NCBI GenBank assembly: GCA_002269645.1
Contig: NIVC01002024.1
Location: 62,001-126,000 of the forward strand
Length of the DNA stretch: 64,000 nt
Reading direction: 5' to 3'
From: Macrostomum lignano
Taxonomy: Eukaryota
This document shows, piece by piece, positions 1-64,000 of the stretch; positions within the stretch are counted from its first letter, which is position 1; the number at the start of each line of letters is the position of its first letter. A program made the position numbers and the translations under genes. A model generated the notes under the pieces. It was given only the letters and a program-made list of their open reading frames with translations, had not been told where the DNA came from and searched no databases.

Positions 1-3000
1 GCTTCTGTCACCGTGACGGGCTTCAATGTGACCTGTCTTGATGTAGAGTGGCCAGCCTCCAATACGTCAGGTGTGACATACAACCTGACCTGTGGCTCCG
101 ATTCTCCGATTGATGCCGGCCGAGAGCTGAAAGGCAGTTGCTGCGGTCTGCAGTCAGGAGAGAACCACACGGCAACTGTTGTTGTGGTTAAGGCTGGCTT
201 TAACAACAGCTCTCCCGCCAGTATAGTGGGACAGACTCGTGAGTTTTTACACCCGATGTTTCTGAGTTTCTTGCCTCAGCGCCGGGGCATTGTTTGATTC
301 GAATTGTGCACTGAAACCCAGCAAAGGCTTTGCAGTTAGTCTGTAGAAATCGAATTTGAAAATCAAGGAAAGTTTCAAGCAGTGCAATTAGGGCACAAGA
401 GTGCATTCTATTCACTCACCTTTACTCATAAGTAGTTTTTGTGACGTGGCTTCTTCGATGTTTTTGTGAGGCTTCCGACGTGCATGTAACTTACTGTCAT
501 TTTACAGAGCACTTATGAGGGGTTAATTATTGACCGGAAAGTCCTAACTTACTACTTTCAGTAGCGTAGTGATCTTTTAAGTTTTTTTTGCAACAGCTAT
601 CCAACAATAGCGCACGATTTATTGTGCTCTAACTGACCTTATTTGTAACACGAATTGCAACCCGGTTTTAGTGGTGTCACCTGTGGCTTCTGTCACCGTG
701 ACGAACTCCAATGTGACCTGTCTTGATGTAGAGTGGCCAGCCTCCAATGCATCGGATGTGACATACGAGCTTGACTGTGGGTCAGGTGCAATTAAAGTGG
801 ACCCAGGAACCTCAGGCTCCTGCTGCGGTCTGCAGTCAGGAGAGAACCACACGGCAACTGTTGTTGTGGTTAAGGCTGGCTTTAACAACAGCTCTCCCGC
901 CAGTACAGTGGGACAGACTCGTGAGTTCAGCAGCTCTGTGTGCTCAGATGAGCTGCTCTGAGTCAGATGGCTTTGTTGCTGTGATGCTTTGCGGCTTTTA
1001 GGGATGTTGATTGACAGGGCTGAAGTTTGATTTTTCTGAATTAAATTCCTCTGCAAATCGGAGTGCTTGATGCTTAATTGCTCAGCTGACGCAGGCCTTT
1101 AATTCGACTGTGATGCTTTGCGGCTTTTAGGGATGTTGATTGACGGGGTTGAGCTTTAACTGACGGCTTTGATTTTTATAAATTACTCGTAAATTCCTCT
1201 GCAAAGCAGAATGTAAGTTTACGACAGTTTTTGCCAGGTAGCGAGTTCACCCATGCTTAATAGCTGATCTGACGCAGGCTTGTAATTCAATTTTCAAAGT
1301 GTTGAAAAAATTGCTGTGGATGTGGTGCAACTTTAAGGCCAATACAAAAGCCTTTTTACTGCAGTGATGTCACCAATGTAGAGATATTTTATGTTTCAGT
1401 TGCGTGGCCTTTAACACAAATTTTCAAATTTTACTGCTTTCCATCGCTCTGATTTTGCAGCAGAAATGATTGCAGCAGCTGATGCAGCTTGAGCGATAGC
1501 TCCGCCTTTGCCTTTTTTCTGAGTTTAAAATTTTTGTAGAGTTGTTTTGGTACAGTTTGCATCCGATAGTTATTAACTTACTATACCGGAACTGAAGACA
1601 CTGCAGTCAGTGAATAAGTATGAGCTGTATTAACTATCGCTGTATTTAAAAATGCACATTTGTACACCTTGTTTGATTTGCTTCCAGTGGTCGCTCCCGT
1701 GGCTTCTGTCACCGTGACGGGCTTCAATGTGACCTGTCTTGATGCAGAGTGGCCAGCCTCCAATACGTCAGGTGTGACATACAACCTGACCTGTGGCTCC
1801 GATTCTCCGATTGATGCCGGCCGAGAGCTGAAAGGCAGTTGCTGCGGTCTGCAGTCAGGAGAGAACCACACGGCAACTGTTGTTGTGGTTAAGGCTGGCT
1901 TTAACAACAGCTCTCCCGCCAGTATAGTGGGACAGACTCGTGAGTTTTCACACCCGATGTTTCTGAGTTTCTTGCCTCAGCGCCGGGGCATTGTTTGATT
2001 CGAATTGTGCACTGAAACCCAGCAAAGGCTTTGCAGTTAGTCTGTAGAAATCGAATTTGAAAATCAAGGAAAGTTTCAAGCAGTGCAATTAGGGCACAAG
2101 AGTGCATTCTATTCACTCACCTTTACTCATAAGTAGTTTTTGTGACGTGGCTTCTTCGATGTTTTTGTGAGGCTTCCGACGTGCATGTAACTATTGTCAT
2201 TTTACAGAGCACTTATGAGGGGTTAATTATTGACCGGAAAGTCCTAACTTACTACTTTCAGTAGCGTAGTGATCTTTTAAGTTTTTTTTGCAACAGCTAT
2301 CCAACAATAGCGCACGATTTATTGTGCTCTAACTGACCTTATTTGTAACACGAATTGCAACCCGGTTTTAGTGGTGTCACCTGTGGCTTCTGTCACCGTG
2401 ACGAACTCCAATGTGACCTGTCTTGATGTAGAGTGGCCAGCCTCCAATACATCGGATGTGACATACGAGCTTGACTGTGGGTCAGGTGCAATTAAAGTGG
2501 ACCCAGGAACCTCAGGCTCCTGCTGCGGTCTGCAGTCAGGAGAGAACCACACAGCAACTGTTGTTGTGGTTAAGGCTGGCTTTAACAACAGCTCTCCCGC
2601 CAGTACAGTGGGACAGACTCGTGAGTTCAGCAGCTCTGTGTGCTCAGATGAGCTGCTCTGAGTCAGATGGCTTTGTTGCTGTGATGCTTTGCGGCTTTTA
2701 GGGATGTTGATTGACAGGGCTGAAGTTTGATTTTTCTGAATTAAATTCCTCTGCAAATCGGAGTGCTTGATGCTTAATTGCTCAGCTGACGCAGGCCTTT
2801 AATTCGACTGTGATGCTTTGCGGCTTTTAGGGATGTTGATTGACGGGGTTGAGCTTTAACTGACGGCTTTGATTTTTATAAATTACTCGTAAATTCCTCC
2901 GCAAAGCAGAATGTAAGTTTACGACAGTTTTTGCCAGGTAGCGAGTTCACCCATGCTTAATAGCTGATCTGACGCAGGCTTGTAATTCAATTTTCAAAGT

Positions 3001-6000
3001 GTTGAAAAAATTGCTGTGGATGTGGTGCAACTTTAAGGCCAATACAAAAGCCTTTTTACTGCAGTGATGTCACCAATGTAGAGATATTTTATGTTTCAGT
3101 TGCGTGGCCTTTAACACAAATTTTCAAATTTTACTGCTTTCCATCGCTCTGATTTTGCAGCAGAAATGATTGCAGCAGCTGATGCAGCTTGAGCGATAGC
3201 TCCGCCTTTGCCTTTTTTCTGAGTTTAAAATTTTTGTAGAGTTGTTTTGGTACAGTTTGCATCCGATAGTTATTAACTTACTATACCGGAACTGAAGACA
3301 CTGCAGTCAGTGAATAAGTATGAGCTGTATTAACTATCGCTGTATTTAAAAATGCACATTTGTACACCTTGTTTGATTTGCTTCCAGTGGTCGCTCCCGT
3401 GGCTTCTGTCACCGTGACGGGCTTCAATGTGACCTGTCTTGATGTAGAGTGGCCAGCCTCCAATACGTCAGGTGTGACATACAACCTGACCTGTGGCTCC
3501 GATTCTCCGATTGATGCCGGCCGAGAGCTGAAAGGCAGTTGCTGCGGTCTGCAGTCAGGAGAGAACCACACGGCAACTGTTGTTGTGGTTAAGGCTGGCT
3601 TTAACAACAGCTCTCCCGCCAGTATAGTGGGACAGACTCGTGAGTTTTCACACCCGATGTTTCTGAGTTTCTTGCCTCAGCGCCGGGGCATTGTTTGATT
3701 CGAATTGTGCACTGAAACCCAGCAAAGGCTTTGCAGTTAGTCTGTAGAAATCGAATTTGAAAATCAAGGAAAGTTTCAAGCAGTGCAATTAGGGCACAAG
3801 AGTGCATTCTATTCACTCACCTTTACTCATAAGTAGTTTTTGTGACGTGGCTTCTTCGATGTTTTTGTGAGGCTTCCGACGTGCATGTAACTATTGTCAT
3901 TTTACAGAGCACTTATGAGGGGTTAATTATTGACCGGAAAGTCCTAACTTACTACTTTCAGTAGCGTAGTGATCTTTTAAGTTTTTTTTGCAACAGCTAT
4001 CCAACAATAGCGCACGATTTATTGTGCTCTAACTGACCTTATTTGTAACACGAATTGCAACCCGGTTTTAGTGGTGTCACCTGTGGCTTCTGTCACCGTG
4101 ACGAACTCCAATGTGACCTGTCTTGATGTAGAGTGGCCAGCCTCCAATACATCGGATGTGACATACGAGCTTGACTGTGGGTCAGGTGCAATTAAAGTGG
4201 ACCCAGGAACCTCAGGCTCCTGCTGCGGTCTGCAGTCAGGAGAGAACCACACAGCAACTGTTGTTGTGGTTAAGGCTGGCTTTAACAACAGCTCTCCCGC
4301 CAGTACAGTGGGACAGACTCGTGAGTTCAGCAGCTCTGTGTGCTCAGATGAGCTGCTCTGAGTCAGATGGCTTTGTTGCTGTGATGCTTTGCGGCTTTTA
4401 GGGATGTTGATTGACAGGGCTGAAGTTTGATTTTTCTGAATTAAATTCCTCTGCAAATCGGAGTGCTTGATGCTTAATTGCTCAGCTGACGCAGGCCTTT
4501 AATTCGACTGTGATGCTTTGCGGCTTTTAGGGATGTTGATTGACGGGGTTGAGCTTTAACTGACGGCTTTGATTTTTATAAATTACTCGTAAATTCCTCC
4601 GCAAAGCAGAATGTAAGTTTACGACAGTTTTTGCCAGGTAGCGAGTTCACCCATGCTTAATAGCTGATCTGACGCAGGCTTGTAATTCAATTTTCAAAGT
4701 GTTGAAAAAATTGCTGTGGATGTGGTGCAACTTTAAGGCCAATACAAAAGCCTTTTTACTGCAGTGATGTCACCAATGTAGAGATATTTTATGTTTCAGT
4801 TGCGTGGCCTTTAACACAAATTTTCAAATTTTACTGCTTTCCATCGCTCTGATTTTGCAGCAGAAATGATTGCAGCAGCTGATGCAGCTTGAGCGATAGC
4901 TCCGCCTTTGCCTTTTTTCTGAGTTTAAAATTTTTGTAGAGTTGTTTTGGTACAGTTTGCATCCGATAGTTATTAACTTACTATACCGGAACTGAAGACA
5001 CTGCAGTCAGTGAATAAGTATGAGCTGTATTAACTATCGCTGTATTTAAAAATGCACATTTGTACACCTTGTTTGATTTGCTTCCAGTGGTCGCTCCCGT
5101 GGCTTCTGTCACCGTGACGGGCTTCAATGTGACCTGTCTTGATGTAGAGTGGCCAGCCTCCAATACGTCAGGTGTGACATACAACCTGACCTGTGGCTCC
5201 GATTCTCCGATTGATGCCGGCCGAGAGCTGAAAGGCAGTTGCTGCGGTCTGCAGTCAGGAGAGAACCACACGGCAACTGTTGTTGTGGTTAAGGCTGGCT
5301 TTAACAACAGCTCTCCCGCCAGTATAGTGGGACAGACTCGTGAGTTTTCACACCCGATGTTTCTGAGTTTCTTGCCTCAGCGCCGGGGCATTGTTTGATT
5401 CGAATTGTGCACTGAAACCCAGCAAAGGCTTTGCAGTTAGTCTGTAGAAATCGAATTTGAAAATCAAGGAAAGTTTCAAGCAGTGCAATTAGGGCACAAG
5501 AGTGCATTCTATTCACTCACCTTTACTCATAAGTAGTTTTTGTGACGTGGCTTCTTCGATGTTTTTGTGAGGCTTCCGACGTGCATGTAACTATTGTCAT
5601 TTTACAGAGCACTTATGAGGGGTTAATTATTGACCGGAAAGTCCTAACTTACTACTTTCAGTAGCGTAGTGATCTTTTAAGTTTTTTTTGCAACAGCTAT
5701 CCAACAATAGCGCACGATTTATTGTGCTCTAACTGACCTTATTTGTAACACGAATTGCAACCCGGTTTTAGTGGTGTCACCTGTGGCTTCTGTCACCGTG
5801 ACGAACTCCAATGTGACCTGTCTTGATGTAGAGTGGCCAGCCTCCAATACATCGGATGTGACATACGAGCTTGACTGTGGGTCAGGTGCAATTAAAGTGG
5901 ACCCAGGAACCTCAGGCTCCTGCTGCGGTCTGCAGTCAGGAGAGAACCACACAGCAACTGTTGTTGTGGTTAAGGCTGGCTTTAACAACAGCTCTCCCGC

Positions 6001-7039
6001 CAGTACAGTGGGACAGACTCGTGAGTTCAGCAGCTCTGTGTGCTCAGATGAGCTGCTCTGAGTCAGATGGCTTTGTTGCTGTGATGCTTTGCGGCTTTTA
6101 GGGATGTTGATTGACAGGGCTGAAGTTTGATTTTTCTGAATTAAATTCCTCTGCAAATCGGAGTGCTTGATGCTTAATTGCTCAGCTGACGCAGGCCTTT
6201 AATTCGACTGTGATGCTTTGCGGCTTTTAGGGATGTTGATTGACGGGGTTGAGCTTTAACTGACGGCTTTGATTTTTATAAATTACTCGTAAATTCCTCC
6301 GCAAAGCAGAATGTAAGTTTACGACAGTTTTTGCCAGGTAGCGAGTTCACCCATGCTTAATAGCTGATCTGACGCAGGCTTGTAATTCAATTTTCAAAGT
6401 GTTGAAAAAATTGCTGTGGATGTGGTGCAACTTTAAGGCCAATACAAAAGCCTTTTTACTGCAGTGATGTCACCAATGTAGAGATATTTTATGTTTCAGT
6501 TGCGTGGCCTTTAACACAAATTTTCAAATTTTACTGCTTTCCATCGCTCTGATTTTGCAGCAGAAATGATTGCAGCAGCTGATGCAGCTTGAGCGATAGC
6601 TCCGCCTTTGCCTTTTTTCTGAGTTTAAAATTTTTGTAGAGTTGTTTTGGTACAGTTTGCATCCGATAGTTATTAACTTACTATACCGGAACTGAAGACA
6701 CTGCAGTCAGTGAATAAGTATGAGCTGTATTAACTATCGCTGTATTTAAAAATGCACATTTGTACACCTTGTTTGATTTGCTTCCAGTGGTCGCTCCCGT
6801 GGCTTCTGTCACCGTGACGGGCTTCAATGTGACCTGTCTTGATGTAGAGTGGCCAGCCTCCAATACGTCAGGTGTGACATACAACCTGACCTGTGGCTCC
6901 GATTCTCCGATTGATGCCGGCCGAGAGCTGAAAGGCAGTTGCTGCGGTCTGCAGTCAGGAGAGAACCACACAGCAACTGTTGTTGTGGTTAAGGCTGGCT
7001 TTAACAACAGCTCTCCCGCCAGTATAGTGGGACAGACTC
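1..7039 (+). repeat. Tandem array of a 1700-bp unit (just over 4 units visible), each carrying two FN3-like cassette exons (A 252 nt, B 249 nt) plus their introns
   Basis: ORFs recur every 1700 bp (first A-to-A interval 1701); copies differ at only a few positions; every exon has AG/GT and phase 1 on both sides. Confidence 0.97.
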
Positions 7040-10000
7040 GTGAGTGCAGTAGCTCAATCTTTTTTCCCCATTTCTTGCTTATTTGAAATAAAATGCATCC
7101 GTTAATTTATTCGCAATCTGCTTATTTTAGTCCTGTCTCCCGTGGCCAACGCGTCCATCGCTTGGAGTTCAACTTACGAGAGCGTGCACGTGAGCTGGAA
7201 TGCCTCCAGCAGTCGCGACGTGCAGTACTCAGTTACCATCGGCTCAAATACCGCAAAACAGCTGAACGAGACCAGCACGAACCAAACTAGCTTAAGCCCC
7301 GGCTCAGTGCAGAGTATTAAAATCATTGTTAAGAAGGCCGGCTTCGCGGATTCATTGCCGGCGATGTCGAAGGCTCTGACTAGTAAGATGCGGGTTTAAA
7401 TAAAAGTTTGAGCGAACAGGTCACGCTATAAAGCATTTAATCAGAGAAGCTGTGTGTGGATTTACGATTCAAATATTTTAATACGGAGTTAACACAACAT
7501 TTCAGAGCCCCGTCTCAACGCCAGCAGCGCCACATTTAGCACCGACTTTACGCTGGACGCCGTAACGCTGGCCAACTCTGCTCTAAGCGCAGTTTGGAAT
7601 AACACCGTCGCAATTGGTGCAGACTTTCTGAGCATCGATTTGAAATCTTTAAAGCTTAATATGAATATGAGAGAGACATTTGATAAGTTGAAAGCAGAGT
7701 TTAAAGGCGAATACGCCTATTCGGATAATGTAACCATTGAAGTGGTGGCTGTTGCCGAAAAAGACGGTTTGGTACAAAACAGCTCCGGAACTTATACGGT
7801 TGTACAGCGTACAGGTGAGTGGCTGATGCTTGCAGGTGCAATTTATAATCGGGGCTTGCAATCTGTTTAGGGTTGCCATACTCGTATTGGGTGCTTTTAG
7901 GCTGTGTGAGTAAGTATTTTCTTCAGTAGTTTTGGCTCTTTTGTAGTTCATAGTCTTGTGAAACCTGAGGATTGTGAACTTTAGAATTCTCATATGGTTG
8001 CTGTTTGTAGAGTTTAGGGTTGGTGGAATTCGGGGTTTGTGGAGTTGGGGTTTGTGGAATCGGGGGTTTGTGAACTTGGTGTTTGGGGAGGTTCGGGGTT
8101 TGTGGATTTTGTGTTTGTGGAGTCAGGGGTTTGTGAAGTTAGGGTTTGTGGAATTGTGGCTTTGTGGAGTTGGGGCTTTGTGGAGTTGGGGGTTTGTGGA
8201 ATTGAGGGTTTGTGATTTTGGAGTTTGGGAAGTTAAGGGTTTGTGGAGTTGGGGTTTGGGGAGTTAGGGTTGTGGAGTTGGGGTTTGGGGAGTTAGGGTT
8301 GTGGAGTTGGGGTTTGGGGAGTTGAAGGTTTGTGGCGTTGGGGTTTGTGGAGTTAAGGGTTGTGGAGTTGGGGTTTGTGGAATTTGTGTTTTTGAATTTG
8401 GGGTTTGTAGAGATGGGGGTTTGTGGAGTTGGGGTTTGGGGAGTTGAAGGTTTGTGGCGTTGGGGTTTGTGGAGTTAAGGGTTGTGGAGTTGGGGTTTGT
8501 GGAGTTGGGGGTTTGTGGAGTTGGGGGTTTGTGGAGTTAAGGGTTGTGGAGTTGGGGTTTGTGGAATTTGTGTTTTTGAATTTGGGGTTTGTAGAGATGG
8601 GGGTTTGTGAAGTTGGGGTTTGTGGAATTTGTGTTTGTGAAGTTGGAGTTTGTGGAGTTGGGGGTTTGTGGAGTTGGAAGTTTGTGGAGTTGTGGCTTGC
8701 GAAACCTGCCCTTTCACAAGACTGGCATTTTATCTTCATAATTTGATTGTCAATCAATTTCAGATCCTAGCGCGCCTAATGCGACTTGGACATCTGTGAA
8801 TAGTAGAAGCCTCAAAGTCAAACTGGAGGCCACCTCGCATTCTGAGCTGCTCATTGCACAACTTAGCAATATTGCTGGCAACGTCTTATTCAATAAATCT
8901 TGCCCTCGATGGATGCAGTCCTGCGAACTCGAGTTCCAGCCGCTGTCGCCCCACACGAACTACTCGCTTAATGTCAACGCTGCCTATTACGAGCGAACGT
9001 CGCCAGCGGTAGAGCCGAGACAGCAGGAGACTCTACAGGATTCACCAGCGGCTCCGCAAGATGCTCGGGTCACCAACCTCAGCGCCGACTCGCTAAAGCT
9101 GTCTTGGTCGCCTCCGTCCGAGCCCAACGGTGTCATCATTGCCTACACCGTGCGCTGCTTCGCTAACGGCATCGGCTCCGGAAACGACTCCGTGCCGAAG
9201 AACGTCACACTTAACGCCGGCACTAACACTACCTTTAACGCCACCATTAACGACTTGTCTCCCGGAGTCCAGTTCGACTGCAGCGTCACCGCGTGGACCT
9301 CGGCGGGCGAGAGTCCGTCCAGCCCTAAAACTAATCTGACTTTGCTCGACGATCTGGCACCGAGCAAGTCACTGGACGAGGTGCCTCGGTTTGCCAGCCG
9401 CCGTGGGCAAGGCGTGGTTTCGCTGTGGAAGAGTTTCCAGTTTAGCCGAGGCCTGATATTTGAGTACGTCCTGCGGCTGGATAAGATCAACGTTAGCAGC
9501 GGTAACAGCCCCATTAGCTGCTCTTTTGCGGCTAGAATAGTGTGCACCGACTGTTCGCGAAGTCAACTCCCCGCGTTGAGTGAACTGGACGGCTGCTCAA
9601 ATGTGACAAATTCGAGCTTCAGCTTCAGCCAGACTAACGGCCAGGACCTGCAGGTGGACACTGGCGACATTCTGGAGCCGTACACGCCTTACCGAATCAC
9701 CGTGTGGCCGGTGAATCGAGCCGGTCCAGGTCCGAACAGCACCAGCTCCGTTGCCCGAACACTTGAGCAGCCGAGCGATCCAGTTAGCTCGCCAGTTCTG
9801 ACGCCTGACAAGCGCCAGATTGACCTGAAATTCGGCCTGCCAGCCGTGACTCGAGGCCGCATCATGGCCTACACTGTTAGCTTAAGTGCCAGCAATGGAA
9901 GCTGTATTGGGGGCTACGTGATGGACTTGAATTTGACCTGCGAGCTGTCACCGCCGGATAAGTGCAACGTTAGCGACACAGTCAACCAGCTGCTCTCTGG

Positions 10001-13000
10001 CTGTTCGCCGATCTCCAACATCAGCTCGTCGGCACCCATCAAGCTGCTTGGCCTGTGGCCCTGGGCCAACTACAGCGTGTCCGTGACGCCAGTCAGCCAG
10101 ACTCTGGCCGGACAGACTTGGAGTCGCACCGATCGAACTCTGCCGGACACGCCTGATCCACCTGAAGGTCTCAATGTGAAGGAAATAGGAGACACATTCG
10201 CTGTGCTGGGCTGGACTCCGCCTACTATGCTGAATGGCGTGTTCCAGCAGTACTGGTTCAGGATTGAAACAGGCTCTGTTAAAAGTCTTTGGACTTTGCT
10301 GCCTGACTATTCTTTAGAGGTAAGTAGAACAGCAGCATTAAACACCCGTGAGGGCGGAGCCAATTGGGCCAGATGTGCAACCGACAGCGCATCTGAAGGC
10401 TGCGTTCGGCTGTTCAGTCCAAGGACTGGAGGGGGGGGGGTCGCCACACACAGCCTCAATTACCACAGCTAATGTACATTATCCAGTCCACTGAAATGTA
10501 CATCGCTGCTTTAGGCTGGAATTCCGGAAAGGCAATAAAATTGGGGCAGGGGGGATAGTTGGATGGTTTAAAGCTAATAAATCAGTAAGAACCAAAAAAT
10601 GAGCCTTGGCTAATACATGAAAATGCTTGTTTAACTTACTACTGATCTGTAAGTAGTTTATACGCGAATGTGCTGAGTGGCCCATCTAGTTATTCTAGTA
10701 TCTGTGCCTAATTCTGGTACCCAGTTTACAGCTGGGTGAACTGAAGCAATTCAGAGTTAAGTGTCTTGCTCAAGGACACAAAATGTTTCGGGTGGGACTG
10801 GGAATCGAACCCCCGGCCTTCAAGTCGTGAGTCCGACGCTCTAACCACTAGGCTACAACTCTCAGAGTGTGCGAGCAAGGTCAGGTCAGCTGTTCAAGTT
10901 TAAGATGAGAACCTCGCATTCATTCAACATCTCTCTTCAGACCTACCGGGCGACCCCCCTCACTCAGTGCGGTAACTACAACTTTAAGCTACTCACGGAG
11001 AACAATTACGGCAACAGCAGCGAGGCTTCCGTCCCCAGCAAAACAAAAATTGGCGATCTAAGCGCCAGTGTGGTTGTTCGCAACGTTACCGCCATAGAAA
11101 CAACTCATGATACTGTTAAGCTGACCTGGAAAGCAGTTACTCACGGCTTATGCGATGTCAGTTACAACGTAGTTCGGAACTCCTCCACTCCTAAAACGGA
11201 AACTGGTGCAACCCACCTGGCACCTGATCTGCTACCCTACACTTGGTACCATTTTACTATCGAAGCTAAAGTGGAATTCAATGGAGCAACGGAAACTGCC
11301 GCAGTGACGCCATCTGCTGGTATTGTGATTCGAACCGACCCGTACAAAGCCACCAAGCCGAGAGGCTTTGCCTGTTCACCTGTGCCTAATCAGCTCAATA
11401 AGGTGCGATGCACCTGGCAGCAGCCTGATCGCTTCAACGGCGTACCGATCCGCTACGAACTACAGCTGCTCAACACTCCGCCAGGTGTTAAAGTATTCGA
11501 GACTTTGCCTTATAATGCTTCTACGCTAGGCCTCACCATAACCAGCTTGGCCTATATTAAGCCTGAAGATCAGCTCAGATTCGGAGTGCTGCTGGTTAAC
11601 ACGCCTGGTGGAGAAATAAAAGGCTTTGAGGAACAGATTAGCACTCCGGTGGAAATTACACCTGGCAAGGCCTACAGTGTGCCAGGTGTTAATATTCAAG
11701 TGAGTGCGGGGAATGGGACTGACGTGTGGGTCAGAATCACCCCATCGCACTCCGACATCACCCACCTCACTTCAAAATCACCCACCTCACTCTGGCATAA
11801 CCCACCTCACTCCAGAATCACCCACCTCACTCTGGCATAACCCACCTCATTCCAGCATCACCCACCTCACTCTGGCATCACCCCACCTCACCCCAGCATC
11901 ACTCCACCTCACTCCAGCATCACCCACCTCACTCCAGAATCACCCACCTCACTCCAGAATCACCCATCTCACTCCAGAATCACCCACCTCACTCCAGAAT
12001 CACCCACCTCACTCCAGAATCACCCACCTCACTCCAGAATCACCTAACTCACTCCAGAATCACCCACCTCACTCCAGAATCACCCACCTCACTCCAGAAT
12101 CACCCACCTCACTCCAGAATCACCCACCTCACTCCAGAATCACCCACCTCACTCCAGAATCACCCACCTCACTCCAGAATCACCCACCTCACTCCGGCAT
12201 CACCCACCTCACTCCGGCATCACCCCACCTCACCCACCTACCCAGGACGGCGCCAACGTAGAACAAATCGGTCACGAAAAGATCAAAATCAACTTGGAAG
12301 GCTTCTCCAAAGCATTCAACGACAGCTACGGCAAAATTCGGTACTGCCGATTGCTAGTTGGCCAAGACAAGCTCAGCGACGCCGAGTGGACTCTGGACGG
12401 AGATCGCAATTACGCTGGCAGCGACCGGGGCTACAAACGGCCGTACGCGTTCAACGTCAGCTGCGGCTCGGCACCCGTCAACACGGAGCCGTTCCGCGCT
12501 TCATCAGCGTCGAGGCTTGCCGCGCCATCATCTGTCGTCGACGAAACGACGGTGATCATCGGCAGCGGCTCGGAGGATTGCGTCGGCGAGTGCAACGGTC
12601 CGCTGACGTACGAGCAGCCCTACAGAGTGTACTTGGTAGCTTGCACTAGTGCGGGCTGCAGCCTCTCCAATGCCAACATCAAATTCACCACCGGGTTCAA
12701 CCACTTGCTTCGCCAGCTCATCGGTGGCATTGTTGGCGGGGTGCTGGGCGCGCTGCTGGTGGTTGCCATCGTGGTTCTACTCATTAAACGAATGGACAAG
12801 TGCAAGGGCGGGTGAGTCATTGAGCTCTGATCGTAGGGGGTTGAAATTACAGTTGTTGGATGGATTCAGGCGTGAGCAGGAGTGAGCTGGGTGTCTGTGA
12901 AGTGAGCTGGGTGTCTGTGGAGTGAGCTGGGTGTCTGTGAAGTGAGCTGGGTGTCTGTGGAGTGAGCTGGGTGTCTGTGAAGTGAGCTGGGTGTCTGTGA

Positions 13001-14901
13001 AGTGAGCTGGGTGTCTGTGAAGTGAGCTGGGTGTCTGTGAAGTGAGCTGGGTGTCTGTGAAGTGAGCTGGGTGTCTGTGAAGTGAGCTGGGTGTCTGTGA
13101 AGTGAGCTGGGTGTCTGTGAAGTGAGCTTAGTGTCTGCGAAGTGAGCTGGGTGTCTGTAAAGTGAGCTGGGTGTCTGTAAAGTGAGCTGGGTGTCTGTGA
13201 AGTGAGCTGGGTGTCTGTGAAGTGAGCTGGGTGTCTGTGAAGTGAGCTGGGTGTCTGTGAAGTGAGCTGGGTGTCTGTGGAGTGAGCTGGGTGTCTGTGG
13301 AGTGAGCTGGGTGTCTGTGAAGTGAGCTGGGTGTCTGCAGAGTGAGTTGGGTGTCTGCGGAGTGAACTGGGTGTCTGCGGAGTGAGCTGGGTGTTTGTGA
13401 AGTGAGCTATATATCTAATTATTTATCACGTGTCCATATTTCAGTTCGAAACCCCCGGAAAACGCCAATGGGTTTTCTAACACAAACAGGTAAGTTTCCA
13501 CTAACATTTTAATTTTGCTCGGAATTTGGTGTTGTATTACTAAAGTAAAATTTAAATGCACAATCTTCATTTACAAACAACTGTATAACACGTTTAAAGG
13601 TTTTAAATGTTGTTGCTACGCTCGTATACGAGTATGTTATCTCTTTGTTACAAGCTATTTGCGAATTGGCTGGCCTCCCCACCCCACTGGCTGGTCTCCT
13701 TGCCCCATTGGCTGGCCTCCTCACCTCATTGGCTGGCCTCCTCACCCCATTGGCTGCCTCGTCACCTCATTTGCTGGTCTCCTCACCTTATTGGCTGACC
13801 TCCTCACCCCATTAGCTGCCTCCTCACCCCATTAGCTGCCTCCTCACCTCATTGGCTGGCCTCCTTGCCCCATTGGCTGGCCTCCTCACCTTATTGGCTG
13901 ACCTCCTCACCCCATTAGCTGCCTCCTCACCTCATTGGCTGGTCTCCTTGCCCCATTGGCTGGCCTCCTCACCCCACTGGCTGGCCTCCTCACCCCACTG
14001 GCTGGCTTCCTCACCCAATTGGCTGGCCTCCCCACCCCACTGGCTGGCCTCCTCACCCAATTGGCTGGCCTCCCCACCCTATTGGCTGCCACCTCACCTC
14101 ATTGGCTGGCCTCCTCACCTCATTGACCACTTTGTGGAATTATTGCATTGAAGCGCGTTTTTATTGCTTCTATTTTAGACCGGAGTGGTATGAAAGTGGC
14201 TTCTGGTTAGTTTGCTGAAGCACATCTGGAATATTTTCCCAGCTTCTCTAGTTTGCCAGCTTCTGCAGTACAGGCTGTTTTCTGCGGGCACAATTCATAG
14301 CTCTAATCATTTTGTACTCAAGTGTAAATCTAATTGAGTTTGCGCTTAATGTGTAATAATGTGTAATAATAATAGTGAGTTTGTGACTGGTCAATTCACT
14401 ACAAATGGATATTTTTTGGCTAATTCCAATACGTGTGTTTGAACTTATTAAAGGATTTTACTATTGACTGTCTATTTTAAGGCTCAGTTTAGGCCAAAAA
14501 TGCATAATAATTTTTCTGTTTCTTAGTATCAGTTCTCTTGTCTCTTGCCGCAGCTACAGCTAAATCTATAGAATGAAAGCCTTCAGAAACGACACTCAAA
14601 GAGCTCTTAGTCTCTATTTGCTTCTAATTATCCTCTGTTTCCCTGACAAGTTCTTCGTGTCCTTTAACAGGGTTTCACTGTCTGACACGCCAGCCAATCA
14701 GCAGGCAGATTGGTGAGTCAGATTAATTAAAATCACTAGCCAATCGGCTGGCCCCCCACCCATTGGCTGACCGCATACTTGGATCATGATTGTCCTTGGT
14801 CATAACTAGTTAGCTAGATTATAATATTTGAAGTATTCGCTGCATTTCCTCCTCCCTGCCCCTGGGGGAGGCTGAGAGACCATTGAAGGCCAAGGCCAAA
14901 G

Positions 14902-14995
<94 letters not shown>

Positions 14996-15115
14996 ATCTG
15001 CCTGTCTGTCTGTCTGCCTGTCTGTCTATCTGCCTGTCTTTCTGTCTGTAGATCTGTCTGTCTGTCTGTCTGCCTGTCTGTCTGTCTGTCTGTAGGTCTG
15101 TCTGTCTGTCTGTAG

Positions 15116-15149
<34 letters not shown>

Positions 15150-18100
15150 ATATCTATCTCTCTATCTATCTATTTATTTATCTGTCTGTTTTGGTGTCTG
15201 TGTCTGTCTGTATGTCTGTTTGACCTTCACCTGATATCTTTCTAGCGCCAGGCGTAAAACGGCACTAGCGCAGTGATTTATTGGTACTGCAAATTTTTTG
15301 TATATAAATAATTTTTTGGCAACCATTTCTAGTTTTTTGCTACTTAGATCTTTAACTAACTGAAATAATAACATTTTATCTTCATTCACCGGTTTGTAGT
15401 GCAATGTTACTAATTAGTTTGTAGTTTAAAATGAATATTTCAGAGCCCCTCATGGTTAGTTGATTTGATTTTAAAACATAATGCTTTTAATTGATTGACT
15501 GTCACTCGATCACGGTTTAAACTGTGAATGTGAAATTCACATTCTGTGAATTGCTGACCGACTCGTTGGTACAAAAACACCTGCGACAATCCAAAGAAGT
15601 TCCATAGAAATCAGTCCAAAGCTTTCATGAAATTTGGTTTAAAAGAGTTTTATAGTAAATCTATTACATGACAATATTAAAATCCGCGAAAAATTTAATA
15701 GAAATTGAAAAAAACCGCGGAAATTCCATAGAAAACGGTTAAAATCCGCGAAATATTTCATAGAAATTGAAAAAAACGCGGAAATTCCATAGAAAACGGT
15801 TAAAATCCGCGAAATATTTCATAGAAATTGAAAAAAACGCGGAAATTCCATAGAAAACGGTTAAAATTCGCGAAATATTTCATGGAAATTGAAAAAAAAC
15901 GCGGAAATTCCATAGAAAACGATGAAAACTCGGTCGGAACATTTCATAGAAATCTGACGCAAACTTCGCCTTCCAATCCGCAGGTCCGAATCGCCGATTC
16001 CTCGCGCAGTTGCCATCGCCGATTTCCGTCGCTACGTCGGCTTCATGCTGAGAGACAGCGAGCTGGAAGTTCACCGACAGTTCGAAGAGATTAAGGAGGC
16101 CGCTTTGGAACGCGAGCAGAAAGATTTCAGCCTCAACGTAGCCACGGCCGACTGCAACAGGGCAAAGAACCGGTACACGGACATCCTGCCCTACGACCAT
16201 ACTCGGGTTGTTCTCGAGTCAAGCTACGAAGGACCTGGCCACGCTCCGGACGACTACATTAATGCCAACTACATCAAGTAAGACAGATTTAATTTGCTCT
16301 AATAATTTTTACTGCTCTGATTTCTGCTAAAGTCGGTCGAATGCTTTTGCGGCGTGGGTCAGGGTTGTGCGAGTGGGTCAGGGTTGTGCGAGTGGGTCAG
16401 GGTTGTGCAAGTGGGTCAGGGTTGTGCGAGTGGGTCAGGGTTGTGCAAGTGGGTCAGGGTTGTGCGAGTGGGTCAGGGTTGTGCAAGTGGGTCAGGGTTG
16501 TGCGAGTGGGTCAGGGTTGTGCAAGTGGGTCAGGGTTGTGCGAGTGGGTCAGGGTTGTGCGAGTGGGTCAGGGTTGTGCGAGTGGGTCAGGGTTGTGCAA
16601 GTGGGTCAGGGTTGTGCGAGTGGGTCAGGATTGTGCGAGTGGGTCAGGGTTGTGCGAGTGGGTCAGAGTTGTGCAAGTGGATCAGGGTTGTGCGAGTGGG
16701 TCAGGGTTGTGCAAGTGGGTCAGGGTTGTGCGAGTGGGTCAGTGTTGTGCGAGTGGGTCAGGGTTGTGCGAGTGGGTCAGGGTTGTGCAAGTGGGTCAGG
16801 GTTGTGCGAGTGGGTCAGGATTGTGCGAGTGGGTCAGGGTTGTGCGAGTGGGTCAGAGTTGTGCAAGTGGATCAGGGTTGTGCGAGTGGGTCAGGGTTGT
16901 GCGAGTGGGTCAGGGTTGTGCGAGTGGGTCAGTGTTGTGCAAGTGGGTCAGGGTTGTGCGAGTGGGTCAGGGTTGTGCGAGTGGGTCAGTGTTGTGCAAG
17001 TGGGTCAGGGTTGTGCGAGTGGGTCAGGGTTGTGCGAATGGGTCATAATGATTCAGGTGTGTCACAATGAGAAGGCGGGGCATGATGAGGAATTGGAGAG
17101 GAGAGTCATGATGGAAAAGTGAGTCATGATGGAGAAGTGAGTCATGATGGAGAGGTGAGTCATGATGGGAAAGTGAGTCATGATGGGAAAGTAAGTCATG
17201 ATGGGAAAGTGAGTCATGATGGGAAAGTAAGTCATGATGGGAAAGTAAGTCATGATGGAAAGTGAGTCATGATGGGAAAGTGGGTCATGATGGTAAAGTG
17301 AGTCATGACGGGAAAGTGAGTCATAATGGGAAAGTGAGTCATGACGGGAAAGTGAGTCGTGGTTTTAAAACGGTTAGTTAAGGAGTCGTATCGTGGAGGG
17401 TAAAAATAGGTCAAATAACAAACTGTAGAACATTCGTACAAAATAGCAAACACAAAAAAATCTGCTACTTACTACTGATACAAAACTGTGCCAATTGAAT
17501 TACAGGGGCCTGGATCGCGAGCGCGAGTTCATAGCCAGCCAGGGCCCAATCCAGGGCACCATTGACGATCACTGGCGCATGATCTACCAGCACAAGGTGA
17601 CGCTGATCCTCACGCTCACCCAGTGCCAAGAGGGCATGAAGAGAAAGTCGGAGCGCTATTGGCCAGAGATTGTTGGCCAGTGCGAGACCTACGATGAGAT
17701 CAAAGTTTTCCTTGAGAGCGAGAGCGAGATGGGATCCTACACTGTGCGCAGGATGTCTGTCACCTGCTCTACTGACAGGTCGGTACTCCTGTTTGTGATT
17801 ATTTGGGATATGAAGAATAGGATCGTGCCAGAGTCGCTGCAGAATCGCTGAATTGGTCTAAAGCGCATCCGCGTCACTTAATGAATTAGGATCGCTACAC
17901 ATAAAGTCTACTACACACGACTATTGGAAGAATTTTTGCGAATATTTATTAACAACCCTCCAATCTCCATAGAAACCAGACGGAGCCGCTTCAGGTGGTG
18001 CAGCTCTTCTACCTGGGCTGGGCTGACTACAACGTGCCGAATGTCGACGACCTCGCCGACTTCCTCGCCCAGATGCGCAGCTACGCGCCGAAGTTGAGGC

Positions 18101-21100
18101 GAAGCGACGACGAGCCGCCGATTCTCGTGCACTGCAGCGCCGGGGTCGGACGGACCGGCACCCTGATCGCGCTGGACATCCTGGTGCGCTCGCTGGAGCT
18201 GCGCGGCGCCAAAACCATCAACGTGTTTGAGACGGTCATGCAGCTGCGGGCCTGCCGCAAACTCATGGTGCAGACCAAGGTGAGGGTTTGGGGTCACGGT
18301 GCAGACCAAGGTGAGGGTTTGGGGTCATGGTGCAGACCAAGGTGAGGGTTTGGGGTCATGGTGCAGACCAAGGTGAGGGTTTGGGGTCATGGTGCAGACC
18401 AAGGTGAGGGTTTGGGGTCATGGTGCAGACCAAGGTGAGGGGTTGGGGTCACGGTGCAGACCAAGGTGAGGGTTGTGGGTCACGGTGCAGACCAAGGTGA
18501 GGGTTTATTTGGGGTCATGGTGCAGACCAAGGTGAGGGTTTATTTGGGGTCATGGTGCAGACCAAGGTGAGGGTTTGGGGTCATGGTGCAGACCAAGGTG
18601 AGGGTTTGGGGTCATGGTGCAGACCAAGGTGAGGGTTTATTTGGGGTCACGGTGCAGACCAAGGTGAGGGTTTGGGGTCACGGTGCAGACCAAGGTGAGG
18701 GTTTATTTGGGGTCACGGTGCAGACCAAGGTGAGGGTTTGGGGTCACGGTGCAGACCAAGGTGAGGGTTTATTTGGGGTCATGGTGCAGACCAAGGTGAG
18801 GGTTTGGGGTCATGGTGCAGACCAAGGTGAGGGTTTGGGGTCATGGTGCAGACCAAGGTGAGGGTTTATTTGGGGTCATCATGGTGCAGACCAAGGTGAG
18901 GGTTTGGGGTCATGGTGCAGACCAAGGTGAGGGTTTGGGGTCATGGTGCAGACCAAGGTGAGGGTTTATTTGGGGTCATCATGGTGCAGACCAAGGTGAG
19001 GGTTTGGGGTCATGGTGCAGACCAGGGTGAGGGTTTGGGGTCACGGTGCAGACCAAGGTGAGGGTTTATTTGGAGTCATGGTGCAGACCAAGGTGAGGGT
19101 TTGGGGTCATGGTGCAGACCAAGGTGAGGGTTTATTTGGGGTCATGGTGCAGACCAAGGTGAGGGTTTATTTGGGGTCATGGTGCAGACCAAGGTGAGGG
19201 TTTATTTGGGGTCATGGTGCAGACCAAGGTGAGGGTTTGGGGTCATGGTGCAGACCAAGGTGAGGGTTTGGGGTCATGGTGCAGACCAAGGTGAGGGTTT
19301 ATTTGGGGTCATGGTGCAGACCAAGGTGAGGGTTTGGGGTCATGGTGCAGACCAAGGTGAGGGTTTATTTATGGTCATGGTGCAGACCAAGGTGAGGGTT
19401 TATTTGGGGTCATGGTGCAGACCAAGGTGAGGGTTTATTTGGGGTCATGGTGCAGACCAAGGTGAGGGTTTATTTGGGGTCATGGTGCAGATCAAGGTGA
19501 GGGTTTGGGGTCATGAAGAGGTCATAGAGGATGAGTGAAATTATGAAGGTCATAGGATGGAATGGGGTCATTGAATGTGGAAATTAACATCCGATGGTCA
19601 TGAGAAGGTAAAGAAGATCATGAGAGGGTGGGAAGGGTCATGAGAGGGTGGAAAGGGTCGTGAGAGGGTGGAAAGGGTCATGAGAGGGTGCAAAGGAAAA
19701 TTTCATGAGAGGGTGGAAAGGGTCATGAGAGGGTGTAACTGTAAAGTGTCATGAGAGGGTCATGAGAGTGTGTAACTGTAAAGTGTCATGAGAGGGTCAT
19801 GAGAGGGTGTAACTGTAAAGTGTCATGAGAGGGTCATGAGAGGGTGTAACTGTAAAGTGTCATGAGAGGGTCATGAGAGGGTGTAACTGTAAAGTGTCAT
19901 GAGAGGGTCATGAGAGGATAGATCAAATCTGGGTGTTGGTCAACCCTGAACTTGCCAATTCACACCCTCTCACAGGGCCAGCTGGCTTTCATTTATCGCT
20001 TTATGATAAACTACCTGGATTCGCATAACTACTTGGAGCCAATTGACGGTCCAAATTCAGGTAAAGTTGGCGTCGGTGACTTTTTATTATTGTTTCATGT
20101 AATGCGACTGCTTGTAATAAAATCTTTCTTTCAGGAGTATTGCAATTTCCTATGCATGTACTGTTTCATAAGTGTTCATCAACTCACATGGGTGATCACC
20201 AACTGTCACATGGGTGATCACCAACTGTCACATGGGTGATCACCAACTGTCACATGGGTGATCACCAACTGTCACATGGGTGATCACCAACTGTCACATG
20301 GGTGTTCATTAACTGTCTCATAGGTGTTCACCAGCTGTCTCATAGGTGTTCACCAACTGTCACATGGGTGTTCACCAACTGTCACATAGGTGTTCACCAA
20401 CTGTCACATGAGTGTTCACCAACTGTCACATGGGTGTTCACCAACTGTCACATAGGTGTTCACCAACTGTCTCATAGGTGTTCACCAACTGTCACATGGG
20501 TGATCACCAACTGTCACATGGGTGCTCACCAACTGTCACATGGGTGATCACCAACTCACATGGGTGATCACCAACTGTCACATGGGTGCTCACCAACTGT
20601 CACATGGGTGATCACCAACTCACATGGGTGATCACCAACTGTCACATGGGTGCTCACCAACTGTCACATGGGTGATCACCAACTGTCACATGGGTGATCA
20701 CCAACTGTCACATGGGTGCTCACCAACTGTCACATGGGTGATCACCAACTCACATGGGTGATCACCAACTGTCACATGGGTGCTCACCAACTGTCACATT
20801 GGTGATCACCAACTGTCACATGGGTGATCACCAACTGTCACATGGGTGCTCACCAACTGTCACATGGGTGATCACCAACTCACATGGGTGATCACCAACT
20901 GTCACATGGGTGCTCACCAACTGTCACATGGGTGATCACCAACTGTCACATGGGTGATCACCAACTGTCACATGGGTGATCACCAACTGTCACATGGGTG
21001 ATCACCAACTGTCACATGGGTGATCACCAACTGTCACATGGGTGTTCATTAACTGTCTCATAGGTGTTCACCAGCTGTCTCATAGGTGTTCACCAACTGT

Positions 21101-23488
21101 CACATGGGTGTTCACCAACTGTCACATAGGTGTTCACCAACTGTCACATGAGTGTTCACCAACTGTCACATGGGTGTTCACCAACTGTCACATAGGTGTT
21201 CACCAACTGTCTCATAGGTGTTCACCAACTGTCACATGGGTGTTCACCAACTGTCACATAGGTGTTCACCAACTGTCACATAGGTGTTCACCAACTGTCT
21301 CATAGGTGTTCACCAACCGTCTCGTGATATTTCACTAAATGTCACACAGATGTTCATCAACTCACATAGGTGTTCACCAACTGTCACATAGGTGTTCACC
21401 AACTGTCACATGGGTGTTCACCAACTGTCACATTGGTGTTCACCAACTTTCACATGGGTCTTCACCAACTGTCACATGGGTGTTCACCAACTGTCACATT
21501 GGTGTTCACCAACTTTCACATAGGTCTTTACCAACTGTCACATGGGTGTTCACCAACTGTCACATGGGTGTTCACCAACTGTCACATAGGTGTTCACCAA
21601 CTGTCACATAGGTGTTCACCAACTGTCACGTAGGGTTCACCAACTGTTATATGGGTGTTCACCAACTGTCACATGGGTGTTCACCAACTGTCACATAGGT
21701 GTTCACCAACTGTCACATAGGTGATCACTAACTTTTTAAGACTTACCGAGGAATATCTTTAGGGTTTCAAACACGCATGAACCTGATTCAACACAAGACT
21801 AAATAATTATTGAATTCCTGGCTGTCTCGCTTCAAGAGACTCCAGCACGTGTGATCTCCTTGCCACCAGCAGTGGAGCTGGTAGAATGCGGCCCAGCGCT
21901 GCATGGCCACCAGCGACAGTTGTCCAGCGTGTCCGCTTAACAGAGAAAATGTTAAAAGTACACAAGATGGAAGTCTGTCGCCATCTATGGGGCACTGTGC
22001 ACTTTTTAAAATTCTCTATGGCACTTTCCTCTGTATCTGGTACTACGAGACTGTACTACTCATGACCACATGCCCTTGTCTGCACCTCTCACTGTGACTG
22101 TCTCACTCTCACTGTGACTGTCTCACTCTCACTGTGACTGTCTCACTCTCACTGTGACTGTCTCACTCTCACTGTGACTGTCTCACTCTCACTCTCACTG
22201 TGATTGTCTCACTCTCACTGTGACTGTCTCACTCTCACTGTGACTGTCTCACTCTCACTGTGATTGTCTCACTCTCACTCTCACTGTGACTGTCTCACTC
22301 TCACTGTGACTGTCTCACTCTCACTGTGATTGTCTCACTCTCACTGTGATTGTCTCACTCTCACTGTGACTGTCTCACTCTCACTGTGATTGTCTCACTC
22401 TCACTGTGACTGTCTCACTCTCACTCTCACTGTGATTGTCTCACTCTCACTGTGACTGTCTCACTCTCACTCTCACTGTGACTGTCTCACTCTCACTGTG
22501 ATTGTCTCACTCTCACTGTGACTGTCTCACTCTCACTGTGATTGTCTCACTCTCACTCTCACTGTGATTGTCTCACTCTCACTGTGACTGTCTCACTCTC
22601 ACTGTGACTGTCTCACTCTCACTGTGATTGTCTCACTCTCACTGTGATTGTCTCACTCTCACTGTGACTGTCTCACTCTCACTCTCACTGTGATTGTCTC
22701 ACTCTCACTGTGATTGTCTCACTCTCACTCTCACTGTGATTGTCTCACTCTCACTGTGACTGTCTCACTCTCACTCTCACTGTGACTGTCTCACTCTCAC
22801 TGTGATTGTCTCACTCTCACTGTGACTGTCTCACTCTCACTGTGATTGTCTCACTCTCACTGTGACTGTCTCACTCTCACTCTCACTGTGATTGTCTCAC
22901 TCTCACTGTGACTGTCTCACTCTCACTCCAACTGTGACTGTCTCACTCTCACTCTCACTGTGACTGTCTCACTCTCACTCTCACTGTGACTGTCTCACTC
23001 TCACTCTGTCTCACTCTCACTCTCACTGTGACTGTCTCACTCTCTCTCTTTGGCTGTCTCACTCTCACTCTCCCTGTGATTGTCTCACTCTCACTCTGTC
23101 TCACTCTCACTCTCCCTGTGACTGTCTCACTCTCACTCTCACTGTGACGGTCTCACAGTTACTTATTGTGACTGTCTCACTCTCTCTCTCTCTCACTCCT
23201 ATTATGTCATCTTTTATTTTCCAGGCTTTTTGAACTCTGAAAAACTGAATTTATTTTCTTGGTAAAAGTTACTTTTTCTGGTATTATTTATATATTCATA
23301 AAACAGCTCAATAAATTTGCTATTACTCTACTCGCAGTAGAGCAAAGAAAATCTGCGTTAAAATAAAATAAAAATTTTTTTCTACTGCAGACCCGAGAGA
23401 CATGGAGATGAGCGCCGTATATGTAACTCCGCGCCATAGCGTGGCCGGAGCGTCGAATCCCGCTTACCAGGCAGACGAGCGAGTTTAA
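1..23488 (+). CDS. RPTP gene 1: R3-subtype receptor protein tyrosine phosphatase (many FN3, TM, single PTP domain), 5' end outside window
   Basis: Frame-consistent GT/AG exon chain: <1-238, 672-920, 1688-1939, 2372-2620, 3388-3639, 4072-4320, 5088-5339, 5772-6020, 6788-7039, 7131-7382, 7506-7814, 8764-10319, 10941-11699, 12246-12811, 13445-13489, 15984-16277, 17506-17778, 17973-18279, 19976-20060, 23391-23488 (TAA). Motifs: juxtamembrane [47 protein letters not shown]. Confidence 0.92.
7131..7814 (+). CDS. RPTP1 ectodomain exons 7131-7382 (FN3) and 7506-7814 (divergent beta-rich domain)
   Basis: ttttag|TC CTG TCT CCC GTG GCC...ACT A|gtaag; atttcag|AG CCC...ACA G|gtgagt; both phase 1-1. Confidence 0.8.
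8005..8695. repeat. Degenerate G/T-rich minisatellite (GGGGTTTGTGGAGTT-like)
   Basis: Direct reading; intronic. Confidence 0.9.
8764..10319 (+). CDS. RPTP1 large multi-FN3 exon
   Basis: ORF 8796-10472 has repeated FN3 signatures (P.APQDARV..LSWSPP..PNGVI..YTV; DLSPGVQF; [15 protein letters not shown]); aatttcag acceptor, GAG|gtaagt donor. Confidence 0.9.
10675..10859 (-). mobile_element. tRNA-derived CORE-type SINE
   Basis: Minus strand: A box TAGCCTAGTGGTTAGAGCG, B box GGTTCGATTCCC, then GTGTCCTTGAGCAAGACACTTAAC...CAGCTGTAAACTGGG, resembling the MIR/CORE consensus (GTGACCTTGGGCAAGTCACTTAAC...CATCTGTAAAATGGG). Confidence 0.8.
10941..11699 (+). CDS. RPTP1 FN3 exon
   Basis: ctctcttcag acceptor; [13 protein letters not shown] and [16 protein letters not shown] motifs; CAA|gtgagt donor. 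Confidence 0.88.
11735..12240. repeat. 20-nt minisatellite CACCCACCTCACTCCAGAAT
   Basis: About 25 units filling the intron up to the 12245 acceptor. Confidence 0.92.
12246..12811 (+). CDS. RPTP1 membrane-proximal domain and transmembrane exon
   Basis: [19 protein letters not shown] (R3-type juxtamembrane motif), then hydrophobic [23 protein letters not shown] followed by KR. Confidence 0.92.
12880..13408. repeat. 20-nt minisatellite GTGAGCTGGGTGTCTGTGAA
   Basis: About 26 near-identical units. Confidence 0.95.
13665..14125. repeat. 21-nt minisatellite CCTCACCCCATTGGCTGGCCT-like
   Basis: Direct reading. Confidence 0.9.
14903..15215. repeat. (TCTG)n microsatellite
   Basis: Direct reading. 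Confidence 0.95.
15680..15920. repeat. About 60-nt tandem repeat, about 4 copies (AAATCCGCGAAATATTTCATAGAAATTG...)
   Basis: Direct reading. Confidence 0.85.
15984..20060 (+). CDS. RPTP1 PTP catalytic-domain exons (15984-16277, 17506-17778, 17973-18279, 19976-20060)
   Basis: [58 protein letters not shown]|GQLAFIY; splice phases 2,2,0,1 join in frame. Confidence 0.95.
16352..17045. repeat. 19-nt minisatellite GTGGGTCAGGGTTGTGCGA
   Basis: About 36 units. Confidence 0.95.
17100..17358. repeat. 18-nt minisatellite GTGAGTCATGATGGGAAA
   Basis: About 14 units. Confidence 0.9.
18265..19515 (+). repeat. 31/35-nt minisatellite CATGGTGCAGACCAAG|GTGAGGGTTTGGGGT containing the exon end and 5' splice site
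   Basis: The first unit is the coding end (M-V-Q-T-K) and donor of the PTP signature exon; roughly 37 units. Confidence 0.95.
19615..19915. repeat. TCATGAGAGGG-based 20-nt and 37-nt repeats
   Basis: Direct reading. Confidence 0.85.
20168..21730. repeat. 22-nt minisatellite CACCAACTGTCACATGGGTG(A/T)T
   Basis: About 70 units with higher-order variant blocks. Confidence 0.95.
22085..23195. repeat. 20-nt minisatellite CTCACTGTGACTGTCTCACT
   Basis: Direct reading. Confidence 0.95.
23391..23488 (+). CDS. RPTP1 probable last coding exon ([32 protein letters not shown])
   Basis: tttttttctactgcag acceptor, phase 1 matching the 20060 donor; GC-rich island in AT-rich flank; stop followed by AT-rich UTR. 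Confidence 0.72.
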
Positions 23489-24676
23489 ATAAGTATATAC
23501 TACTGGAATCTGCTCAAATTTAGTAGTATTAATACAGAGATTTCAAAATTATTATTGTCTATGTGCTGTTGAAAGTGCAGGTAAAATTTATTAAAGTTAA
23601 AGAACGGGTTGACTGATTATCTTTTCGCGGTTGCAAACTGAAAACTACCGCTGATAATCGGTGTACACTACTTACCAAATCATTTATTAGTAGGGCACTA
23701 TGGATCTAACTGAATTTTCAACAGATTCTGATTGTGAATTAAAATTAAACGGTGCTATAAAATTAGCCAAACTATTCTACTGAATAACATGTTAGCCTGT
23801 TTATTTATGAAATGCTGAGAATTGCAGGATTGTTATTTATTTTCGATTATTACTGTCATGTTTTCTGTGCCGTATAAGCAGCGCTGCATGTTTTTTTTGT
23901 TATTTCATTTTCTGTTAATTTTCCAAGAAATGACTTTATGAACTTACTCTAGTTATGTCGCTGCTTTTGGCATGCGCATACTAACTACTCAGTGTAAGTA
24001 GTTTCTGTGCTCAAATTTATATAAACTTATTTTCTTGCAGAAAAAAACAAACCAAAAAACCTGTTAACTTCTTTTCCATCATTTAGTTAGTTTTTTATGG
24101 TGAAATCCTGGCTGTGATGTACATAGAATAATGTCTATTTACATGTATTTTCCGTGTCTCTTTACTGTGCCATCCATCCATAATTTTTGCCAGCCTGAGC
24201 TAATTTTTATACTGCAACCAATGATTCCCGATTGTGTGTTGTTATTTATTCCAACCCTCAATATCCCAGGTCTCGTTTTCTAATAAGGTCAAAATATCGG
24301 TGGTTTATCGAGCAAAACAAGAACAGATATTCTCTAATTATCAAGTTCATATATTTTTATTAACAATTTCGCTTTCTACAATACAGTATTGCAGAGAAGC
24401 AAAATGCGAAAGAATTCCAGTTACCGCTGTGAATTTTATTTCCAGTAACTGGAAAATCCTTGTTCAATTCCTGAAGAGCCAGCTCTGATGATTGCGTTAT
24501 TTTATCTATTTTTCTACGCCAGAAAATATAAAATTGCCTTATTTCTAATCTAGCGGTGCAAATGACGTGCGATTATGCAAGTACGGGCTTAGCTCTTGGC
24601 TTTATTTTTTTAACTTCTAGAAGAGATTAGAGCGGATGCTAGGGTAATTGTGAAAGTAAACGTTGCATGCTTCACT

Positions 24677-25035
24677 ATCGATATGTAGCGTAAATAACTT
24701 TGAAGCTCAAATTATTGTTTTTAAAAAAATTCCTTTTCAAAAAAATTTTACAAAACCGATATGTAGCGTAAATAACTTTATGAAGCTAAAATTATTAAGT
24801 GTTTTAAAAATTCCTTTTCAAAAATTTTTACAATATCGATATGTAGCGTAAATAACTTTATAAAGCTAAATCTATTAAGTATGTTTTTAAAAAATCCTTT
24901 TCAATAACGAATTTTATAATACCAGTATGTAGCGTATATAACTTTATGAAGCTAAAATTATTTTTTTAATTTCTTAAAATGACGAGATTTTTCATAAGAC
25001 CAATATGAGGCGTATATAACTTTATGTAGCTAAAA
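24677..25035. repeat. 80-85-nt AT-rich tandem repeat, about 5 diverged copies (ATATGTAGCGTAAATAACTTT...)
   Basis: Motif recurs near 24681, 24759, 24839, 24926 and 25004. Confidence 0.8.
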
Positions 25036-25489
25036 TCATCAATATAAGTTGCGGAAATAAGTGGCAAATGATGCATAAGTGCTTGTATGTACATTAGAAG
25101 ACGTTGATGCCAGAAATGCTATTTAACTACGAAGTATATAACAGGGTTTGGATAGACTTCTATCATTAAATTCCATTCTGAAACATTCAAATAGCACCTG
25201 CAGTATCAGCGGTTCGCTAATATGCAATACTCGTGCCAATGCAATTTAGGTACAATGATAAAACAGTTCGATAAATTTACAACCTTCTGCAGGCATTGTA
25301 TAGCAGATTTATAGCCACAGAACTTTTAAAACTGACGCTTTTTGGTAAATAACAAAATGCTTTCTTGTGATTCGAGTGGTTCAAAGCGCGCTGCATTTTT
25401 TGGCAACGCAAGTCACCGAGTGTAATGTATAGCTACTGTCGAGTTTTGGGCAGGTGAGAGGCTAGACAAAACAGACACGGAGAAAGGAA

Positions 25490-26790
25490 GAGGGGAGAGA
25501 GGAAGTGTGGGAGAGAGGAAGATGGGGAGAGAGGAAGATGGTGAGAGAGGAAGATGGGGAGAGAGGAAGATGGGGAGAGAGGAAGATGGGGAGAGAGGAG
25601 GTTGGGGAGAGAGGAAGATGGGGAGAGAGGAAGATGGGGAGAGAGGAAGATGGGGAGAGAGGAAGAGGGTGAGAGAGGAAGAGGGTGAGAGAGGAAGAGG
25701 GTGAGAGAGGAAGATGGGGAGAGAGGAAGAGGGTGAGAGAGGAAGAGGGTGAGAGAGGAAGAGGGTGAGAGAGGACGATGGGGAGAGAGGAAGATGGGGA
25801 GAGAGGAAGATGGGGAGAGAGGAAGATGGGGAGAGAGGAAGAGGGTGAGAGAGGAAGAGGGTGAGAGAGGAAGATGGGGAGAGAGGAAGAGGGTGAGAGA
25901 GGAAGAGGGTGAGAGAGGAAGAGGGTGAGAGAGGACGAGGGTGAGAGAGGACGAGGGTGAGAGAGGAAGAGAGTGAGAGAGGAAGAGTGTAGTGACTTGG
26001 TTTGTGTTGTGTGGGGTGCTGGGGGTTGCTGCGTACACTTTACCATCGTGCCCTTCAACTCTCTCCTTCGCTTGTTCTTTTGTGCGTACATGCACGTGAC
26101 CAATATGTCTATTTTACAGTCCCCAAATTATTGATCGGTTAAAATACTATTTCGACAAATACATATATGAATGATTTTATCATGCTATCGCATAAGCATC
26201 TTTCTGCCTCGCAAACTAAGTGAAGTCTTTACAAAAAGGGTTAGAGAGGAAGAGGGTGAGAGAGGAAGAGGGTGAGAGAGGAAGATGGGGAGAGAGGAAC
26301 AGGAGGAGAGAGGAAGAGGGGAGAGAGGAACAGGGGGAGAGAGGAAGAGGGGAGAGAGGAACAGGGGGAGAGAGGAAGAGGGGAGAGAGGAAGATGGGGA
26401 ATAGAGGAAGAAGGGGAATAGAGGAAGATGGGGAATAGAGGAAGATGGGGAATAGAGGAAGATGGGGAATAGAGGAAGATGGGGAATAGAGGAAGAAGGG
26501 GAATAGAGGAAGATGGGGAATAGAGGAAGAAGGGGAATAGAGGAAGATGGGGAATAGAGGAAGATGGGGAATAGAGGAAGATGGGGAATAGAGGAAGAAG
26601 GGGAATAGAGGAAGATGGGGAATAGAGGAAGATGGGGAATAGAGGAAGAAGGGGAATAGAGGAAGATGGGGAATAGAGGAAGAGAGGGAGAGAGGAGAAG
26701 GGGAATAGAGGAAGAAGGGGAATAGAGGAAGAAGGGGAATAGAGGAAGATGGGGAATAGAGGAAGAGAGGGAGAGAGGAGAAGGGGAGAG
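25490..26790. repeat. Two purine-rich 16-nt arrays (GAGAGGAAGATGGGGA; 25490-25985 and 26245-26790)
   Basis: Direct reading. Confidence 0.92.
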
Positions 26791-27417
26791 AAAGCTTAGA
26801 TAAAGTTTAGCAATCAGCGAGAGTCAGTGCCTACTGATGCGGGACATTAATAATAATAATAGCTATTTAGAGAGTAAAAGACAGACTGTATCGTACAGCA
26901 GCTGCCAACAGCAGCAAACTAAAGGCCACCTTAAACGCTGCAAGTCACTGGAAAATATATGCATGCATACGCAAAGTACAAAGCGCATCCTTGATCAATT
27001 GTAGTCATGATTTACTTGTTTTCATTAAACCTTACTCTCAGCTCACAATTAATAATACTGAAATTAATTATTAAATATTTTACATGTACGCATGCGCAGG
27101 TAATTAGAAAGCATATAAACACATGTAAGCCGGTTCAATCAAGATCAGGCTGGGTAAGGTTCACATACACAAGGATCGCATACGCATGCCAAACCGGAAA
27201 CCCGAGAGAGTGTGTGAAACGAGCGCGCACAGTGTATTTACATTATTTTATGTAAATAACGCTCGCAGATCTGTACTGCAATCTCGAAGGGACAACGTAC
27301 GCACATGCAAAAACATATATTGAAGCGGTGGCAACAAGCTCACCAAGTTAAAATAACTATACACACAGTAAGTCCATGAGATTATATTCTTCTTCGATCC
27401 CATTAATAGCCGATGAG

Positions 27418-30400
27418 ATGAGTAAAGGTATTGCTATTTTGCTAGCCATCATAGCGAGCTTGGTGCTGGCTTCTCTGGAAAATCCAACCAGTGAGCAGTC
27501 TAGGCCTAGTTCAACTGCCGCTTCAACTGCCGCTTCAACTGCCTCTACAACTGCTGCTTCAACTGCCTCTACAACTGCCGCTTCAACTGCTTCTACAACT
27601 GCCGCTTCAACTGCCTCTACAACTGCCGCTTCAACTGCTTCTACAACTACCGCTTCAACTGCCTCTACAACTGCCGCTTCAACTGCTTCTACAACTACCG
27701 CTTCAACTGCCTCTACAACTGCCGCTTCAACTGCTGCTTCAACTGCCTCTACAACTAACGCTTCAACTGCCGCTTCAACTGCCGCTTCAACTGCCGCTTC
27801 AACTACCGCTTCAACTGCCGCTTTAACAGCCTCTACAACTGCCGCTTCAACTGCCTCTACAACTGCCGTTTCAACTGCCTCTACAACTACCGCTTCAACT
27901 GCCGCTTCAACTGCCTCTACAACTGCCGCTTCAACTGCCTCTACAACTACCGCTTCAACTGCCGCTTCAACTGCCTCTACAACTGCCGCTTCAACTGCCT
28001 CTACAACTACCGCTTCAACTGCCGCTTCAACTACCGCTTCAACTGCCGCTTTAACAGCCTCTACAACTGCCGCTTCAACTGCCTCTACAACTGCCGTTTC
28101 AACTGCCTCTACAACTGCCGCTTCAACTGCCTCTACAGCTGCCTCTACAACTGCTACAACAGCCAACTTGACAAAGCAGACTACGACAAATTCCCGCACA
28201 ACTCAACCCTCAACTACAACTACAGCTGCAACTACCGTAACAACAGCTGGCAGTGCAGTGCAAACCACGCCAGAACCAGTAGAACTTCCTAATCTAAAAG
28301 TGCAGGTGAATCGTACAACAACACAATTGATAGAGATTGTTTGGTCCTGGCCAGACAATGTCAGTCAGGTGGTGAAACATTTAAATCTGACATATTTTGT
28401 CAACTGCGACTCCAGAGCTGCTGCAGAGGAGACACAATCAATGAGGCACACTTGTTATTACAATTCAAGTGGAGAAGTCTACAACATCACCATTAGAGCC
28501 GTTGCTGATGGTCCCGATTATAGGGAAGGTCCAACGCAGTGGCTGCTGGCAACAACAAGTGAGTAAAATATGGATGGGCAATAGATGGACCCTATGAAAC
28601 AAACTATGTTCAGCTGTAGATAAAAATCAAATTCTCTACTAGATTCAAGTAAGATAAGAAAAGCTGTTTTGGTCGTCTTAGATTCGTGTACCAAATGCTT
28701 TACCACACAAGTGATAATGTCAACAATTTTATTGTAAACTTTATTAAACAAGCTTTCCATAAAATTATATGTTTAGATTCGTAATAATTTGCCAGCAATT
28801 TTTAAAGCTGGAAAGGCTTAAGCTTGTGCTTCAGAGTTTTTAGTGTGCAACACTCTCTTAGCTCGTAGTGTTAACCTTATGGATAGAAAAGTTTGCTGGC
28901 GCCAACATCTGTTTATCAGTGGCATTCCATTGGTAAGGCCATTAAATACACTTTGTATAAAAATGGTACTTCAATTGGTCAATTAGCTATGAGTTTATGA
29001 AATATTGTTTTTAAAAGTGACCCACAATAATTACGGTAGGCTAAGAATATTTTGCCATAGAGTGAGGCTATACTGCACTCGTTCACTCTCAATCACTCGA
29101 TCACAAACGAGGCATTCAAATAAATTGTTTGTTAAAGTACAATAAAATTCGCTGTTGTAAAATTTCGACATAGTGAAAATTCGGGTTTATGGAACGAAGC
29201 TATCAGTATATACATGTAATTATCTTGACTTACTTGACTTAGCTGCAGGGCGGTCCGAAGACGCAGCGGGGAGGCGAGCGTCGCCCATTCCGCTAATCCC
29301 GGAAAGGCCCGCAAAGGCTAGGGCGCGGGGCCGGTCAGGGAGGTCTGCCGGTCCTGTCTGCAGCGTTGCCTTCGGTGGGAAAGACGGAGGCTCGCTTGGT
29401 GGCCCGGAGAAACCGGGTGAGCCGTGGGATGTTCTCGGGCCGGCAAACGTCGTCCAGGGACGGGTTGGGCCCGAGGTGGTTGAGCCGGTCTCGGTTGAAG
29501 GCCGGGCAGTAGCAGACGAAGTGCTTGGCGTCTTCGTTCTCGAGGTTGCATTAAGGGCAGAGTTCGCTCCGGCGAACGCTTCGGAGGAAACAGTGCCTGG
29601 CAAAGCAACCGAGACCTGTGAAGGTCATAGTGAGAGCGCGGATATCTTTTCGATTTTGGTTCAAAAGGATTCTCCGCAGCTTGAGGGATGGATTGGGCAC
29701 TGCCGTACGAGATTGTCGGCAGTTGGAGACACCATCCCATCTGCGCAAGTGCAGGTTAATGACAGTGGCGGGGATGGGGGCCAGGGGCACGGGGCCAAGG
29801 AGCGAGCCGGAACAGCCCGCCTTAGCGAGGGAGTCGGCGAGCTCGTTACCTTTGAAGCCAGCGTGTCCTGGGATCCACGTAAGCCGGACGGTGTTCCTCC
29901 GAGCCAGCTTGTTGAGCTGCCCGATACAGTCGCGGACTGTTCAGGAGTTCGTAGTGGTGTGACACAGGGCCTGCAAAGCGGCCTGGCTGTCAGGGTGGAA
30001 GAATATTCTTCTGTCCTTGAAGTCCCTGCAGTGGAGCTCAGCTGCACAGGAGCTGATGGCAAGGACTTCATTCTGGAAGACGCTGGAGAGTCTGCCAGTG
30101 TGTTGGGCGTGAGTGACGATCACGCGTCCGTTGATAAGGACGCAGACTCCAAAGCCGGATAAACCGTCTTTGGAGGATCCGTCAGTAAAGCAGTGAACCT
30201 CCTGAGGGGCCCAGCTGTCGTTGGCGTTCTCCCTAGAGGGGATAGTGACCTTGAAGCGTTGGTAGTGAAGTTTAGCGCTTGTGAAGTTTAGCGCTTGTGA
30301 AGTTCAGCGCTTGTGAAGTTCAGCGCTTGTGAAGTTTAGCGCTTGTGAAGTTTAGCGCTTGTGAAGTTTAGCGCTTGTGAAGTTTAGCGCTTGTGAAGTT

Positions 30401-33400
30401 TAGCGCTTGTGAAGCCTCCCCGAATGAGATCAGGGGAGATTGAGATGCTGGGAGGGAAATTGGAAACGTGGTAGTGAGATTGTATATATGGCAGTGAGAT
30501 TAGGGATCCGAATGCTGAGAGAGCAGAGATGGCCCTGTTGTAAAGAGAAACCTCTGTATTTAAAATTTCCTTTTGAATACAGTACCAGAAATTTGGAAGT
30601 TGAGTCTGCTTTCTTGAGTCCTGCATCTGATGCAGGAAATGCAGTTTTGACTGTTCGCACAGTCAGAGTGTACACAGTACCCGGTTGGAGACCCGTAAAG
30701 CAAACGCTATTGTTTGCTTTTAAGAGATTTTTGCACTTATCTTCGGAACAAATTTCGTAAGTTTGATTGAAATTTTTCGGCGCAGCAGCTGTTATACTAC
30801 TATCGTTGGTTGCTGTCACACTGACGATCGTTAGGTTCGGTTTCGGCAAATCTAAAAGTTTATTGTTGCATTCTCAGTTTTATGGATCGGGACATGTCAT
30901 TTAATAAGTCATTTGAATAAGCTTTGTGATTTGATAAATGGTTAGCCATTTGATAATAAAGTTAATCCTTTTTTTCAATTTATTAATAGTTGGGCAATAA
31001 ATTCTGTCTGTTGATTTAAGCCGCAGGTACTAGATACTAAAATAGCTATTCGTGGATGGGCCACTCAGTCATATACTTAGTAAAACAGCTTTCTACTTTC
31101 AGTTCAGTAGCAAAGAATACATAAGCTATTTTTATTTTTAAAAAAGGCAGTTGAAATTACTTTGACTTTAGAAGCCCATGCTTGCAGGCGTAAACATATT
31201 GCTAATTGGTTCAGCAGTAATGTACATTAGCCAGTCCACTGGAATGTACACGGCAGCTTTAGGCTGGAATTCCAAGAAAGGCAATAAAAATTGGGTAGTG
31301 TCAAAAGGCGCGATTAGAGGGTTTCAGGGGGAGGCTTCACAAGCGCTAATTTTCATAAGCGCTAACTCACCTACTTTCACAAGCGCTAAACTTCACAAGC
31401 GCTAAACTTCACAAGCGCTAAACTTCACAAGCGCTAAACTTCATAAGCGCTAAACTTCACAAGCGCTAAACTTCATAAGCGCTAAACTTCACAAGCGCTA
31501 AACTTCACAAGCGCTAAACTTCATAAGCGCTAAACTAAACTAAACTTATAAACTTAAACCCTTGGGTTGGTAGCAATAGAGGCGGCCGGTCTTCCCGCCT
31601 GGAGTCTCCCTTTCGGAAACAAGCCTTCCAGACTCACTCCAATTGATAAGCCATTTCCGTTGACTTCGGGGTATCCCCGCTCTCGGACCGCTTTAAGTAG
31701 TCTATCCAAAAACTCTTCGGTGCTCCACTAGCGGCAGAGCCCCCTTTAGGGCTGATCCGCGGGTAAGCCCAGCTTCCCTCCCCCGTTTAACAACAACCCC
31801 AAATATCACTATAGATTTTTAATCTCACCCAGTTTCCCAATCTCACTCCAATCTTGCCTATCTCATTCTCAGATTCCAAGTAGCACTTTAGATCCCCAAA
31901 AATCTTACCCAAAATTAAAAATCTCACTCTCAGATTCTAATCTCCCAGATCCCAATCTGCCAGATCCCACCCTCTCGGTTCCCACTCTCTCAGATCCCAA
32001 CCTCCCAGGATCCCAATCTCTCAGATCCTGCTCTCTCAGACCCCACTCTCTCAGATCCCAACCTCCCAGGATCCCAATCTCTCAGATCCTGCTCTCTCAG
32101 ACCCCACTCTCTCAGATCCCAACCTCCCAGGATCCCAATCTCTCAGATCCTGCTCTCTCAGACCCCACTCTCTCAGATCCCAACCTCCCAGGATCCCAAT
32201 CTCTCAGATCCTGCTCTCTCAGACCCCACTCTCTCAGATCCCAACCTCCCAGGATCCCAATCTCTCAGATCCTGCTCTCTCAGACCCCACTCTCTCAGAT
32301 CCCAACCTCCCAGGATCCCAATCTCTCAGATCCTGCTCTCTAAGATCCCACTCAAATTTGAAATTGTACACGAGACAAGTATGAATGTAGATCGAAATCG
32401 TTTATTGTTATGCATACAAAAGCTAATGTTTTTGAGATCCCCTCAAAGCTCAATGTTTTTTAGACCAGTTGTCGCTGGTGTTGTCGCTGGTGTTGTCGCT
32501 GGTGTTGTCGCTGGTGTTGTTGCTGGTGTTGTTGCTGGTGTTGTCGCTGGTGTTGTCGCTGGTGTTGTTGCTGGTGTTGTTGCTGGTGTTGTCGCTGGTG
32601 TTGTCGCTGGTGTTGTCGCTGGTGTTTTCGCTGGTGTTGTTGCTGGTGTTGTTGCTGGTGTTGTTGCTGGTGTTGTCGCTGGTGTTGTCGCTGGTGTTGT
32701 CGCTGGTGTTGTCGCTGGTGTTTTCGCTGGTGTTTTCGCTGGTGTTGTCGCTGGTGTTTTCGCTGGTGTTGTCGCTGGTGTTGTCGCTGGTGTTGTCGCT
32801 GGTGTTGTCGCTGGTGTTGTCGCTGGTGTTGTTGCTGGTGTTGTTGCTGGTGTTGTCGCTGGTGTTGTCGCTGGTGTTGTCGCTGGTGTTTTCGCTGGTG
32901 TTGTCGCTGGTGTTTTCGCTGGTGCTTTCGCTGGTGTTGTCGCTGGTGTTTTCGCTGGTGTTGTCGCTGGTGTTGTCGCTGGTGTTTTCGCTGGTGTTGT
33001 CGCTGGTGTTGTCGCTGGTGTTTTCGCTGGTGTTGTCGCTGGTGTTTTCGCTGGTGTTGTCGCTGGTGTTGTCGCTGGTGTTTTCGCTGGTGTTTTCGCT
33101 GGTGTTTTCGCTGGTGTTGTCGCTGGTGTTGTCGCTGGTGTTGTTGCTGGTGTTTTCGCTGGTGTTGTCGCTGGTGTTGTCGCTGGTGTTGTCGCTGGTG
33201 TTGTCGCTGGTGTTTTCGCTGGTGTTGTCGCTGGTGTTGTCGCTGGTGTTTTCGCTGGTGTTGTCGCTGGTGTTTTCGCTGGTGTTGTCGCTGGTGTTTT
33301 CGCTGGTGTTGTCGCTGGTGTTGTCGCTGGTGTTTTCGCTGGTGTTGTCGCTGGTGTTGTCGCTGGTGTTTTCGCTGGTGTTGTCGCTGGTGTTTTCGCT

Positions 33401-36400
33401 GGTGTTTTCGCTGGTGTTGTCGCTGGTGTTTTCGCTGGTGTTGTCGCTGGTGTTGTCGCTGGTGTTTTCGCTGGTGTTGTCGCTGGTGTTGTCGCTGGTG
33501 TTGTCGCTGGTGTTTTCGCTGGTTTGCCGCTGGTGTTGTCGCTGGTGTTGTTGCTTCGCTGGTGTAGTTGCTGATGTCGCTGGTGTTCTCGCTGGTGTTG
33601 TCGCTGGTGTTGTTGCTGATGTCGCTGGTGTTCTCGCTGGTGTTGTTGCTGATGTCGCTGGTGTTGTTGCTGATGTCGCTGGTGTTGTTGCTGATGTTGC
33701 TGGTGTTGTTGCTGATGTTATTGTTGTTGAATGCGTTGGTGAGCTCAGAGGGGCCGCCAGTAGATGGCCCCCAAGAGCTGTGCCACCACGTCCCCTTGTG
33801 CTAAGTCGCGCAGACAAGTGACGCCGATGATGCGTCGGGTAGTATCGAGCTTCGGACACGCACAGAATAAGGAATTGCTCGGCCGGCTGGTTGCAGAGAC
33901 GACAGGGTTCCCCCTCTCGGCAATGCGGTAGTAGGACGATTCGGGACAGCCGGATCTGATTTGGGAGGCGAGCATCTGCTGCCGGCGAGTACCGGGCGCG
34001 AGCGAGACCGGGTCACGGCCGGTACACTTCCAGGTGACCGTGCAGGCCGGGCTGGTACTTGAGGTGGTGACCGATATACGTTTTTTAGAGGCGAAATTTC
34101 GACTTGTTCCTGACAGACTGCAGCGGCGGTTTTGGCTTCGGCATCGACCAGTTCGTTGCCGTGCACCCCTGAGTGCCCGGGCACCCACTGCAGGGTCATC
34201 TGAGTACGGCGAGCCGCTTGAGTAAGGAGAGCTTTAGCGGTCTCGAGCCTGGAGTTCAGCGTGGGCTGGTCCGCTTGGATGACGCTGGCGCTCTGACTGT
34301 CCGCCAGGATGGCAGTACGAGGCGGGGCAGCGCAGCTCAATGGCGGAGAGCACTGCCGCGGACGCGGGGCCCTCGAACTCCAGGAGCTTGGTAAACAGAT
34401 GGACTACATAATCGATGAGAGAGTCCCATGAAGGATGGCAGATGAGAGGAAAAGGCAGACGAGGCAGAGCGACCATGGCATTGCAGCAGGCTCTGGCTTG
34501 TTCGCGAAGGCCTTTGTTAGCCGCCAGACGGATGTTCAGGTGCCTATCGCAGATTCGCCGAAACGGGTCGTCGATGGGGCGGCGGGACACTTTCTCGTAG
34601 GTCAGCAAGAGACTGATTGGGTGGACATTCGCCTCAAGGTAGATGGCTTCGACGGGAGTAGAGCGAGGCAGCCCGGTAAAGGTCCTGAGCGCTTCTCTCT
34701 GAGCGCGATCGAGGTCGTCGAGGCGGGTTTTTGCAGCGGCATGCTAGACCACCGACTCGAGGAGGGCGCGGTAGACCCGAAGGAGCAGGGGGCGGTCCCA
34801 GCCCCATTCCCAGTGCGCAAGGGCGCGGATGATTGCTGTTCTGCGTTGCATCTTGTCCTTGGCCGTGTTTGTGTGCCTGTCGAACAGAAGTCCTCTGTCG
34901 ATCCAGACCCCAAGGAACTTCAGTTTTTGCTTAGGGGTGGGATACCGTGGCCGTACAGCGATAGAGGAGGGCGCGATCCCGGTCGGCACGGTCTCTACTG
35001 AAGAGGCGGCAGCATTCGGTTTTGGCTGGGTTGAGATCGACGCGCAGGAAGTCAGCCCACTTCTCGATCCGCTGGAGAGCGTCCTGGATGCGATCCAAGA
35101 TGGCGCGGACGTCTTCCGGTGGACCACAAGGCGATGTCGTCGGCATACCCGCTGTATTCAACTTCTGGCGTCGTGAACTCCGTCCAGGCGTTGACGTAAA
35201 GTAAGAAGAGGGCCGGGGAGCCGGTGCGCCAGCAGCGAAAAAAGACTTGAGCCAAGGAGAGCGTCAATTGTCGGGCAGATGAAGGAAAAGAGCCGCTTCT
35301 CTGCCGTTCAGGCTACACTTCTTGCTCGGGTCCAGACGGTCGACTTCTCTGCAAAGTTCGCCTTCGGTGAAATCACGGCGGTAGTTGTCGTCATTGACAG
35401 AATAGTTGGCGAGGCGCGGTTGGCCGTTTTCACCTTGAATTTGCGGTGAGTGGCGTCGTGCTTCAGCGTGCTGATTCTCTCGTAGTAGCAGCCGAAGGCG
35501 TTGAATTTGTCTTTGTCAGTGCAGAGTTCTCGGTTGTCAACCACCAGGTTCTCGTTGGGCTGGGCTGCTTGTTGGCCGTTGCTGAGGCATTTGATCGTGT
35601 TCCAGACCTGCTTTGGGTCAGAGGAAGGCTAGCTGGCTAGCTGGAGGAAGTTTACAGCATTGTTCTCATCATTCAGCGACTCCACTCCTTAGATTCCACA
35701 TCGCAATCTGCTCTAAGTCCATCTGCCAACCAGGGCGCTGCTGGGCCTGTTTTCCTCGATGATATCCAGCGCCAATTCCAACACGGCTTCTTCTGCCACC
35801 AGAACTTCTGCTGCAGAATTTGCATGCTGCTGCTCTGCGGACTCCTCTGGTCCATGATTAGCTATTCGCTTTAATGATGTTTCAAACAAAAAATTCGATG
35901 CACCAATTCTCCCCACAGAGCCGCAATCTCCAACGCTGAACAGACAGTCGAGTGACAGTCGAAGATTAGTTGCGTCCTTCAAAGAGAGAACTACTTCTTA
36001 TCGAATGGAAGCACGATTATCCGGTGAAAAACAAAATTATTCTTGTGTTGTTAGAAAACATTTCTGTGAAATCATCTTTTACAATTTGATGCCGGGCTTC
36101 GAATACAACCTGACCTACTGGGCTGTCTACAAGAACCAGGCGTCCGAGGTGCAGTGGGCTTCGGTAAGAAAATACCTAATTACAGTTTATAATCTCTTTT
36201 TTGTTAAAATTATTTTCTTTGAATGGTTTTAAACTGTGATACACACTTTGCTATAGTTACTGTAAAAAAGATATAGATGTTAAATTTAGACAAATATTAT
36301 GATGGATGACAGGACACTGCCTATGTTATTGCTACAGTTGTTGTGTTAGACAGGTCAATGTCAACAGTTAGACACGTTATTAGTTAGTTAGAAACTGTTA

Positions 36401-39400
36401 GACAGGCACACAACTGTTAGACAAGTGTTTTGCTATAGTTGTTAAACATTCTTAGGTGTAAACTAAGCGTATGTTTCTGGCATATGTTCCTAATCCAAAT
36501 CCCAACGAACATCCCAACATGGCCTCAATTCCAGGTGAGGACTACACCGGAACCAGAGGTACGAGTATCTTCTAGCTTATTGGCTGTCGGCCTCACCGGC
36601 ACAATGTTGTTTCTAGCTATTGCAGTGGTCGGCGTGACAGCGTCGCTGTTTTTAAGACGTCACTTTCTTGGAATGGGCGCCTCAGGCGGAAGGCTGGAAT
36701 CGCGAGATATTCCCATGCAGTGAGTTGTGATAAGCTTCTTTTGAGCATCTAATTCCCTTTTGAGTCCTTGACAAGATCCAGCCTTAATTATTTCTGCATC
36801 TCAATTTTCCCAAGACGCCTAGAAAGCCTCGGGGTGGCAGTTGAAGAGTTTGGTTTCTACGCGGCTTCAATGCTGAGAGACAGCGAGCTGGGGGTTCACC
36901 AGCAGTTTGAAGAGATGCGGGAAGAGTGCGCAGCGTTGGAGCACTACAAGTTCACCTGCGATGCGGCTGTGGAAGACTGCAACAGGGCTAAGAACAGGTA
37001 CACGGACATCCTGCCCTACGATCATACTCGGGTGACTCTGGAATCCGACTACGAAGGCCCGGGTTTGGCTCCAGATGATTATATCAATGCCAACTACATC
37101 AGGTGAGGTGAAGAGGGGTAGGTGCGTACCTGTAGCAGTGTACATTCATGCTTGTTATGCAGTTTGGTTCACGTAGATATAAATTACAAGGAATGGTCGA
37201 GTTTTAACTGCATACTGTACACAGTGTACACTATAGGACTAGGAGAGTGAGCTGGGTGTACACTATGGGACTAGGAGAGTGAACTGGGTGTACACTATAC
37301 GACTAGGAGAGTGAACTGGGTGTACACTATACGACTAGGAGAGTGAACTGGGTGTACACTATACGACTAGAAGAGTGAACTGGGTGTACACTATACGACT
37401 AGAAGAGTGAACTGGGTGTACACTATACGACTAAGAGAGTGAACTAGGTGTACACTATAGGACTAGGAGAGTGAACTAGGTGAGCTGGATGTATGGGGTA
37501 AGTGTGTACATTTTTTGCGTAAAAAATCAGCCTTCCAAAGTTTTCTAAAAAGCAAGTGAAGTTGCAACCCCACCCATCCTCAAATCAGGGGCCTGGACCG
37601 CCAGAGAGAGTTCATAGCCAGCCAAGGCCCCCTGCCGGGCACACTAGACGATCACTGGCGCATGATCTACCAGCACAAGGTGACTCTCATTATAACCCTA
37701 ACCCAGTGCCTCGAAGGCGAGAAAAAGAAATGCGAGCGTTTCTGGCCAGTAACTGTTGGCCAATCTGAATATTACGACGACATCAAAGTGGTATTGGACA
37801 GCGAAAGTTCATTGGGTACTTATACGGTTCGGAAAATGCTGGTCACGTGCAGTGCCGACAGGTAAAGTGTATATTTAATAGCGAATTTACATACCAAGTA
37901 TTTCTGCTGGGGCAGGTACGCTGTTCCACTCTTCTAAGTGTGTGTTTCTAATCGGATCGAAAAGTCCTATTTACTCTTCTAGGTAATCTGAGCCAATCTT
38001 TATTTTTGGGCTAACGATGATTTGCAAGACTTGCGAGTGTACGAGTGTTATAGACTAATAGTCTATTTTTGGTGTCATTTCTTCATCATGCTACATAAAA
38101 ATCATCATGCTATTAAAGACTGAGACGTCGCCACCGAGGGGACAGGCGAACAGACTCTGGTTCTATTCCTTGCGTGGCCACATTCATTTGGGGCTTGTGT
38201 GTGTGCACGTGCGGTTCACACTCATAAGGGCACACCCCCTGTGTGAGCGTGTGTACGAGCCTTTCTGCAAATATTTATTTCCAACCCCTCCAACCTGCGT
38301 AGAAACCAGACGGAGCCGCTTCAGGTGGTGCAGCTCTTCTACCTGGGCTGGGCTGACTACAACGTGCCGAATGTCGACGACCTCGCCGACTTCCTCGCCC
38401 AGATGCGCAGCTACGCGCCGAAGTTGAGGCGAAGCGACGACGAGCCGCCGATTCTCGTGCACTGCAGCGCCGGGGTCGGCCGGACCGGCACCCTGATCGC
38501 GCTGGACATCCTGGTGCGCTCGCTGGAGCTGCGCGGCGCCAAAACCATCAACGTGTTTGAGACGGTCATGCAGCTGCGGGCCTGCCGCAAACTCATGGTG
38601 CAGACCAAGGTGAGGGTTTGGGGTCACGGTGCAGACCAAGGTGAGGGTTTGGGGTCATGGTGCAGACCAAGGTGAGGGTTTGGGGTCATGGTGCAGACCA
38701 AGGTGAGGGTTTATTTGGGGTCATGGTGCAGACCAAGGTGAGGGTTTGGGGTCATGGTGCAGACCAAGGTGAGGGTTTATTTGGGGTCACGGTGCAGACC
38801 CAGGTAAAGCCTGGATTCATGGAGGCCGTGGATGGTGGAAAAGGTCATATAAGTTTGGGAGGATTATGACCGTGGGTGTCAAAGGTACATGTATAGGGTA
38901 AAAAAGGTCATGAGTGGAAATGGTCATCTAGCTTACATGCCAGTGAGTCATTCAAACTTTCGAAGTAGGTCATCAGATTTAAAACTGGTTAGGGAGGTTT
39001 AGAAAATTGGTCATGGAGTTTCGAGTGTGTCATGACACAACAAAAACCTCATGCTTGCACCCTAGGGTCAGCTCGCCTTCATCTACAGATTCCTGGTCAG
39101 TTACTTGGAGAAGCGAAGCTACACCCAGCCTATTGGTGATCGTAAGTTTACACTGTACTGAGCAGAACAGTGTGCATGTGGCTGAGATGCTTAGACACTG
39201 TGGGTTTCATTTTAGACACTGTGGGTTCCATTTTAGACACTGTGGGTTCCATTTTAGGCACTGTGGGTTAAATTTTAGACACTGTGGGTTCCATTTTAGA
39301 CACTGTGGATTCCATTTTAGACACTGTGGATTCCATTTTAGACACTGTGGATTCCATTTTAGACACTGTAGATTCCATTTTAGACACTGTGGATTCCATT

Positions 39401-41374
39401 TTACACCTTGTGGATTTCATTTTAGGCACTGTGGATTTCATTTTAGACACTGTGGGTTCGATTTTAGACACTGTGGGTTCCATTTTAGACACTGTGGGTT
39501 CCATTTTAGACACTGTGCTGGGTTCCATTTTAGTTACTGTGGGTTCCATTTTAGACACTGTGGATTCCATTCTAGACACTGTGCTGGGTTCCATTTTAAT
39601 CACTGTGGGTTCCATTTTAGACACTGTGGGTTCCATTTTAGACACTGTGGGTTTCATTTTAGACACTGTGCTGGGTTCCATTTCAGACATTGTGGGTTCC
39701 ATTTTAGACACGGTAGGGTTCCATTTTATATACTGTAGATTCCATTTTAGGCACTGTGGATTTCATTTTAGACACTGTACTGGGTTCCATTTTAACCACT
39801 GTGGGTTCCATTTTAGACACTGTGGGTTCCATTTTAGACACTGTGGGTTTCATTTTAGACACTGTGCTGGGCTCCATTTCAGACATTGTGGGTTCCATTT
39901 TAGACACGGTAGGGTTCCATTTTAGACACTGAGATCCATTTTAGACACTGTGGATTTCATTTTAGACACTGTAGATTTCATTTTAGACACTGTGGATTCC
40001 ATTTTAGACACTGTTTCCATTTTAGACACTGTGGATTCCATTTTAGACACTGTGGATTCCATTTTAGACACTGTAGATTCCATTTTAGACCTTGTGGATT
40101 TCATTTTAGGCACTGTGGATTCCATTTTAGACACTGTGGATTCCATTTTAGACACTGTGCTGGGTTCCATTTTAATCACTGTGGGTTCCATTTCAGACAC
40201 TGTGGGTTCCATTTTAGACACTGAGATCCATTTTAGACACTGTGGATTCCATTTTAGACACTGTGGGTTTCATTTTAGACACTGTGGGTTCCATTTTAGG
40301 CACTGTGGGTTAAATTTTAGACACTGTGGGTTCCATTTTAGACACTGTGCTGGGCTCCATTTCAGACATTGTGGGTTCCATTTTAGACACGGTAGGGTTC
40401 CATTTTAGACACTGAGATCCATTTTAGACACTGTGGATTTCATTTTAGACACTGTAGATTCCATTTTAGACACTGTGGATTCCATTTTAGACACTGTGGG
40501 TTCCATTTTAGACACTGTGGATTCCATTTTAGACACTGTGGATTCCATTTTAGACACTGTGGATTCCATTTTAGACACTGTAGATTCCATTTTAGACACT
40601 GTGGATTCCATTTTAGACACTGTGGATTCCATTTTAGACCTTGTGGATTTCATTTTAGACACTGTAGATTCCATTTTAGACACTGTAGATTCCATTTTAG
40701 ACACTGTGGATTCCATTTTAGACACTGTGGATTCCATTTTAAACACTGTGGATTCCATTTTAGACACTGTAGATTCCATTTTAGACACTGTGGATTCCAT
40801 TTTAGACACTGTGGATTCCATTTTAGACACTGTGGATACCATTTTAGACACTGTGGATACCATTTTAGACACTGTGGATACCATTTTAGACACTGTGGAT
40901 TCCATTTTAGACACTGTGGATACCATTTTAGACACTATGGATACCATTTTAGACACTGTGGATTCCATTTTAGACACTGTAGATTCCATTTTAGACACTG
41001 TAGATTCCATTTTAGACACTGTAGATTCCATTTTAGACACTGTGGATTTCATTTTAGGCACTGTGGATTTCATTTTAGAAACTATGGGTTCCATTTTTGA
41101 CACTGTGCTGGGTTCCATTTTAGACACTGTGGGAATTTCATCTTCGATGATTCCTAACGGGTTCCTAATTGATTATACTTGCCCAGACATTTTCCCAAGA
41201 AGCCAACACACGCAATTTTTAGAATTTTTCAAAACTTTAATTTTGTCAGCCCCAGGGTCCAGCAAAGCCGCTGTCAAGGGGGATCCTAAGCCGCTGTCCG
41301 TCACAGCGACCAATCAGAATGAAGGCAGATCCAATGACGGATTTCATGCTACTGAAAACGAACTGCCTAATTAA
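27418..41374 (+). CDS. RPTP gene 2: paralog with signal peptide, mucin-like S/T/A VNTR, 2 FN3, TM, single PTP domain
   Basis: Exons 27418-28558, 35919-36163, 36535-36719, 36815-37102, 37589-37861, 38303-38609, 39066-39141, 41250-41374 join in frame (phases 1,0,2,2,2,0,1). MSKGIAILLAIIASLVLA signal; [14 protein letters not shown]; AATAAA at 41391. Start could instead be ATG 27376; last acceptor could be 41255. Confidence 0.88.
27510..28160 (+). repeat. Coding mucin-like repeat (TAAS/TAST modules) in RPTP2 exon 1
   Basis: ACTGCCGCTTCA / ACTGCCTCTACA 12-nt modules, in frame between signal peptide and FN3. Confidence 0.9.
29224..30263 (-). mobile_element. 5'-truncated, decayed non-LTR retrotransposon (Loa/R1-like): RNase H, CCHC knuckle, 3' tail
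   Basis: Minus translation FTDGS...QNEVLAI...DSQAALQAL..*..WIPGHAGFKGNELADSLAK; CP*CNLENEDAKHFVCYCPAF; ends AAGTCAAGTAAGTCAAG; in-frame stops. Confidence 0.88.
30265..31535. repeat. Inverted pair of (AAGCGCTAAACTTCAC)n arrays (30265-30423 and 31327-31535) around a 0.9-kb spacer
   Basis: Left array reads gaagtttagcgcttgt...gaagcctcccc; right array reads ggggaggcttcacaagcgcta..., its reverse complement including the GGGGAGGC inner end. Confidence 0.88.
30552..30851 (-). pseudogene. Antisense FN3-like exon inside RPTP2 intron 1
   Basis: aacttttag|AT TTG CCG AAA CCG AAC (phase 1); LPKPNLTIVSVT...TYEIC...CFTGLQPGTVYTLTVRTV; donor uncertain (weak phase-1 AG|GTTTCT at 30552). Confidence 0.65.
31975..32345. 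repeat. 61-nt tandem repeat, about 6 copies (CCCACTCTCTCAGATCCCAACC...)
   Basis: Direct reading. Confidence 0.9.
32466..33735. repeat. 12-nt minisatellite (GCTGGTGTTGTC)n continuous with the I-element 3' tail
   Basis: About 100 units with GTT/GTC/TTC variants, grading into GTT/GAT triplet repeats at the element end. Confidence 0.9.
33735..35650 (-). mobile_element. Frameshifted, internally deleted I-clade non-LTR retrotransposon (RT, RNase H, C-terminal Cys motif)
   Basis: Fragments: YSGYADDIALW; LKFLGVWIDRGLLF..H; WGWDRPLLLRVYRAL; LQWVPGHSGVHGNELVDAEAK; LFCACPKL; ORF ends 33745, followed by a CAA-rich tail. Confidence 0.88.
37224..37485. repeat. 32-nt minisatellite GTGTACACTATACGACTAGGAGAGTGAACTGG
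   Basis: About 8 units. Confidence 0.9.
38595..38810 (+). repeat. Short copy (7 donors) of the splice-donor minisatellite in RPTP2
   Basis: Exon-side ends at 38609, 38640, 38671, 38702, 38737, 38768 (AAG|GTGAGG) and 38803 (CAG|GTAAAG). Confidence 0.92.
39190..41130. repeat. 21-nt minisatellite CACTGTGGGTTCCATTTTAGA
   Basis: About 90 units filling the last RPTP2 intron. Confidence 0.95.
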
Positions 41375-41734
41375 TTTATTAATCCTGCCCAATAAAGTAT
41401 ATGTACTGCACGCATCGATTGTGCACAAAACTCACTGGAATAGACAGCGTGCATCTGCTTTAGCTGTACGCGGTATCAATAACGAATTTAGGCCTATGAT
41501 GTCAATATAAACATATTCGTAGTTTCGTTACACGCGCTAAGTTATTTCATAATAACCAAGACAGGAATCAATATGTACATGAAAGATGTACAGGTCTGTC
41601 GCTCTAGACAGAATGCTTGTTTGTTTTCTGAATTTTTTATTAACTGTTATTAAAAACTTGATTAAAAAAGCTAAATATAAAAACACAAGAGTGTTTTTCA
41701 GTTCTTAGCTATTAATGAGATTTTCGTGCAACGC

Positions 41735-42195
41735 AAACTGAGGATCTGGGAGGCTGGTGGCCCAGCAACTGAAGATCTGGGAGGCTGGCCTAGCAACTGA
41801 AGATCTGGGAGGCTGGCCCAGCAAATGAGGATCTGGGAGGCTGGCCCAGCAACTGAGGATCTGGGAGGCTAGCACAGCAACGAGGATCTGGGAGTCTGGC
41901 CCAGCAACTGAGGATCTGGGAGGCTGGCCCAGCAACTGACACTCTGGGAGGCTGGCCCAGCAACTGAGGATCTGGGAGGCTGGCCTAGCAACTGAGGATC
42001 TGGGAGGCTGGCCTAGCAACTGACGATCTGGGAGGCTGGCCTAGCAACTGAGGATCTGGGAGGCTGGCCTAGCAACTGAGGATCTGGTAGGCTGGCCCAG
42101 CAACTGAGGATCTGGGAGGCTGGCCCAGCAACTGAGGATCTGGGAGGCTAGCACAGCAACGAGGATCTGGGAGTCTGGCCCAGCAACTGAGGATC
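41735..42195. repeat. 28-nt minisatellite GCAACTGAGGATCTGGGAGGCTGGCCCA
   Basis: Direct reading. Confidence 0.92.
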
Positions 42196-42844
42196 CGGCC
42201 GGGGGACTTGTAAAAAAACGAAAGACCAGAAGACCAACGCAGTGCACAGTGCATGCATATTATGGTAATAATGAACCCAAACAAGCATAAACGCGATCTT
42301 AAGATACCAAAAAGTCCAGCTTGGCGGAGTAAACATTGGCGATATATTGTCAGCAAAATAATATACTAGCTTCATAACTACTACTAATGATTAAAGCCTT
42401 CACAGCTGATCAGATGGCCAATAAATATAGATGAGATTCACGATATCAATAAACGGGAAAAACACAAAGCCGCAATTAAAGCTAATGATAGGCTTGTAGA
42501 GCATAACTATATAAACTTCGACCTGGAATAAAGCTGTGTTCTAGGATGCATGAAAATCGGTTTAAAAGTTGTGCGATTGTGATTATTTGATAAAGACAGT
42601 CATTAGAACTTATGAAAACACTAAAACTGAAGCCATTAATTCGTTTTAGAGCACATTTATATACATATAATATAATATTGTAAAATAGTATTGAGCAGCG
42701 CTGGAATAAATATATAATTCTAGACCTCGAATAATCTGGTATTGAAAAATAAACAAAATAAATAGAAAAATGGGAAGACAATCATCCATTCAAAGAAGAC
42801 ATTTTCATGAAGAAATACGGCGCTCAGCTGAAGGATCAGGGTAG

Positions 42845-43452
42845 TGGGATTGTGACACTACCTGAAACATTGGGAGTATAGGGTTGTGACACTACCTGAA
42901 GTATCAGGAATGTAGGGTTGTGACACCATCTGAAGTATCAGGAATGTAGGGTTGTGACACTACCTGAAGTATCAGGAATGTAGGGTTGTGACACTACCTG
43001 AAGTATCAGGAATGTAGGGTTGTGACACCATCTGAAGTATCAGGAATGTAGGGTTGTGACACCATCTGAAGTATCAGGAATGTAGGGTTGTGACACCATC
43101 TGAAGTATCAGGAATGTAGGGTTGTGACACCATCTGAAGTATCAGGAATGTAGGGTTGTGACACTACCTGAAGTATCAGGAATGTAGGGTTGTGACACTA
43201 CCTGAAGTATCAGGAATGTAGGGTTGTGACACCATCTGAAGTATCAGGAATGTAGGGTTGTGACACTACCTGAAGTATCAGGAATGTAGGGTTGTGACAC
43301 CATCTGAAGTATCAGGAATGCAGGATTGTGACACCATCTGAAGTATCAGGAATGTAGGGTTGTGACACCATCTGAAGTATCAGGAATGTAGGGTTGTGAC
43401 ACCATCTGAAGTATCAGGAATGTAGGGTTGTGAAACTACCTGAAGTATCAGA
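42845..43452. repeat. 34-nt minisatellite TGAAGTATCAGGAATGTAGGGTTGTGACACCATC
   Basis: About 17 units. Confidence 0.93.
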
Positions 43453-43687
43453 AAGTTTATAAAATGTTTAAAAATACACCATGTGTTCTACTAACAGTAT
43501 TAATGCAGCATTTGCAACTATTTACTACAAGGATAAAAAGTGAAAATTACTTAATAGTTAAAAAATTAAAATTTGTGAAGGCAAGCGTATTTGTTGACAA
43601 TTTTTGGTTTAGAAAGGTGAGTTATAATCATTTGCTCACACCACAATGAAATCAATCAATTTCATGTAGAATCTCATTCGAGCTCCA

Positions 43688-45784
43688 TCACATCTGACTG
43701 TAGTTGGTTCGGCCAGAACGATTCTTATAGATCCTGTAGGCAAACATGCCGATAGCAACTAGGACCAAGCCAAGCACAATGCCGCCAAAGAATGAGCCGG
43801 CATCGAAACGACCGCCAGCATTCTGGCCACCGGCCGATGTTGTAGCATCTCCAGGAGTGGAATGGCTTGGAGCCTTGGTGGTGCTAGATTTACCTGTGCT
43901 ACTACTAATACTACTGCTAGTAGTAACAGTTGACTTGTCATTAGTAGTAGAGCTTGGCCCAACAGTAGTACTATTGGTAGTTTCAGTAGTAGCATTAGTA
44001 GAGCCAGTGACTCCAGTTGTGCCAGTGACACTGGTAGTACCTGTAGTCTCAGTAGCAGCAGTGGTACTACTATTAGTACCAATAGTAGTTGTAGATGGCA
44101 CTGCAGTTGTTTCTGTAGTTGTGCTAAACAACACTGGATTAGCCAAGCCTAAAATTGATTTTTAATGATAAAATGAATATTTGTTGTGCACAATTTTAAT
44201 CAAATAATAATCAAATATTAACAATATAAACCCCAAGGACTACTCAAATAGAAGGATAGGAAACAACATTTTTTAGAAAATATTAAGGCTAGTTTTCACC
44301 AAAAATACACTATGGAGATAAGAACTTTTCTCTTTTTTTCATATTAAAATTGTTATTGCTTTCAATAGGAGGCAGACCCAATGTTCAACTTTTGATATGT
44401 TTTGCCTTCTTATTGCTCTATTGATATTTATAGAGCTTTTTGTTTAGAAGATTAGGATTCTGTGTAATTTTTTATTGGATATTTTATTTAAATTCAAGGG
44501 CATTGCCATGGATTTTTTGGTAGGGGGACAAAGCCAACTATTATACATGTATATGTTCATGAATAAATTCTTACATATACATTATTTTCAAAATTGGTAT
44601 TGTCAGCACTAATTTTAGCACTGCAGGCACTTATTTTAGCACTGCAGGCACTCATTTTAGCACTGCAGGCACTTATTTTAGCACTGCAGGCACTTATTTT
44701 AGCACTGCAAGCATTTATTTTAGCACTGCAAGCACTTATTTTAGCACTGCAGTCACTTATTTTAGCACTGCAAGCACTTATTTTAGCACTGCAAGCATTC
44801 ATTTTAGCCCCATAGGCACTCATTTTAGCGCCGTAGGCACTCATTTTGGCACCATAGACACTCATTTTGGTGCTACAGGCACTTATTTTAGTACCACAGG
44901 TGCTATGGTTTGGTTTGGTAATAGCCTAGCAATACTATTTATAGTGGAAAATTGATATATACAAATATTTGTTTAAATGCTTTATTATTTATTACAAGCT
45001 TAAAAACCTAGAAAGCTTGAAATTTACATTTAAAAATGAACTTTTTTATCTTTTTTTCTACTTCTCAATAACTTTTATGATTGTGATTCTATAAAGTACA
45101 TGTTAGGTGTACATCTACTATTTTCTTAGAAGTGAAATATACTTACTGTGCACGTCTATTTTTGGCATGCAAGGCCAATAACACCCAAATTTTCAGGCAT
45201 ACTATATGATCTAGAGTGTAGATATAACATAGCTGTAAGTATTACAGTAGGCCTATATAAAACCAGTATTTTATTTATTTTAGTTACTGTGTAAATAATT
45301 CTAGTATTATTCATATGGTACTATGCATATAATGAGTAGGCCCTAGCCAAACAAAAATCATGGCACTAAAAATCATGGAAACCCACCATTGCATCCTACC
45401 CTAATGCCCTAATCCATGTTTAGGAAATTTGTGTATTTGATACTGTGATACAGTGCCTCTGGCCCTCTGTTATAGGCCCTACTTTTTTCAGATTAGGATC
45501 ATTTTGAAAGTCACCTTGGCTTGTCCTTGTCATGTAAAACATCCCTCTGGTCTGTCTATATGGTAAGCCTAGACAGTCCAAAAAGGAAAGTCAATAAAAG
45601 GGGGAAAAGTATATGTTTAAATATTTGCCTATATGGTATACACATACCAGATACTTCTACAGTTTCAGTACTTATGCCTACTTAAGTTATTGTAATGTGT
45701 CATGTAAATAGAAAATAAGAACTTACACTGCAAGGAAATGATGGAAATGAAAAAGCAAACACCGATACAGAACTTTATCTTCAT
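43688..45784 (-). CDS. CD164/porimin (TMEM123)-like sialomucin
   Basis: Exon 1 45784-45727 (MKIKFCIGVCFFISIISLQ, T|gtaagt) joins exon 2 44148-43688 (ttttag|GC TTG GCT). S/T-rich stalk, FDAGSFFGGIVLGL TM motif (CD164: FDAASFIGGIVL), C-terminal NYSQM YxxPhi sorting signal. Confidence 0.9.
44600..44890. repeat. 21-nt minisatellite CACTTATTTTAGCACTGCAGG in the CD164-like intron
   Basis: Direct reading. Confidence 0.9.
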
Positions 45785-46165
45785 CTTCGCTAATTACTGT
45801 CAATGTTATATATTTTAGAATTCAAAGAACTAAGGAGAACCTTCAACTTATAAATTTTTTTTTCTTCGTTTAGTCACTGATTATTGTTTTCGCTCTTCGA
45901 AAATACAAACAAGACAATTGGGCCACGGCAGTTTCGTGGCGTGATTTTGGTCACTATTGGTAGCAATTGTTATGTAGCTGTTAGCTTTTTTATTGGTTAA
46001 GCACTTTAGCAATATTTGTATAATAATTGCACACGCTGTTTTACTTGATCCATTCACCTTAAAACTAGTTACATTTGTTTTATTTTTACAGAATAAAAAA
46101 GTTTTTGAATTTTAGTAAGTTTGTTCCTTGTAAATTTGGAGTACCAAAATAAAAATTATGATTCC

Positions 46166-46856
46166 GATGAGGGGGGGGGTTTCACAAACTCGAAATTTCA
46201 CAACGTCGAAAGCACCTTCTTTCACAAGGTCGAAATTTCACAAGGTCGAAATTTCATAACATCGAAAACTCAAATAGCAGCCACTTTCACAAGGTCGAAA
46301 ATTCACAAGGTCGAAATTTCACAACATCGAAAACTTTAGCAAAGGGCTTCATAAGGTCGAAAATTCACAAGGTCGAAATTTCACAACATCGAAAACTCGA
46401 AAAGCAGCCACTTTCATAAGGTAGAAATTTCACAAGGTCGAAATTTCACAACATCGAAAACTTTAGCAAGAGACTTCATAAGGTCGAAATTTCATAAGGT
46501 CGAAATTTCACAACGTAGAAAACTACTGTATGGTTCTTGATAGATAAAATTTTCGACTTTGTGAAATTTCGAGCTTATGAAGTTTCGACCTTGTGAAAGT
46601 GGCTGCACTTGAGTTTTCGATGTTGTGAAATTTCGACCTTGTGAAATTTCGACCTTATGAAATCTCTTGCTAGATTTTTCGATGTTGTGAAATTTCGACC
46701 TTGTGAAGTTTCGACCTTGTGAAATTTCGACCTTATGAAGTCTCTTGCTAAAGTTTTCGATGTTGTGAAATTTCGACCTTGTGAAGTTTCGACCTTGTGA
46801 AATAATTTACTTTTCGACGTTGTGAAATTTCGACCTTGTGAAAGCACCCCCTCATC
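46166..46856. mobile_element. Foldback/MITE-like element with long inverted arms made of GGTCGAAATTTCACAA subrepeats
   Basis: Left arm GATGAGGGGG...TTTCACAA..CGAAATTTCACAACGTCGAAA; right arm is the reverse complement ending CCCCCTCATC; short central spacer near 46530. Confidence 0.8.
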
Positions 46857-47544
46857 AGGGGGACGCACTTTTTTCCAAATTTCACGCTCGCACATGGGTT
46901 CCAAACTTGCTAGCCTACTAACAGCAGGCTATGGGCGTTTTTCTCCCTCTTTTGTAATTTTTCTACAGTTCATACTAGAAGGACTTCTGTAGCTATATAT
47001 TAATCTGCCATACTTGTAATTATTGGTGAGGATGCATCTTTTTTCAACCTTAAAACCGCACATTTTGCTTCGATGCGCTTTTTCCACTACTGTCAGTAGG
47101 TTAGCTTAGGACTTTCTCTCTAACCTCTCATCTAGGCTGGGTTCTTACTAACTTATGACATTATTATTAATTATGTTAGATACACAATGTACTTCCCTTA
47201 GGATTCTAATTTTGGGTTGTTTACGCACCTTTGAAGGTCAGACTGTCTGGGTCTGAGACGACGGATTGACCTCCAACAGTCTAGACGGGCGACACATAAT
47301 AAGTCTGGGAGGAATGTTTTTAATCTCATTCTGACCCCCTGATTTGTAACTTTTTCACTATTTTTAGTGATTTAATGACGGTCTAGCTGTCACTTTTGGC
47401 TCCAGCCTGTCTGCATGGGTCAAAGAGGTCTTTCCAGCTTTCTCCCCACTCGCTCTGTTACCTTCTCCTTTGATTTATGGGCTTTTTGTTGTCATTTTTG
47501 GCGCCAGGATGTCTAGACAAGTGACTTTTATTATGCTTTTCACA

Positions 47545-49093
47545 TGATTTATGACCGCACCTGTCAACTTCCCTGGGGTCTGAAGGCCACCTGGTGGGGT
47601 GGGTTTTGGGGTCTTGAGCTCAGCCAATCAGAGACGACCTGACTGCCCCCGGCTCGTCCAATCGGAAAATTCGGCGCCTATTTTAACAAAAGCTCTCAGC
47701 CAATCAGAAAATTCGGCGCGCGTTATAACAAATCGGCCGCATGAGAGCTATAAAAGGCGGCAACTCGACGTCCGCGCTCGAAACAACTCGGCCTGATACT
47801 GCCTTCAGGCGATCTTCTCCCTTCGGTCCTGCCGACCTGATCCCCCTTCCCCCGGCAGTTTCGGCTTCAGCAGCTAAGTTCCCCGGAGAAACATCATCAA
47901 TATCTCCCGGCAGTGATCTAAGAGCAGCAACGACAACCGGCAAGTGAAGAGTACCGGCTGCACTCGTCAGTTGAGATCAGCAGCAGCATCCCATCCGAGC
48001 GCTTCGGTCTCTGCGGATCCCTTGGCTACCGGCAGATAGGTCCTCTGATTGGTTTGGTGAGAGGCTTTCTTGACCTGCTTAAACTGGGTGTGCCCTTTGT
48101 CTGACCCCTTCCTGGGTAGTCCGATAGGATTTGCACTTTTGCTTACTTGCTCTTTGCGTGCCAAACTCGAGGCAGAAGTGTCAGTTAATATTAAAAGTAT
48201 AGCCATTTGCTCTGATTTAATCTAAGGCGTTTAGTATTGCGGATTAAGTGAGAAAGTTAAATCTGGAAGTAACAGACTTGGCGTTTTCATTCTTTTTCGC
48301 AATGCCAGCTGAGATGAGCGGCTAGATCTAGAGGCACAGTGGACCGGAAGCGGCGCAGTCCCCAGTCAATCAGTCGATCTAAGCAATCATGATAAACATG
48401 CAAACTAAGTCTGGTGCTTTCGCGCAGTCTCAGGCAGCTAAGCGGCTAAAACGAATTAAATATTAGTCTAAAGATCTCCAAAGGTGACAATACACCTACA
48501 TCATCGCTATCTGTCGAGGCGTTAACACATTTAGTGCCAAAAGTGTGCAGTCACATGTACTTGTACATGTACTTCTGGGAATTTGGTAATGAAATAGTAC
48601 ATTTAGTAGTGTATATAAAGGCTCGCCAGCGCAAGAACCCCCTGCAGAAGTCCTCTCTGTCCCTGCATGGCCAACGCGATCTTAGTCCCTGCAGCGTCCC
48701 TTCTATTCGGCTATGACTTCGAGATAGACAGCTAAAAGACACTAGATGGCAGGTAAGTGCAGTGCCCCTCTAGTCGGAAGTCCGATTTCGATAGCTCCGG
48801 TTTGGTGAGTCGGGGCGCACGGACTGGTGGCAGCGGGTTAGTTAATCTGCGGATTAGCTAATCTCTACCTTTCAAATTCTCCCTGCTTGTCTCTCGCTGT
48901 CTTCTTTTAGCTATAGGACCTTGCTGCTCGCCCACAATCTATAGCTACCATGGGGCTGACCATCTGACAGGAGTGAGAGACCAGAGTTCTAAGTGATTCA
49001 TTTCTGAGGCCCGAAGCTATATGCTTAAAAAGGCCGAACCCATCATTATAATAACATAGGCTCGGTTTCTTGCTGCTTTTGGGTCATAAATCA
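47545..49093 (+). other. Unclassified element copy E1: 12-bp inverted termini, CCAAT/TATA promoter, intron, Kozak ATG, no ORF
   Basis: TGATTTATGACC 47545 / GGTCATAAATCA 49082; CCAAT 47624, 47658, 47700; TATAAAA 47749; CAG|GTAAGT 48753; GCTAAT branch + pyrimidine tract + TAG 48910; ACCATGG 48950. Confidence 0.6.
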
Positions 49094-49428
49094 CTGCGTC
49101 TGAGCTGGTCTGACAGCCACCTGCGCCTCACTCAATGCGGAGGCTGGCGCCAGATGGTCTAGGATGCGGGCGGTAGCTTTTTTCTCATCATTTTGACAGG
49201 CCATCAAGATTTATGAGGTCAGGGCCTATTGTTCGGGTTCACTTAAGCGTGTGACAGCTTTGACAGCTATGCGTTTTACCCCTAAAGTACGTTGGGATTA
49301 GCGATTAGCGATTTCTCTTCATTATCTTCACTTTCTACTTAATAAGAGCTTTTTAATGTATATTTTTCATTAATTTTTGTCATTCCTACGCGAAATTAGG
49401 TCATAAATCATTATGTAGCGATTTTGAG

Positions 49429-50792
49429 TGATTTATGACCGCACCTGTCGTATTTTTATTGCCCCGAGGGAACTGATAGGATCTCTTGGCCACGTGAGTT
49501 TGGGTGGCAACAAGCTCAGCCAATCAAAAAATTCGACGTGCGTTATAACAAATCGGCTCAGCCAATCAGAATCGAGGTGTTCCATTATAACAAATTGCGG
49601 TCCAGTTGGCGGCTATAAAACCGGCGTTTTTGGCCCGCTCGGACTTCAACTTGGCCGCTCACCTGCCACCTGACATCCGGCTGCTACTCGCGACCGTCGT
49701 CTCTTGATCCCAGGATCACGACTCCCCCCCTCATCATCAAGGACGAATTCCCCCGGTCGTCAGCAGCGAACATCAAGGTTAAAGATCATCACCTGCTAGC
49801 TATCTGCGAAGTTTGTGACAGCATCATCCGGGGCCTACAGCTGCGAAGCACTAAGCCGATTCGGTCACTGTGGATTACCTGGTCTCCGGCTGTTGAGTTT
49901 CTGATTGGTTGGGTGAGAGGCTACCTAGACTTGCTTGATTGGGTGATTCCTTACCTGTCCTCTATTTCAGTAGCTGGATTAGGCGCACACTTTTGCTCAT
50001 TTTGTTCAGTAGTGCTGTTACTGAGGCAGAAATCATTCAATAATACTGCTAGTAGTCCGAAACGCCAATTCAATCTGAAGTGTGAAGTGATTTGAGGAGA
50101 AGGTTAAATCTGACAGTTATTTTTATCGGTTTTATTTCTTTGTTCGCCGATGGCTCAGATGAGTAGCTAAGCTAGTAGGCGCCGGTCACAGTGGACCAAT
50201 GGCAAGGCAGTTTTCAGTCGATCAATCAATCAAATCAGTGAGCAAAACTGCCAGAAGTGCAGAATCGGCGCCAGAGATGTACTTTGTGCACTCTAGGTTA
50301 GCCAAGCGGCTCGGGTAATGAATCATGCGAGGTCTCTGAAGTTCGAGTTAGTCTATCATCAGCGCTATGAGAGGCTAGTTGGCGCGTTGAAGGCCAAAAG
50401 TACATATCTTCGTATTTAGCAATGTAATAGTACATGTAGCTACCCCATAGACTCGCCACTTCAAGAATCCCCTGCACAAGTCCCCTCTGTACCTGCATGG
50501 CCAACGCGATCTAGTCCCAGCAGTGTCCCTTATCATCGGCTATGACTTCGAGATTGACAGCAAAAAGACACTAGTTGGCAGGTAAGTACTAAGCCCCCTC
50601 TAGTCGGAAGCCCGATTTCGAGAGTCCCGGTGTGGTGAGCCAGGACACACGGGCTGGTGGCAGCGAGTTAGCTTAGTCTGCGGATTAGCTAATTTCTACC
50701 TTCAAAATTCTCCCTGCTTGTCTCTCGCTGTCCCTCTCTTAGCTATAGGACCTAGACTGCTCGCCACACGATCAAGCTACCATGGGGCTGAC
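49429..50792 (+). other. Unclassified element copy E2, diverged paralog of E1
   Basis: Same left motif (49429), CCAAT 49520 and 49562, TATAAAA 49614, donor 50582, acceptor 50742, ACCATGGGGCTGAC 50782; strong colinear similarity to 48630-48960. Confidence 0.6.
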
Positions 50793-51296
50793 ATGATTTT
50801 TGTGCCCGCTGGGCACTTATTCTTGCTTTTTAATGCCATAGACTACGTTTAAGCCCGCTTGCAAGAGTCAAACTTACTTTAATGCAAATTAGCGGGCAGT
50901 TAATGTCATTAACTGCCCGCTAATTTTGTCCCACTTTGTCAAGAACACAAATGTCTATGGCACAATAATAGTAATACCTTAACGCTTTTAAGGGCGTTAA
51001 TGGGAAAATCAGAGGGCGCTCTCATTTCTCATTAACGCCGGCAAAGCATGGGTACGAGCTATTAATGTACTATTGATTTATTTCTGAGACCTGAGGCCCG
51101 AAGGCTTCCCGAAAGGGGCCGAAAAGGCCGAAACCCATTAATTCGATGTGTCAAAAAATTTTGCGCATCTGTTTTAGAAAGCTTCTGGTCTTTTCAGACG
51201 GGTTCCATATATATTTACGTTAGACTTACAATTGGCTAAAAGAGATCTACAGTGTATATATGTATCCGGGCCAAACGTCTCTACCACGACCCATTC

Positions 51297-52480
51297 TCAA
51301 CAACAACAACAGCAACAACAGAGTACGCTGCCGGTTCGCAAAAGCAGCGTCAGATGGCGCGCTTCGAAGCCTGGGCGCGAACAAAGGCCGCACCGCCGGC
51401 AGAGTCCGGGGCGCCGGCGTCAGCCAGCAGACAGTCGACGTAGCGCCGAGTCCTCGCCTGTCCCCGCCGGTAGGGTGCCTGCAACGTAAGTAACAGCACC
51501 TCCTGCACCGGCTCCGGACAGTAGGCCTCGGCGCGGATGACGTGGCCTGCCAGCTGGAGTCGCCGACGGCGCAGCAGATCGCTAGGACGGGCCAGGCCGG
51601 CGCGATGATAGAGCGCCGTGTTGGTGACTCGCTCGTTGCCGATCTTGAAGGCGGCGCGCAGCAGGCCAGCGTGCGCCGCGTCGACTTGAGCCTCGAGCGA
51701 GTCTGTCAGCGTCCAGGTCTCGGCGTTGTATAACAAGACGGTTTCGATCACCGCCTGGAACAGCGCCGCCCTCTGGCGGTCCGGTAGGGCCTCGGACTGC
51801 AGGACTGACCTTATAGAACGAAAGGCAGCCCAGGCAAGTCCTCGGCGACGCCGCAGATCCTCGCGAACGTCGGGAACCAGACCGCCGAGGTAGACGAACT
51901 GCTGACATCTTGGAAGCTCGCTCGCCTGTCCGTCAGCGCCTCGGCAGAAGATTGCAGCCTCGGTGTCGTCCGGCACGCATAGCACGACGGTCTTCTGCGT
52001 GTTGACCACCAGGCCGACGCTCGCCGCAACGGCAACCAGCCTATCCAGCTGTCGTTGGGCGCCCTCGACGGTCGAGGACAGCAGGGCGAGGTCATCGGCG
52101 TAGCCAAGCACGCTGAGCCGTCTCTCCGGTTGGCGTCGACCCACGCGTCGCCGCAGCAGGAAGCCGTCGTCGTTGGAAGGCAGAGCAGTCCGTAGCACCC
52201 AGTCAAGCACCAGAATAAATAGGAACGGCGCTAGCGTATCTCCCTGGAGCACCCCGGAGGATGTCTCGAAGAAATCCGATAGGCCGTCCGGTGTTGAGAC
52301 AGCAGCCGTCGTGCCGTGGTACAGCGCCATGACAGCAGTAATCAGCAGCTCTGGCACGTTGTACGCACGGAGCACCTCTGGGAGCGCGTCCCTCACGACC
52401 GAGTCGAAGGCCTTCCTGAAATCGACGAAGATCAGGATCAGGGTCAACTGGCGGATGCGCGCCTCCTCGATGACGCGTCA
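51297..52480 (-). mobile_element. 5'-truncated RTE-clade non-LTR retrotransposon, RT reading frame intact
   Basis: ORF 51350-52447: LIFVDFRKAFDSV, SGVLQGDTLAPFLFILVLD, GYADDLALL, FVYLGG, ETVLLYNAETWTLT; 3' stem-loop and (GTT)n tail; no endonuclease domain. Confidence 0.95.
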
Positions 52481-54770
52481 AGTAGACTACTCAAGAACAT
52501 CTTAAGTAGTCTACTTGAGAAGTCCTTGCCCATTCTTTTAAAGATCGTCCGTACTGTACGTCTCACGGGGGACGAGAAGGAAACTCAAGAACAAGAAACG
52601 ATATGAATCTCATCTCCTGGTAGTTTAGGCCTATAGTTACACAATACATGTACATGTACATGTATGTCGATGTGTCAATACTCAACGGGTGCTGACTGGT
52701 ATATTTGATCGGCGACAAACAAATAATTCAGCAAAGCAAAATCGGCGACAACTCAGAAGAAACAATTGTACATGTACCGGTATATAATCTTTTAATTATT
52801 TTAGTACAATATTTTTAGGATATAGGATTACAGTACCTTCATTTTCAAGGGAGTTTGTTTTATCCATATCCTGCGCGTTATCCAAACGTGTTTTCCAAGA
52901 AATGTTCTCATTTTCGAAGGTCACGCGAGCGATATCCAATTTATTTCAATCCAACGCATTTTTTCTATCAAACGTCATGAGCATTAGTATAAAATCACTT
53001 CCTTTACTTTAAGAATTCGGACAGAAATTCAATTCCAAATTGCAGTTGCTGTTGCACCAGCCGTGAGCAGATCAAGTCTAAGATCAGAGTAATCGATACA
53101 GACTACGATCAGGTCGGTAATCATGTCGAGAGATAATAAATTCTCGATCAAGTAGAGAGTAGTCGCAACAGTGTACTGACTACGATCGAGGGTCGAAATC
53201 ATGACGAGGGGTAAAAATATAAAGCCTTGATCAAGTCCCAGATCAGATCAGAGATCAGAGTAGCCGATACAGACTACAAGAGGCCGGTAACCAAGTCGGT
53301 CTCAAGCACGGTTGACAAAAGAGGAGGGTATCGTTTTTAAGTAAATGCCCTTCCCCTTATCCATATTTTCGTGCAAATCCTGTGCAGTTGGCGCAAATAA
53401 AGTTACAATTTTGCGTATACATTTATATCAAATTATAAAGAGCAGCCGTTCAACGAAAGCCAGTTGTTTCCGGAGGGCGACTACGCTTCGAACGACACAG
53501 TTTATGACGCCGTTGATATTACACTAGTGAGCCGTCGTCCTATGTTCAATACCTGTCGGCGTACCGTCACTGTCTGTTAGAGCTGGACAATCAAATGTGT
53601 ATGTACATGTACATTACTGTCTGCTTTATAACTGTGTATTTTTGAGAAACTGCCTTCCATCGCCATTTAATTCAACCTTATAATGATGAGTAATTTCATT
53701 GCGCCGGAATATAATGCAAGCCCCCACCAGTGGTCTGATTAATCGTTGTTCGCGCCCGTGACCCAATCTTTCCAACGTCTGGTTCACGCGTCGGTTGCAC
53801 TTGCCGTCGGATTCGCGTCAGAGCCCAGCAGGTCAGACCAGAGACTTAGCACCCGGTCGGAGCAGCTCGCCAATCCAGTAGCATCAATTATTAGATCTGC
53901 TTATATAAATGGACTGACATTGAGTGCCATTGAGAAGGTCAGAAAAGCGTATTGATAGCATTTTGTGTTTCGGAAAGTGAAATATTTTACAGTTCTGTAC
54001 ATCTGAATTTAATATTTCTCTTTGAAGACGGCTGAATCGAATTCGATTCAATTCGTAGTCGTGGAATTAAAATTATGGACCCGTCCTTTATTTTTAATTT
54101 TACGCTACCCTGTTGAGCACGGGATTCGGCTGCAGATCCGGTTCCCTCATCCAGAATTCACCCGGATTCATCTGCAGATCCGGTTCCTTCTTCCAGAATT
54201 CACCCGGAACTGTCACCGGAAATTTTATAGAGATCCGGGTCCATTTTCCGGAATTTTTTATTCTGATCCGGAAAATTCGCCCGGATTCTGTAAATTTTCG
54301 TGACAGATTCGGAATTTCCACCCCGTATCTGATTGCATTACAGGAATGAGGTGAAAGTTCAACGGGTAGGATAAAAGTAAACAAAAATTCTCTCTCATCT
54401 TTTTTCGCTTCCTCACCTTTCTTTTGTCCTTTCTTTTCTCTCGCTTCTACTCTCTTATCTCCTATCTACTCTCTTATTTTTATTTTCTTCTCTCTTTTCT
54501 CTCATTTTACCTCTCTTCTCTACTCTCCTCTCTTCTTTCTTATCTGCTCTCTTATCCTTTCTATTACATCTCTTTGTCTTTCCTTTCTTTGTCTTTTCTC
54601 TCTCCTCTCTTCTTTTCCCTCTTATTCCTTTCTTCTACGTGAATAATGTTCCCTAATATTTTCTACTACACTAAATTTTAAGTCTGAACTACTAATAGTA
54701 GGTTAAAAGTATATCTGCTTGGCAATCTACCCTATCACACATTGTCTCAGTAATTTTTAGATGAACACCC

Positions 54771-55340
54771 CTTGACTTACTTGACTGAGATGCAGGGTGG
54801 TCTGTAGACCGTAGACACGGCAAAGGAGGTAAGGATCACCCATTCCGCTAGCGGCGACTAGCCCCTGAAGGCTACAAACATGCAGAGGCATGGGACCAGT
54901 TGTCAGTCTGTCCTGCAGTATGCATGATCTTCTTCTGTAAGGAAGAAAGTGGCTGAAGGATCTTGTTGTCTGAAGGAACTTGATGAGGCATGGGATGCTA
55001 TTGGGCTAGCAGACCTCATCAATGGACAGGTTTGGCCCAATCTAGTATATCCAGTCTCTTTCTGGTAAAGAAAGGGCAGGGACAAACAAAGTGCTAAGCA
55101 TCTTCATTGTCATATTCACAAAAAGGACAAGGTTCACTCTCGAGATCCAACCTCGGAGGAAGCAGTGTCTAGCGAGGTAGTAATGGTAATGGGGTCATGA
55201 CAGGGGTGTAAATATCCTTCCAGTTTTGGTTTAGAAGCACATTCTTGAGCCTTCAAGAGAGGCAACAGAACTGCAGTGCATGATTGCCAGCAGTTTTGGG
55301 TGCTCATCCATCTGTCCCCTGTGAAGGGAATCAGCTCAGT
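54771..55340 (-). mobile_element. Older 3' remnant of the same Loa/R1-like family as 29224-30263
   Basis: Minus translation CPFCEYDNEDA*HFVCPCPFF..KRL; 3' UTR TAGCGGAATGGGTGA...GACCACCCTGCATCTCAGTCAAGTAAGTCAAG matches the 29.2-kb copy. Confidence 0.8.
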
Positions 55341-56639
55341 CATCAATCTGATTTTATCTATTCAATTTTTTTGACAAAATTCTATTACTATTTAAACACA
55401 CCTTATATTTGTAGTTTTTTTAATTTCTCTGTGAGACTGCCAAGTAAAATAGGATTGATTTAAAACAAAATAAACCTGTTTCAAATTTATTTCTGAATAT
55501 TACAATTCACTTTAGCCACATCTAGCTTGTATTTTACTTTCAACTCTACTACGCTGCTCTGTTCAGTAGTATAAAAAGAAAGCGACTAACTTTATTTTTA
55601 TAGCTTTCAATGCCACTAATGCCGCTGCTTGGCAATTTGTCTAAGCTCGTCTTAGTGCTTTCCCTCCCTATACTTTGCTCCTGCTCGGTCCCCCCATTCG
55701 TACGCCAATCTTTCTGTCCCTCTCTAGATCCCAATTTCACTCGCATCGTTGCCTCATGTCTCCTCTCTCTCTCTCACTCCTTCTCCCAGCGCATTCCCAA
55801 TCCCTTAGACCGAAGTCTCAAGGGAGGCGGGCAGGCAGGGCTCAGCATCCGTGGGAACTTCAGGGTTAGTCGGGGCTTTCTCTCCCCAACTAATTTAGCA
55901 CCCTGCTCTGCTCGGCTTGGCTCTGCCTCTCTCCTCTCCTCTCTCCTTATCGATTGGAATTTTCTGTTTTCCTCAGCGCAGCTCGGAGAAGTCGCCCCCC
56001 GCTGCTCCTGCAGCCTGCTCACTAGTCGTATACCCGACCTTTTGGTTTCTCCTTCGCGTGCACCACTTTTCCTCGAGTTCTGCAGGATGCTGTAAGAGAG
56101 TCCCGGAGTAGGCCCCGCCCCTTCTCTCTCCCTCTACCCAAACTAATCCCCACGCAGCGCTCCTCGCTTCATCTGCATCCATTGACTCAAGTCCCCGCCA
56201 GGCCCTGTGTCCCTCCTCGCCTGCTCCTCGTATTGATCCGTTTCTGCCCATCCCCTATCCTCCTCCTCCCACATTCAGGATTCTTCGCACACTCGGCCTC
56301 GCTCTTCCCCATGGCTTTCCAAAGCAACTAACCCCCTCCCCAACCCCCTTAGCTGGATGCCTGCTCTCTGCTGCTCGTTCAAGTTTGTCGACCTCGCTTC
56401 AAGATCTATGCCCAAATTGCAATTTGCAAAACAATTTTGCCTTGCTTTAAAGTTTCTCTTCACTTTCGTCTGATGTTTTGGAAAAAACTGGCTTTAAATT
56501 TATAAAGCATTCGATCAATCCATCATTCCCAGTTACTTATGTACGTTTTTTGTAAAAGAATTGAACAATTAACTCTAAATGAATTAAATTTTTTATCGAA
56601 AGTCTCTGTCATGAGAACTTCTCAGTTGCAGAAGGATGT

Positions 56640-58058
56640 TTGTAGGGAGAACTTGTGACTCACTGAATGATTTGTGTAGGGAGAACTTGTGACTCACTGA
56701 AGGATTTGTGTAGGGAGAACTTGTGACTCACTGAAGGATTTGTGTAGGGAGAACTTGTGACTCACTGAAGGATCTGTGTAGGGAGAACTTGTGACTCACT
56801 GAAGGATTTGTGTAGGGAGAACTTGTGACTCAGAGAATGATTTGTGTAGGGAGAACTTGTGACTCAGAGAAGGATTTGTGTTGGGAGAACTTGTGACTCA
56901 CTGAAGGATTTGTGTAGGGAGAACTTGTGACTCAGAGAATGATTTGTGTAGGGAGAACTTGTGACTCAGAGAAGGATTTGTGTTGGGAGAACTTGTGACT
57001 CACTGAAGGATTTGTGTTGGGAGAACTTGTGACTCAGAGAAGGATTTGTGTAGGGAGAACTTGTGACTCACTGAAGGATTTGTGTAGGGAGAACTTGTGA
57101 CTCACTGAAGGATTTGTGTAGGGAGAACTTGTGACTCACTGAAGGATCTGTGTAGGGAGAACTTGTGACTCACTGAAGGATTTGTGTAGGGAGAACTTGT
57201 GACTCACTGAAGGATCTGTGTAGGGAGAACTTGTGACTCACTGAAGGATTTGTGTAGGGAGAACTTGTGACTCACTGAAGGATCTGTGTAGGGAGAACTT
57301 GTGACTCACTGAAGGATCTGTGTAGGGAGAACTTGTGACTCACTGAAGGATTTGTGTAGGGAGAACTTGTGACTCACTGAAGGATCTGTGTAGGGAGAAC
57401 TTTTGACTCACTGAAGGATCTGTGTAGGGAGAACTTGTGACTCAGAGAAGGATTTGTGTAGGGAGAACTTGTGACTCACTGAAGGATTTGTGTTGGGAGA
57501 ACTTGTGACTCAGAGAAGGATCTGTGTAGGGAGAACTTGTGACTCACTGAAGGATCTGTGTAGGGAGAACTTGTGACTCAGAGAAGGATTTGTGTTGGGA
57601 GAACTTGTGACTCAGAGAAGGATCTGTGTAGGGAGAACTTGTGACTCAGAGAAGGATTTGTGTTGGGAGAACTTGTGACTCAGAGTCAAAGTCAGAGTAG
57701 TGAGGAGAACTTGTGACTCAGAGTCAAAGTCAGAGTAGTGAGGAGAACTTGTGACTCAGAGTCAAAGTCAGAGTAGTGAGGAGAACTTGTGACTCAGAGT
57801 CAAAGTCAGAGTAGTGAGGAGAACTTGTGACTCAGAGTCAAAGTCAGAGTAGTGAGGAGAACTTGTGACTCAGAGTCAAAGTCAGAGTAGTGAGGAGAAC
57901 TTGTGACTCAGAGTCAAAGTCAGAGTAGTGAGGAGAACTTGTGACTCAGAGTCAAAGTCAGAGTAGTGAGGAGAACTTGTGACTCAGAGTCAAAGTCAGA
58001 GTAGTGAGGAGAACTTGTGACTCAGAGTCAAAGTCAGAGTAGTGAGGAGAACTTGTGA
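56640..58058. repeat. Compound minisatellite: 34-nt unit, then 38-nt unit sharing GAGAACTTGTGACTCA
   Basis: Unit switch near 57670-57685. Confidence 0.93.
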
Positions 58059-60057
58059 GTGACACACTAAAGAGTCTTAATTGTCAATTGAGTTTTGACT
58101 GAAGCATGCGTGTAGCTGTGTCAATTAAGGATTCCTTGCGATTTTTAATTCGATTCAGATACTTTCTGAACCTGTCCCTGCATTTTATTGTATGACCGAC
58201 TGTTACTGTCCCTGCAATGATTGAAATGCAAAGAAAAAAAACTGAATTTAAATGGCAAGTAAATACTGAAGTAAGTGACAAGACCCATATATATATACTC
58301 GCATTCGTATACATCATCGCATTGATTGAAATGATTTATAAGCATCAAAATCATTTTTTTAAAATCCGGTTTTGGTAGACAAGAACCTATGAAAAGCGAA
58401 AAAGCTCAGTCTGTTTAAAAGGCAAAAAAGTAGCGAAAAAGGATAGAATGAAGAAAGAAAAGTCAAAGCAAAAAGGGCCCATTTCGGACTTCCTTGCGTT
58501 GCGTGCGACTGCAGGCAGAAATAAATATCCAAGGGAAGGCAGGCAGGAGCAGTAGCAGTCTGAAAGGAAACGAGGTTTCGGGAGAGGCAAAAGGGAAGAG
58601 GAAGGAAAGTCGAGTTAGATAGAAGCGGTAGAAGACAGGCAAGCAAGAGGATTCCACTAAGCTATAGGAGATGGCGGATTGCGCTCTCCTGCTCGCACGC
58701 AAGCATGCAGTGCAGGTCCTGGAAATTTGCGTTGCTAGCCTATAGCCTCTCTCTCTCCTTTCCTCTGCCGAAGCCTGCTTGTGCAGCAGCACAGTGTGCG
58801 AGATGCTGCCTTGATAAGAGGGGGGGGGAGGATTTCGGTTGAACGTTTGTGGGGAGCACAGATCGATAGCTCTTCCGTTCCCCTTCCCTCTCTGTCTAAT
58901 GCATTTCTTCTTCCTCCGGTCAAGGCTGGGAGGTTGGGGGCTTGATTTCTAGGCTGGGATGATTTCTTCAGCTTTCTTTCTCCTCTCTCCTCGCCTCCCT
59001 CCGCCTGTCCAGTTCCAGTTCCCATGAAATCTCTTTCCCCAAGGCTCTCTCACCCCTCCCATTCACGGCTATCGCCTCATCCCGCTCACACGCGCAGTGC
59101 AGAGACTGCGCGGCCCCTAGTCCACAAATACGCAGCTGAACCCTCCCTCCAAACCGGCTTTTCTACTACTTTCTTTCCCCGGCAAAGCTATTCGTCGTCT
59201 TTGAAGAGGCAGGGAGAAAGGGGAGTGCTGTGTGTGCGCGTGTCTGTGTGTGTTGAAGACGGGTGTTTCAGGAACCCCAGCACCATGGGGGGTTTAAGGG
59301 GGGGAGAGAGGATTCTAGGATGCAGAGGCGGAGGAAGAGGAGGAGTAGGGATAGAAGGGAATATAAGCCGCTCGTGGGGGGCACCCCATTTGCGTGCGTC
59401 ACATCTTTGCCAAAAATTTCGATCCTCTTTATCCCCTCGCTGCTGCCTGTAGGAGGCCCAGCTGTCTCCTTCCTAGTCGGCGCCAATTAATATTTTTTCT
59501 TTTATCAGCCTCTGAACTCGAATTGTAAGCAATGAGTAACTCACTACTCAGCATTCCAGAAGGTGAGTTGCAGTTAAGCCGGCCTATTTGTGTCCGATCT
59601 AGATTCTTTTAAACAGCATCCCCGCAATGCGTATTTGATGATGAAGTCAACTCTCTTGGCACTCACGGAATCGTCGTTGTCTGTTTCGTTGCGCCATTCA
59701 TTGTTGGGGCGCAGCTTTATTCTCATAATTTGTACCGACGGCTCCGCTGGTGCCAGACGTGTTACTTCTGAGCTCAACTGGTGTGCCATTGTTGTTGTCG
59801 AAGCACTCTTCCCGATGCTTTTATTATGTACATGTATATTAAATAAACAGATTTTAAGGCTAACTTGAAAATTGCACTATTCGCTGACTTTATTGTTTTT
59901 CATTTGTCTTTTGGCGTCACTGAAACATGATTTGAAATGGAACTGAAATGGAATCATAAAAAATCCTGATCTTGAAACCGTAAATCTCACTAGCTGTTCA
60001 GCTATTATTGCGTATCTTGTTCTTGAAGAACTTGTGGAGTCCTGCAGAAGAAGGGTT

Positions 60058-61500
60058 GTAGTTGCAGAACTCGGTTTTCTTCGAAACAGAATGATGAATC
60101 TTATAGCTTGTAGGGTTGCAGAACCCGGTTTTCTTCGAAACAGAATGATGAATCTTATAGCTTGTAGGGTTGCAGAACCCGGTTTTCTTAGAAACAGAAT
60201 GATGGATCTTATAGCTTGTATGGTTTCAGAGTTGGACTTTTTTAGAAACAGAATGATGAATCGTATAGCTTGTAGGGTTGCAGAACCTGGTTTTCTTAGA
60301 AACAGAATGATGAATCTTATAGCTTGTAGGGTTGCAGAACCCGGTTTTCTTAGAAACAGAATGATGAATCTTATAGCTTTCAGGGTTGCAGAACCCGGTT
60401 TTCTTAGAAACAGAATGATGAATCTTATAGCTTGTAGGGTTACAGAACCCGGTTTTCTTAGAAACAGAATGATGGATCTTATAGCTTGTAGGGTTGCAGA
60501 ACCCGGTTTTCTTAGAAACAGAATGATGGATCTTATAGCTTGTATGGTTTCAGAGTTGGACTTTTTTAGAAACAGAATGATGAATCTTATAGCTTGTAGG
60601 GTTACAGAACCCGGTTTTCTTAGAAACAGAATGATGAATCGTATAGCTTGTAGGGTTGCAAAACCCGGCTTTCTTAGAAACAGAATGATGAATCGTATAG
60701 CTTGTAGGGTTACAGAACCCGGTTTTCTTAGAAACAGAATGATGAATGGTATAGCTTGTAGGGTTGCAAAACCCGGCTTTCTTAGAAACAGAATGATGAA
60801 TCGTATATCTTGTAGGGTTGCAGAATCCGGATTTCTTAGAAACAGAATTATGAATCGTATAGCTTGTAGGGTTGCAGAATCCGGATTTCTTAGAAACAGA
60901 ATGATGAATCTTATAGCTTGTAGGGTTACAGAACCCGGTTTTCTTAGAAACAGAATGATGAATCGTATAGCTTGTAGGGTTGCAAAACCCGGCTTTCTTA
61001 GAAACAGAATGATGAATCGTATAGCTTGTAGGGTTGCAGAACCCGGTTTTCTTAGAAACAGAATGATGAATCGTATAGCTTGTAGGGTTGCAAAACCCGG
61101 TTTTCTTAGAAACAGAATGATGAATCGTATAGCTTGTAGGGTTGCAGAACCTGGTTTTCTTAGAAACAGAATGATGAATCTTATAGCTTGCAGGGTTGCA
61201 GAACCCGGTTTTCTTAGAAACAGAATGATGAATCTTATAGCTTGTAGGGTTGCAGAACCTGGTTTTCTTAGAAACAGAATGATGAATCTTATAGCTTGCA
61301 GGGTTGCAGAACCCGGTTTTCTTAGAAACAGAATGATGAATGGTATAGCTTGTAGGGTTGCAGAACCCGGTTTTCTTAGAAACAGAATGATGAATCTTAT
61401 AGCCTGTAGGGTTGCAGAACCCGGCTTTCTTAGAAACAGAATTCCGAATCGTAGAGCTTGTATGGTTTCAGAGCCGGACTTTTTTAGAAACAGAATGCTG
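60058..61500. repeat. 54-nt minisatellite, about 26 copies
   Basis: GTTGCAGAACCCGGTTTTCTTAGAAACAGAATGATGAATCTTATAGCTTGTAGG unit. Confidence 0.95.
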
Positions 61501-61959
61501 ATTCAGCGAAAATAAGATTGTGTTGATTGAACCCAGTTTTTAAATTCAGATTGCTTGGAACCTTAGCTTCTTTGTTATTGAACTGTTTCTGATATTTCTA
61601 AAATTGGGGTTTTCTGTAATCATTTTTACCCTGTCTAATATTGTCAAAGAGACGAATAATGACAGAGCAGGCTTACTCAGAATTTTTTTACAGTATTCTT
61701 GGATTTTTGTGGTCTTGTTAGTCAGCCACTCTACTTATAGTAGGCGGCGCTGAAAAAATCCCGACTTCTACAGGTCAGTACATCTAATTAAGCAAATTAG
61801 CAGAAGGTGCCAATTTTTGGGCGCAGACTCGCCTATTAATAGGTGAGGATTTTTTCTCAGGGACTTTTTCTCTGCAAATAATTGCTCCCTTATATCATTC
61901 CTCACATGTGTGCCGCTTCATCTTGCTCTGCCTTCTCAGTCCCACTCCATCTATTTCAG

Positions 61960-62570
61960 TCTCATTTCCTTCATCTCGTCTCTCACTCTCACTCCCTTTA
62001 TCTACTCTCTGAGTCTCACTTCCTCCGATCTCCTATCGTAGTCCCACTCCCTTCAACTCCCCTCTCAGTCTCACTCCCTCATTTCCTCTCTGAGCCTCAC
62101 TCCCTTCATTTCCTCTCTGAGCCTCACTCCCTTCATTTCCTCTCTGAGCCTCACTCCCTTCATTTCCTCTCTGAGTCTCACTCCCTTCAACTCCCTCTGA
62201 GTCTCACTCCCTTCATCTCCTCTCTGAGTCTCACTCCCTTCATTTCCTCTCTGAGTCTCACTCCCTTCATCGACTCTCTGAGTCTCACTCCCTTCATTTC
62301 CTCTCTGAGTCTCACTCCCTTCATTTCCTCTCTGAGCCTCACTCCCTTCATCTACTCTCTGAGTCTCACTCCCTTCATCGACTCTCTGAGTCTCACTCCC
62401 TTCATTTCCTCTCTGAGCCTCACTCCCTTCATCTACTCTCTGAGTCTCACTCCCTCCGATATCCTATCGTAGTCCCACTCCCTTTAACTCCCCTCTCAGT
62501 CTCACTCCCCTCATCTCCTCTCTCTGTCTCACTCCCTCCATCTCCTCTTCTCAGTCTCATCCGTCTCTCA
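61960..62570. repeat. 27-nt C/T-rich minisatellite CTCTGAGTCTCACTCCCTTCATTTCCT
   Basis: Direct reading. Confidence 0.88.
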
Positions 62571-62887
62571 TTCTTAATGTCAAGCGGTATTTTCTGTCGA
62601 TACAGCAAAATAGAGCATTAATTTGATTTCTCTTCTCCAGAAAGGCGCCTTTGTGTGACCTGACACAGAAATCCCATAATGCCTGCCCTCTAACCTGCGT
62701 AGGCTGAAGAGATTCAGAGCTGTAGCCAAGATCCTCACATGCCTTCTGATTTGTAACTTGACACTCCTCCTCTTTTCATGCGCAGTTTTTTGCTGTTGAG
62801 CTGAACAGGAGAACTTACCCTGTGATTTATATGGGCTCGCTTGTTTTCCCTAGATGAGCTATATTATTTGATGCGTTTTCATCTGGC

Positions 62888-63400
62888 CATTGTTCACCCA
62901 CGTCTATAAGTTATTAGGGTCATTGTTCACCCACGTCTATAAGCTATTAGGGTCATTGTTCACCCACGTCTATAAGCTATTAGGGCCAGTGTTCACCCAC
63001 GTCTATAAGCTATTAGGGCCAGTGTTCACCCACGTCTATAAGCTATTAGGGCCAGTGTTCACCCACGTCTATAAGCTATTAGGGCCATTGTTCGCCCACG
63101 TTTATTGGCTATTAGGGTCATTGTTCCCCCACGTTTATTGGCTATTAGGGTCATTGTTCACCCAAGTTTATAAGCTATTAGGGTCATTGTTCACCCATGT
63201 CTATAAGTTATTAGGGTCATTGTTCACCCATGTCTATAAGTTATTAGGGTCATTGTTCACCCATGTCTATAAGCTATTAGGGTCATTGTTCACCCATGTC
63301 TATAAGCTATTAGGGTCATTGTTCACCCATGTCTATAAGCTATTAGGGTCATTGTTCACCCACGTTTATAGGCTATTAGGGTCATTGTTCACCCACACTC
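62888..63400. repeat. 33-nt minisatellite CATTGTTCACCCACGTCTATAAGCTATTAGGGT
   Basis: About 15 units. Confidence 0.92.
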
Positions 63401-63837
63401 ATTCTATTAGGTCATTATGCTCAATGTTCAATAAATATTACAGTTTTTTTCTATGACAAAGTCAGAGTCAAAGTAACAAATAACAAAGTAACGAAGTACA
63501 TGTAAAACGTTTCATGTCAAAAGTCTGCGCCCATAGGAGTTCTCATGGGATGATCAGCCTTGCGTGAAACGGTAGAAATGTTAGAAGCTTTCAAGTTCTA
63601 AACGTTTTCGGTTTTTTGCCATTTTACATATGTATATCTCCTCAAGTCAGTTGCAGCAGCCTCCGTGCTCTCAGGTGCTTACAGACAGGTGCCTGCAAGT
63701 TACTCAGGAGTTCTGCTTCGTTGCTTAAATCATTAATGAATGTTAGATAACATATCGGGGTCACTATCGTCTTCGCCTCATTCCCACGGGGAAAAATAGT
63801 GGGGCAGATGATTGCACATTTCCGAATTTCCGAATTT

Positions 63838-63978
63838 CCGACTGACTGACTGACTGACTGACATGAGTGAGTGAGTGGCTGACTGACTGACTGACTGACT
63901 GACATGAGTGAGTGAGTGGCTGACTGACTGACTGACTGACTGACTGACTGACTGACTGACTGACTGACTGACTGACTG
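63838..63978. repeat. (CTGA)n microsatellite with GAGT interruptions
   Basis: Direct reading. Confidence 0.9.
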
Positions 63979-64000
63979 CCTACATGAGTTTCATCTCTCC

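Follow-up and report, generated by a model that had tools for sequence, protein, structure and literature searches.

Receptor tyrosine phosphatases (RPTPs) of the R3 type, namely PTPRJ/DEP-1, PTPRH, PTPRB, PTPRO and PTPRQ, Ptp10D/4E/52F of Drosophila and DEP-1 of C. elegans, share an ectodomain made of FN3 domains only, one transmembrane segment and one PTP domain. Most of these FN3 domains occupy an exon of their own between phase-1 introns, as found in a survey that did not cover Platyhelminths (PMC5336234). In skate, PTPRH-like paralogs comprise arrays of about ten near-identical FN3 repeats and differ from one another by about two FN3 domains. Another domain array is that of LPA, where KIV-2 copy number leads to a size polymorphism of the protein; related cases are the SRCR units of DMBT1, the long homologous repeats of CR1 and the triplicated region of nebulin. 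Humans carry between 1 and more than 40 KIV-2 copies (PMC4378929). The tandem unit is several kilobases long and consists of two exons with their introns, repeated in near-identical copies that preserve the reading frame. Furthermore, fibronectin (EDA/EDB) and tenascin-C possess symmetrical phase 1-1 exons, each encoding a single FN3 domain, which are included or skipped without frameshift. That ectodomain length may matter for an R3 RPTP is indicated by a passage of PMC11399299, which states, citing Cordoba et al. 2013, that the large ectodomain of CD148 (= PTPRJ) excludes it from close cell-cell contacts.

Within the 64,000-nt stretch of Macrostomum lignano DNA analysed here (the window), positions 1-7045 probably represent a recently amplified or re-homogenised array of FN3-like A/B exons in the distal ectodomain of an R3 RPTP. 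This array is comparable to LPA KIV-2 and to the homogenised FN3 arrays of other R3 phosphatases. As in LPA, whole exons and introns form near-identical tandem units that preserve the frame, and as in the skate paralogs the repeats form a near-identical FN3 array. Each flatworm cassette is, like EDA/EDB and the tenascin-C exons, a symmetrical single-domain exon, and tenascin FN3 and fibronectin EDB are among its sequence and fold matches in the PDB. However, the two exons of an LPA unit together encode one domain, whereas each flatworm exon encodes a whole domain, with two subtypes per unit. In addition, population polymorphism is documented for LPA, while the flatworm counts come from homeologous loci within one assembly. 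Regulated inclusion of EDA/EDB and tenascin-C exons is experimentally established, while the flatworm cassettes are known from genomic sequence and are near-identical rather than distinct regulated exons. Unlike the domains of other R3 RPTPs, the cassettes, as FN3 domains, are very divergent and score below Pfam cut-offs, and their unit is an A/B exon dimer with introns about 99.6-100% identical. The protein itself differs as well: the C-terminal YxN tyrosine-phosphorylation motif is absent from its predicted tail and the WPD loop of its PTP domain reads WAD. The YxN motif is not universal among R3 members, being absent from those of the fly and from PTPRQ (PMC5336234).

A preliminary description of this DNA had assigned the gene to the R3 RPTPs and the cassettes to FN3. 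Both assignments are supported by our analysis, the latter in the sense of FN3-like. The gene is, to judge by its sequence, an R3-type (DEP-1/PTPRJ-like) receptor tyrosine phosphatase of M. lignano (Table 1). Over the ectodomain exons within the window, outside of which the gene's own N-terminus lies, Pfam detected fn3-type families only; in a homeolog, the N-terminus comprises a signal peptide followed by FN3. A single hydrophobic segment and a single Y_phosphatase match (4.1e-63) with an intact catalytic HCxxGxxR(S/T) motif are in line with the R3 plan. Among single-domain PDB chains, those of R3 RPTPs are closest to the PTP domain, with PTPRJ (7.8e-53), VE-PTP, PTPRH, PTPRO, CRYP-2, PTPRB and Ptp10D as top matches. 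A weak match to PF18861 PTP_tm (E=1.5e-4, below the cut-off) points to PTPRJ. The gene is not annotated in the protein collection, where exact look-ups of three of its protein sequences gave no match, a 1232-aa query matched generic FN3 proteins but none of M. lignano, and a 281-aa query matched two homeolog clusters only. The window holds a second RPTP gene, in which no A/B cassettes were found; a conversion tract between the two genes lies elsewhere in the window.

Table 1. Cassette exons and downstream exons of the predicted R3-type RPTP gene (positions within the window).
Feature	Position	Strand	Remarks
Exon A, copy 1	1..238	+	first 14 nt and acceptor upstream of window
Exon B, copy 1	672..920	+	249 nt, phase 1-1; unit-specific variants at 749, 853
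Exon A, copy 2	1688..1939	+	252 nt, phase 1-1; 1745 C unit-specific, V -> A
Exon B, copy 2	2372..2620	+	249 nt
Exon A, copy 3	3388..3639	+	252 nt
Exon B, copy 3	4072..4320	+	249 nt
Exon A, copy 4	5088..5339	+	252 nt
Exon B, copy 4	5772..6020	+	249 nt
Exon A, copy 5 (terminal)	6788..7039	+	followed by unique 91-nt intron; unit-specific variant at 6972
next1, older FN3-like domain	7131..7382	+	252 nt, phase 1-1; ~30% identical to cassettes
next2 exon	7506..7814	+	309 nt, phase 1-1
Large exon, several canonical FN3 domains	8764..10319	+	PF00041, E=1.9e-28
FN3 exon	10941..11699	+	PF00041, E=2.3e-8
Juxtamembrane domain and transmembrane helix	12246..12811	+	weak PTP_tm match
Juxtamembrane micro-exon	13445..13489	+	45 nt
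PTP domain, four exons	15984-16277, 17506-17778, 17973-18279, 19976-20060	+	
Last coding exon, including stop codon	23391..23488	+	

The array comprises 4.15 copies of a two-exon unit that forms a 1700-bp direct repeat on the forward strand of window 1-7045. It was detected by a repeat search (family starts at 1, 1702, 3402, 5102 and 6802) and by a 16-mer offset histogram with peaks at 1700, 3400 and 5100; Tandem Repeats Finder is blind to it, given a maximum period of 500 nt vs the 1700-bp unit. Within the unit, exon A (252 nt) is followed by an intron of 432-433 nt, exon B (249 nt) and an intron of 767 nt. The nine-exon array ABABABABA in a 1700-bp unit, as given in the preliminary description, thus stands, except that the first A is not complete, the window starting inside it. 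Nine cassettes are a lower bound, and the array may extend upstream of window position 1. The near-identity claimed for the introns was borne out as well, since identity between units is about 99.65-100% with introns included (divergence 0-0.35%). Units 3 (3388-5087) and 4 (5088-6787) are 100% identical, unit 2 (1688-3387) and the terminal A (6788-7039) show a single difference each (1745 C/T and at 6972), and unit 1 (1-1687) carries 5 substitutions and 1 indel. Divergence is highest in the units at the edges of the array, while those in its centre are identical. Unit-specific substitutions separate four unit types, and consequently at most one unit could result from over-expansion. Repeat homology stops at 7046, 7 nt beyond the last donor. 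Within the 1700-bp unit there are no inverted repeats, and Pfam detected no transposon proteins on either strand, minus-strand ORFs included; a transposon or satellite origin of the unit was rejected on these grounds.

All complete cassette exons of the window (8/8) are open, have a length divisible by three and are preceded by AG and followed by GTGAGT. They are of phase 1-1, since their open frame begins at exon base 3. The earlier claim of phase 1-1 exons with intact AG/GT hence holds for 8/8 complete exons, the ninth being cut by the window start, and exon phases and lengths also bear out the claim that any subset of cassettes stays in frame. The frame through all nine cassettes is open to the stop at 23488 (2261-codon model). 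Phase 1-1 and a length divisible by three mean that gain or loss of a unit keeps the reading frame, and therefore the gene tolerates expansion and contraction of the array. However, R3 RPTPs are documented to encode their FN3 domains, as a rule, by single phase 1-1 exons (PMC5336234), and frame neutrality is thus not special to the present locus. A and B are 78% identical at the protein level, while their nucleotide identity is 96% over the 3' 114 nt and 86% over the 5' 112 nt, with most differences, including a 3-nt indel, in a central loop segment. Each cassette comprises 5-6 N-glycosylation sequons. The acceptor pyrimidine tract of B (gcaacccggttttag) is weaker than that of A (ttgatttgcttccag).

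Judged by sequence and by a predicted structure, each cassette is a divergent FN3-like domain, on which individually weak lines concur and a profile search is significant. In Pfam, the cassettes did not reach the gathering score of a curated FN3 profile. Against PF25300 Fn3_Dep-1_3rd, an A+B cassette scored 22.9 bits (cut-off 26, E=8e-5) and a single cassette 18.6 bits. Fn3_Dep-1_3rd was matched by 7/11 family members, and PF00041 weakly by 3/11 (E=1.3e-4). PDB sequence matches were to FN3 of tenascin and fibronectin (E=0.02-1). The AF2 model of a cassette (mean pLDDT only 62.5) has seven strands and would correspond to the FN3 layout of about 85-100 residues, a seven-strand beta-sandwich in which the Trp of strand B, the Tyr of strand C and the Leu of strand E are conserved. 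Its top Foldseek matches in the PDB were mostly FN3, with a probability up to 0.97, TM 0.49-0.62 and E of at least 0.1. Four residues, W21, Y31, L54 and G57, do not vary among the cassettes, next1 and the upstream domain; the F-strand Tyr is replaced. An hhalign comparison of the cassette family with a canonical FN3 of its own protein gave a weak partial match over the B-C strands (probability 14%, E=0.002). A profile built from four neighbouring domains (upstream exon, A, next1 and next2) rather than from the cassette alone matched FN3-array proteins with E=3.7e-69 to 1e-10, in up to 26 stretches per protein. These matches include PTPRH-like (8.6e-17) and PTPRB-like (2e-12) proteins, the latter identified by NCBI name alone; the four top matches that were scanned, the PTPRH-like one included, have strong PF00041.

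Two homeologous M. lignano loci (proteins PAA89945.1 and PAA46194.1) hold 11 and 10 A/B cassettes between flanking exons that match those of the window. Their cassette order differs from that of the window, and A/B chimeric and fragmentary exons are present. Across the three loci, all 29 full-length cassettes keep AG and GTGAGT, and none (0/29) has a stop derived by substitution, while 3/21 homeolog cassettes are frameshifted through length defects of 1-2 nt. In an NJ tree, an A clade is separate from a B clade; both include cassettes of all three loci, and within each the copies of the window form a monophyletic group. As far as assembly quality allows, the A/B arrangement predates the divergence of the three subgenome copies of M. 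lignano, each of which has since evolved its own copy number, order and sequence. In comparisons of the homeologs, the proximal exons have a pS of 0.02-0.045 and next1/next2 one of 0.09-0.15. Such a synonymous divergence of 2-15% stands against 0-0.35% between window units. Since the divergence of the units is far below that of the homeologs, the very recent amplification proposed earlier is supported, either as amplification or as homogenisation. Copy-number instability is indirectly supported, as judged from homeologs within one assembly and not from haplotypes or individuals. The homeolog arrays are real and unstable, and the assembly there looks partly chimeric: the two loci are mutually 99.6-99.8% identical over the first seven cassettes and 94% downstream, a drop that suggests a chimeric join inside the array. 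The cassettes have a pN/pS of about 1 (~0.6-1.4, from very small counts) and their exons are no better conserved than the introns. This shows that no purifying selection is visible in the cassette sequences, where the small divergence gives little power.

The quality of the assembly itself could provide a different explanation. The array would then exist, but its copy number or order would be wrong through over-expansion, collapse or chimerism, and its near-100% identity would partly be a product of polishing. We consider this unlikely, even if several observations fit. Units 3 and 4 are fully identical, and the array is already under way at window position 1; if this position were also a contig end, the assembler would have broken within the repeat. 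If the window derives from Mlig_3_7, it was assembled by Canu on early PacBio reads and polished with Pilon, using multi-mapping short reads, so that small differences between copies can be erased (PMC5730564). For that assembly, 36% of the length was reported to lie in chimeric scaffolds, along with mis-expanded or collapsed variants (PMC10733133). The identity drop between the homeologous loci and the three homeolog cassettes with length defects typical of PacBio indel errors point in the same direction. However, units 1, 2 and the terminal A are marked by their own substitutions, so that at most one unit (3 vs 4) could be spurious. Arrays of about ten cassettes are found at all three homeologous loci, and in an independent UniRef gene model the upstream exon is spliced to an A exon of the window type, with 100% identity. 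Furthermore, the copies within the homeolog arrays of Mlig_3_7 retain 3-10% divergence, and polishing thus does not homogenise everything.

Alternatively, the array could be old and stable in length, kept uniform by gene conversion while its copy number has recently not changed. The alternation of A and B, which predates the homeolog split, the roughly similar cassette numbers at the three loci (at least 9, 11 and 10) and the conversion tract between the window's two RPTP genes are in line with this scenario. Nevertheless, we regard it as doubtful, as order and composition differ between the loci, where chimeric and fragmentary cassettes indicate unequal exchange, and as diverged edge units around identical central ones are the pattern expected from unequal crossing-over. 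Conversion and unequal crossing-over are, however, not mutually exclusive.

It is also rather unlikely that the internal cassettes are mostly unused pseudo-exons, with the upstream FN3 exon normally spliced to one or two A exons in the mature mRNA and the array being neutral intronic baggage. This idea is based on the annotated homeolog models, of which one uses the last A alone and the other two A exons, at least nine cassettes being skipped. However, these models derive from short reads, assembled with StringTie/TACO or de novo, and assemblies of this kind collapse near-identical repeats and are unable to place reads within them (PMC5730564). The B cassette was found in no database protein and has the weaker acceptor tract, and 3/21 homeolog cassettes are frameshifted, which fits disuse; in contrast, AG/GTGAGT in 29/29 full-length cassettes of the three loci and 0 substitution-derived stops argue for use. 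While a pN/pS of about 1, with exons conserved no better than introns, would suit pseudo-exons as well, the small divergence leaves little power to detect selection.

Our preferred reading is therefore the recently amplified or re-homogenised A/B array. Each of A and B would encode exactly one FN3-like domain, predicted to be heavily N-glycosylated and flanked by phase-1 introns. The 1.7-kb unit may have been amplified very recently, or an older array re-homogenised, presumably as the repeated units underwent unequal crossing-over or gene conversion with one another. Since the cassettes carry identical consensus splice sites, their inclusion by the spliceosome would be the default expectation for all of them; variable cassette splicing is formally possible. 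Full inclusion would yield an ectodomain longer by at least nine FN3 domains (~750 residues) than a one-cassette version. As the cassette protein sequence appears weakly constrained, the array is probably a length or spacer module that bears glycans, and not a specific binding site. On present evidence, such an event is to be expected in a genome this rich in repeats and its mechanism is not new; it is a genuine but rather ordinary amplification of domains, presumably by unequal crossing-over. If copy number is real and variable, the locus would nevertheless offer a clean snapshot of how FN3 chains lengthen in receptor phosphatases, through duplication of whole phase 1-1 exon units by unequal crossing-over, with introns that are here still identical. 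In addition, the three subgenome copies of one neopolyploid animal provide built-in comparisons, and as RNAi and transgenesis exist in M. lignano, an effect of R3 ectodomain length is directly testable there. The kinetic segregation of CD45/CD148 illustrates a way in which such length could matter, which for the flatworm protein is pure analogy.

A more far-reaching version, in which the array is a fast-evolving module for length and glycan load with a unit number that varies between subgenomes and individuals, combinatorial inclusion and cassette loops under diversifying selection, seems improbable to us. Diversifying rather than relaxed selection could be read from exons that diverge at least as much as introns, at a pN/pS of about 1 or more. 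If true, the ectodomain height of an R3 phosphatase would differ between worms or cell types, and the locus might provide an invertebrate parallel to the size-based segregation of phosphatases, or serve in recognition. Finally, mutually exclusive splicing classically acts on tandemly duplicated exons of similar length, such as A and B, but a Dscam-type exon pair is highly improbable here and was rejected on anatomy, as the unit offers no inverted repeats for competing RNA pairings, both exons are phase 1-1 and divisible by three, so that the frame enforces no exclusivity, and the introns of 432-433 and 767 nt are too long for steric exclusion.

At the start of the window, RPTP1 carries an array of two cassette exon types, A and B, whose 1700-bp period across positions 1-7045 shows up in a search for direct repeats as well as in a histogram of 16-mer offsets; Tandem Repeats Finder missed it solely through its 500-nt period limit. 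Exons were placed by conserved donor and acceptor contexts (n = 9), a minimum, since the window start truncates the first A. Every complete exon is preceded by AG and followed by GTGAGT, and all lengths are divisible by 3. Only the frame beginning at exon base 3 is open, thus all A and B exons are phase 1-1. The preliminary description of nine such exons in a 1700-bp unit, with near-identical introns and intact AG/GT sites, is thereby borne out, and its claim of frame neutrality holds as well: the gene model with all cassettes comprises 2261 codons and is open throughout. Units 3388-5087 and 5088-6787 are identical, while unit 1688-3387 differs by one base, unit 1-1687 by five substitutions and one indel, and the terminal A by a single base. 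Repeat homology ends 7 nt beyond the last donor.

Proteins matching the cassettes in database queries came from Macrostomum lignano only, and the B cassette was found in none of the database proteins. Cluster look-up yielded two annotated homeologs, the 1687-aa PAA89945.1 and the partial PAA46194.1, which has a signal peptide; both guided the spliced gene model of the window. Pfam detected fn3, one Y_phosphatase domain and a weak PTPRJ-type juxtamembrane match, and the best single-domain PDB chains for the catalytic domain (PTPRJ, VE-PTP, PTPRH, PTPRO, PTPRB and Drosophila Ptp10D) are all R3. RPTP1 has an intact catalytic loop, [10 protein letters not shown], and no YxN motif in its tail. On architecture, the assignment as R3-type RPTP is accepted. 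The introns of RPTP1 are mostly G/T-rich or C/A-rich minisatellites (8003-8699, 15-16-nt units; 11732-12233, 20-nt units; ~16300-17400; 18260-19515; 20100-21700), whose translations are free of stops in several frames; they are typical of the reported 15% tandem-repeat content of the M. lignano genome.

Coordinates of exons and retroelement fragments in the window
Feature	Positions	Strand	Basis
Exon A, 252 nt	[1]-238, 1688-1939, 3388-3639, 5088-5339, 6788-7039	+	conserved splice contexts
Exon B, 249 nt	672-920, 2372-2620, 4072-4320, 5772-6020	+	conserved splice contexts
RPTP1, after nine cassettes	7131-7382 (next1), 7506-7814 (next2), 8764-10319, 10941-11699	+	homeolog-guided
RPTP1 transmembrane-helix exon	12246-12811	+	homeolog-guided
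RPTP1 exon	13445-13489	+	homeolog-guided
RPTP1 PTP exons (n = 4)	between 15984 and 20060	+	homeolog-guided
RPTP1 last exon	23391-23488	+	homeolog-guided
Second RPTP gene, PTP exons	36834-37103, 37584-37928, 38301-38609	+	
RNase H matches (retroelement fragments)	29554-29940, 33804-34403	-	3e-8 and 8e-7
Reverse-transcriptase match (retroelement fragment)	51353-52477	-	6e-18

That each cassette is an FN3 domain, as first proposed, stands in the form of a divergent FN3-like domain, a conclusion on which several independent weak lines agree. The cassette stayed below the cut-off of every curated profile (best Fn3_Dep-1_3rd, 22.9 bits, cut-off 26), while 7 of the 11 members of the cassette/next1/upstream-domain family matched Fn3_Dep-1_3rd and 3 of 11 matched PF00041. 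PDB sequence searches with the cassettes returned tenascin and fibronectin FN3 pairs with the domain boundary in register (E=0.02-1). The AlphaFold model has seven strands at low confidence (pLDDT 62.5), and its best structural neighbours are for the most part FN3 domains. A profile of upstream exon, A, next1 and next2 matched FN3-array proteins with E down to 1e-69, among them a skate PTPRH-like and an amphioxus PTPRB-like phosphatase. The hallmark Trp, Tyr, Leu and Gly positions are invariant; each cassette holds four cysteines and five to six N-glycosylation sequons.

The loci of both annotated homeologs in assembly GCA_002269645.1 (Mlig_3_7) hold 11 full cassettes plus one fragment (L001) and 10 cassettes (L002) between the upstream FN3 exon and next1. 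A and B alternate in most of them, and every cassette has both AG and GTGAGT sites; the set includes three A/B recombinants and three members with 1-2-nt length defects. In a neighbour-joining tree, the A clade and the B clade each contain all three loci, thus the A/B dimer is older than the locus split. Inside each clade the window copies cluster tightly as one group; consequently, homogenisation or amplification was locus-specific. The three loci are collinear outside their arrays, and synonymous divergence between homeologs rises from 0.02-0.045 in the membrane-proximal exons to 0.09-0.15 in next1/next2. M. lignano is a neopolyploid with three subgenomes (S, L1 and L2) at 1.9-2.4% SNP divergence (PMC10733133), a scheme that the divergence of the three loci fits. 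Window units differ by 0-0.35%, at least ten-fold younger than the homeolog divergence, which supports the proposed recency, whether of amplification or of homogenisation.

Assembly Mlig_3_7 is a Canu product of early PacBio reads, with Pilon polishing by multi-mapping Illumina and RNA-seq reads (PMC5730564); it is reported to contain mis-expanded or collapsed variants, and 36% of its scaffold length to be chimeric (PMC10733133). L001 and L002 share 99.6-99.8% identity over the upstream exon and everything up to and including the seventh cassette, among it a variant A-to-B intron of 2190 nt, whereas from next1 onward identity is only ~94% and the last four to five cassettes differ (stretches compared: L001 4000-12450 with L002 10180-18625; L001 16604-19700 with L002 21066-24279). 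This break is a likely example of such assembly error, a chimeric join within the array, the other reading being recent exchange between subgenomes. Within the window, the first two units and the terminal A carry their own substitutions relative to the central pair, thus at most one unit could be spurious.

In our best reading, the 1.7-kb units would undergo unequal crossing-over or gene conversion. This is supported by the most diverged units lying at the edges and identical ones in the centre, by the A/B chimeras and cassette fragment of the homeologs, and by their differing cassette order. Unit gain or loss would stay in frame because all FN3 exons of RPTP1 are symmetrical. Indirectly, the homeolog arrays suggest that array copy number may be unstable, and a longer ectodomain would presumably be expressed. 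Ectodomain height is a plausible functional consequence purely by analogy with CD148/PTPRJ, which is shut out of close contacts depending on size (PMC11399299). As a rule, FN3 domains of R3 RPTPs are each encoded by a single phase 1:1 exon, and FN3 number differs among members (PMC5336234). The closest structural analogue is human LPA KIV-2, likewise a near-identical, in-frame, multi-exon tandem unit (5.5 kb, two exons, 1 to >40 copies; PMC4378929). An independent case of a homogenised, length-variable FN3 array in an R3 phosphatase is a pair of PTPRH-like proteins of the skate Rhinoraja longicauda (XP_078286526.1 and XP_078286532.1) that share 91% identity. Each has some ten near-identical FN3 repeats, and their lengths differ by 186 residues, the equivalent of about two FN3 domains; thus homogenised FN3 arrays recur among R3 phosphatases. 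Such arrays are to be expected in a repeat-rich neopolyploid genome.

Fibronectin and tenascin-C contain the classic alternatively spliced FN3 cassettes. Variable inclusion of the RPTP1 cassettes, as first proposed, is a formal possibility. Annotated gene models of the homeologs leave out most cassettes: P0006 goes straight from its first exon to the final A, and P0007 includes two of the A exons. Both were assembled from short-read transcripts, in which near-identical repeats are irresolvable (PMC5730564), and provide no evidence for exon skipping. Since the exons are symmetrical, the unit introns measure 432-433 and 767 nt and inverted repeats are absent from the unit, the choice between A and B is not forced to be mutually exclusive. 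The pyrimidine tract of the B acceptor is weaker than that of the A acceptor. Between homeologs, pN/pS is about 0.6-1.4 for the cassettes, from very few substitutions, 0.3-0.5 for next1/next2, 0.56-0.68 for the large FN3 exon and 0.05-0.22 for the membrane-proximal exons. Along RPTP1 (window 1-18279) pN/pS climbs outward from the membrane, unevenly, and synonymous divergence also climbs distally. Conservation of the cassette exons (94.4% and 96.0% identity) does not exceed that of their introns (97.9% and 96.1%), thus cassette sequence is weakly constrained, compatible with a spacer role, diversifying selection or disuse.

A second R3-like RPTP gene with signal peptide follows in tandem (27352-38805, +). 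It contains a Ser/Thr/Ala-rich mucin-like repeat (27352-28563) and lacks A/B cassettes; the two RNase H fragments within its span probably sit in introns. Over its third PTP exon and flank (38262-38805) the gene shares 96.5% identity with RPTP1 17933-18467, against ~74% for the remaining PTP exons, which looks like a gene-conversion tract of ~540 bp between the two genes. Both phosphatases have W-A-D (LGWADYNVP) instead of W-P-D in the WPD loop (~18000-18020 and ~38330-38350); they retain the general-acid Asp as well as an intact [10 protein letters not shown] loop. Finally, the open frame at 43691-44161 (-) probably represents the terminal exon of another gene; it encodes a Ser/Thr-rich region, a transmembrane helix and a short tail, with a Pfam match to MGC-24 (CD164-like sialomucin, 1.3e-7).

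Follow-up and report, generated by a model that had tools for sequence, protein, structure and literature searches.

The window analysed here, 64,000 nucleotides of Macrostomum lignano contig NIVC01002024.1, opens with a tandem array (positions 1–7039) in which a 1,700-bp cassette is repeated 4.5 times. Each cassette holds two exons, A (252 nt) and B (249 nt), followed by intron a and intron b respectively, which yields nine exons in the order A-B-A-B-A-B-A-B-A (Table 1). Both exon types are symmetric (phase 1-1) and open, and each encodes one whole predicted fibronectin type III (FN3) domain. Within 1,700 nt, cassette units 2–4 show 0–1 differences from each other, and unit 1 shows 6–7. The two introns are unrelated, as proposed in the initial annotation of this sequence: aligning intron a (432 nt, or 433 nt in its first copy) with intron b (767 nt) gave a local score of 14, within the range obtained from shuffled sequences (11.9 ± 1.4, maximum 16). 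Intron b itself contains an internal duplication of ~130 nt. The initial annotation placed these features at 672–7039, which captures the array but omits its first exon, A1 (1–238); in the annotated gene model, this exon follows a signal-peptide/Z-domain exon. Window position 1 corresponds to position 11845 of the L002 locus.

Table 1. Features of the exon array and its host gene, in window coordinates.
Feature	Position	Strand	Remarks
Exon A1	1–238	+	First of the array exons; 252 nt in full, of which 14 nt lie upstream of window position 1; phase 1-1
Intron a copies	239–671, 1940–2371, 3640–4071, 5340–5771	+	GT...AG borders
Exon B1	672–920	+	249 nt, phase 1-1; derived G at 853, private G at 749
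Intron b copies	921–1687, 2621–3387, 4321–5087, 6021–6787	+	767 nt
Exon A2	1688–1939	+	Private T>C at 1745 (V>A)
Exon B2	2372–2620	+	
Exon A3	3388–3639	+	Head 3388–3399, 5' frame 3400–3466, patch 3467–3539, 3' frame 3540–3639
Exon B3	4072–4320	+	Patch 4151–4220
Exon A4	5088–5339	+	
Exon B4	5772–6020	+	
Exon A5	6788–7039	+	Last array exon; ancestral A at 6972; followed by a distinct terminal intron
Exon C	7131–7382	+	Diverged FN3 exon, phase 1-1, 30–36% amino acid identity to A/B
Exon D	7506–7814	+	Part of spliced model
Exon E	8764–10319	+	Long multi-FN3 exon; 100% match to UniRef A0A1I8H7P9
Exon F	10941–11699	+	Part of spliced model
Tyrosine-phosphatase catalytic-domain span	15958–18342	+	Active-site motif inside; exon borders approximate
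Open-frame segments of catalytic span	15958–16278, 17447–17848, 17953–18342	+	

The array belongs to a gene for a receptor-type protein tyrosine phosphatase (PTP) with a single catalytic domain. Our spliced model has 13 exons and 1,705 stop-free codons, and the M. lignano UniRef entry A0A1I8H7P9 is 100% identical to it. A putative transmembrane segment of 23 residues precedes the PTP active-site motif (HCX5R type), which is present in the window gene. The annotated model on this contig, P0044 (1,772 aa), is assigned Pfam Y_phosphatase and stops after one PTP domain; its Pfam fn3 assignment is a precomputed match at the level of the product and constitutes the sole FN3 support for exons E–F. 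Every annotated model contains Z-A-C only, the array being collapsed to one A exon, and the predicted ectodomain may therefore be ~670 residues too short. A search of the annotated proteins with a B-A-B tri-domain query recovered none with a B-type central segment and only two further A-type paralogs (P0047 and P0048), and a single A exon returned zero matches from a set of 5.8 billion proteins. With an alignment of A and B as query, a representative search gave as its next-best matches FN3-like repeats that are unrelated, none stronger than E = 1e-17.

Exons A and B are predicted to encode the seven-strand beta sandwich characteristic of FN3 domains. AlphaFold2 models of both domains contain seven strands (pLDDT 91.8 for A and 90.9 for B), and Foldseek aligned the A3 model to known FN3 domains, including tenascin FN3 (1ten) and 10Fn3 monobodies, with TM scores of 0.81–0.87. 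Residues W21 in strand B and Y31 in strand C are invariant in a 12-sequence alignment, and exons Z and C show 25–36% sequence similarity to A and B. Pfam matches to the array exons were sub-threshold only (Fn3_Dep-1_3rd, 23 bits where 26 are required). Predicted N-glycan sequons are abundant in the array domains.

Comparison of A3 with B3 revealed an uneven distribution of differences, with 41 of 252 alignment columns differing overall: 4 of 12 nt in the exon head, 3 of 67 in a 5' frame (a GGCTTC/AACTCC island), 32 of 73 in a central patch (columns 80–152, including indels; <60% identity) and 2 of 100 in a 3' frame. The concentration of differences in one central patch, which the initial annotation had noted, is supported by a two-breakpoint maximum chi-squared of 64.8, reached in 0 of 300 permutations. 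Its identical stretches, synonymous sites included, were likewise recovered: GTGGCTTCTGTCACCGTGACG is present in all eight complete array exons, and the 40-mer CAATGTGACC...CTCCAAT in eight of nine, the exception being A2 with its private substitution. The description of A and B as identical at both ends holds for the 3' 100 nt, apart from one fixed difference (ATA/ACA), and fails for the first 12 nt, which differ at four sites.

Synonymous divergence between A and B is not uniform across the exon, with pS of ~0–0.04 in the frames (0 of 17 synonymous sites differing in the 5' frame and 1 of 24.5 in the 3' frame) compared to 0.5–0.7 in the patch. Among codons specifying the same amino acid in both types, 8 of 13 in the patch carry a synonymous change, compared to 1 of 52 in the frames (Fisher P = 2e-6). 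Since the introns are unrelated and patch pS is this high, the split between A and B is probably old. We also looked for a footprint of biased conversion in the form of raised GC3, a supportive rather than strictly defining mark of conversion, and found none when comparing frames with patch (0.56/0.56 in A, 0.55/0.46 in B).

The locus has a homeologous counterpart, L001, whose ten-exon array carries the same A and B patches. The two arrays differ in exon number (nine versus ten), order and composition, as homeologs rather than alleles; they diverge by 2.4–4%, and the a-type introns of L001 are 96–97% identical to window intron a. Both homeologs keep both patch types, mostly alternating, and on sequence comparison the two types are demonstrably older than the split of the loci. 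When the two loci are taken together, A and B are separated by 29 of 37 variable sites in the patch and by 0 of 28 in the frames (Fisher P = 1.7e-11), the latter sites, synonymous ones included, having been counted among 15 distinct exons. Sites 46, 185 and 207 are polymorphic within both A and B. The four-gamete test fails for five frame sites when each is paired with patch type and, overall, for 244 of 990 site pairs. A PHI-like statistic (0.120 versus 0.246, with 0 of 5000 permutations as low) and a Hudson-Kaplan Rm of at least 7 both point to recombination. Frame pS between A and B (0–0.04) compares with 0.03–0.08 between loci for exons of the same type, both from small counts, and one site only (column 41) is locus-fixed across both types.

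Individual exons of L001 show products of exchange directly. Exons x4 and x9 are hybrids with a B-type 5' half and an A-type 3' half, flanked by intron a on either side; their junctions fall inside the patch, and the hybrids have been retained and duplicated. Exon x10 has an A body with a B head and an a-type intron upstream, and x2 is a B exon with A-type states at columns 31, 33, 34 and 46, delimiting an A-type tract of 16–67 nt. Altogether, two patch types plus one hybrid form account for all 19 exons in the two arrays; a partial upstream copy and L003, the latter inspected by eye, hold A-type last exons only. The exon-to-exon gene conversion suggested in the initial annotation is borne out by the mosaic frames, the four-gamete failures, the hybrids and the A-type tract in x2, and recombination between A and B, through short-tract conversion together with unequal crossover, is strongly supported and is the sole interpretation consistent with the pattern.

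These observations bear on two other explanations. The frames might be kept identical by constraint at the nucleotide level, such as splicing enhancers or RNA structure, in place of recombination, in keeping with an identity that extends exactly to the donor site and with the need for exons to be recognised within a repetitive array; given, however, that the 28 variable frame sites have their states shuffled between types, and that constraint is unable to yield hybrid exons with switched flanking introns, we consider this exceedingly improbable. Alternatively, A and B could have duplicated recently and then received new patch, head and intron sequence from a third, diverged FN3 exon; other diverged FN3 exons (Z and C) and several paralogous loci do exist nearby. 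This would require replacement of the head plus both flanking introns, both types predate the homeolog split, and a search for A-type or B-type patches outside the arrays found none in the window, L001 or L002, all of which make such replacement very improbable.

The CAC[G/A]G site highlighted in the initial annotation has the states originally described, with G in A1–A4 and B1 (window positions 171, 853, 1872, 3572 and 5272) and A in B2–B4 and A5 (2553, 4253, 5953 and 6972). The G is found in 0 of 10 L001 exons, so it would have arisen in the window locus after the homeolog split. A derived G common to A1–A4 and B1 implies one recent A-to-B or B-to-A transfer, in place of the two-way swap first envisaged. 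The same shared variant lends moderate support to the further suggestion that exchange between A and B may be ongoing. Decay of a CpG at this site was also considered and is ruled out: all outgroup exons carry A, so the change made the CpG.

Single-site states in near-identical repeats, CACGG included, could be polishing artefacts, and both loci come from one PacBio assembly. It is conceivable that the assembly homogenised or mis-polished the cassette copies and the A/B frames, with the CACGG/CACAG difference being a consensus error: the M. lignano PacBio assembly, Mlig_3_7, is reported to contain errors (PMC10733133), exons x7 and x8 carry 1–2-nt indels typical of long-read consensus errors, and the 5' end of L003 is rich in indels. 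Nevertheless, two separate contigs whose arrays differ in composition both show the mosaic, the pair of patch types and the intron types; the same A-type exons are also present in UniProt models built on the older ML2 assembly, and long reads easily span 1.7-kb units. An artefactual origin of the pattern is therefore unlikely.

In the predicted structure, the patch covers the C strand face, the CC' loop, the C' strand and the C'E loop, and the C strand of A bears an additional N-L-T glycan sequon where B has E-L-D. The patch is a predicted surface segment and consists of several strands and loops, not one loop. The initial annotation's proposal that conversion leaves a variable loop untouched, in the manner of recognition receptors, is not supported, given this multi-strand geometry together with the presence of only two types, a dN/dS between types below 1 and hybrids that break inside the patch.

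The patch could nevertheless be held apart by selection rather than by a homology barrier, if both surface variants are needed and conversions that cross the patch are purged. The retention of both types in both homeologs, largely in alternation, is consistent with this, as are the exposed position of the patch, including edge strand C', the mostly nonsynonymous character of the residual A-B differences in the frames (4:1, 7:1 and 9:1) and the variation of the C' region among A-type paralogs. On the other hand, there are just two patch types, and substitution rates give no clear diversifying signal: dN/dS between types is 0.2–0.7 (pN 0.32–0.38 compared to pS 0.5–0.7), within-type pN/pS of ~0.7–2 is spread over the whole exon without patch focus, and variable residues within types are only weakly enriched in the patch (10 of 25 positions compared to 15 of 58 elsewhere, not significant in this small sample). 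Hybrids broken inside the patch have also persisted. We regard selection as the main cause of patch sparing as possible but doubtful; a passive homology barrier accounts for the sparing equally well.

We therefore favour an account in which A and B would be two old paralogous FN3 exons, separated by unrelated introns inside a 1.7-kb cassette. In the window, the cassette would have been amplified very recently, presumably by unequal exchange or replication slippage, since units 2–4 are nearly identical while the homeologs are 2.4–4% apart. Homologous recombination has repeatedly transferred sequence between the two types, both as short non-crossover conversion tracts and as unequal crossovers with junctions inside exons. 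Such exchange acts in the two stretches that are still alike (columns 13–79, and column 153 to the donor site). Two deep lineages persist in the head (12 nt), in the introns and in the 73 nt of the central patch. The patch may survive mainly because its divergence hinders heteroduplex formation, so that each frame would be homogenised independently; selection for two surface variants may contribute. The frames, at 67 and 100 nt, are short for efficient recombination, which counts against this mechanism. We assign a probability of roughly 0.78 to the account as a whole, which combines two old exons, recent cassette amplification, repeated exchange in the frames and a patch kept by divergence.

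What the array offers is an ordinary, if clean, instance of regional gene conversion, not a new kind of biology. Its value lies in its compactness and unusual legibility: regional conversion and unequal crossover between exons of one gene can be read, within 20 kb at two homeologous loci, from products of crossover as well as a non-crossover tract, along with a derived variant common to both types and a very recent cassette amplification. The collapse of the array to one exon in existing M. lignano gene models, and the resulting loss of the B-type domain from the proteome, carry practical weight for the genomics of this species. A more far-reaching role, as a diversity-generating module, seems quite improbable: exchange would keep making new numbers, orders and hybrids of a glycosylated and an acidic FN3 surface variant, perhaps with alternative use of exons, so that phosphatase ectodomains serving cell-cell or mate/self recognition would differ among individuals or subgenomes of this flatworm, a hermaphrodite under sexual conflict.

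In its overall layout, the host protein resembles the R3-type receptor PTPs (PTPRJ/DEP-1, PTPRB, PTPRH, PTPRO and PTPRQ, and Drosophila Ptp10D/Ptp4E), with a putative FN3 ectodomain, one transmembrane segment and one HCX5R catalytic domain. Sequence identity to the vertebrate members is low, however: the best match outside Macrostomum, fish PTPRQ (E = 2e-25), has ~31% identity over 7% of the query, and the WPD loop reads W-A-D.

Protocadherin, MHC, opsin and kringle repeats are established examples of the same conversion logic. In LPA kringle IV-2, a multi-kb cassette of two exons and their introns is repeated head to tail in near-identical copies. The array shares this arrangement, with four 1,700-bp units differing at 0–7 sites, and because its exons are likewise in phase and open, the number of copies would determine how many domains the protein has. 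In KIV-2 it takes both exons to make a single kringle, and neither is a paralog of the other, whereas here every exon corresponds to a complete FN3 domain and A recombines with B.

Dscam offers a further parallel, its clusters of tandem alternative exons encoding parts of Ig-superfamily-like domains in a cell-surface receptor, with duplicated exons that combine a common framework with variable surface segments (PMC3236188). Those exons are mutually exclusive, number dozens and generate isoform diversity (PMC3236188), whereas the array has two types and one hybrid form, and so does not have the many variants of a Dscam- or protocadherin-type recognition array.

The clustered protocadherin variable exons of fugu, zebrafish and human, described as undergoing regional gene conversion in PMC1852091 (citing Noonan et al. 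2004 Genome Res 14:354), are also tandem paralogous exons. One part of them reaches >99% nucleotide identity, synonymous sites included, like the frames of the array, and this synonymous identity was the basis for excluding purifying selection; a second part has remained divergent and gives each paralog its identity, like the A/B patch (PMC1852091). In protocadherin, each unit serves as an alternative first exon for its own transcript, variants number in the dozens and GC3 is raised in the converted regions, whereas here two exon types stand in series within one gene and show no GC3 signal. Unlike in protocadherin, the old part of each exon is here flanked by two converted frames.

The spliced model of the window gene comprises 13 plus-strand exons and 1,705 codons without a stop; in its downstream part it matches UniRef A0A1I8H7P9 ('Protein-tyrosine-phosphatase, Macrostomum lignano') at 100% identity. 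The gene product begins with a signal peptide, followed by a short stretch rich in Thr and Pro, an FN3 domain (Z), the array of alternating A and B exons, the FN3-type exons C–F, a transmembrane segment and one tyrosine-phosphatase domain with its active-site motif, an architecture that would be the same as that of R3-type receptor phosphatases; the best match outside Macrostomum is fish PTPRQ. The array runs A1 B1 A2 B2 A3 B3 A4 B4 A5, with A1 starting 14 nt upstream of window position 1, and all of its exons are AG/GT bordered, phase 1-1 and open. Its repeated unit is a 1,700-bp cassette of exon A (252 nt), intron a (432 nt), exon B (249 nt) and intron b (767 nt). Units 3 and 4 show no differences; compared with these, one base is changed in unit 2 and six or seven in unit 1. 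With units only 0–7 bases apart, the amplification is far younger than the 2.4–4% divergence of the two homeologous locus copies.

Every available model of the gene contains a single A exon, and the annotated P0044 (window gene) and P0043/PAA46194.1 (the homeologous locus L001) have one array exon each (Z-A-C), the P0043 exon being chimeric, with its 5' part from L001 exon x1 and its 3' part from x10. The single-exon models look like repeat collapse in transcript assembly, or like a real one-exon-array haplotype. The B-type patch was found in no database protein. Upstream of the gene lies a partial paralog that resembles a tandem segmental duplication or a truncated, decoy-like copy, with no phosphatase exons between it and the first exon of the window gene. 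Further features are collected in the table; the open frame on the minus strand is probably a retroelement fragment.

Coordinates of features in and around the array. L002 is the window-gene locus sequence (contig NIVC01002024.1, GCA_002269645.1; L002 position = window position p + 11844), L003 a further locus.
Feature	Position	Description
Partial paralog, same strand	L002 534-8257	~3.6-11.3 kb upstream of window position 1, same stretch in L001; frameshifted L001-type last array exon, then C', D', E', F', transmembrane exon
Intron b direct duplication, ~130 nt	window 4381-4415 and 4510-4544	recurs at these offsets in each copy of intron b; also in L001 b-type introns
G-strand codon, columns 237-239	window 3624-3626 (A3), 4305-4307 (B3)	five amino acids among 19 exons (ATA I, ACA T, AGA R, AAA K, GTA V); every change nonsynonymous
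Phosphatase 'WPD' loop	window 17953-18342 (+)	W-A-D; general-acid Asp present, Pro substituted
Minisatellites, 12-66 nt	window 8003-8699, 11732-12233, 12881-13408, 16354-17045, 18263-19515, 20172-21733, many more	crowd introns and flanks
31-nt minisatellite unit	window 18263-19515, again 38593-38805	TCATGGTGCAGACCAAGGTGAGGGTTTGGGG
Second receptor-like gene start	window 27352-28563 (+)	signal-peptide-like MSKGIAILLAIIASLVLASL; Ser/Thr/Ala-rich region from 24-nt minisatellite (27510-28154); FN3-like stretch with weak similarity to exon A
375-aa open frame	window 51353-52477 (-)	reverse-transcriptase-like motifs
Diverged, older a-type introns	L001 20335-20785, 16189-18378	75% and 68% identity to intron a; adjoin x10 and x7
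Exons x7, x8	L001 18379-18625, 19392-19641	frame-breaking 1-2-nt deletions
Integrase (rve) gene	L003 28103-29077	

Aligned over 252 columns, A and B differ at 4 of 12 nucleotides in the head (columns 1–12), 3 of 67 in the 5' frame (13–79; one GGCTTC/AACTCC island), 32 of 73 columns, with indels, in the central patch (80–152) and 2 of 100 in the 3' frame (153 to the donor; ATA/ACA and the polymorphic CAC[G/A]G site), confirming the initial annotation in that the exons are near-identical at their ends and differ mainly in one patch. This clustering is far beyond chance (max-chi2 64.8, reached in 0/300 permutations). Synonymous divergence is likewise uneven, as had been proposed, with A–B pS at 0.5–0.7 in the patch, depending on the alignment, and 0–0.04 in the frames; codons for the same amino acid carry a synonymous difference in 8/13 cases in the patch versus 1/52 in the frames (P = 2e-6). 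Introns a and b, described earlier as unrelated, indeed show no similarity beyond shuffled controls.

Among 1.84 billion representatives, a profile search recovered relatives from M. lignano only. Over its first 11.9 kb, L001 (contig NIVC01005002.1) is collinear with the region preceding the window gene, at 97.6% identity, in line with the published subgenome divergence of this neopolyploid (2.6% overall SNP variation, PMC10733133) and making L001 the homeologous copy of the gene. Of its ten array exons, x1, x3, x6 and x8 are type A, x2, x5 and x7 type B, x4 and x9 hybrids, and x10 has an A body with a B head and an a-type intron upstream; the window terminal exon, unlike x10, is preceded by intron b and starts with an A head. 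The L001 a-type and b-type introns are 95.6–97.2% identical to their window counterparts, and since diverged a-type introns also survive there, the array is a mixture of old and young units. The deletions in x7 and x8 are either long-read consensus errors (one in x7 lies within an A run) or mark real pseudo-exons.

Exchange between the types is visible in individual exons. Hybrids x4 and x9 are B-type through column 103 and A-type from column 110, with intron a on both sides, the product expected if a B exon had undergone unequal crossover with an A exon; their common private sites indicate a single origin followed by duplication. Exon x2, with a B head and B patch, carries A-type states at columns 31, 33, 34 and 46, which mark a non-crossover conversion tract of 16–67 nt. 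Tests on the 19 array exons of both loci bore out the suggested gene conversion by detecting recombination: the four-gamete test fails for 244 of the 990 informative site pairs, incompatibility increases with distance (PHI-like 0.120 versus 0.246, with none of 5000 permutations giving so low a value), patch type conflicts with frame sites 41, 46, 181, 185 and 207, and the Hudson-Kaplan minimum is 7 events in 252 nt. Sites that distinguish A from B at both loci make up 29 of the 37 variable positions in the patch and none of the 28 in the frames (Fisher P = 1.7e-11); of the frame sites, one is fixed by locus regardless of type and three vary within each type. Together the tests show the two patch types to be older than the homeolog split. 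Frame identity through nucleotide-level constraint is excluded, because the frames vary and their variants are shuffled.

At the CAC[G/A]G site (column 185), the states reported initially were correct, with G in A1–A4 and B1 and A in B2–B4 and A5. The base is A in 10/10 L001 exons and in the L001-like last exon in L003, so G is derived in the window locus; this rules out CpG decay, as the derived G makes the CpG. In B1 the G common to the A exons is flanked by B-type states at columns 152 and 238, and the simplest account is a single conversion tract of at most ~85 nt, post-dating the homeolog split, rather than the swap in both directions proposed earlier, with A5 and B2–B4 retaining the ancestral base. 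Independent recurrence of the same mutation would also give this pattern; its prior probability is low, about 1 in 750 for a given mutation. The single-base state could be a polishing error within near-identical repeats of a long-read assembly.

High-confidence models of the A and B exons (pLDDT 91.8 and 90.9) are seven-strand sandwiches with TM 0.81–0.87 to FN3 domains. The patch, which the initial annotation took for a single variable loop, is predicted to be a surface segment over several strands and loops (residues 26–50: BC loop end, strand C, CC' loop, edge strand C', C'E loop, strand E start); on strand C, type A has an extra N-L-T sequon and B has E-L-D. The idea of recognition-type diversification was not supported, as no patch-focused diversifying selection was seen: dN/dS between the types is <1, and variable residues among eight A-type copies number 10/25 in the patch versus 15/58 elsewhere. 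Within-type pN/pS between homeologs, over the whole exon and from very few changes, is ~0.7 for A and 1.4–2 for B. Hybrid exons with a break inside the patch are retained. Selection for two patch variants may operate, but a passive homology barrier is sufficient to account for patch persistence: at <60% identity, with indels, the patch would prevent heteroduplex formation between A and B, so that the frames on either side would be homogenised separately.

Regional gene conversion has been described in protocadherin variable exons (PMC1852091), and the M. lignano array shares this process in tandem exons, while, like KIV-2, it was amplified as a two-exon cassette. The array thus combines regional gene conversion and unequal crossover in tandem exons with KIV-2-like cassette amplification, a kind of system already known, of which a flatworm receptor phosphatase is a new example.

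Follow-up and report, generated by a model that had tools for sequence, protein, structure and literature searches.

Recent, non-reciprocal interlocus gene conversion is very probably the best explanation for the near-identity of a single exon shared by two diverged receptor-type tyrosine phosphatase (RPTP) genes of Macrostomum lignano. These two classical RPTP paralogs lie in tandem and in the same orientation in the window (the whole 64-kb stretch of DNA that was analysed), with their exons for the protein tyrosine phosphatase (PTP) domain ~20.3 kb apart. Each copy possesses four PTP-domain exons (A–D; Table 1), and the third of these, exon C, is identical at 306 of its 307 positions. The only mismatch, A in copy 1 and C in copy 2 at position 18150, is synonymous (GGA/GGC) and falls in a Gly codon of the AGVGRTG motif. 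The coordinates of exon C are exact exon boundaries, preceded by AG and followed by GT in equal phase in both copies, and its label of catalytic signature exon in the preliminary description of this locus is accurate, since it encodes the equivalent of the WPD loop (WAD), the catalytic signature loop and the start of the Q loop. The other observations in that description were also reproduced: the first repeat units behind exon C match, including a CAC variant (both arrays open with a unit ending in TCAC, followed by two units ending in TCAT), the preceding exon differs at about a quarter of its codons (Table 1), and the ectodomains, described as barely alignable, have no detectable similarity.

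Both genes are real and constrained, as is evident from their splice sites, which are canonical with phases that match between the copies, their intact frames, their matches to the PF00102 profile (E = 3e-70 and 4e-70 in the two copies), dN/dS values of 0.19 for exon A and 0.08 for exon B, and the presence of separate M. lignano models in UniProt (P0001 for copy 1, P0005 for copy 2). Alignment to PTPRS reveals the further hallmarks of classical PTPs, i.e., the KNRY loop, the Asp of the WPD loop, HCX5R(S/T) and the Q loop (QTKGQ); the WPD loop reads WAD-YNVP, with its proline replaced by Ala. On these features the domains can be assigned to the classical Cys-based class I PTPs. A tblastn search of the 64 kb with the domain (E up to 5), in which the 3' ends of the genes are partly modelled, returned only the eight known exons, so that each gene has a single intracellular PTP domain, without a D2 domain. 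One gene with both a D1 and a D2 domain was considered and rejected, because copy 2 has a transmembrane (TM) exon and a predicted start of its own, the UniProt models are separate, retroelement fragments lie between the copies, and there is no additional PTP domain. The two copies are old, diverged duplicates.

Table 1. Positions of the features discussed, in nucleotides of the window; (+) denotes the forward strand.
Feature	Copy	Position	Counterpart in copy 2	Details
Ectodomain and TM open frames	1	8742-12812 (+)		fn3 at 8742-10469 and 10845-11837; membrane-proximal/TM frame at 12048-12812
Exon A	1	15984-16277 (+)	36815-37102	dS 1.29; 31/91 aa differ
Exon B	1	17506-17778 (+)	37589-37861	dS 2.16; 23/91 aa (codons) differ
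Intron stretch just upstream of exon C	1	17933-17966 (+)	38262-38296	35 nt; 83% identical
Ungapped identical run	1	17970-18382 (+)	38300-38712	412/413 identical; 3 nt of intron, whole exon C and first three repeat units
Exon C	1	17973-18279 (+)	38303-38609	307 nt; start phase 1, end phase 0
Minisatellite	1	18263-19515 (+)		~37-38 units of 31 or 35 nt, between TCATG direct repeats
Exon D	1	19976-20060 (+)	39066-39141	synonymous sites saturated; 8/20 aa differ
TM/juxtamembrane exon	2	36535-36720 (+)		mapped from P0005
Putative converted tract	2	38300-38790 (+)		exon C and six minisatellite units
Exon C	2	38303-38609 (+)		306/307 identical to exon C of copy 1
Minisatellite	2	38593-38790 (+)		six units of 31 or 35 nt; first unit starts with last 17 nt of exon C
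Terminal diverged unit	2	38791-38822 (+)		GGTGCAGACC-CAG/GTAAAGCCTGGATTCATGG; ~76% like the unit (by eye)

The identity runs on from the coding sequence into three intron-derived repeat units that are identical between the copies, and selection at the protein level is therefore excluded as its cause. The dS of exon C is 0.014, compared with values above 1 for exons A and B and saturation for exon D (Table 1). With the pooled synonymous difference of exons A, B and D (0.68 per site), ~51 differences would be expected in exon C, of which one is seen (binomial P = 7e-36). No hidden conversion tracts were detected in exons A, B and D, in which the longest run of identical codons is 10 (permutation P = 0.18). 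As is characteristic of interlocus conversion, exon C is thus less diverged than its flanking homologous segments, silent and non-coding positions included; the tract is limited on its left by the end of the homology between the paralogs, while its right limit is found within the minisatellite. The earlier suggestion of a recent ectopic conversion over 20 kb stands as the best-supported reading, given the identity at silent sites and in the repeat and the saturation of the flanking exons. Its corollary, that the active site is homogenised while the ligand-facing parts diverge, does not hold as a description of what delimits the tract, since exons A and B also contribute to the catalytic domain (e.g., the KNRY phosphotyrosine loop) without having been homogenised.

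Exon C also stands out in its base composition, its GC3 being 0.91 compared with 0.48–0.78 in all other coding blocks (Fisher p = 3e-10, 2.6e-5, and 6e-9) and closer to that of the exons of copy 1 than to that of the exons of copy 2. Its upstream flank is the only exon flank at this locus with significant similarity between the copies (z = 12, compared with at most 1.8 for the flanks of A, B, and D). Together with the GC3 excess, this similar 35-nt flank suggests earlier exchanges at exon C. A raised GC3 in the converted exon only is what GC-biased gene conversion would produce, but the evidence here is compositional. Moreover, the 1.7-kb FN3 repeat units at 1-7045 are nearly identical (~0.2% residual difference) at a low GC3 of 0.52, so recent identity by itself does not predict a high GC3. 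The composition of exon C is compatible with biased conversion but does not prove it. No polarity towards the array was found within exon C, where GC3 is 0.91 in each third and the lone difference lies mid-exon. A long antisense open frame overlaps exon C, an expected product of a GC3-rich exon.

The intron following exon C starts in both copies with a minisatellite, i.e., a head-to-tail array of units in the 10–100-nt range with interspersed variants, for which TRF reports a period of 31 (or 66) and 38.2 repeats in copy 1 and 6.6 in copy 2. Each unit joins the final 17 nt of exon C to the 14 nt with which the intron opens and, consequently, includes the 5' splice site. The array of copy 1 thereby holds 36 extra AAG/GTGAGG donors (the slash marking the exon/intron junction), identical in sequence to the real donor, and copy 2 has six decoy donors, five in its array and the sixth in the terminal unit; their presence is unusual and they are classed as presumably non-productive. 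In copy 1 the last unit continues in register into unique intron sequence (..GGGGTCATG followed directly by AAGAGG), and the array looks native to this copy. The array of copy 2 stops at the exon/intron junction of the unit in ACC-CAG/GTAAAG, beyond which the intron is unrelated. We infer that the diverged terminal unit represents the original end of exon C in copy 2, with a Gln instead of a Lys codon, together with its own donor, and that it marks the right-hand junction of the tract. Since the array is in register with the unique intron of copy 1 and bracketed there by TCATG, while it ends at the junction in copy 2, and since the GC3 of exon C is nearer to that of copy 1, copy 1 was probably the donor and copy 2 the recipient. 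This direction rests on the anatomy of ~30 nt at the array end, and the terminal unit of copy 2 could also be the degenerate end of an older array. The order of the units (CAABAD in copy 2, CAAAAFGBB... in copy 1) is not a simple prefix, which means that either the arrays were altered after the event or their history is more complex. The preliminary description treated the minisatellite as a passenger; it derives from the exon/intron junction, moved with the exon and indicates the direction of transfer.

The sequence of events may be envisaged as follows. The minisatellite would have been born in place in copy 1 by slippage of a 31-nt segment that spans the exon/intron junction between two TCATG repeats, which explains why each unit repeats the last 17 nt of the exon. 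A segment of ~0.4–0.5 kb, which took in all of exon C and the first part of the intron minisatellite, would then have been copied between the paralogs, e.g., by synthesis-dependent strand annealing once the recipient had suffered a break. There, the tract would start at the first base of exon C, where the homology between the paralogs begins. At its right end the recipient's own exon end may have paired with a repeat unit further downstream in the donor, and hence out of register; copy 2 would thereby have gained six units, placed in front of its original exon end and donor site. With the array present in both genes, a few hundred bases of near-perfect homology would adjoin exon C and favour further exchange. 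Insertion mediated by a transposon was rejected, given that the left junction falls on the precisely homologous position of the exon and that sequence homology defines the junction on either side.

Several other explanations have to be weighed against conversion from copy 1 to copy 2. That no transfer took place and exon C is instead held constant by extreme constraint at the nucleotide level, e.g., through very strong selection on codons or an element that overlaps the exon, might be argued from its extreme GC3, the antisense open frame and the fact that no part of the PTP fold is more conserved. However, 73.7 of the 74.7 synonymous sites of exon C are identical, while 36–41% of the codons differ in neighbouring stretches of invariant protein, the identity continues through ~100 nt of intron-derived repeat, and the antisense frame is to be expected from the composition; identity at silent sites and in the intron effectively refutes this reading. 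An artefact of assembly, gap-filling or polishing, by which a truly diverged exon C of copy 2 was overwritten by reads of copy 1, deserves more attention, since the genome of M. lignano is repeat-rich and hard to assemble, with 15% simple and tandem repeats and one published assembly that is highly redundant at ≥95% identity (PMC5730564). In addition, exon C adjoins a minisatellite, and the ~0.2% by which the FN3 units at 1-7045 differ is of similar size and possibly near the noise floor of the assembly. P0005, which is the sole independent model of copy 2, ends with exon B, short of exon C, and a homologue search with exon C and exon D of copy 2 gave only P0001, so that an independent exon C of copy 2 was not found. 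Nevertheless, we regard an artefact as improbable. Reads from a true exon C at ~77–80% identity, as found for A and B, would not cross-map, so polishing could not have homogenised it. The left junction lies in unique sequence, free of any repeat liable to produce a false join, and both loci have unique flanks to the left and to the right. Furthermore, the copies differ in one base, in the length (~37 vs. 6 units) and order of their arrays and in the terminal unit, neither copy has a disrupted frame or splice phase, and P0001, an independent and older model from another assembly, confirms exon C in its copy 1 context at the protein level.

Conversion may also have had a longer history than a single transfer. 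It is possible, albeit clearly less likely, that the array has long been present in both paralogs and that exon C was repeatedly co-converted by exchanges in either direction that started within the shared arrays, in which case copy 1 was not necessarily the donor in the most recent event. The arrays indeed provide 200–1250 nt of near-perfect homology, far above that of the diverged exons, repeated events are suggested by the excess of GC3 and by the older similarity upstream of exon C, and the unit orders diverge past the third unit. On the other hand, the intron half of the unit is contiguous with the unique intron of copy 1 and not with that of copy 2, which implies that the array was born in copy 1 and reached copy 2 by at least one transfer from there, and all six unit types of copy 2 (C-A-A-B-A-D) are known from copy 1, none being private. 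Such a history would refine rather than contradict the main explanation. Very unlikely indeed is conversion templated by RNA or cDNA, in which the template would have been a transcript of copy 1 that had been spliced at one of the downstream decoy donors. It would explain why the tract ends at splice junctions, its left limit being at most 3 nt from the acceptor and its right limit coinciding with the exon/intron junction in one of the repeat units; the decoy donors do not differ from the real one, and retroelement reverse-transcriptase fragments occur nearby. The same boundaries are, however, expected from the limits of DNA homology, as the introns are unalignable, neither the carry-over of exon B or D sequence nor the loss of an intron that a cDNA template should cause is seen, and the three identical intron bases (tag) are uninformative.

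Outside the PTP domain the two genes have little in common. The ectodomain of copy 1 contains multiple fn3 domains (E = 2e-28 and 1e-8), while the copy 2 model has only ~25 residues ahead of its TM segment, and its upstream open frames yielded no match and no detectable fn3. The ectodomains have, therefore, not merely diverged, as the preliminary description had it. With its fn3 ectodomain, one TM segment and single PTP domain, copy 1 resembles the R3-subtype RPTPs (PTPRJ/DEP-1, PTPRB/VE-PTP, PTPRH, PTPRO, Drosophila Ptp10D); its membrane-proximal region has a weak PTPRJ-type match and the best single-domain structure matches are PTPRJ, VE-PTP, PTPRH, and PTPRO. The resemblance is, however, limited by an identity of only ~35–42%, by the WAD-YNVP form of the WPD loop and by the fact that the fn3 ectodomain typical of this subtype is found in copy 1 only and not in the available model of copy 2. 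An 82-nt match between 10466-10545 and 31215-31295 was rejected as a sign of gene paralogy, since it sits within a foldback-like repeat. Fragments of retroelement reverse transcriptases were observed near and between the two genes.

In human hypervariable minisatellites the exchange is allelic and polarised towards one array end. The array described here is similar in having units of 31–35 nt with interspersed variants beside the exchange region and a fast turnover of unit order, but the exchange is between paralogs and no such polarity was detected in exon C. A closer parallel is formed by the exon-limited "conversion islands" in tandem gene families such as CEACAM/CEA (PMC7042247; for human disease cases of interlocus conversion, see the review PMC3966225). 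There too, linked paralogs with the same orientation share a short tract (a few hundred bp) in which divergence drops sharply relative to the flanks, silent sites included, and which stops where homology ends, the surrounding exons having escaped and diverged. In the present flatworm RPTP pair, in contrast, the tract is anchored on one side in a minisatellite that stems from the 3' end and the splice donor of the exon itself, and this array was carried into the recipient, leaving a readable junction. In the literature we found neither a report of conversion in a flatworm RPTP pair nor any precedent from Macrostomum, nor one for a junction-derived minisatellite that was transferred with its exon.

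Exon C provides a clear new example of a known process and leaves the current understanding of gene conversion unchanged; what is unusual is the splice-junction minisatellite with its 36 and 6 decoy donors. As a natural instance of exon-sized conversion between old paralogs it is unusually easy to read: the donor's repeat array marks the transferred part, so that a single sequence reveals the extent, the likely direction and both junctions. In trees of Macrostomum RPTPs and gene families exon C gives a false signal of recent duplication, so that such trees should be built exon by exon. The locus also raises the questions how the spliceosome chooses the first among 37 identical donors and whether the abundant intronic minisatellites of M. 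lignano promote exchange between paralogs. A more far-reaching reading, which we consider rather unlikely, is that the junction minisatellite is an active element: it would offer many landing sites for the broken exon end of a paralog, spread with the exon and subsequently keep it homogenised, and its decoy 5' splice sites could cut expression through unproductive splicing. If this were true and general in M. lignano, where introns are filled by tandem repeats, junction-derived arrays would be an undescribed driver of exon-specific concerted evolution.

The window is eukaryotic in character, with many introns and many minisatellites, and contains two tandem genes, copy 1 and copy 2, both encoding a complete classical PTP domain (PF00102, E ~1e-70 in each paralog) on the plus strand. 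In both, this domain is encoded by four exons (A-D) with canonical AG/GT sites and phases identical between the copies. Their nearest database proteins by a wide margin are two Macrostomum lignano models, P0001 for copy 1 and P0005 for copy 2; the remaining matches are receptor tyrosine phosphatases at 30-42% identity. Copy 1 is an R3-type receptor PTP, with PTPRJ, VE-PTP, PTPRH, PTPRO and Ptp10D as its nearest single-domain structural relatives, and a second PTP domain was found nowhere in the 64-kb window. Copy 2 has a TM exon of its own, preceded by ~25 residues in the only available model, and its upstream open frames gave no domain match. With intact frames and purifying selection on both genes (dN/dS 0.19 for exon A, 0.08 for exon B), neither resembles a pseudogene. 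In both copies (18021-18041 and 38351-38371) the WPD loop has the sequence WAD-YNVP where WPDHGVP is usual: the general-acid Asp is retained, but Pro, His and Gly have given way to other residues. The UniProt model P0005 and copy 2 (36535-37102) agree in all 93 residues of exon B, but five of the 97 residues of exon A differ and the TM exon has a two-residue indel; P0005 probably represents an allelic variant, or else a homeologous copy from the karyotype duplication.

Features of the two PTP genes and their surroundings, with divergence between the copies
Feature	Copy 1	Copy 2	Elsewhere	Strand	dS	dN	E value and remarks
Exon A	15984-16277	36815-37102		+	1.29	0.25	
Exon B	17506-17778	37589-37861		+	2.16	0.17	
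Exon C (catalytic signature)	17973-18279	38303-38609		+	0.014	0	
Exon D	19976-20060	39066-39141		+	saturated	0.31	
fn3 open frame, upstream	8742-10469			+			2e-28
fn3 open frame, upstream	10845-11837			+			1e-8
PTPRJ-type membrane-proximal match (weak) and TM segment	12048-12812			+			3' of fn3 frames
TM exon		36535-36720		+			copy 2's own
fn3 match (weak), between PTP genes			30433-30873	-			2e-4, under Pfam cut-off
RNase_H retroelement fragment			33804-34403	-			8e-7
MGC-24/CD164 sialomucin match			43691-44161	-			PF05283, 1e-7; Ser/Thr-rich region, TM-like end
RVT_1 retroelement fragment			51353-52477	-			6e-18

The window begins inside an array (1-7045) of four or more tandem 1.7-kb units, neighbours being 99.6-100% identical, and each unit holds two FN3-like open frames (e.g., 2311-2658 and 3324-3695) with low GC3 (0.52); ectodomain exons of copy 1 seem to have been amplified here very recently. 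Retroelement fragments lie between and 3' of the two PTP genes, and a minus-strand paralogy (29380-29742 vs. 54946-55313) is probably part of such elements. Two pairs of reverse-complementary short-unit arrays (30265-30414 / 31376-31536; 46219-46525 / 46551-46843) resemble foldback-type elements. An 82-nt, 89% match (10466-10545 vs. 31215-31295) was rejected as gene paralogy and is a dispersed repeat, since it falls within the first of these pairs. The sialomucin-like frame, which lies 3' of copy 2 on the other strand, probably belongs to an unrelated gene.

Exon C is identical between the copies at 306 of 307 positions, the sole difference being a synonymous GGA/GGC at 18150, and the identical stretch (17970-18382 vs. 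38300-38712; 412/413) starts 3 nt 5' of the exon and spans the first three repeat units behind it. The preliminary description had reported the single synonymous difference, the matching first repeat units and about 23 of 91 differing residues in exon B; all of this was confirmed, the count for exon B being 23 of 91 codons. With the silent-site difference of the neighbouring exons (0.68) as expectation, ~51 synonymous differences were expected in exon C and one was observed (P = 7e-36). Exons A, B, and D are 77-80% identical, and a run test revealed no further tracts in them (P = 0.18). Where the protein is invariant in exons A and B, 36-41% of the codons still differ. We infer from these comparisons that the identity of exon C reflects transfer, not constraint, because essentially all silent sites and also ~100 nt of intron-derived sequence are identical.

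The repeat adjoining exon C is built from the splice junction itself: its 31-nt unit, TCATGGTGCAGACCAAG/GTGAGGGTTTGGGG (the slash marks the junction), comprises the last 17 nt of the exon and the first 14 nt of the intron, so that the exon end and the strong donor AAG/GTGAGG recur in every unit. Copy 1 carries ~37-38 units, in the order CAAAAFGBBAADCDCBAAEAAEAHIABBBAABAJBB+ (letters denote sequence variants of the unit), flanked on both sides by TCATG, and the last unit continues in register into unique intron (...GGGGTCATG/AAGAGGTCATAGAGG). On this anatomy the array looks like one born in place by slippage. The copy 2 array is CAABAD, six units whose types all occur in copy 1 too. It terminates at the unit's exon/intron junction with a piece, GGTGCAGACC-CAG/GTAAAGCCTGGATTCATGG, in which last codon and donor both differ and which then runs into unrelated intron. 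This terminal piece is, as judged by eye, ~76% like the unit, the level of the old paralog divergence, and we read it as what may be copy 2's original exon-C end. Nearly all introns of the two PTP genes contain minisatellites (16354-17358, 19719-21733, 37224-37482, 39191-41132, and others), with units unrelated between the paralogs; the exon-C array alone is common to both genes and starts within an exon.

The genome of M. lignano, 15% of which is tandem and simple repeats, is hard to assemble, and one published assembly showed large redundancy at ≥95% identity (PMC5730564), so that the identity of exon C could be an assembly artefact. However, reads would not cross-map if the true exon C of copy 2 had diverged like exons A and B, and polishing could then not have homogenised the copies. 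The left junction moreover sits in unique sequence, the copies remain distinct (one base, array length and order, terminal unit), and frame and splice phase are kept in both genes; we regard an artefact as improbable. Unequal crossover is excluded, as both flanks are still copy-specific. The likeliest process would be homology-directed repair acting non-reciprocally between two linked paralogs of like orientation. The preliminary description was right in proposing gene conversion, yet did not fully capture what determined the tract or the part that the repeat played. Conversion tracts of 0.4-0.5 kb are typical of homology-directed repair between paralogs; that of exon C is 0.4-0.5 kb long, with both boundaries at the limits of paralog homology. 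The tract would have replaced exon C of copy 2 from its first base, and at the right the exon end of copy 2 may have aligned to a repeat unit farther downstream in place of the true exon end, an out-of-register pairing that would have inserted six units. Copy 1 would be the donor if the terminal piece is the original exon end, a direction that we consider somewhat more likely than not; alternatively, an older array may have ended in that piece as a degenerate unit. A cDNA template would likewise yield junction-precise tract ends but is less parsimonious.

The arrays provide 36 extra donors in copy 1 (18280-19515) and six in copy 2 (38610-38805) that match the real one exactly or almost exactly. 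Splicing at any of these is predicted to yield no productive message, owing to a frameshift at offsets of +31 and +62 and, at +93 and beyond, to a stop that lies 21 codons into the array frame. In the predicted model P0001, exon D follows exon C directly (MVQTK/GQLAFIYRF), consistent with the first donor being used.

Two features, codon composition and the upstream flank, hint that exon C took part in exchanges before the last one. GC3 of exon C is 0.91, vs. 0.48-0.78 in all other coding blocks at the locus (Fisher p = 3e-10 against the rest of copy 1, 2.6e-5 against its adjacent PTP exons, and 6e-9 against copy 2). This is the composition expected of GC-biased conversion acting repeatedly, a sign of it short of proof; GC3 is uniform along exon C, without detectable polarity towards the array. 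Only for exon C is the upstream intron flank still alignable (35 nt, 83% identity, z = 12), flanks of exons A, B, and D giving z ≤ 1.8 on both sides, which would agree with an earlier tract that reached slightly farther, or with a conserved element in the intron. Past the arrays, the introns have nothing in common but degenerate GGTCAT-rich similarity.

The case is best read as interlocus gene conversion giving an exon-sized conversion island, a process well known in tandem gene families (e.g., PMC7042247; PMC3966225). A less usual feature is the link of this island to a minisatellite built from the splice junction of exon C, for which we found no report in the literature searched, on Macrostomum or elsewhere. 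The minisatellite would have moved with exon C, and it would record the event. Both genes now carry the array, with at least 200 nt of near-perfect homology beside exon C, and this shared homology should favour repeat events at exon C, whereas exons A, B, and D escaped.
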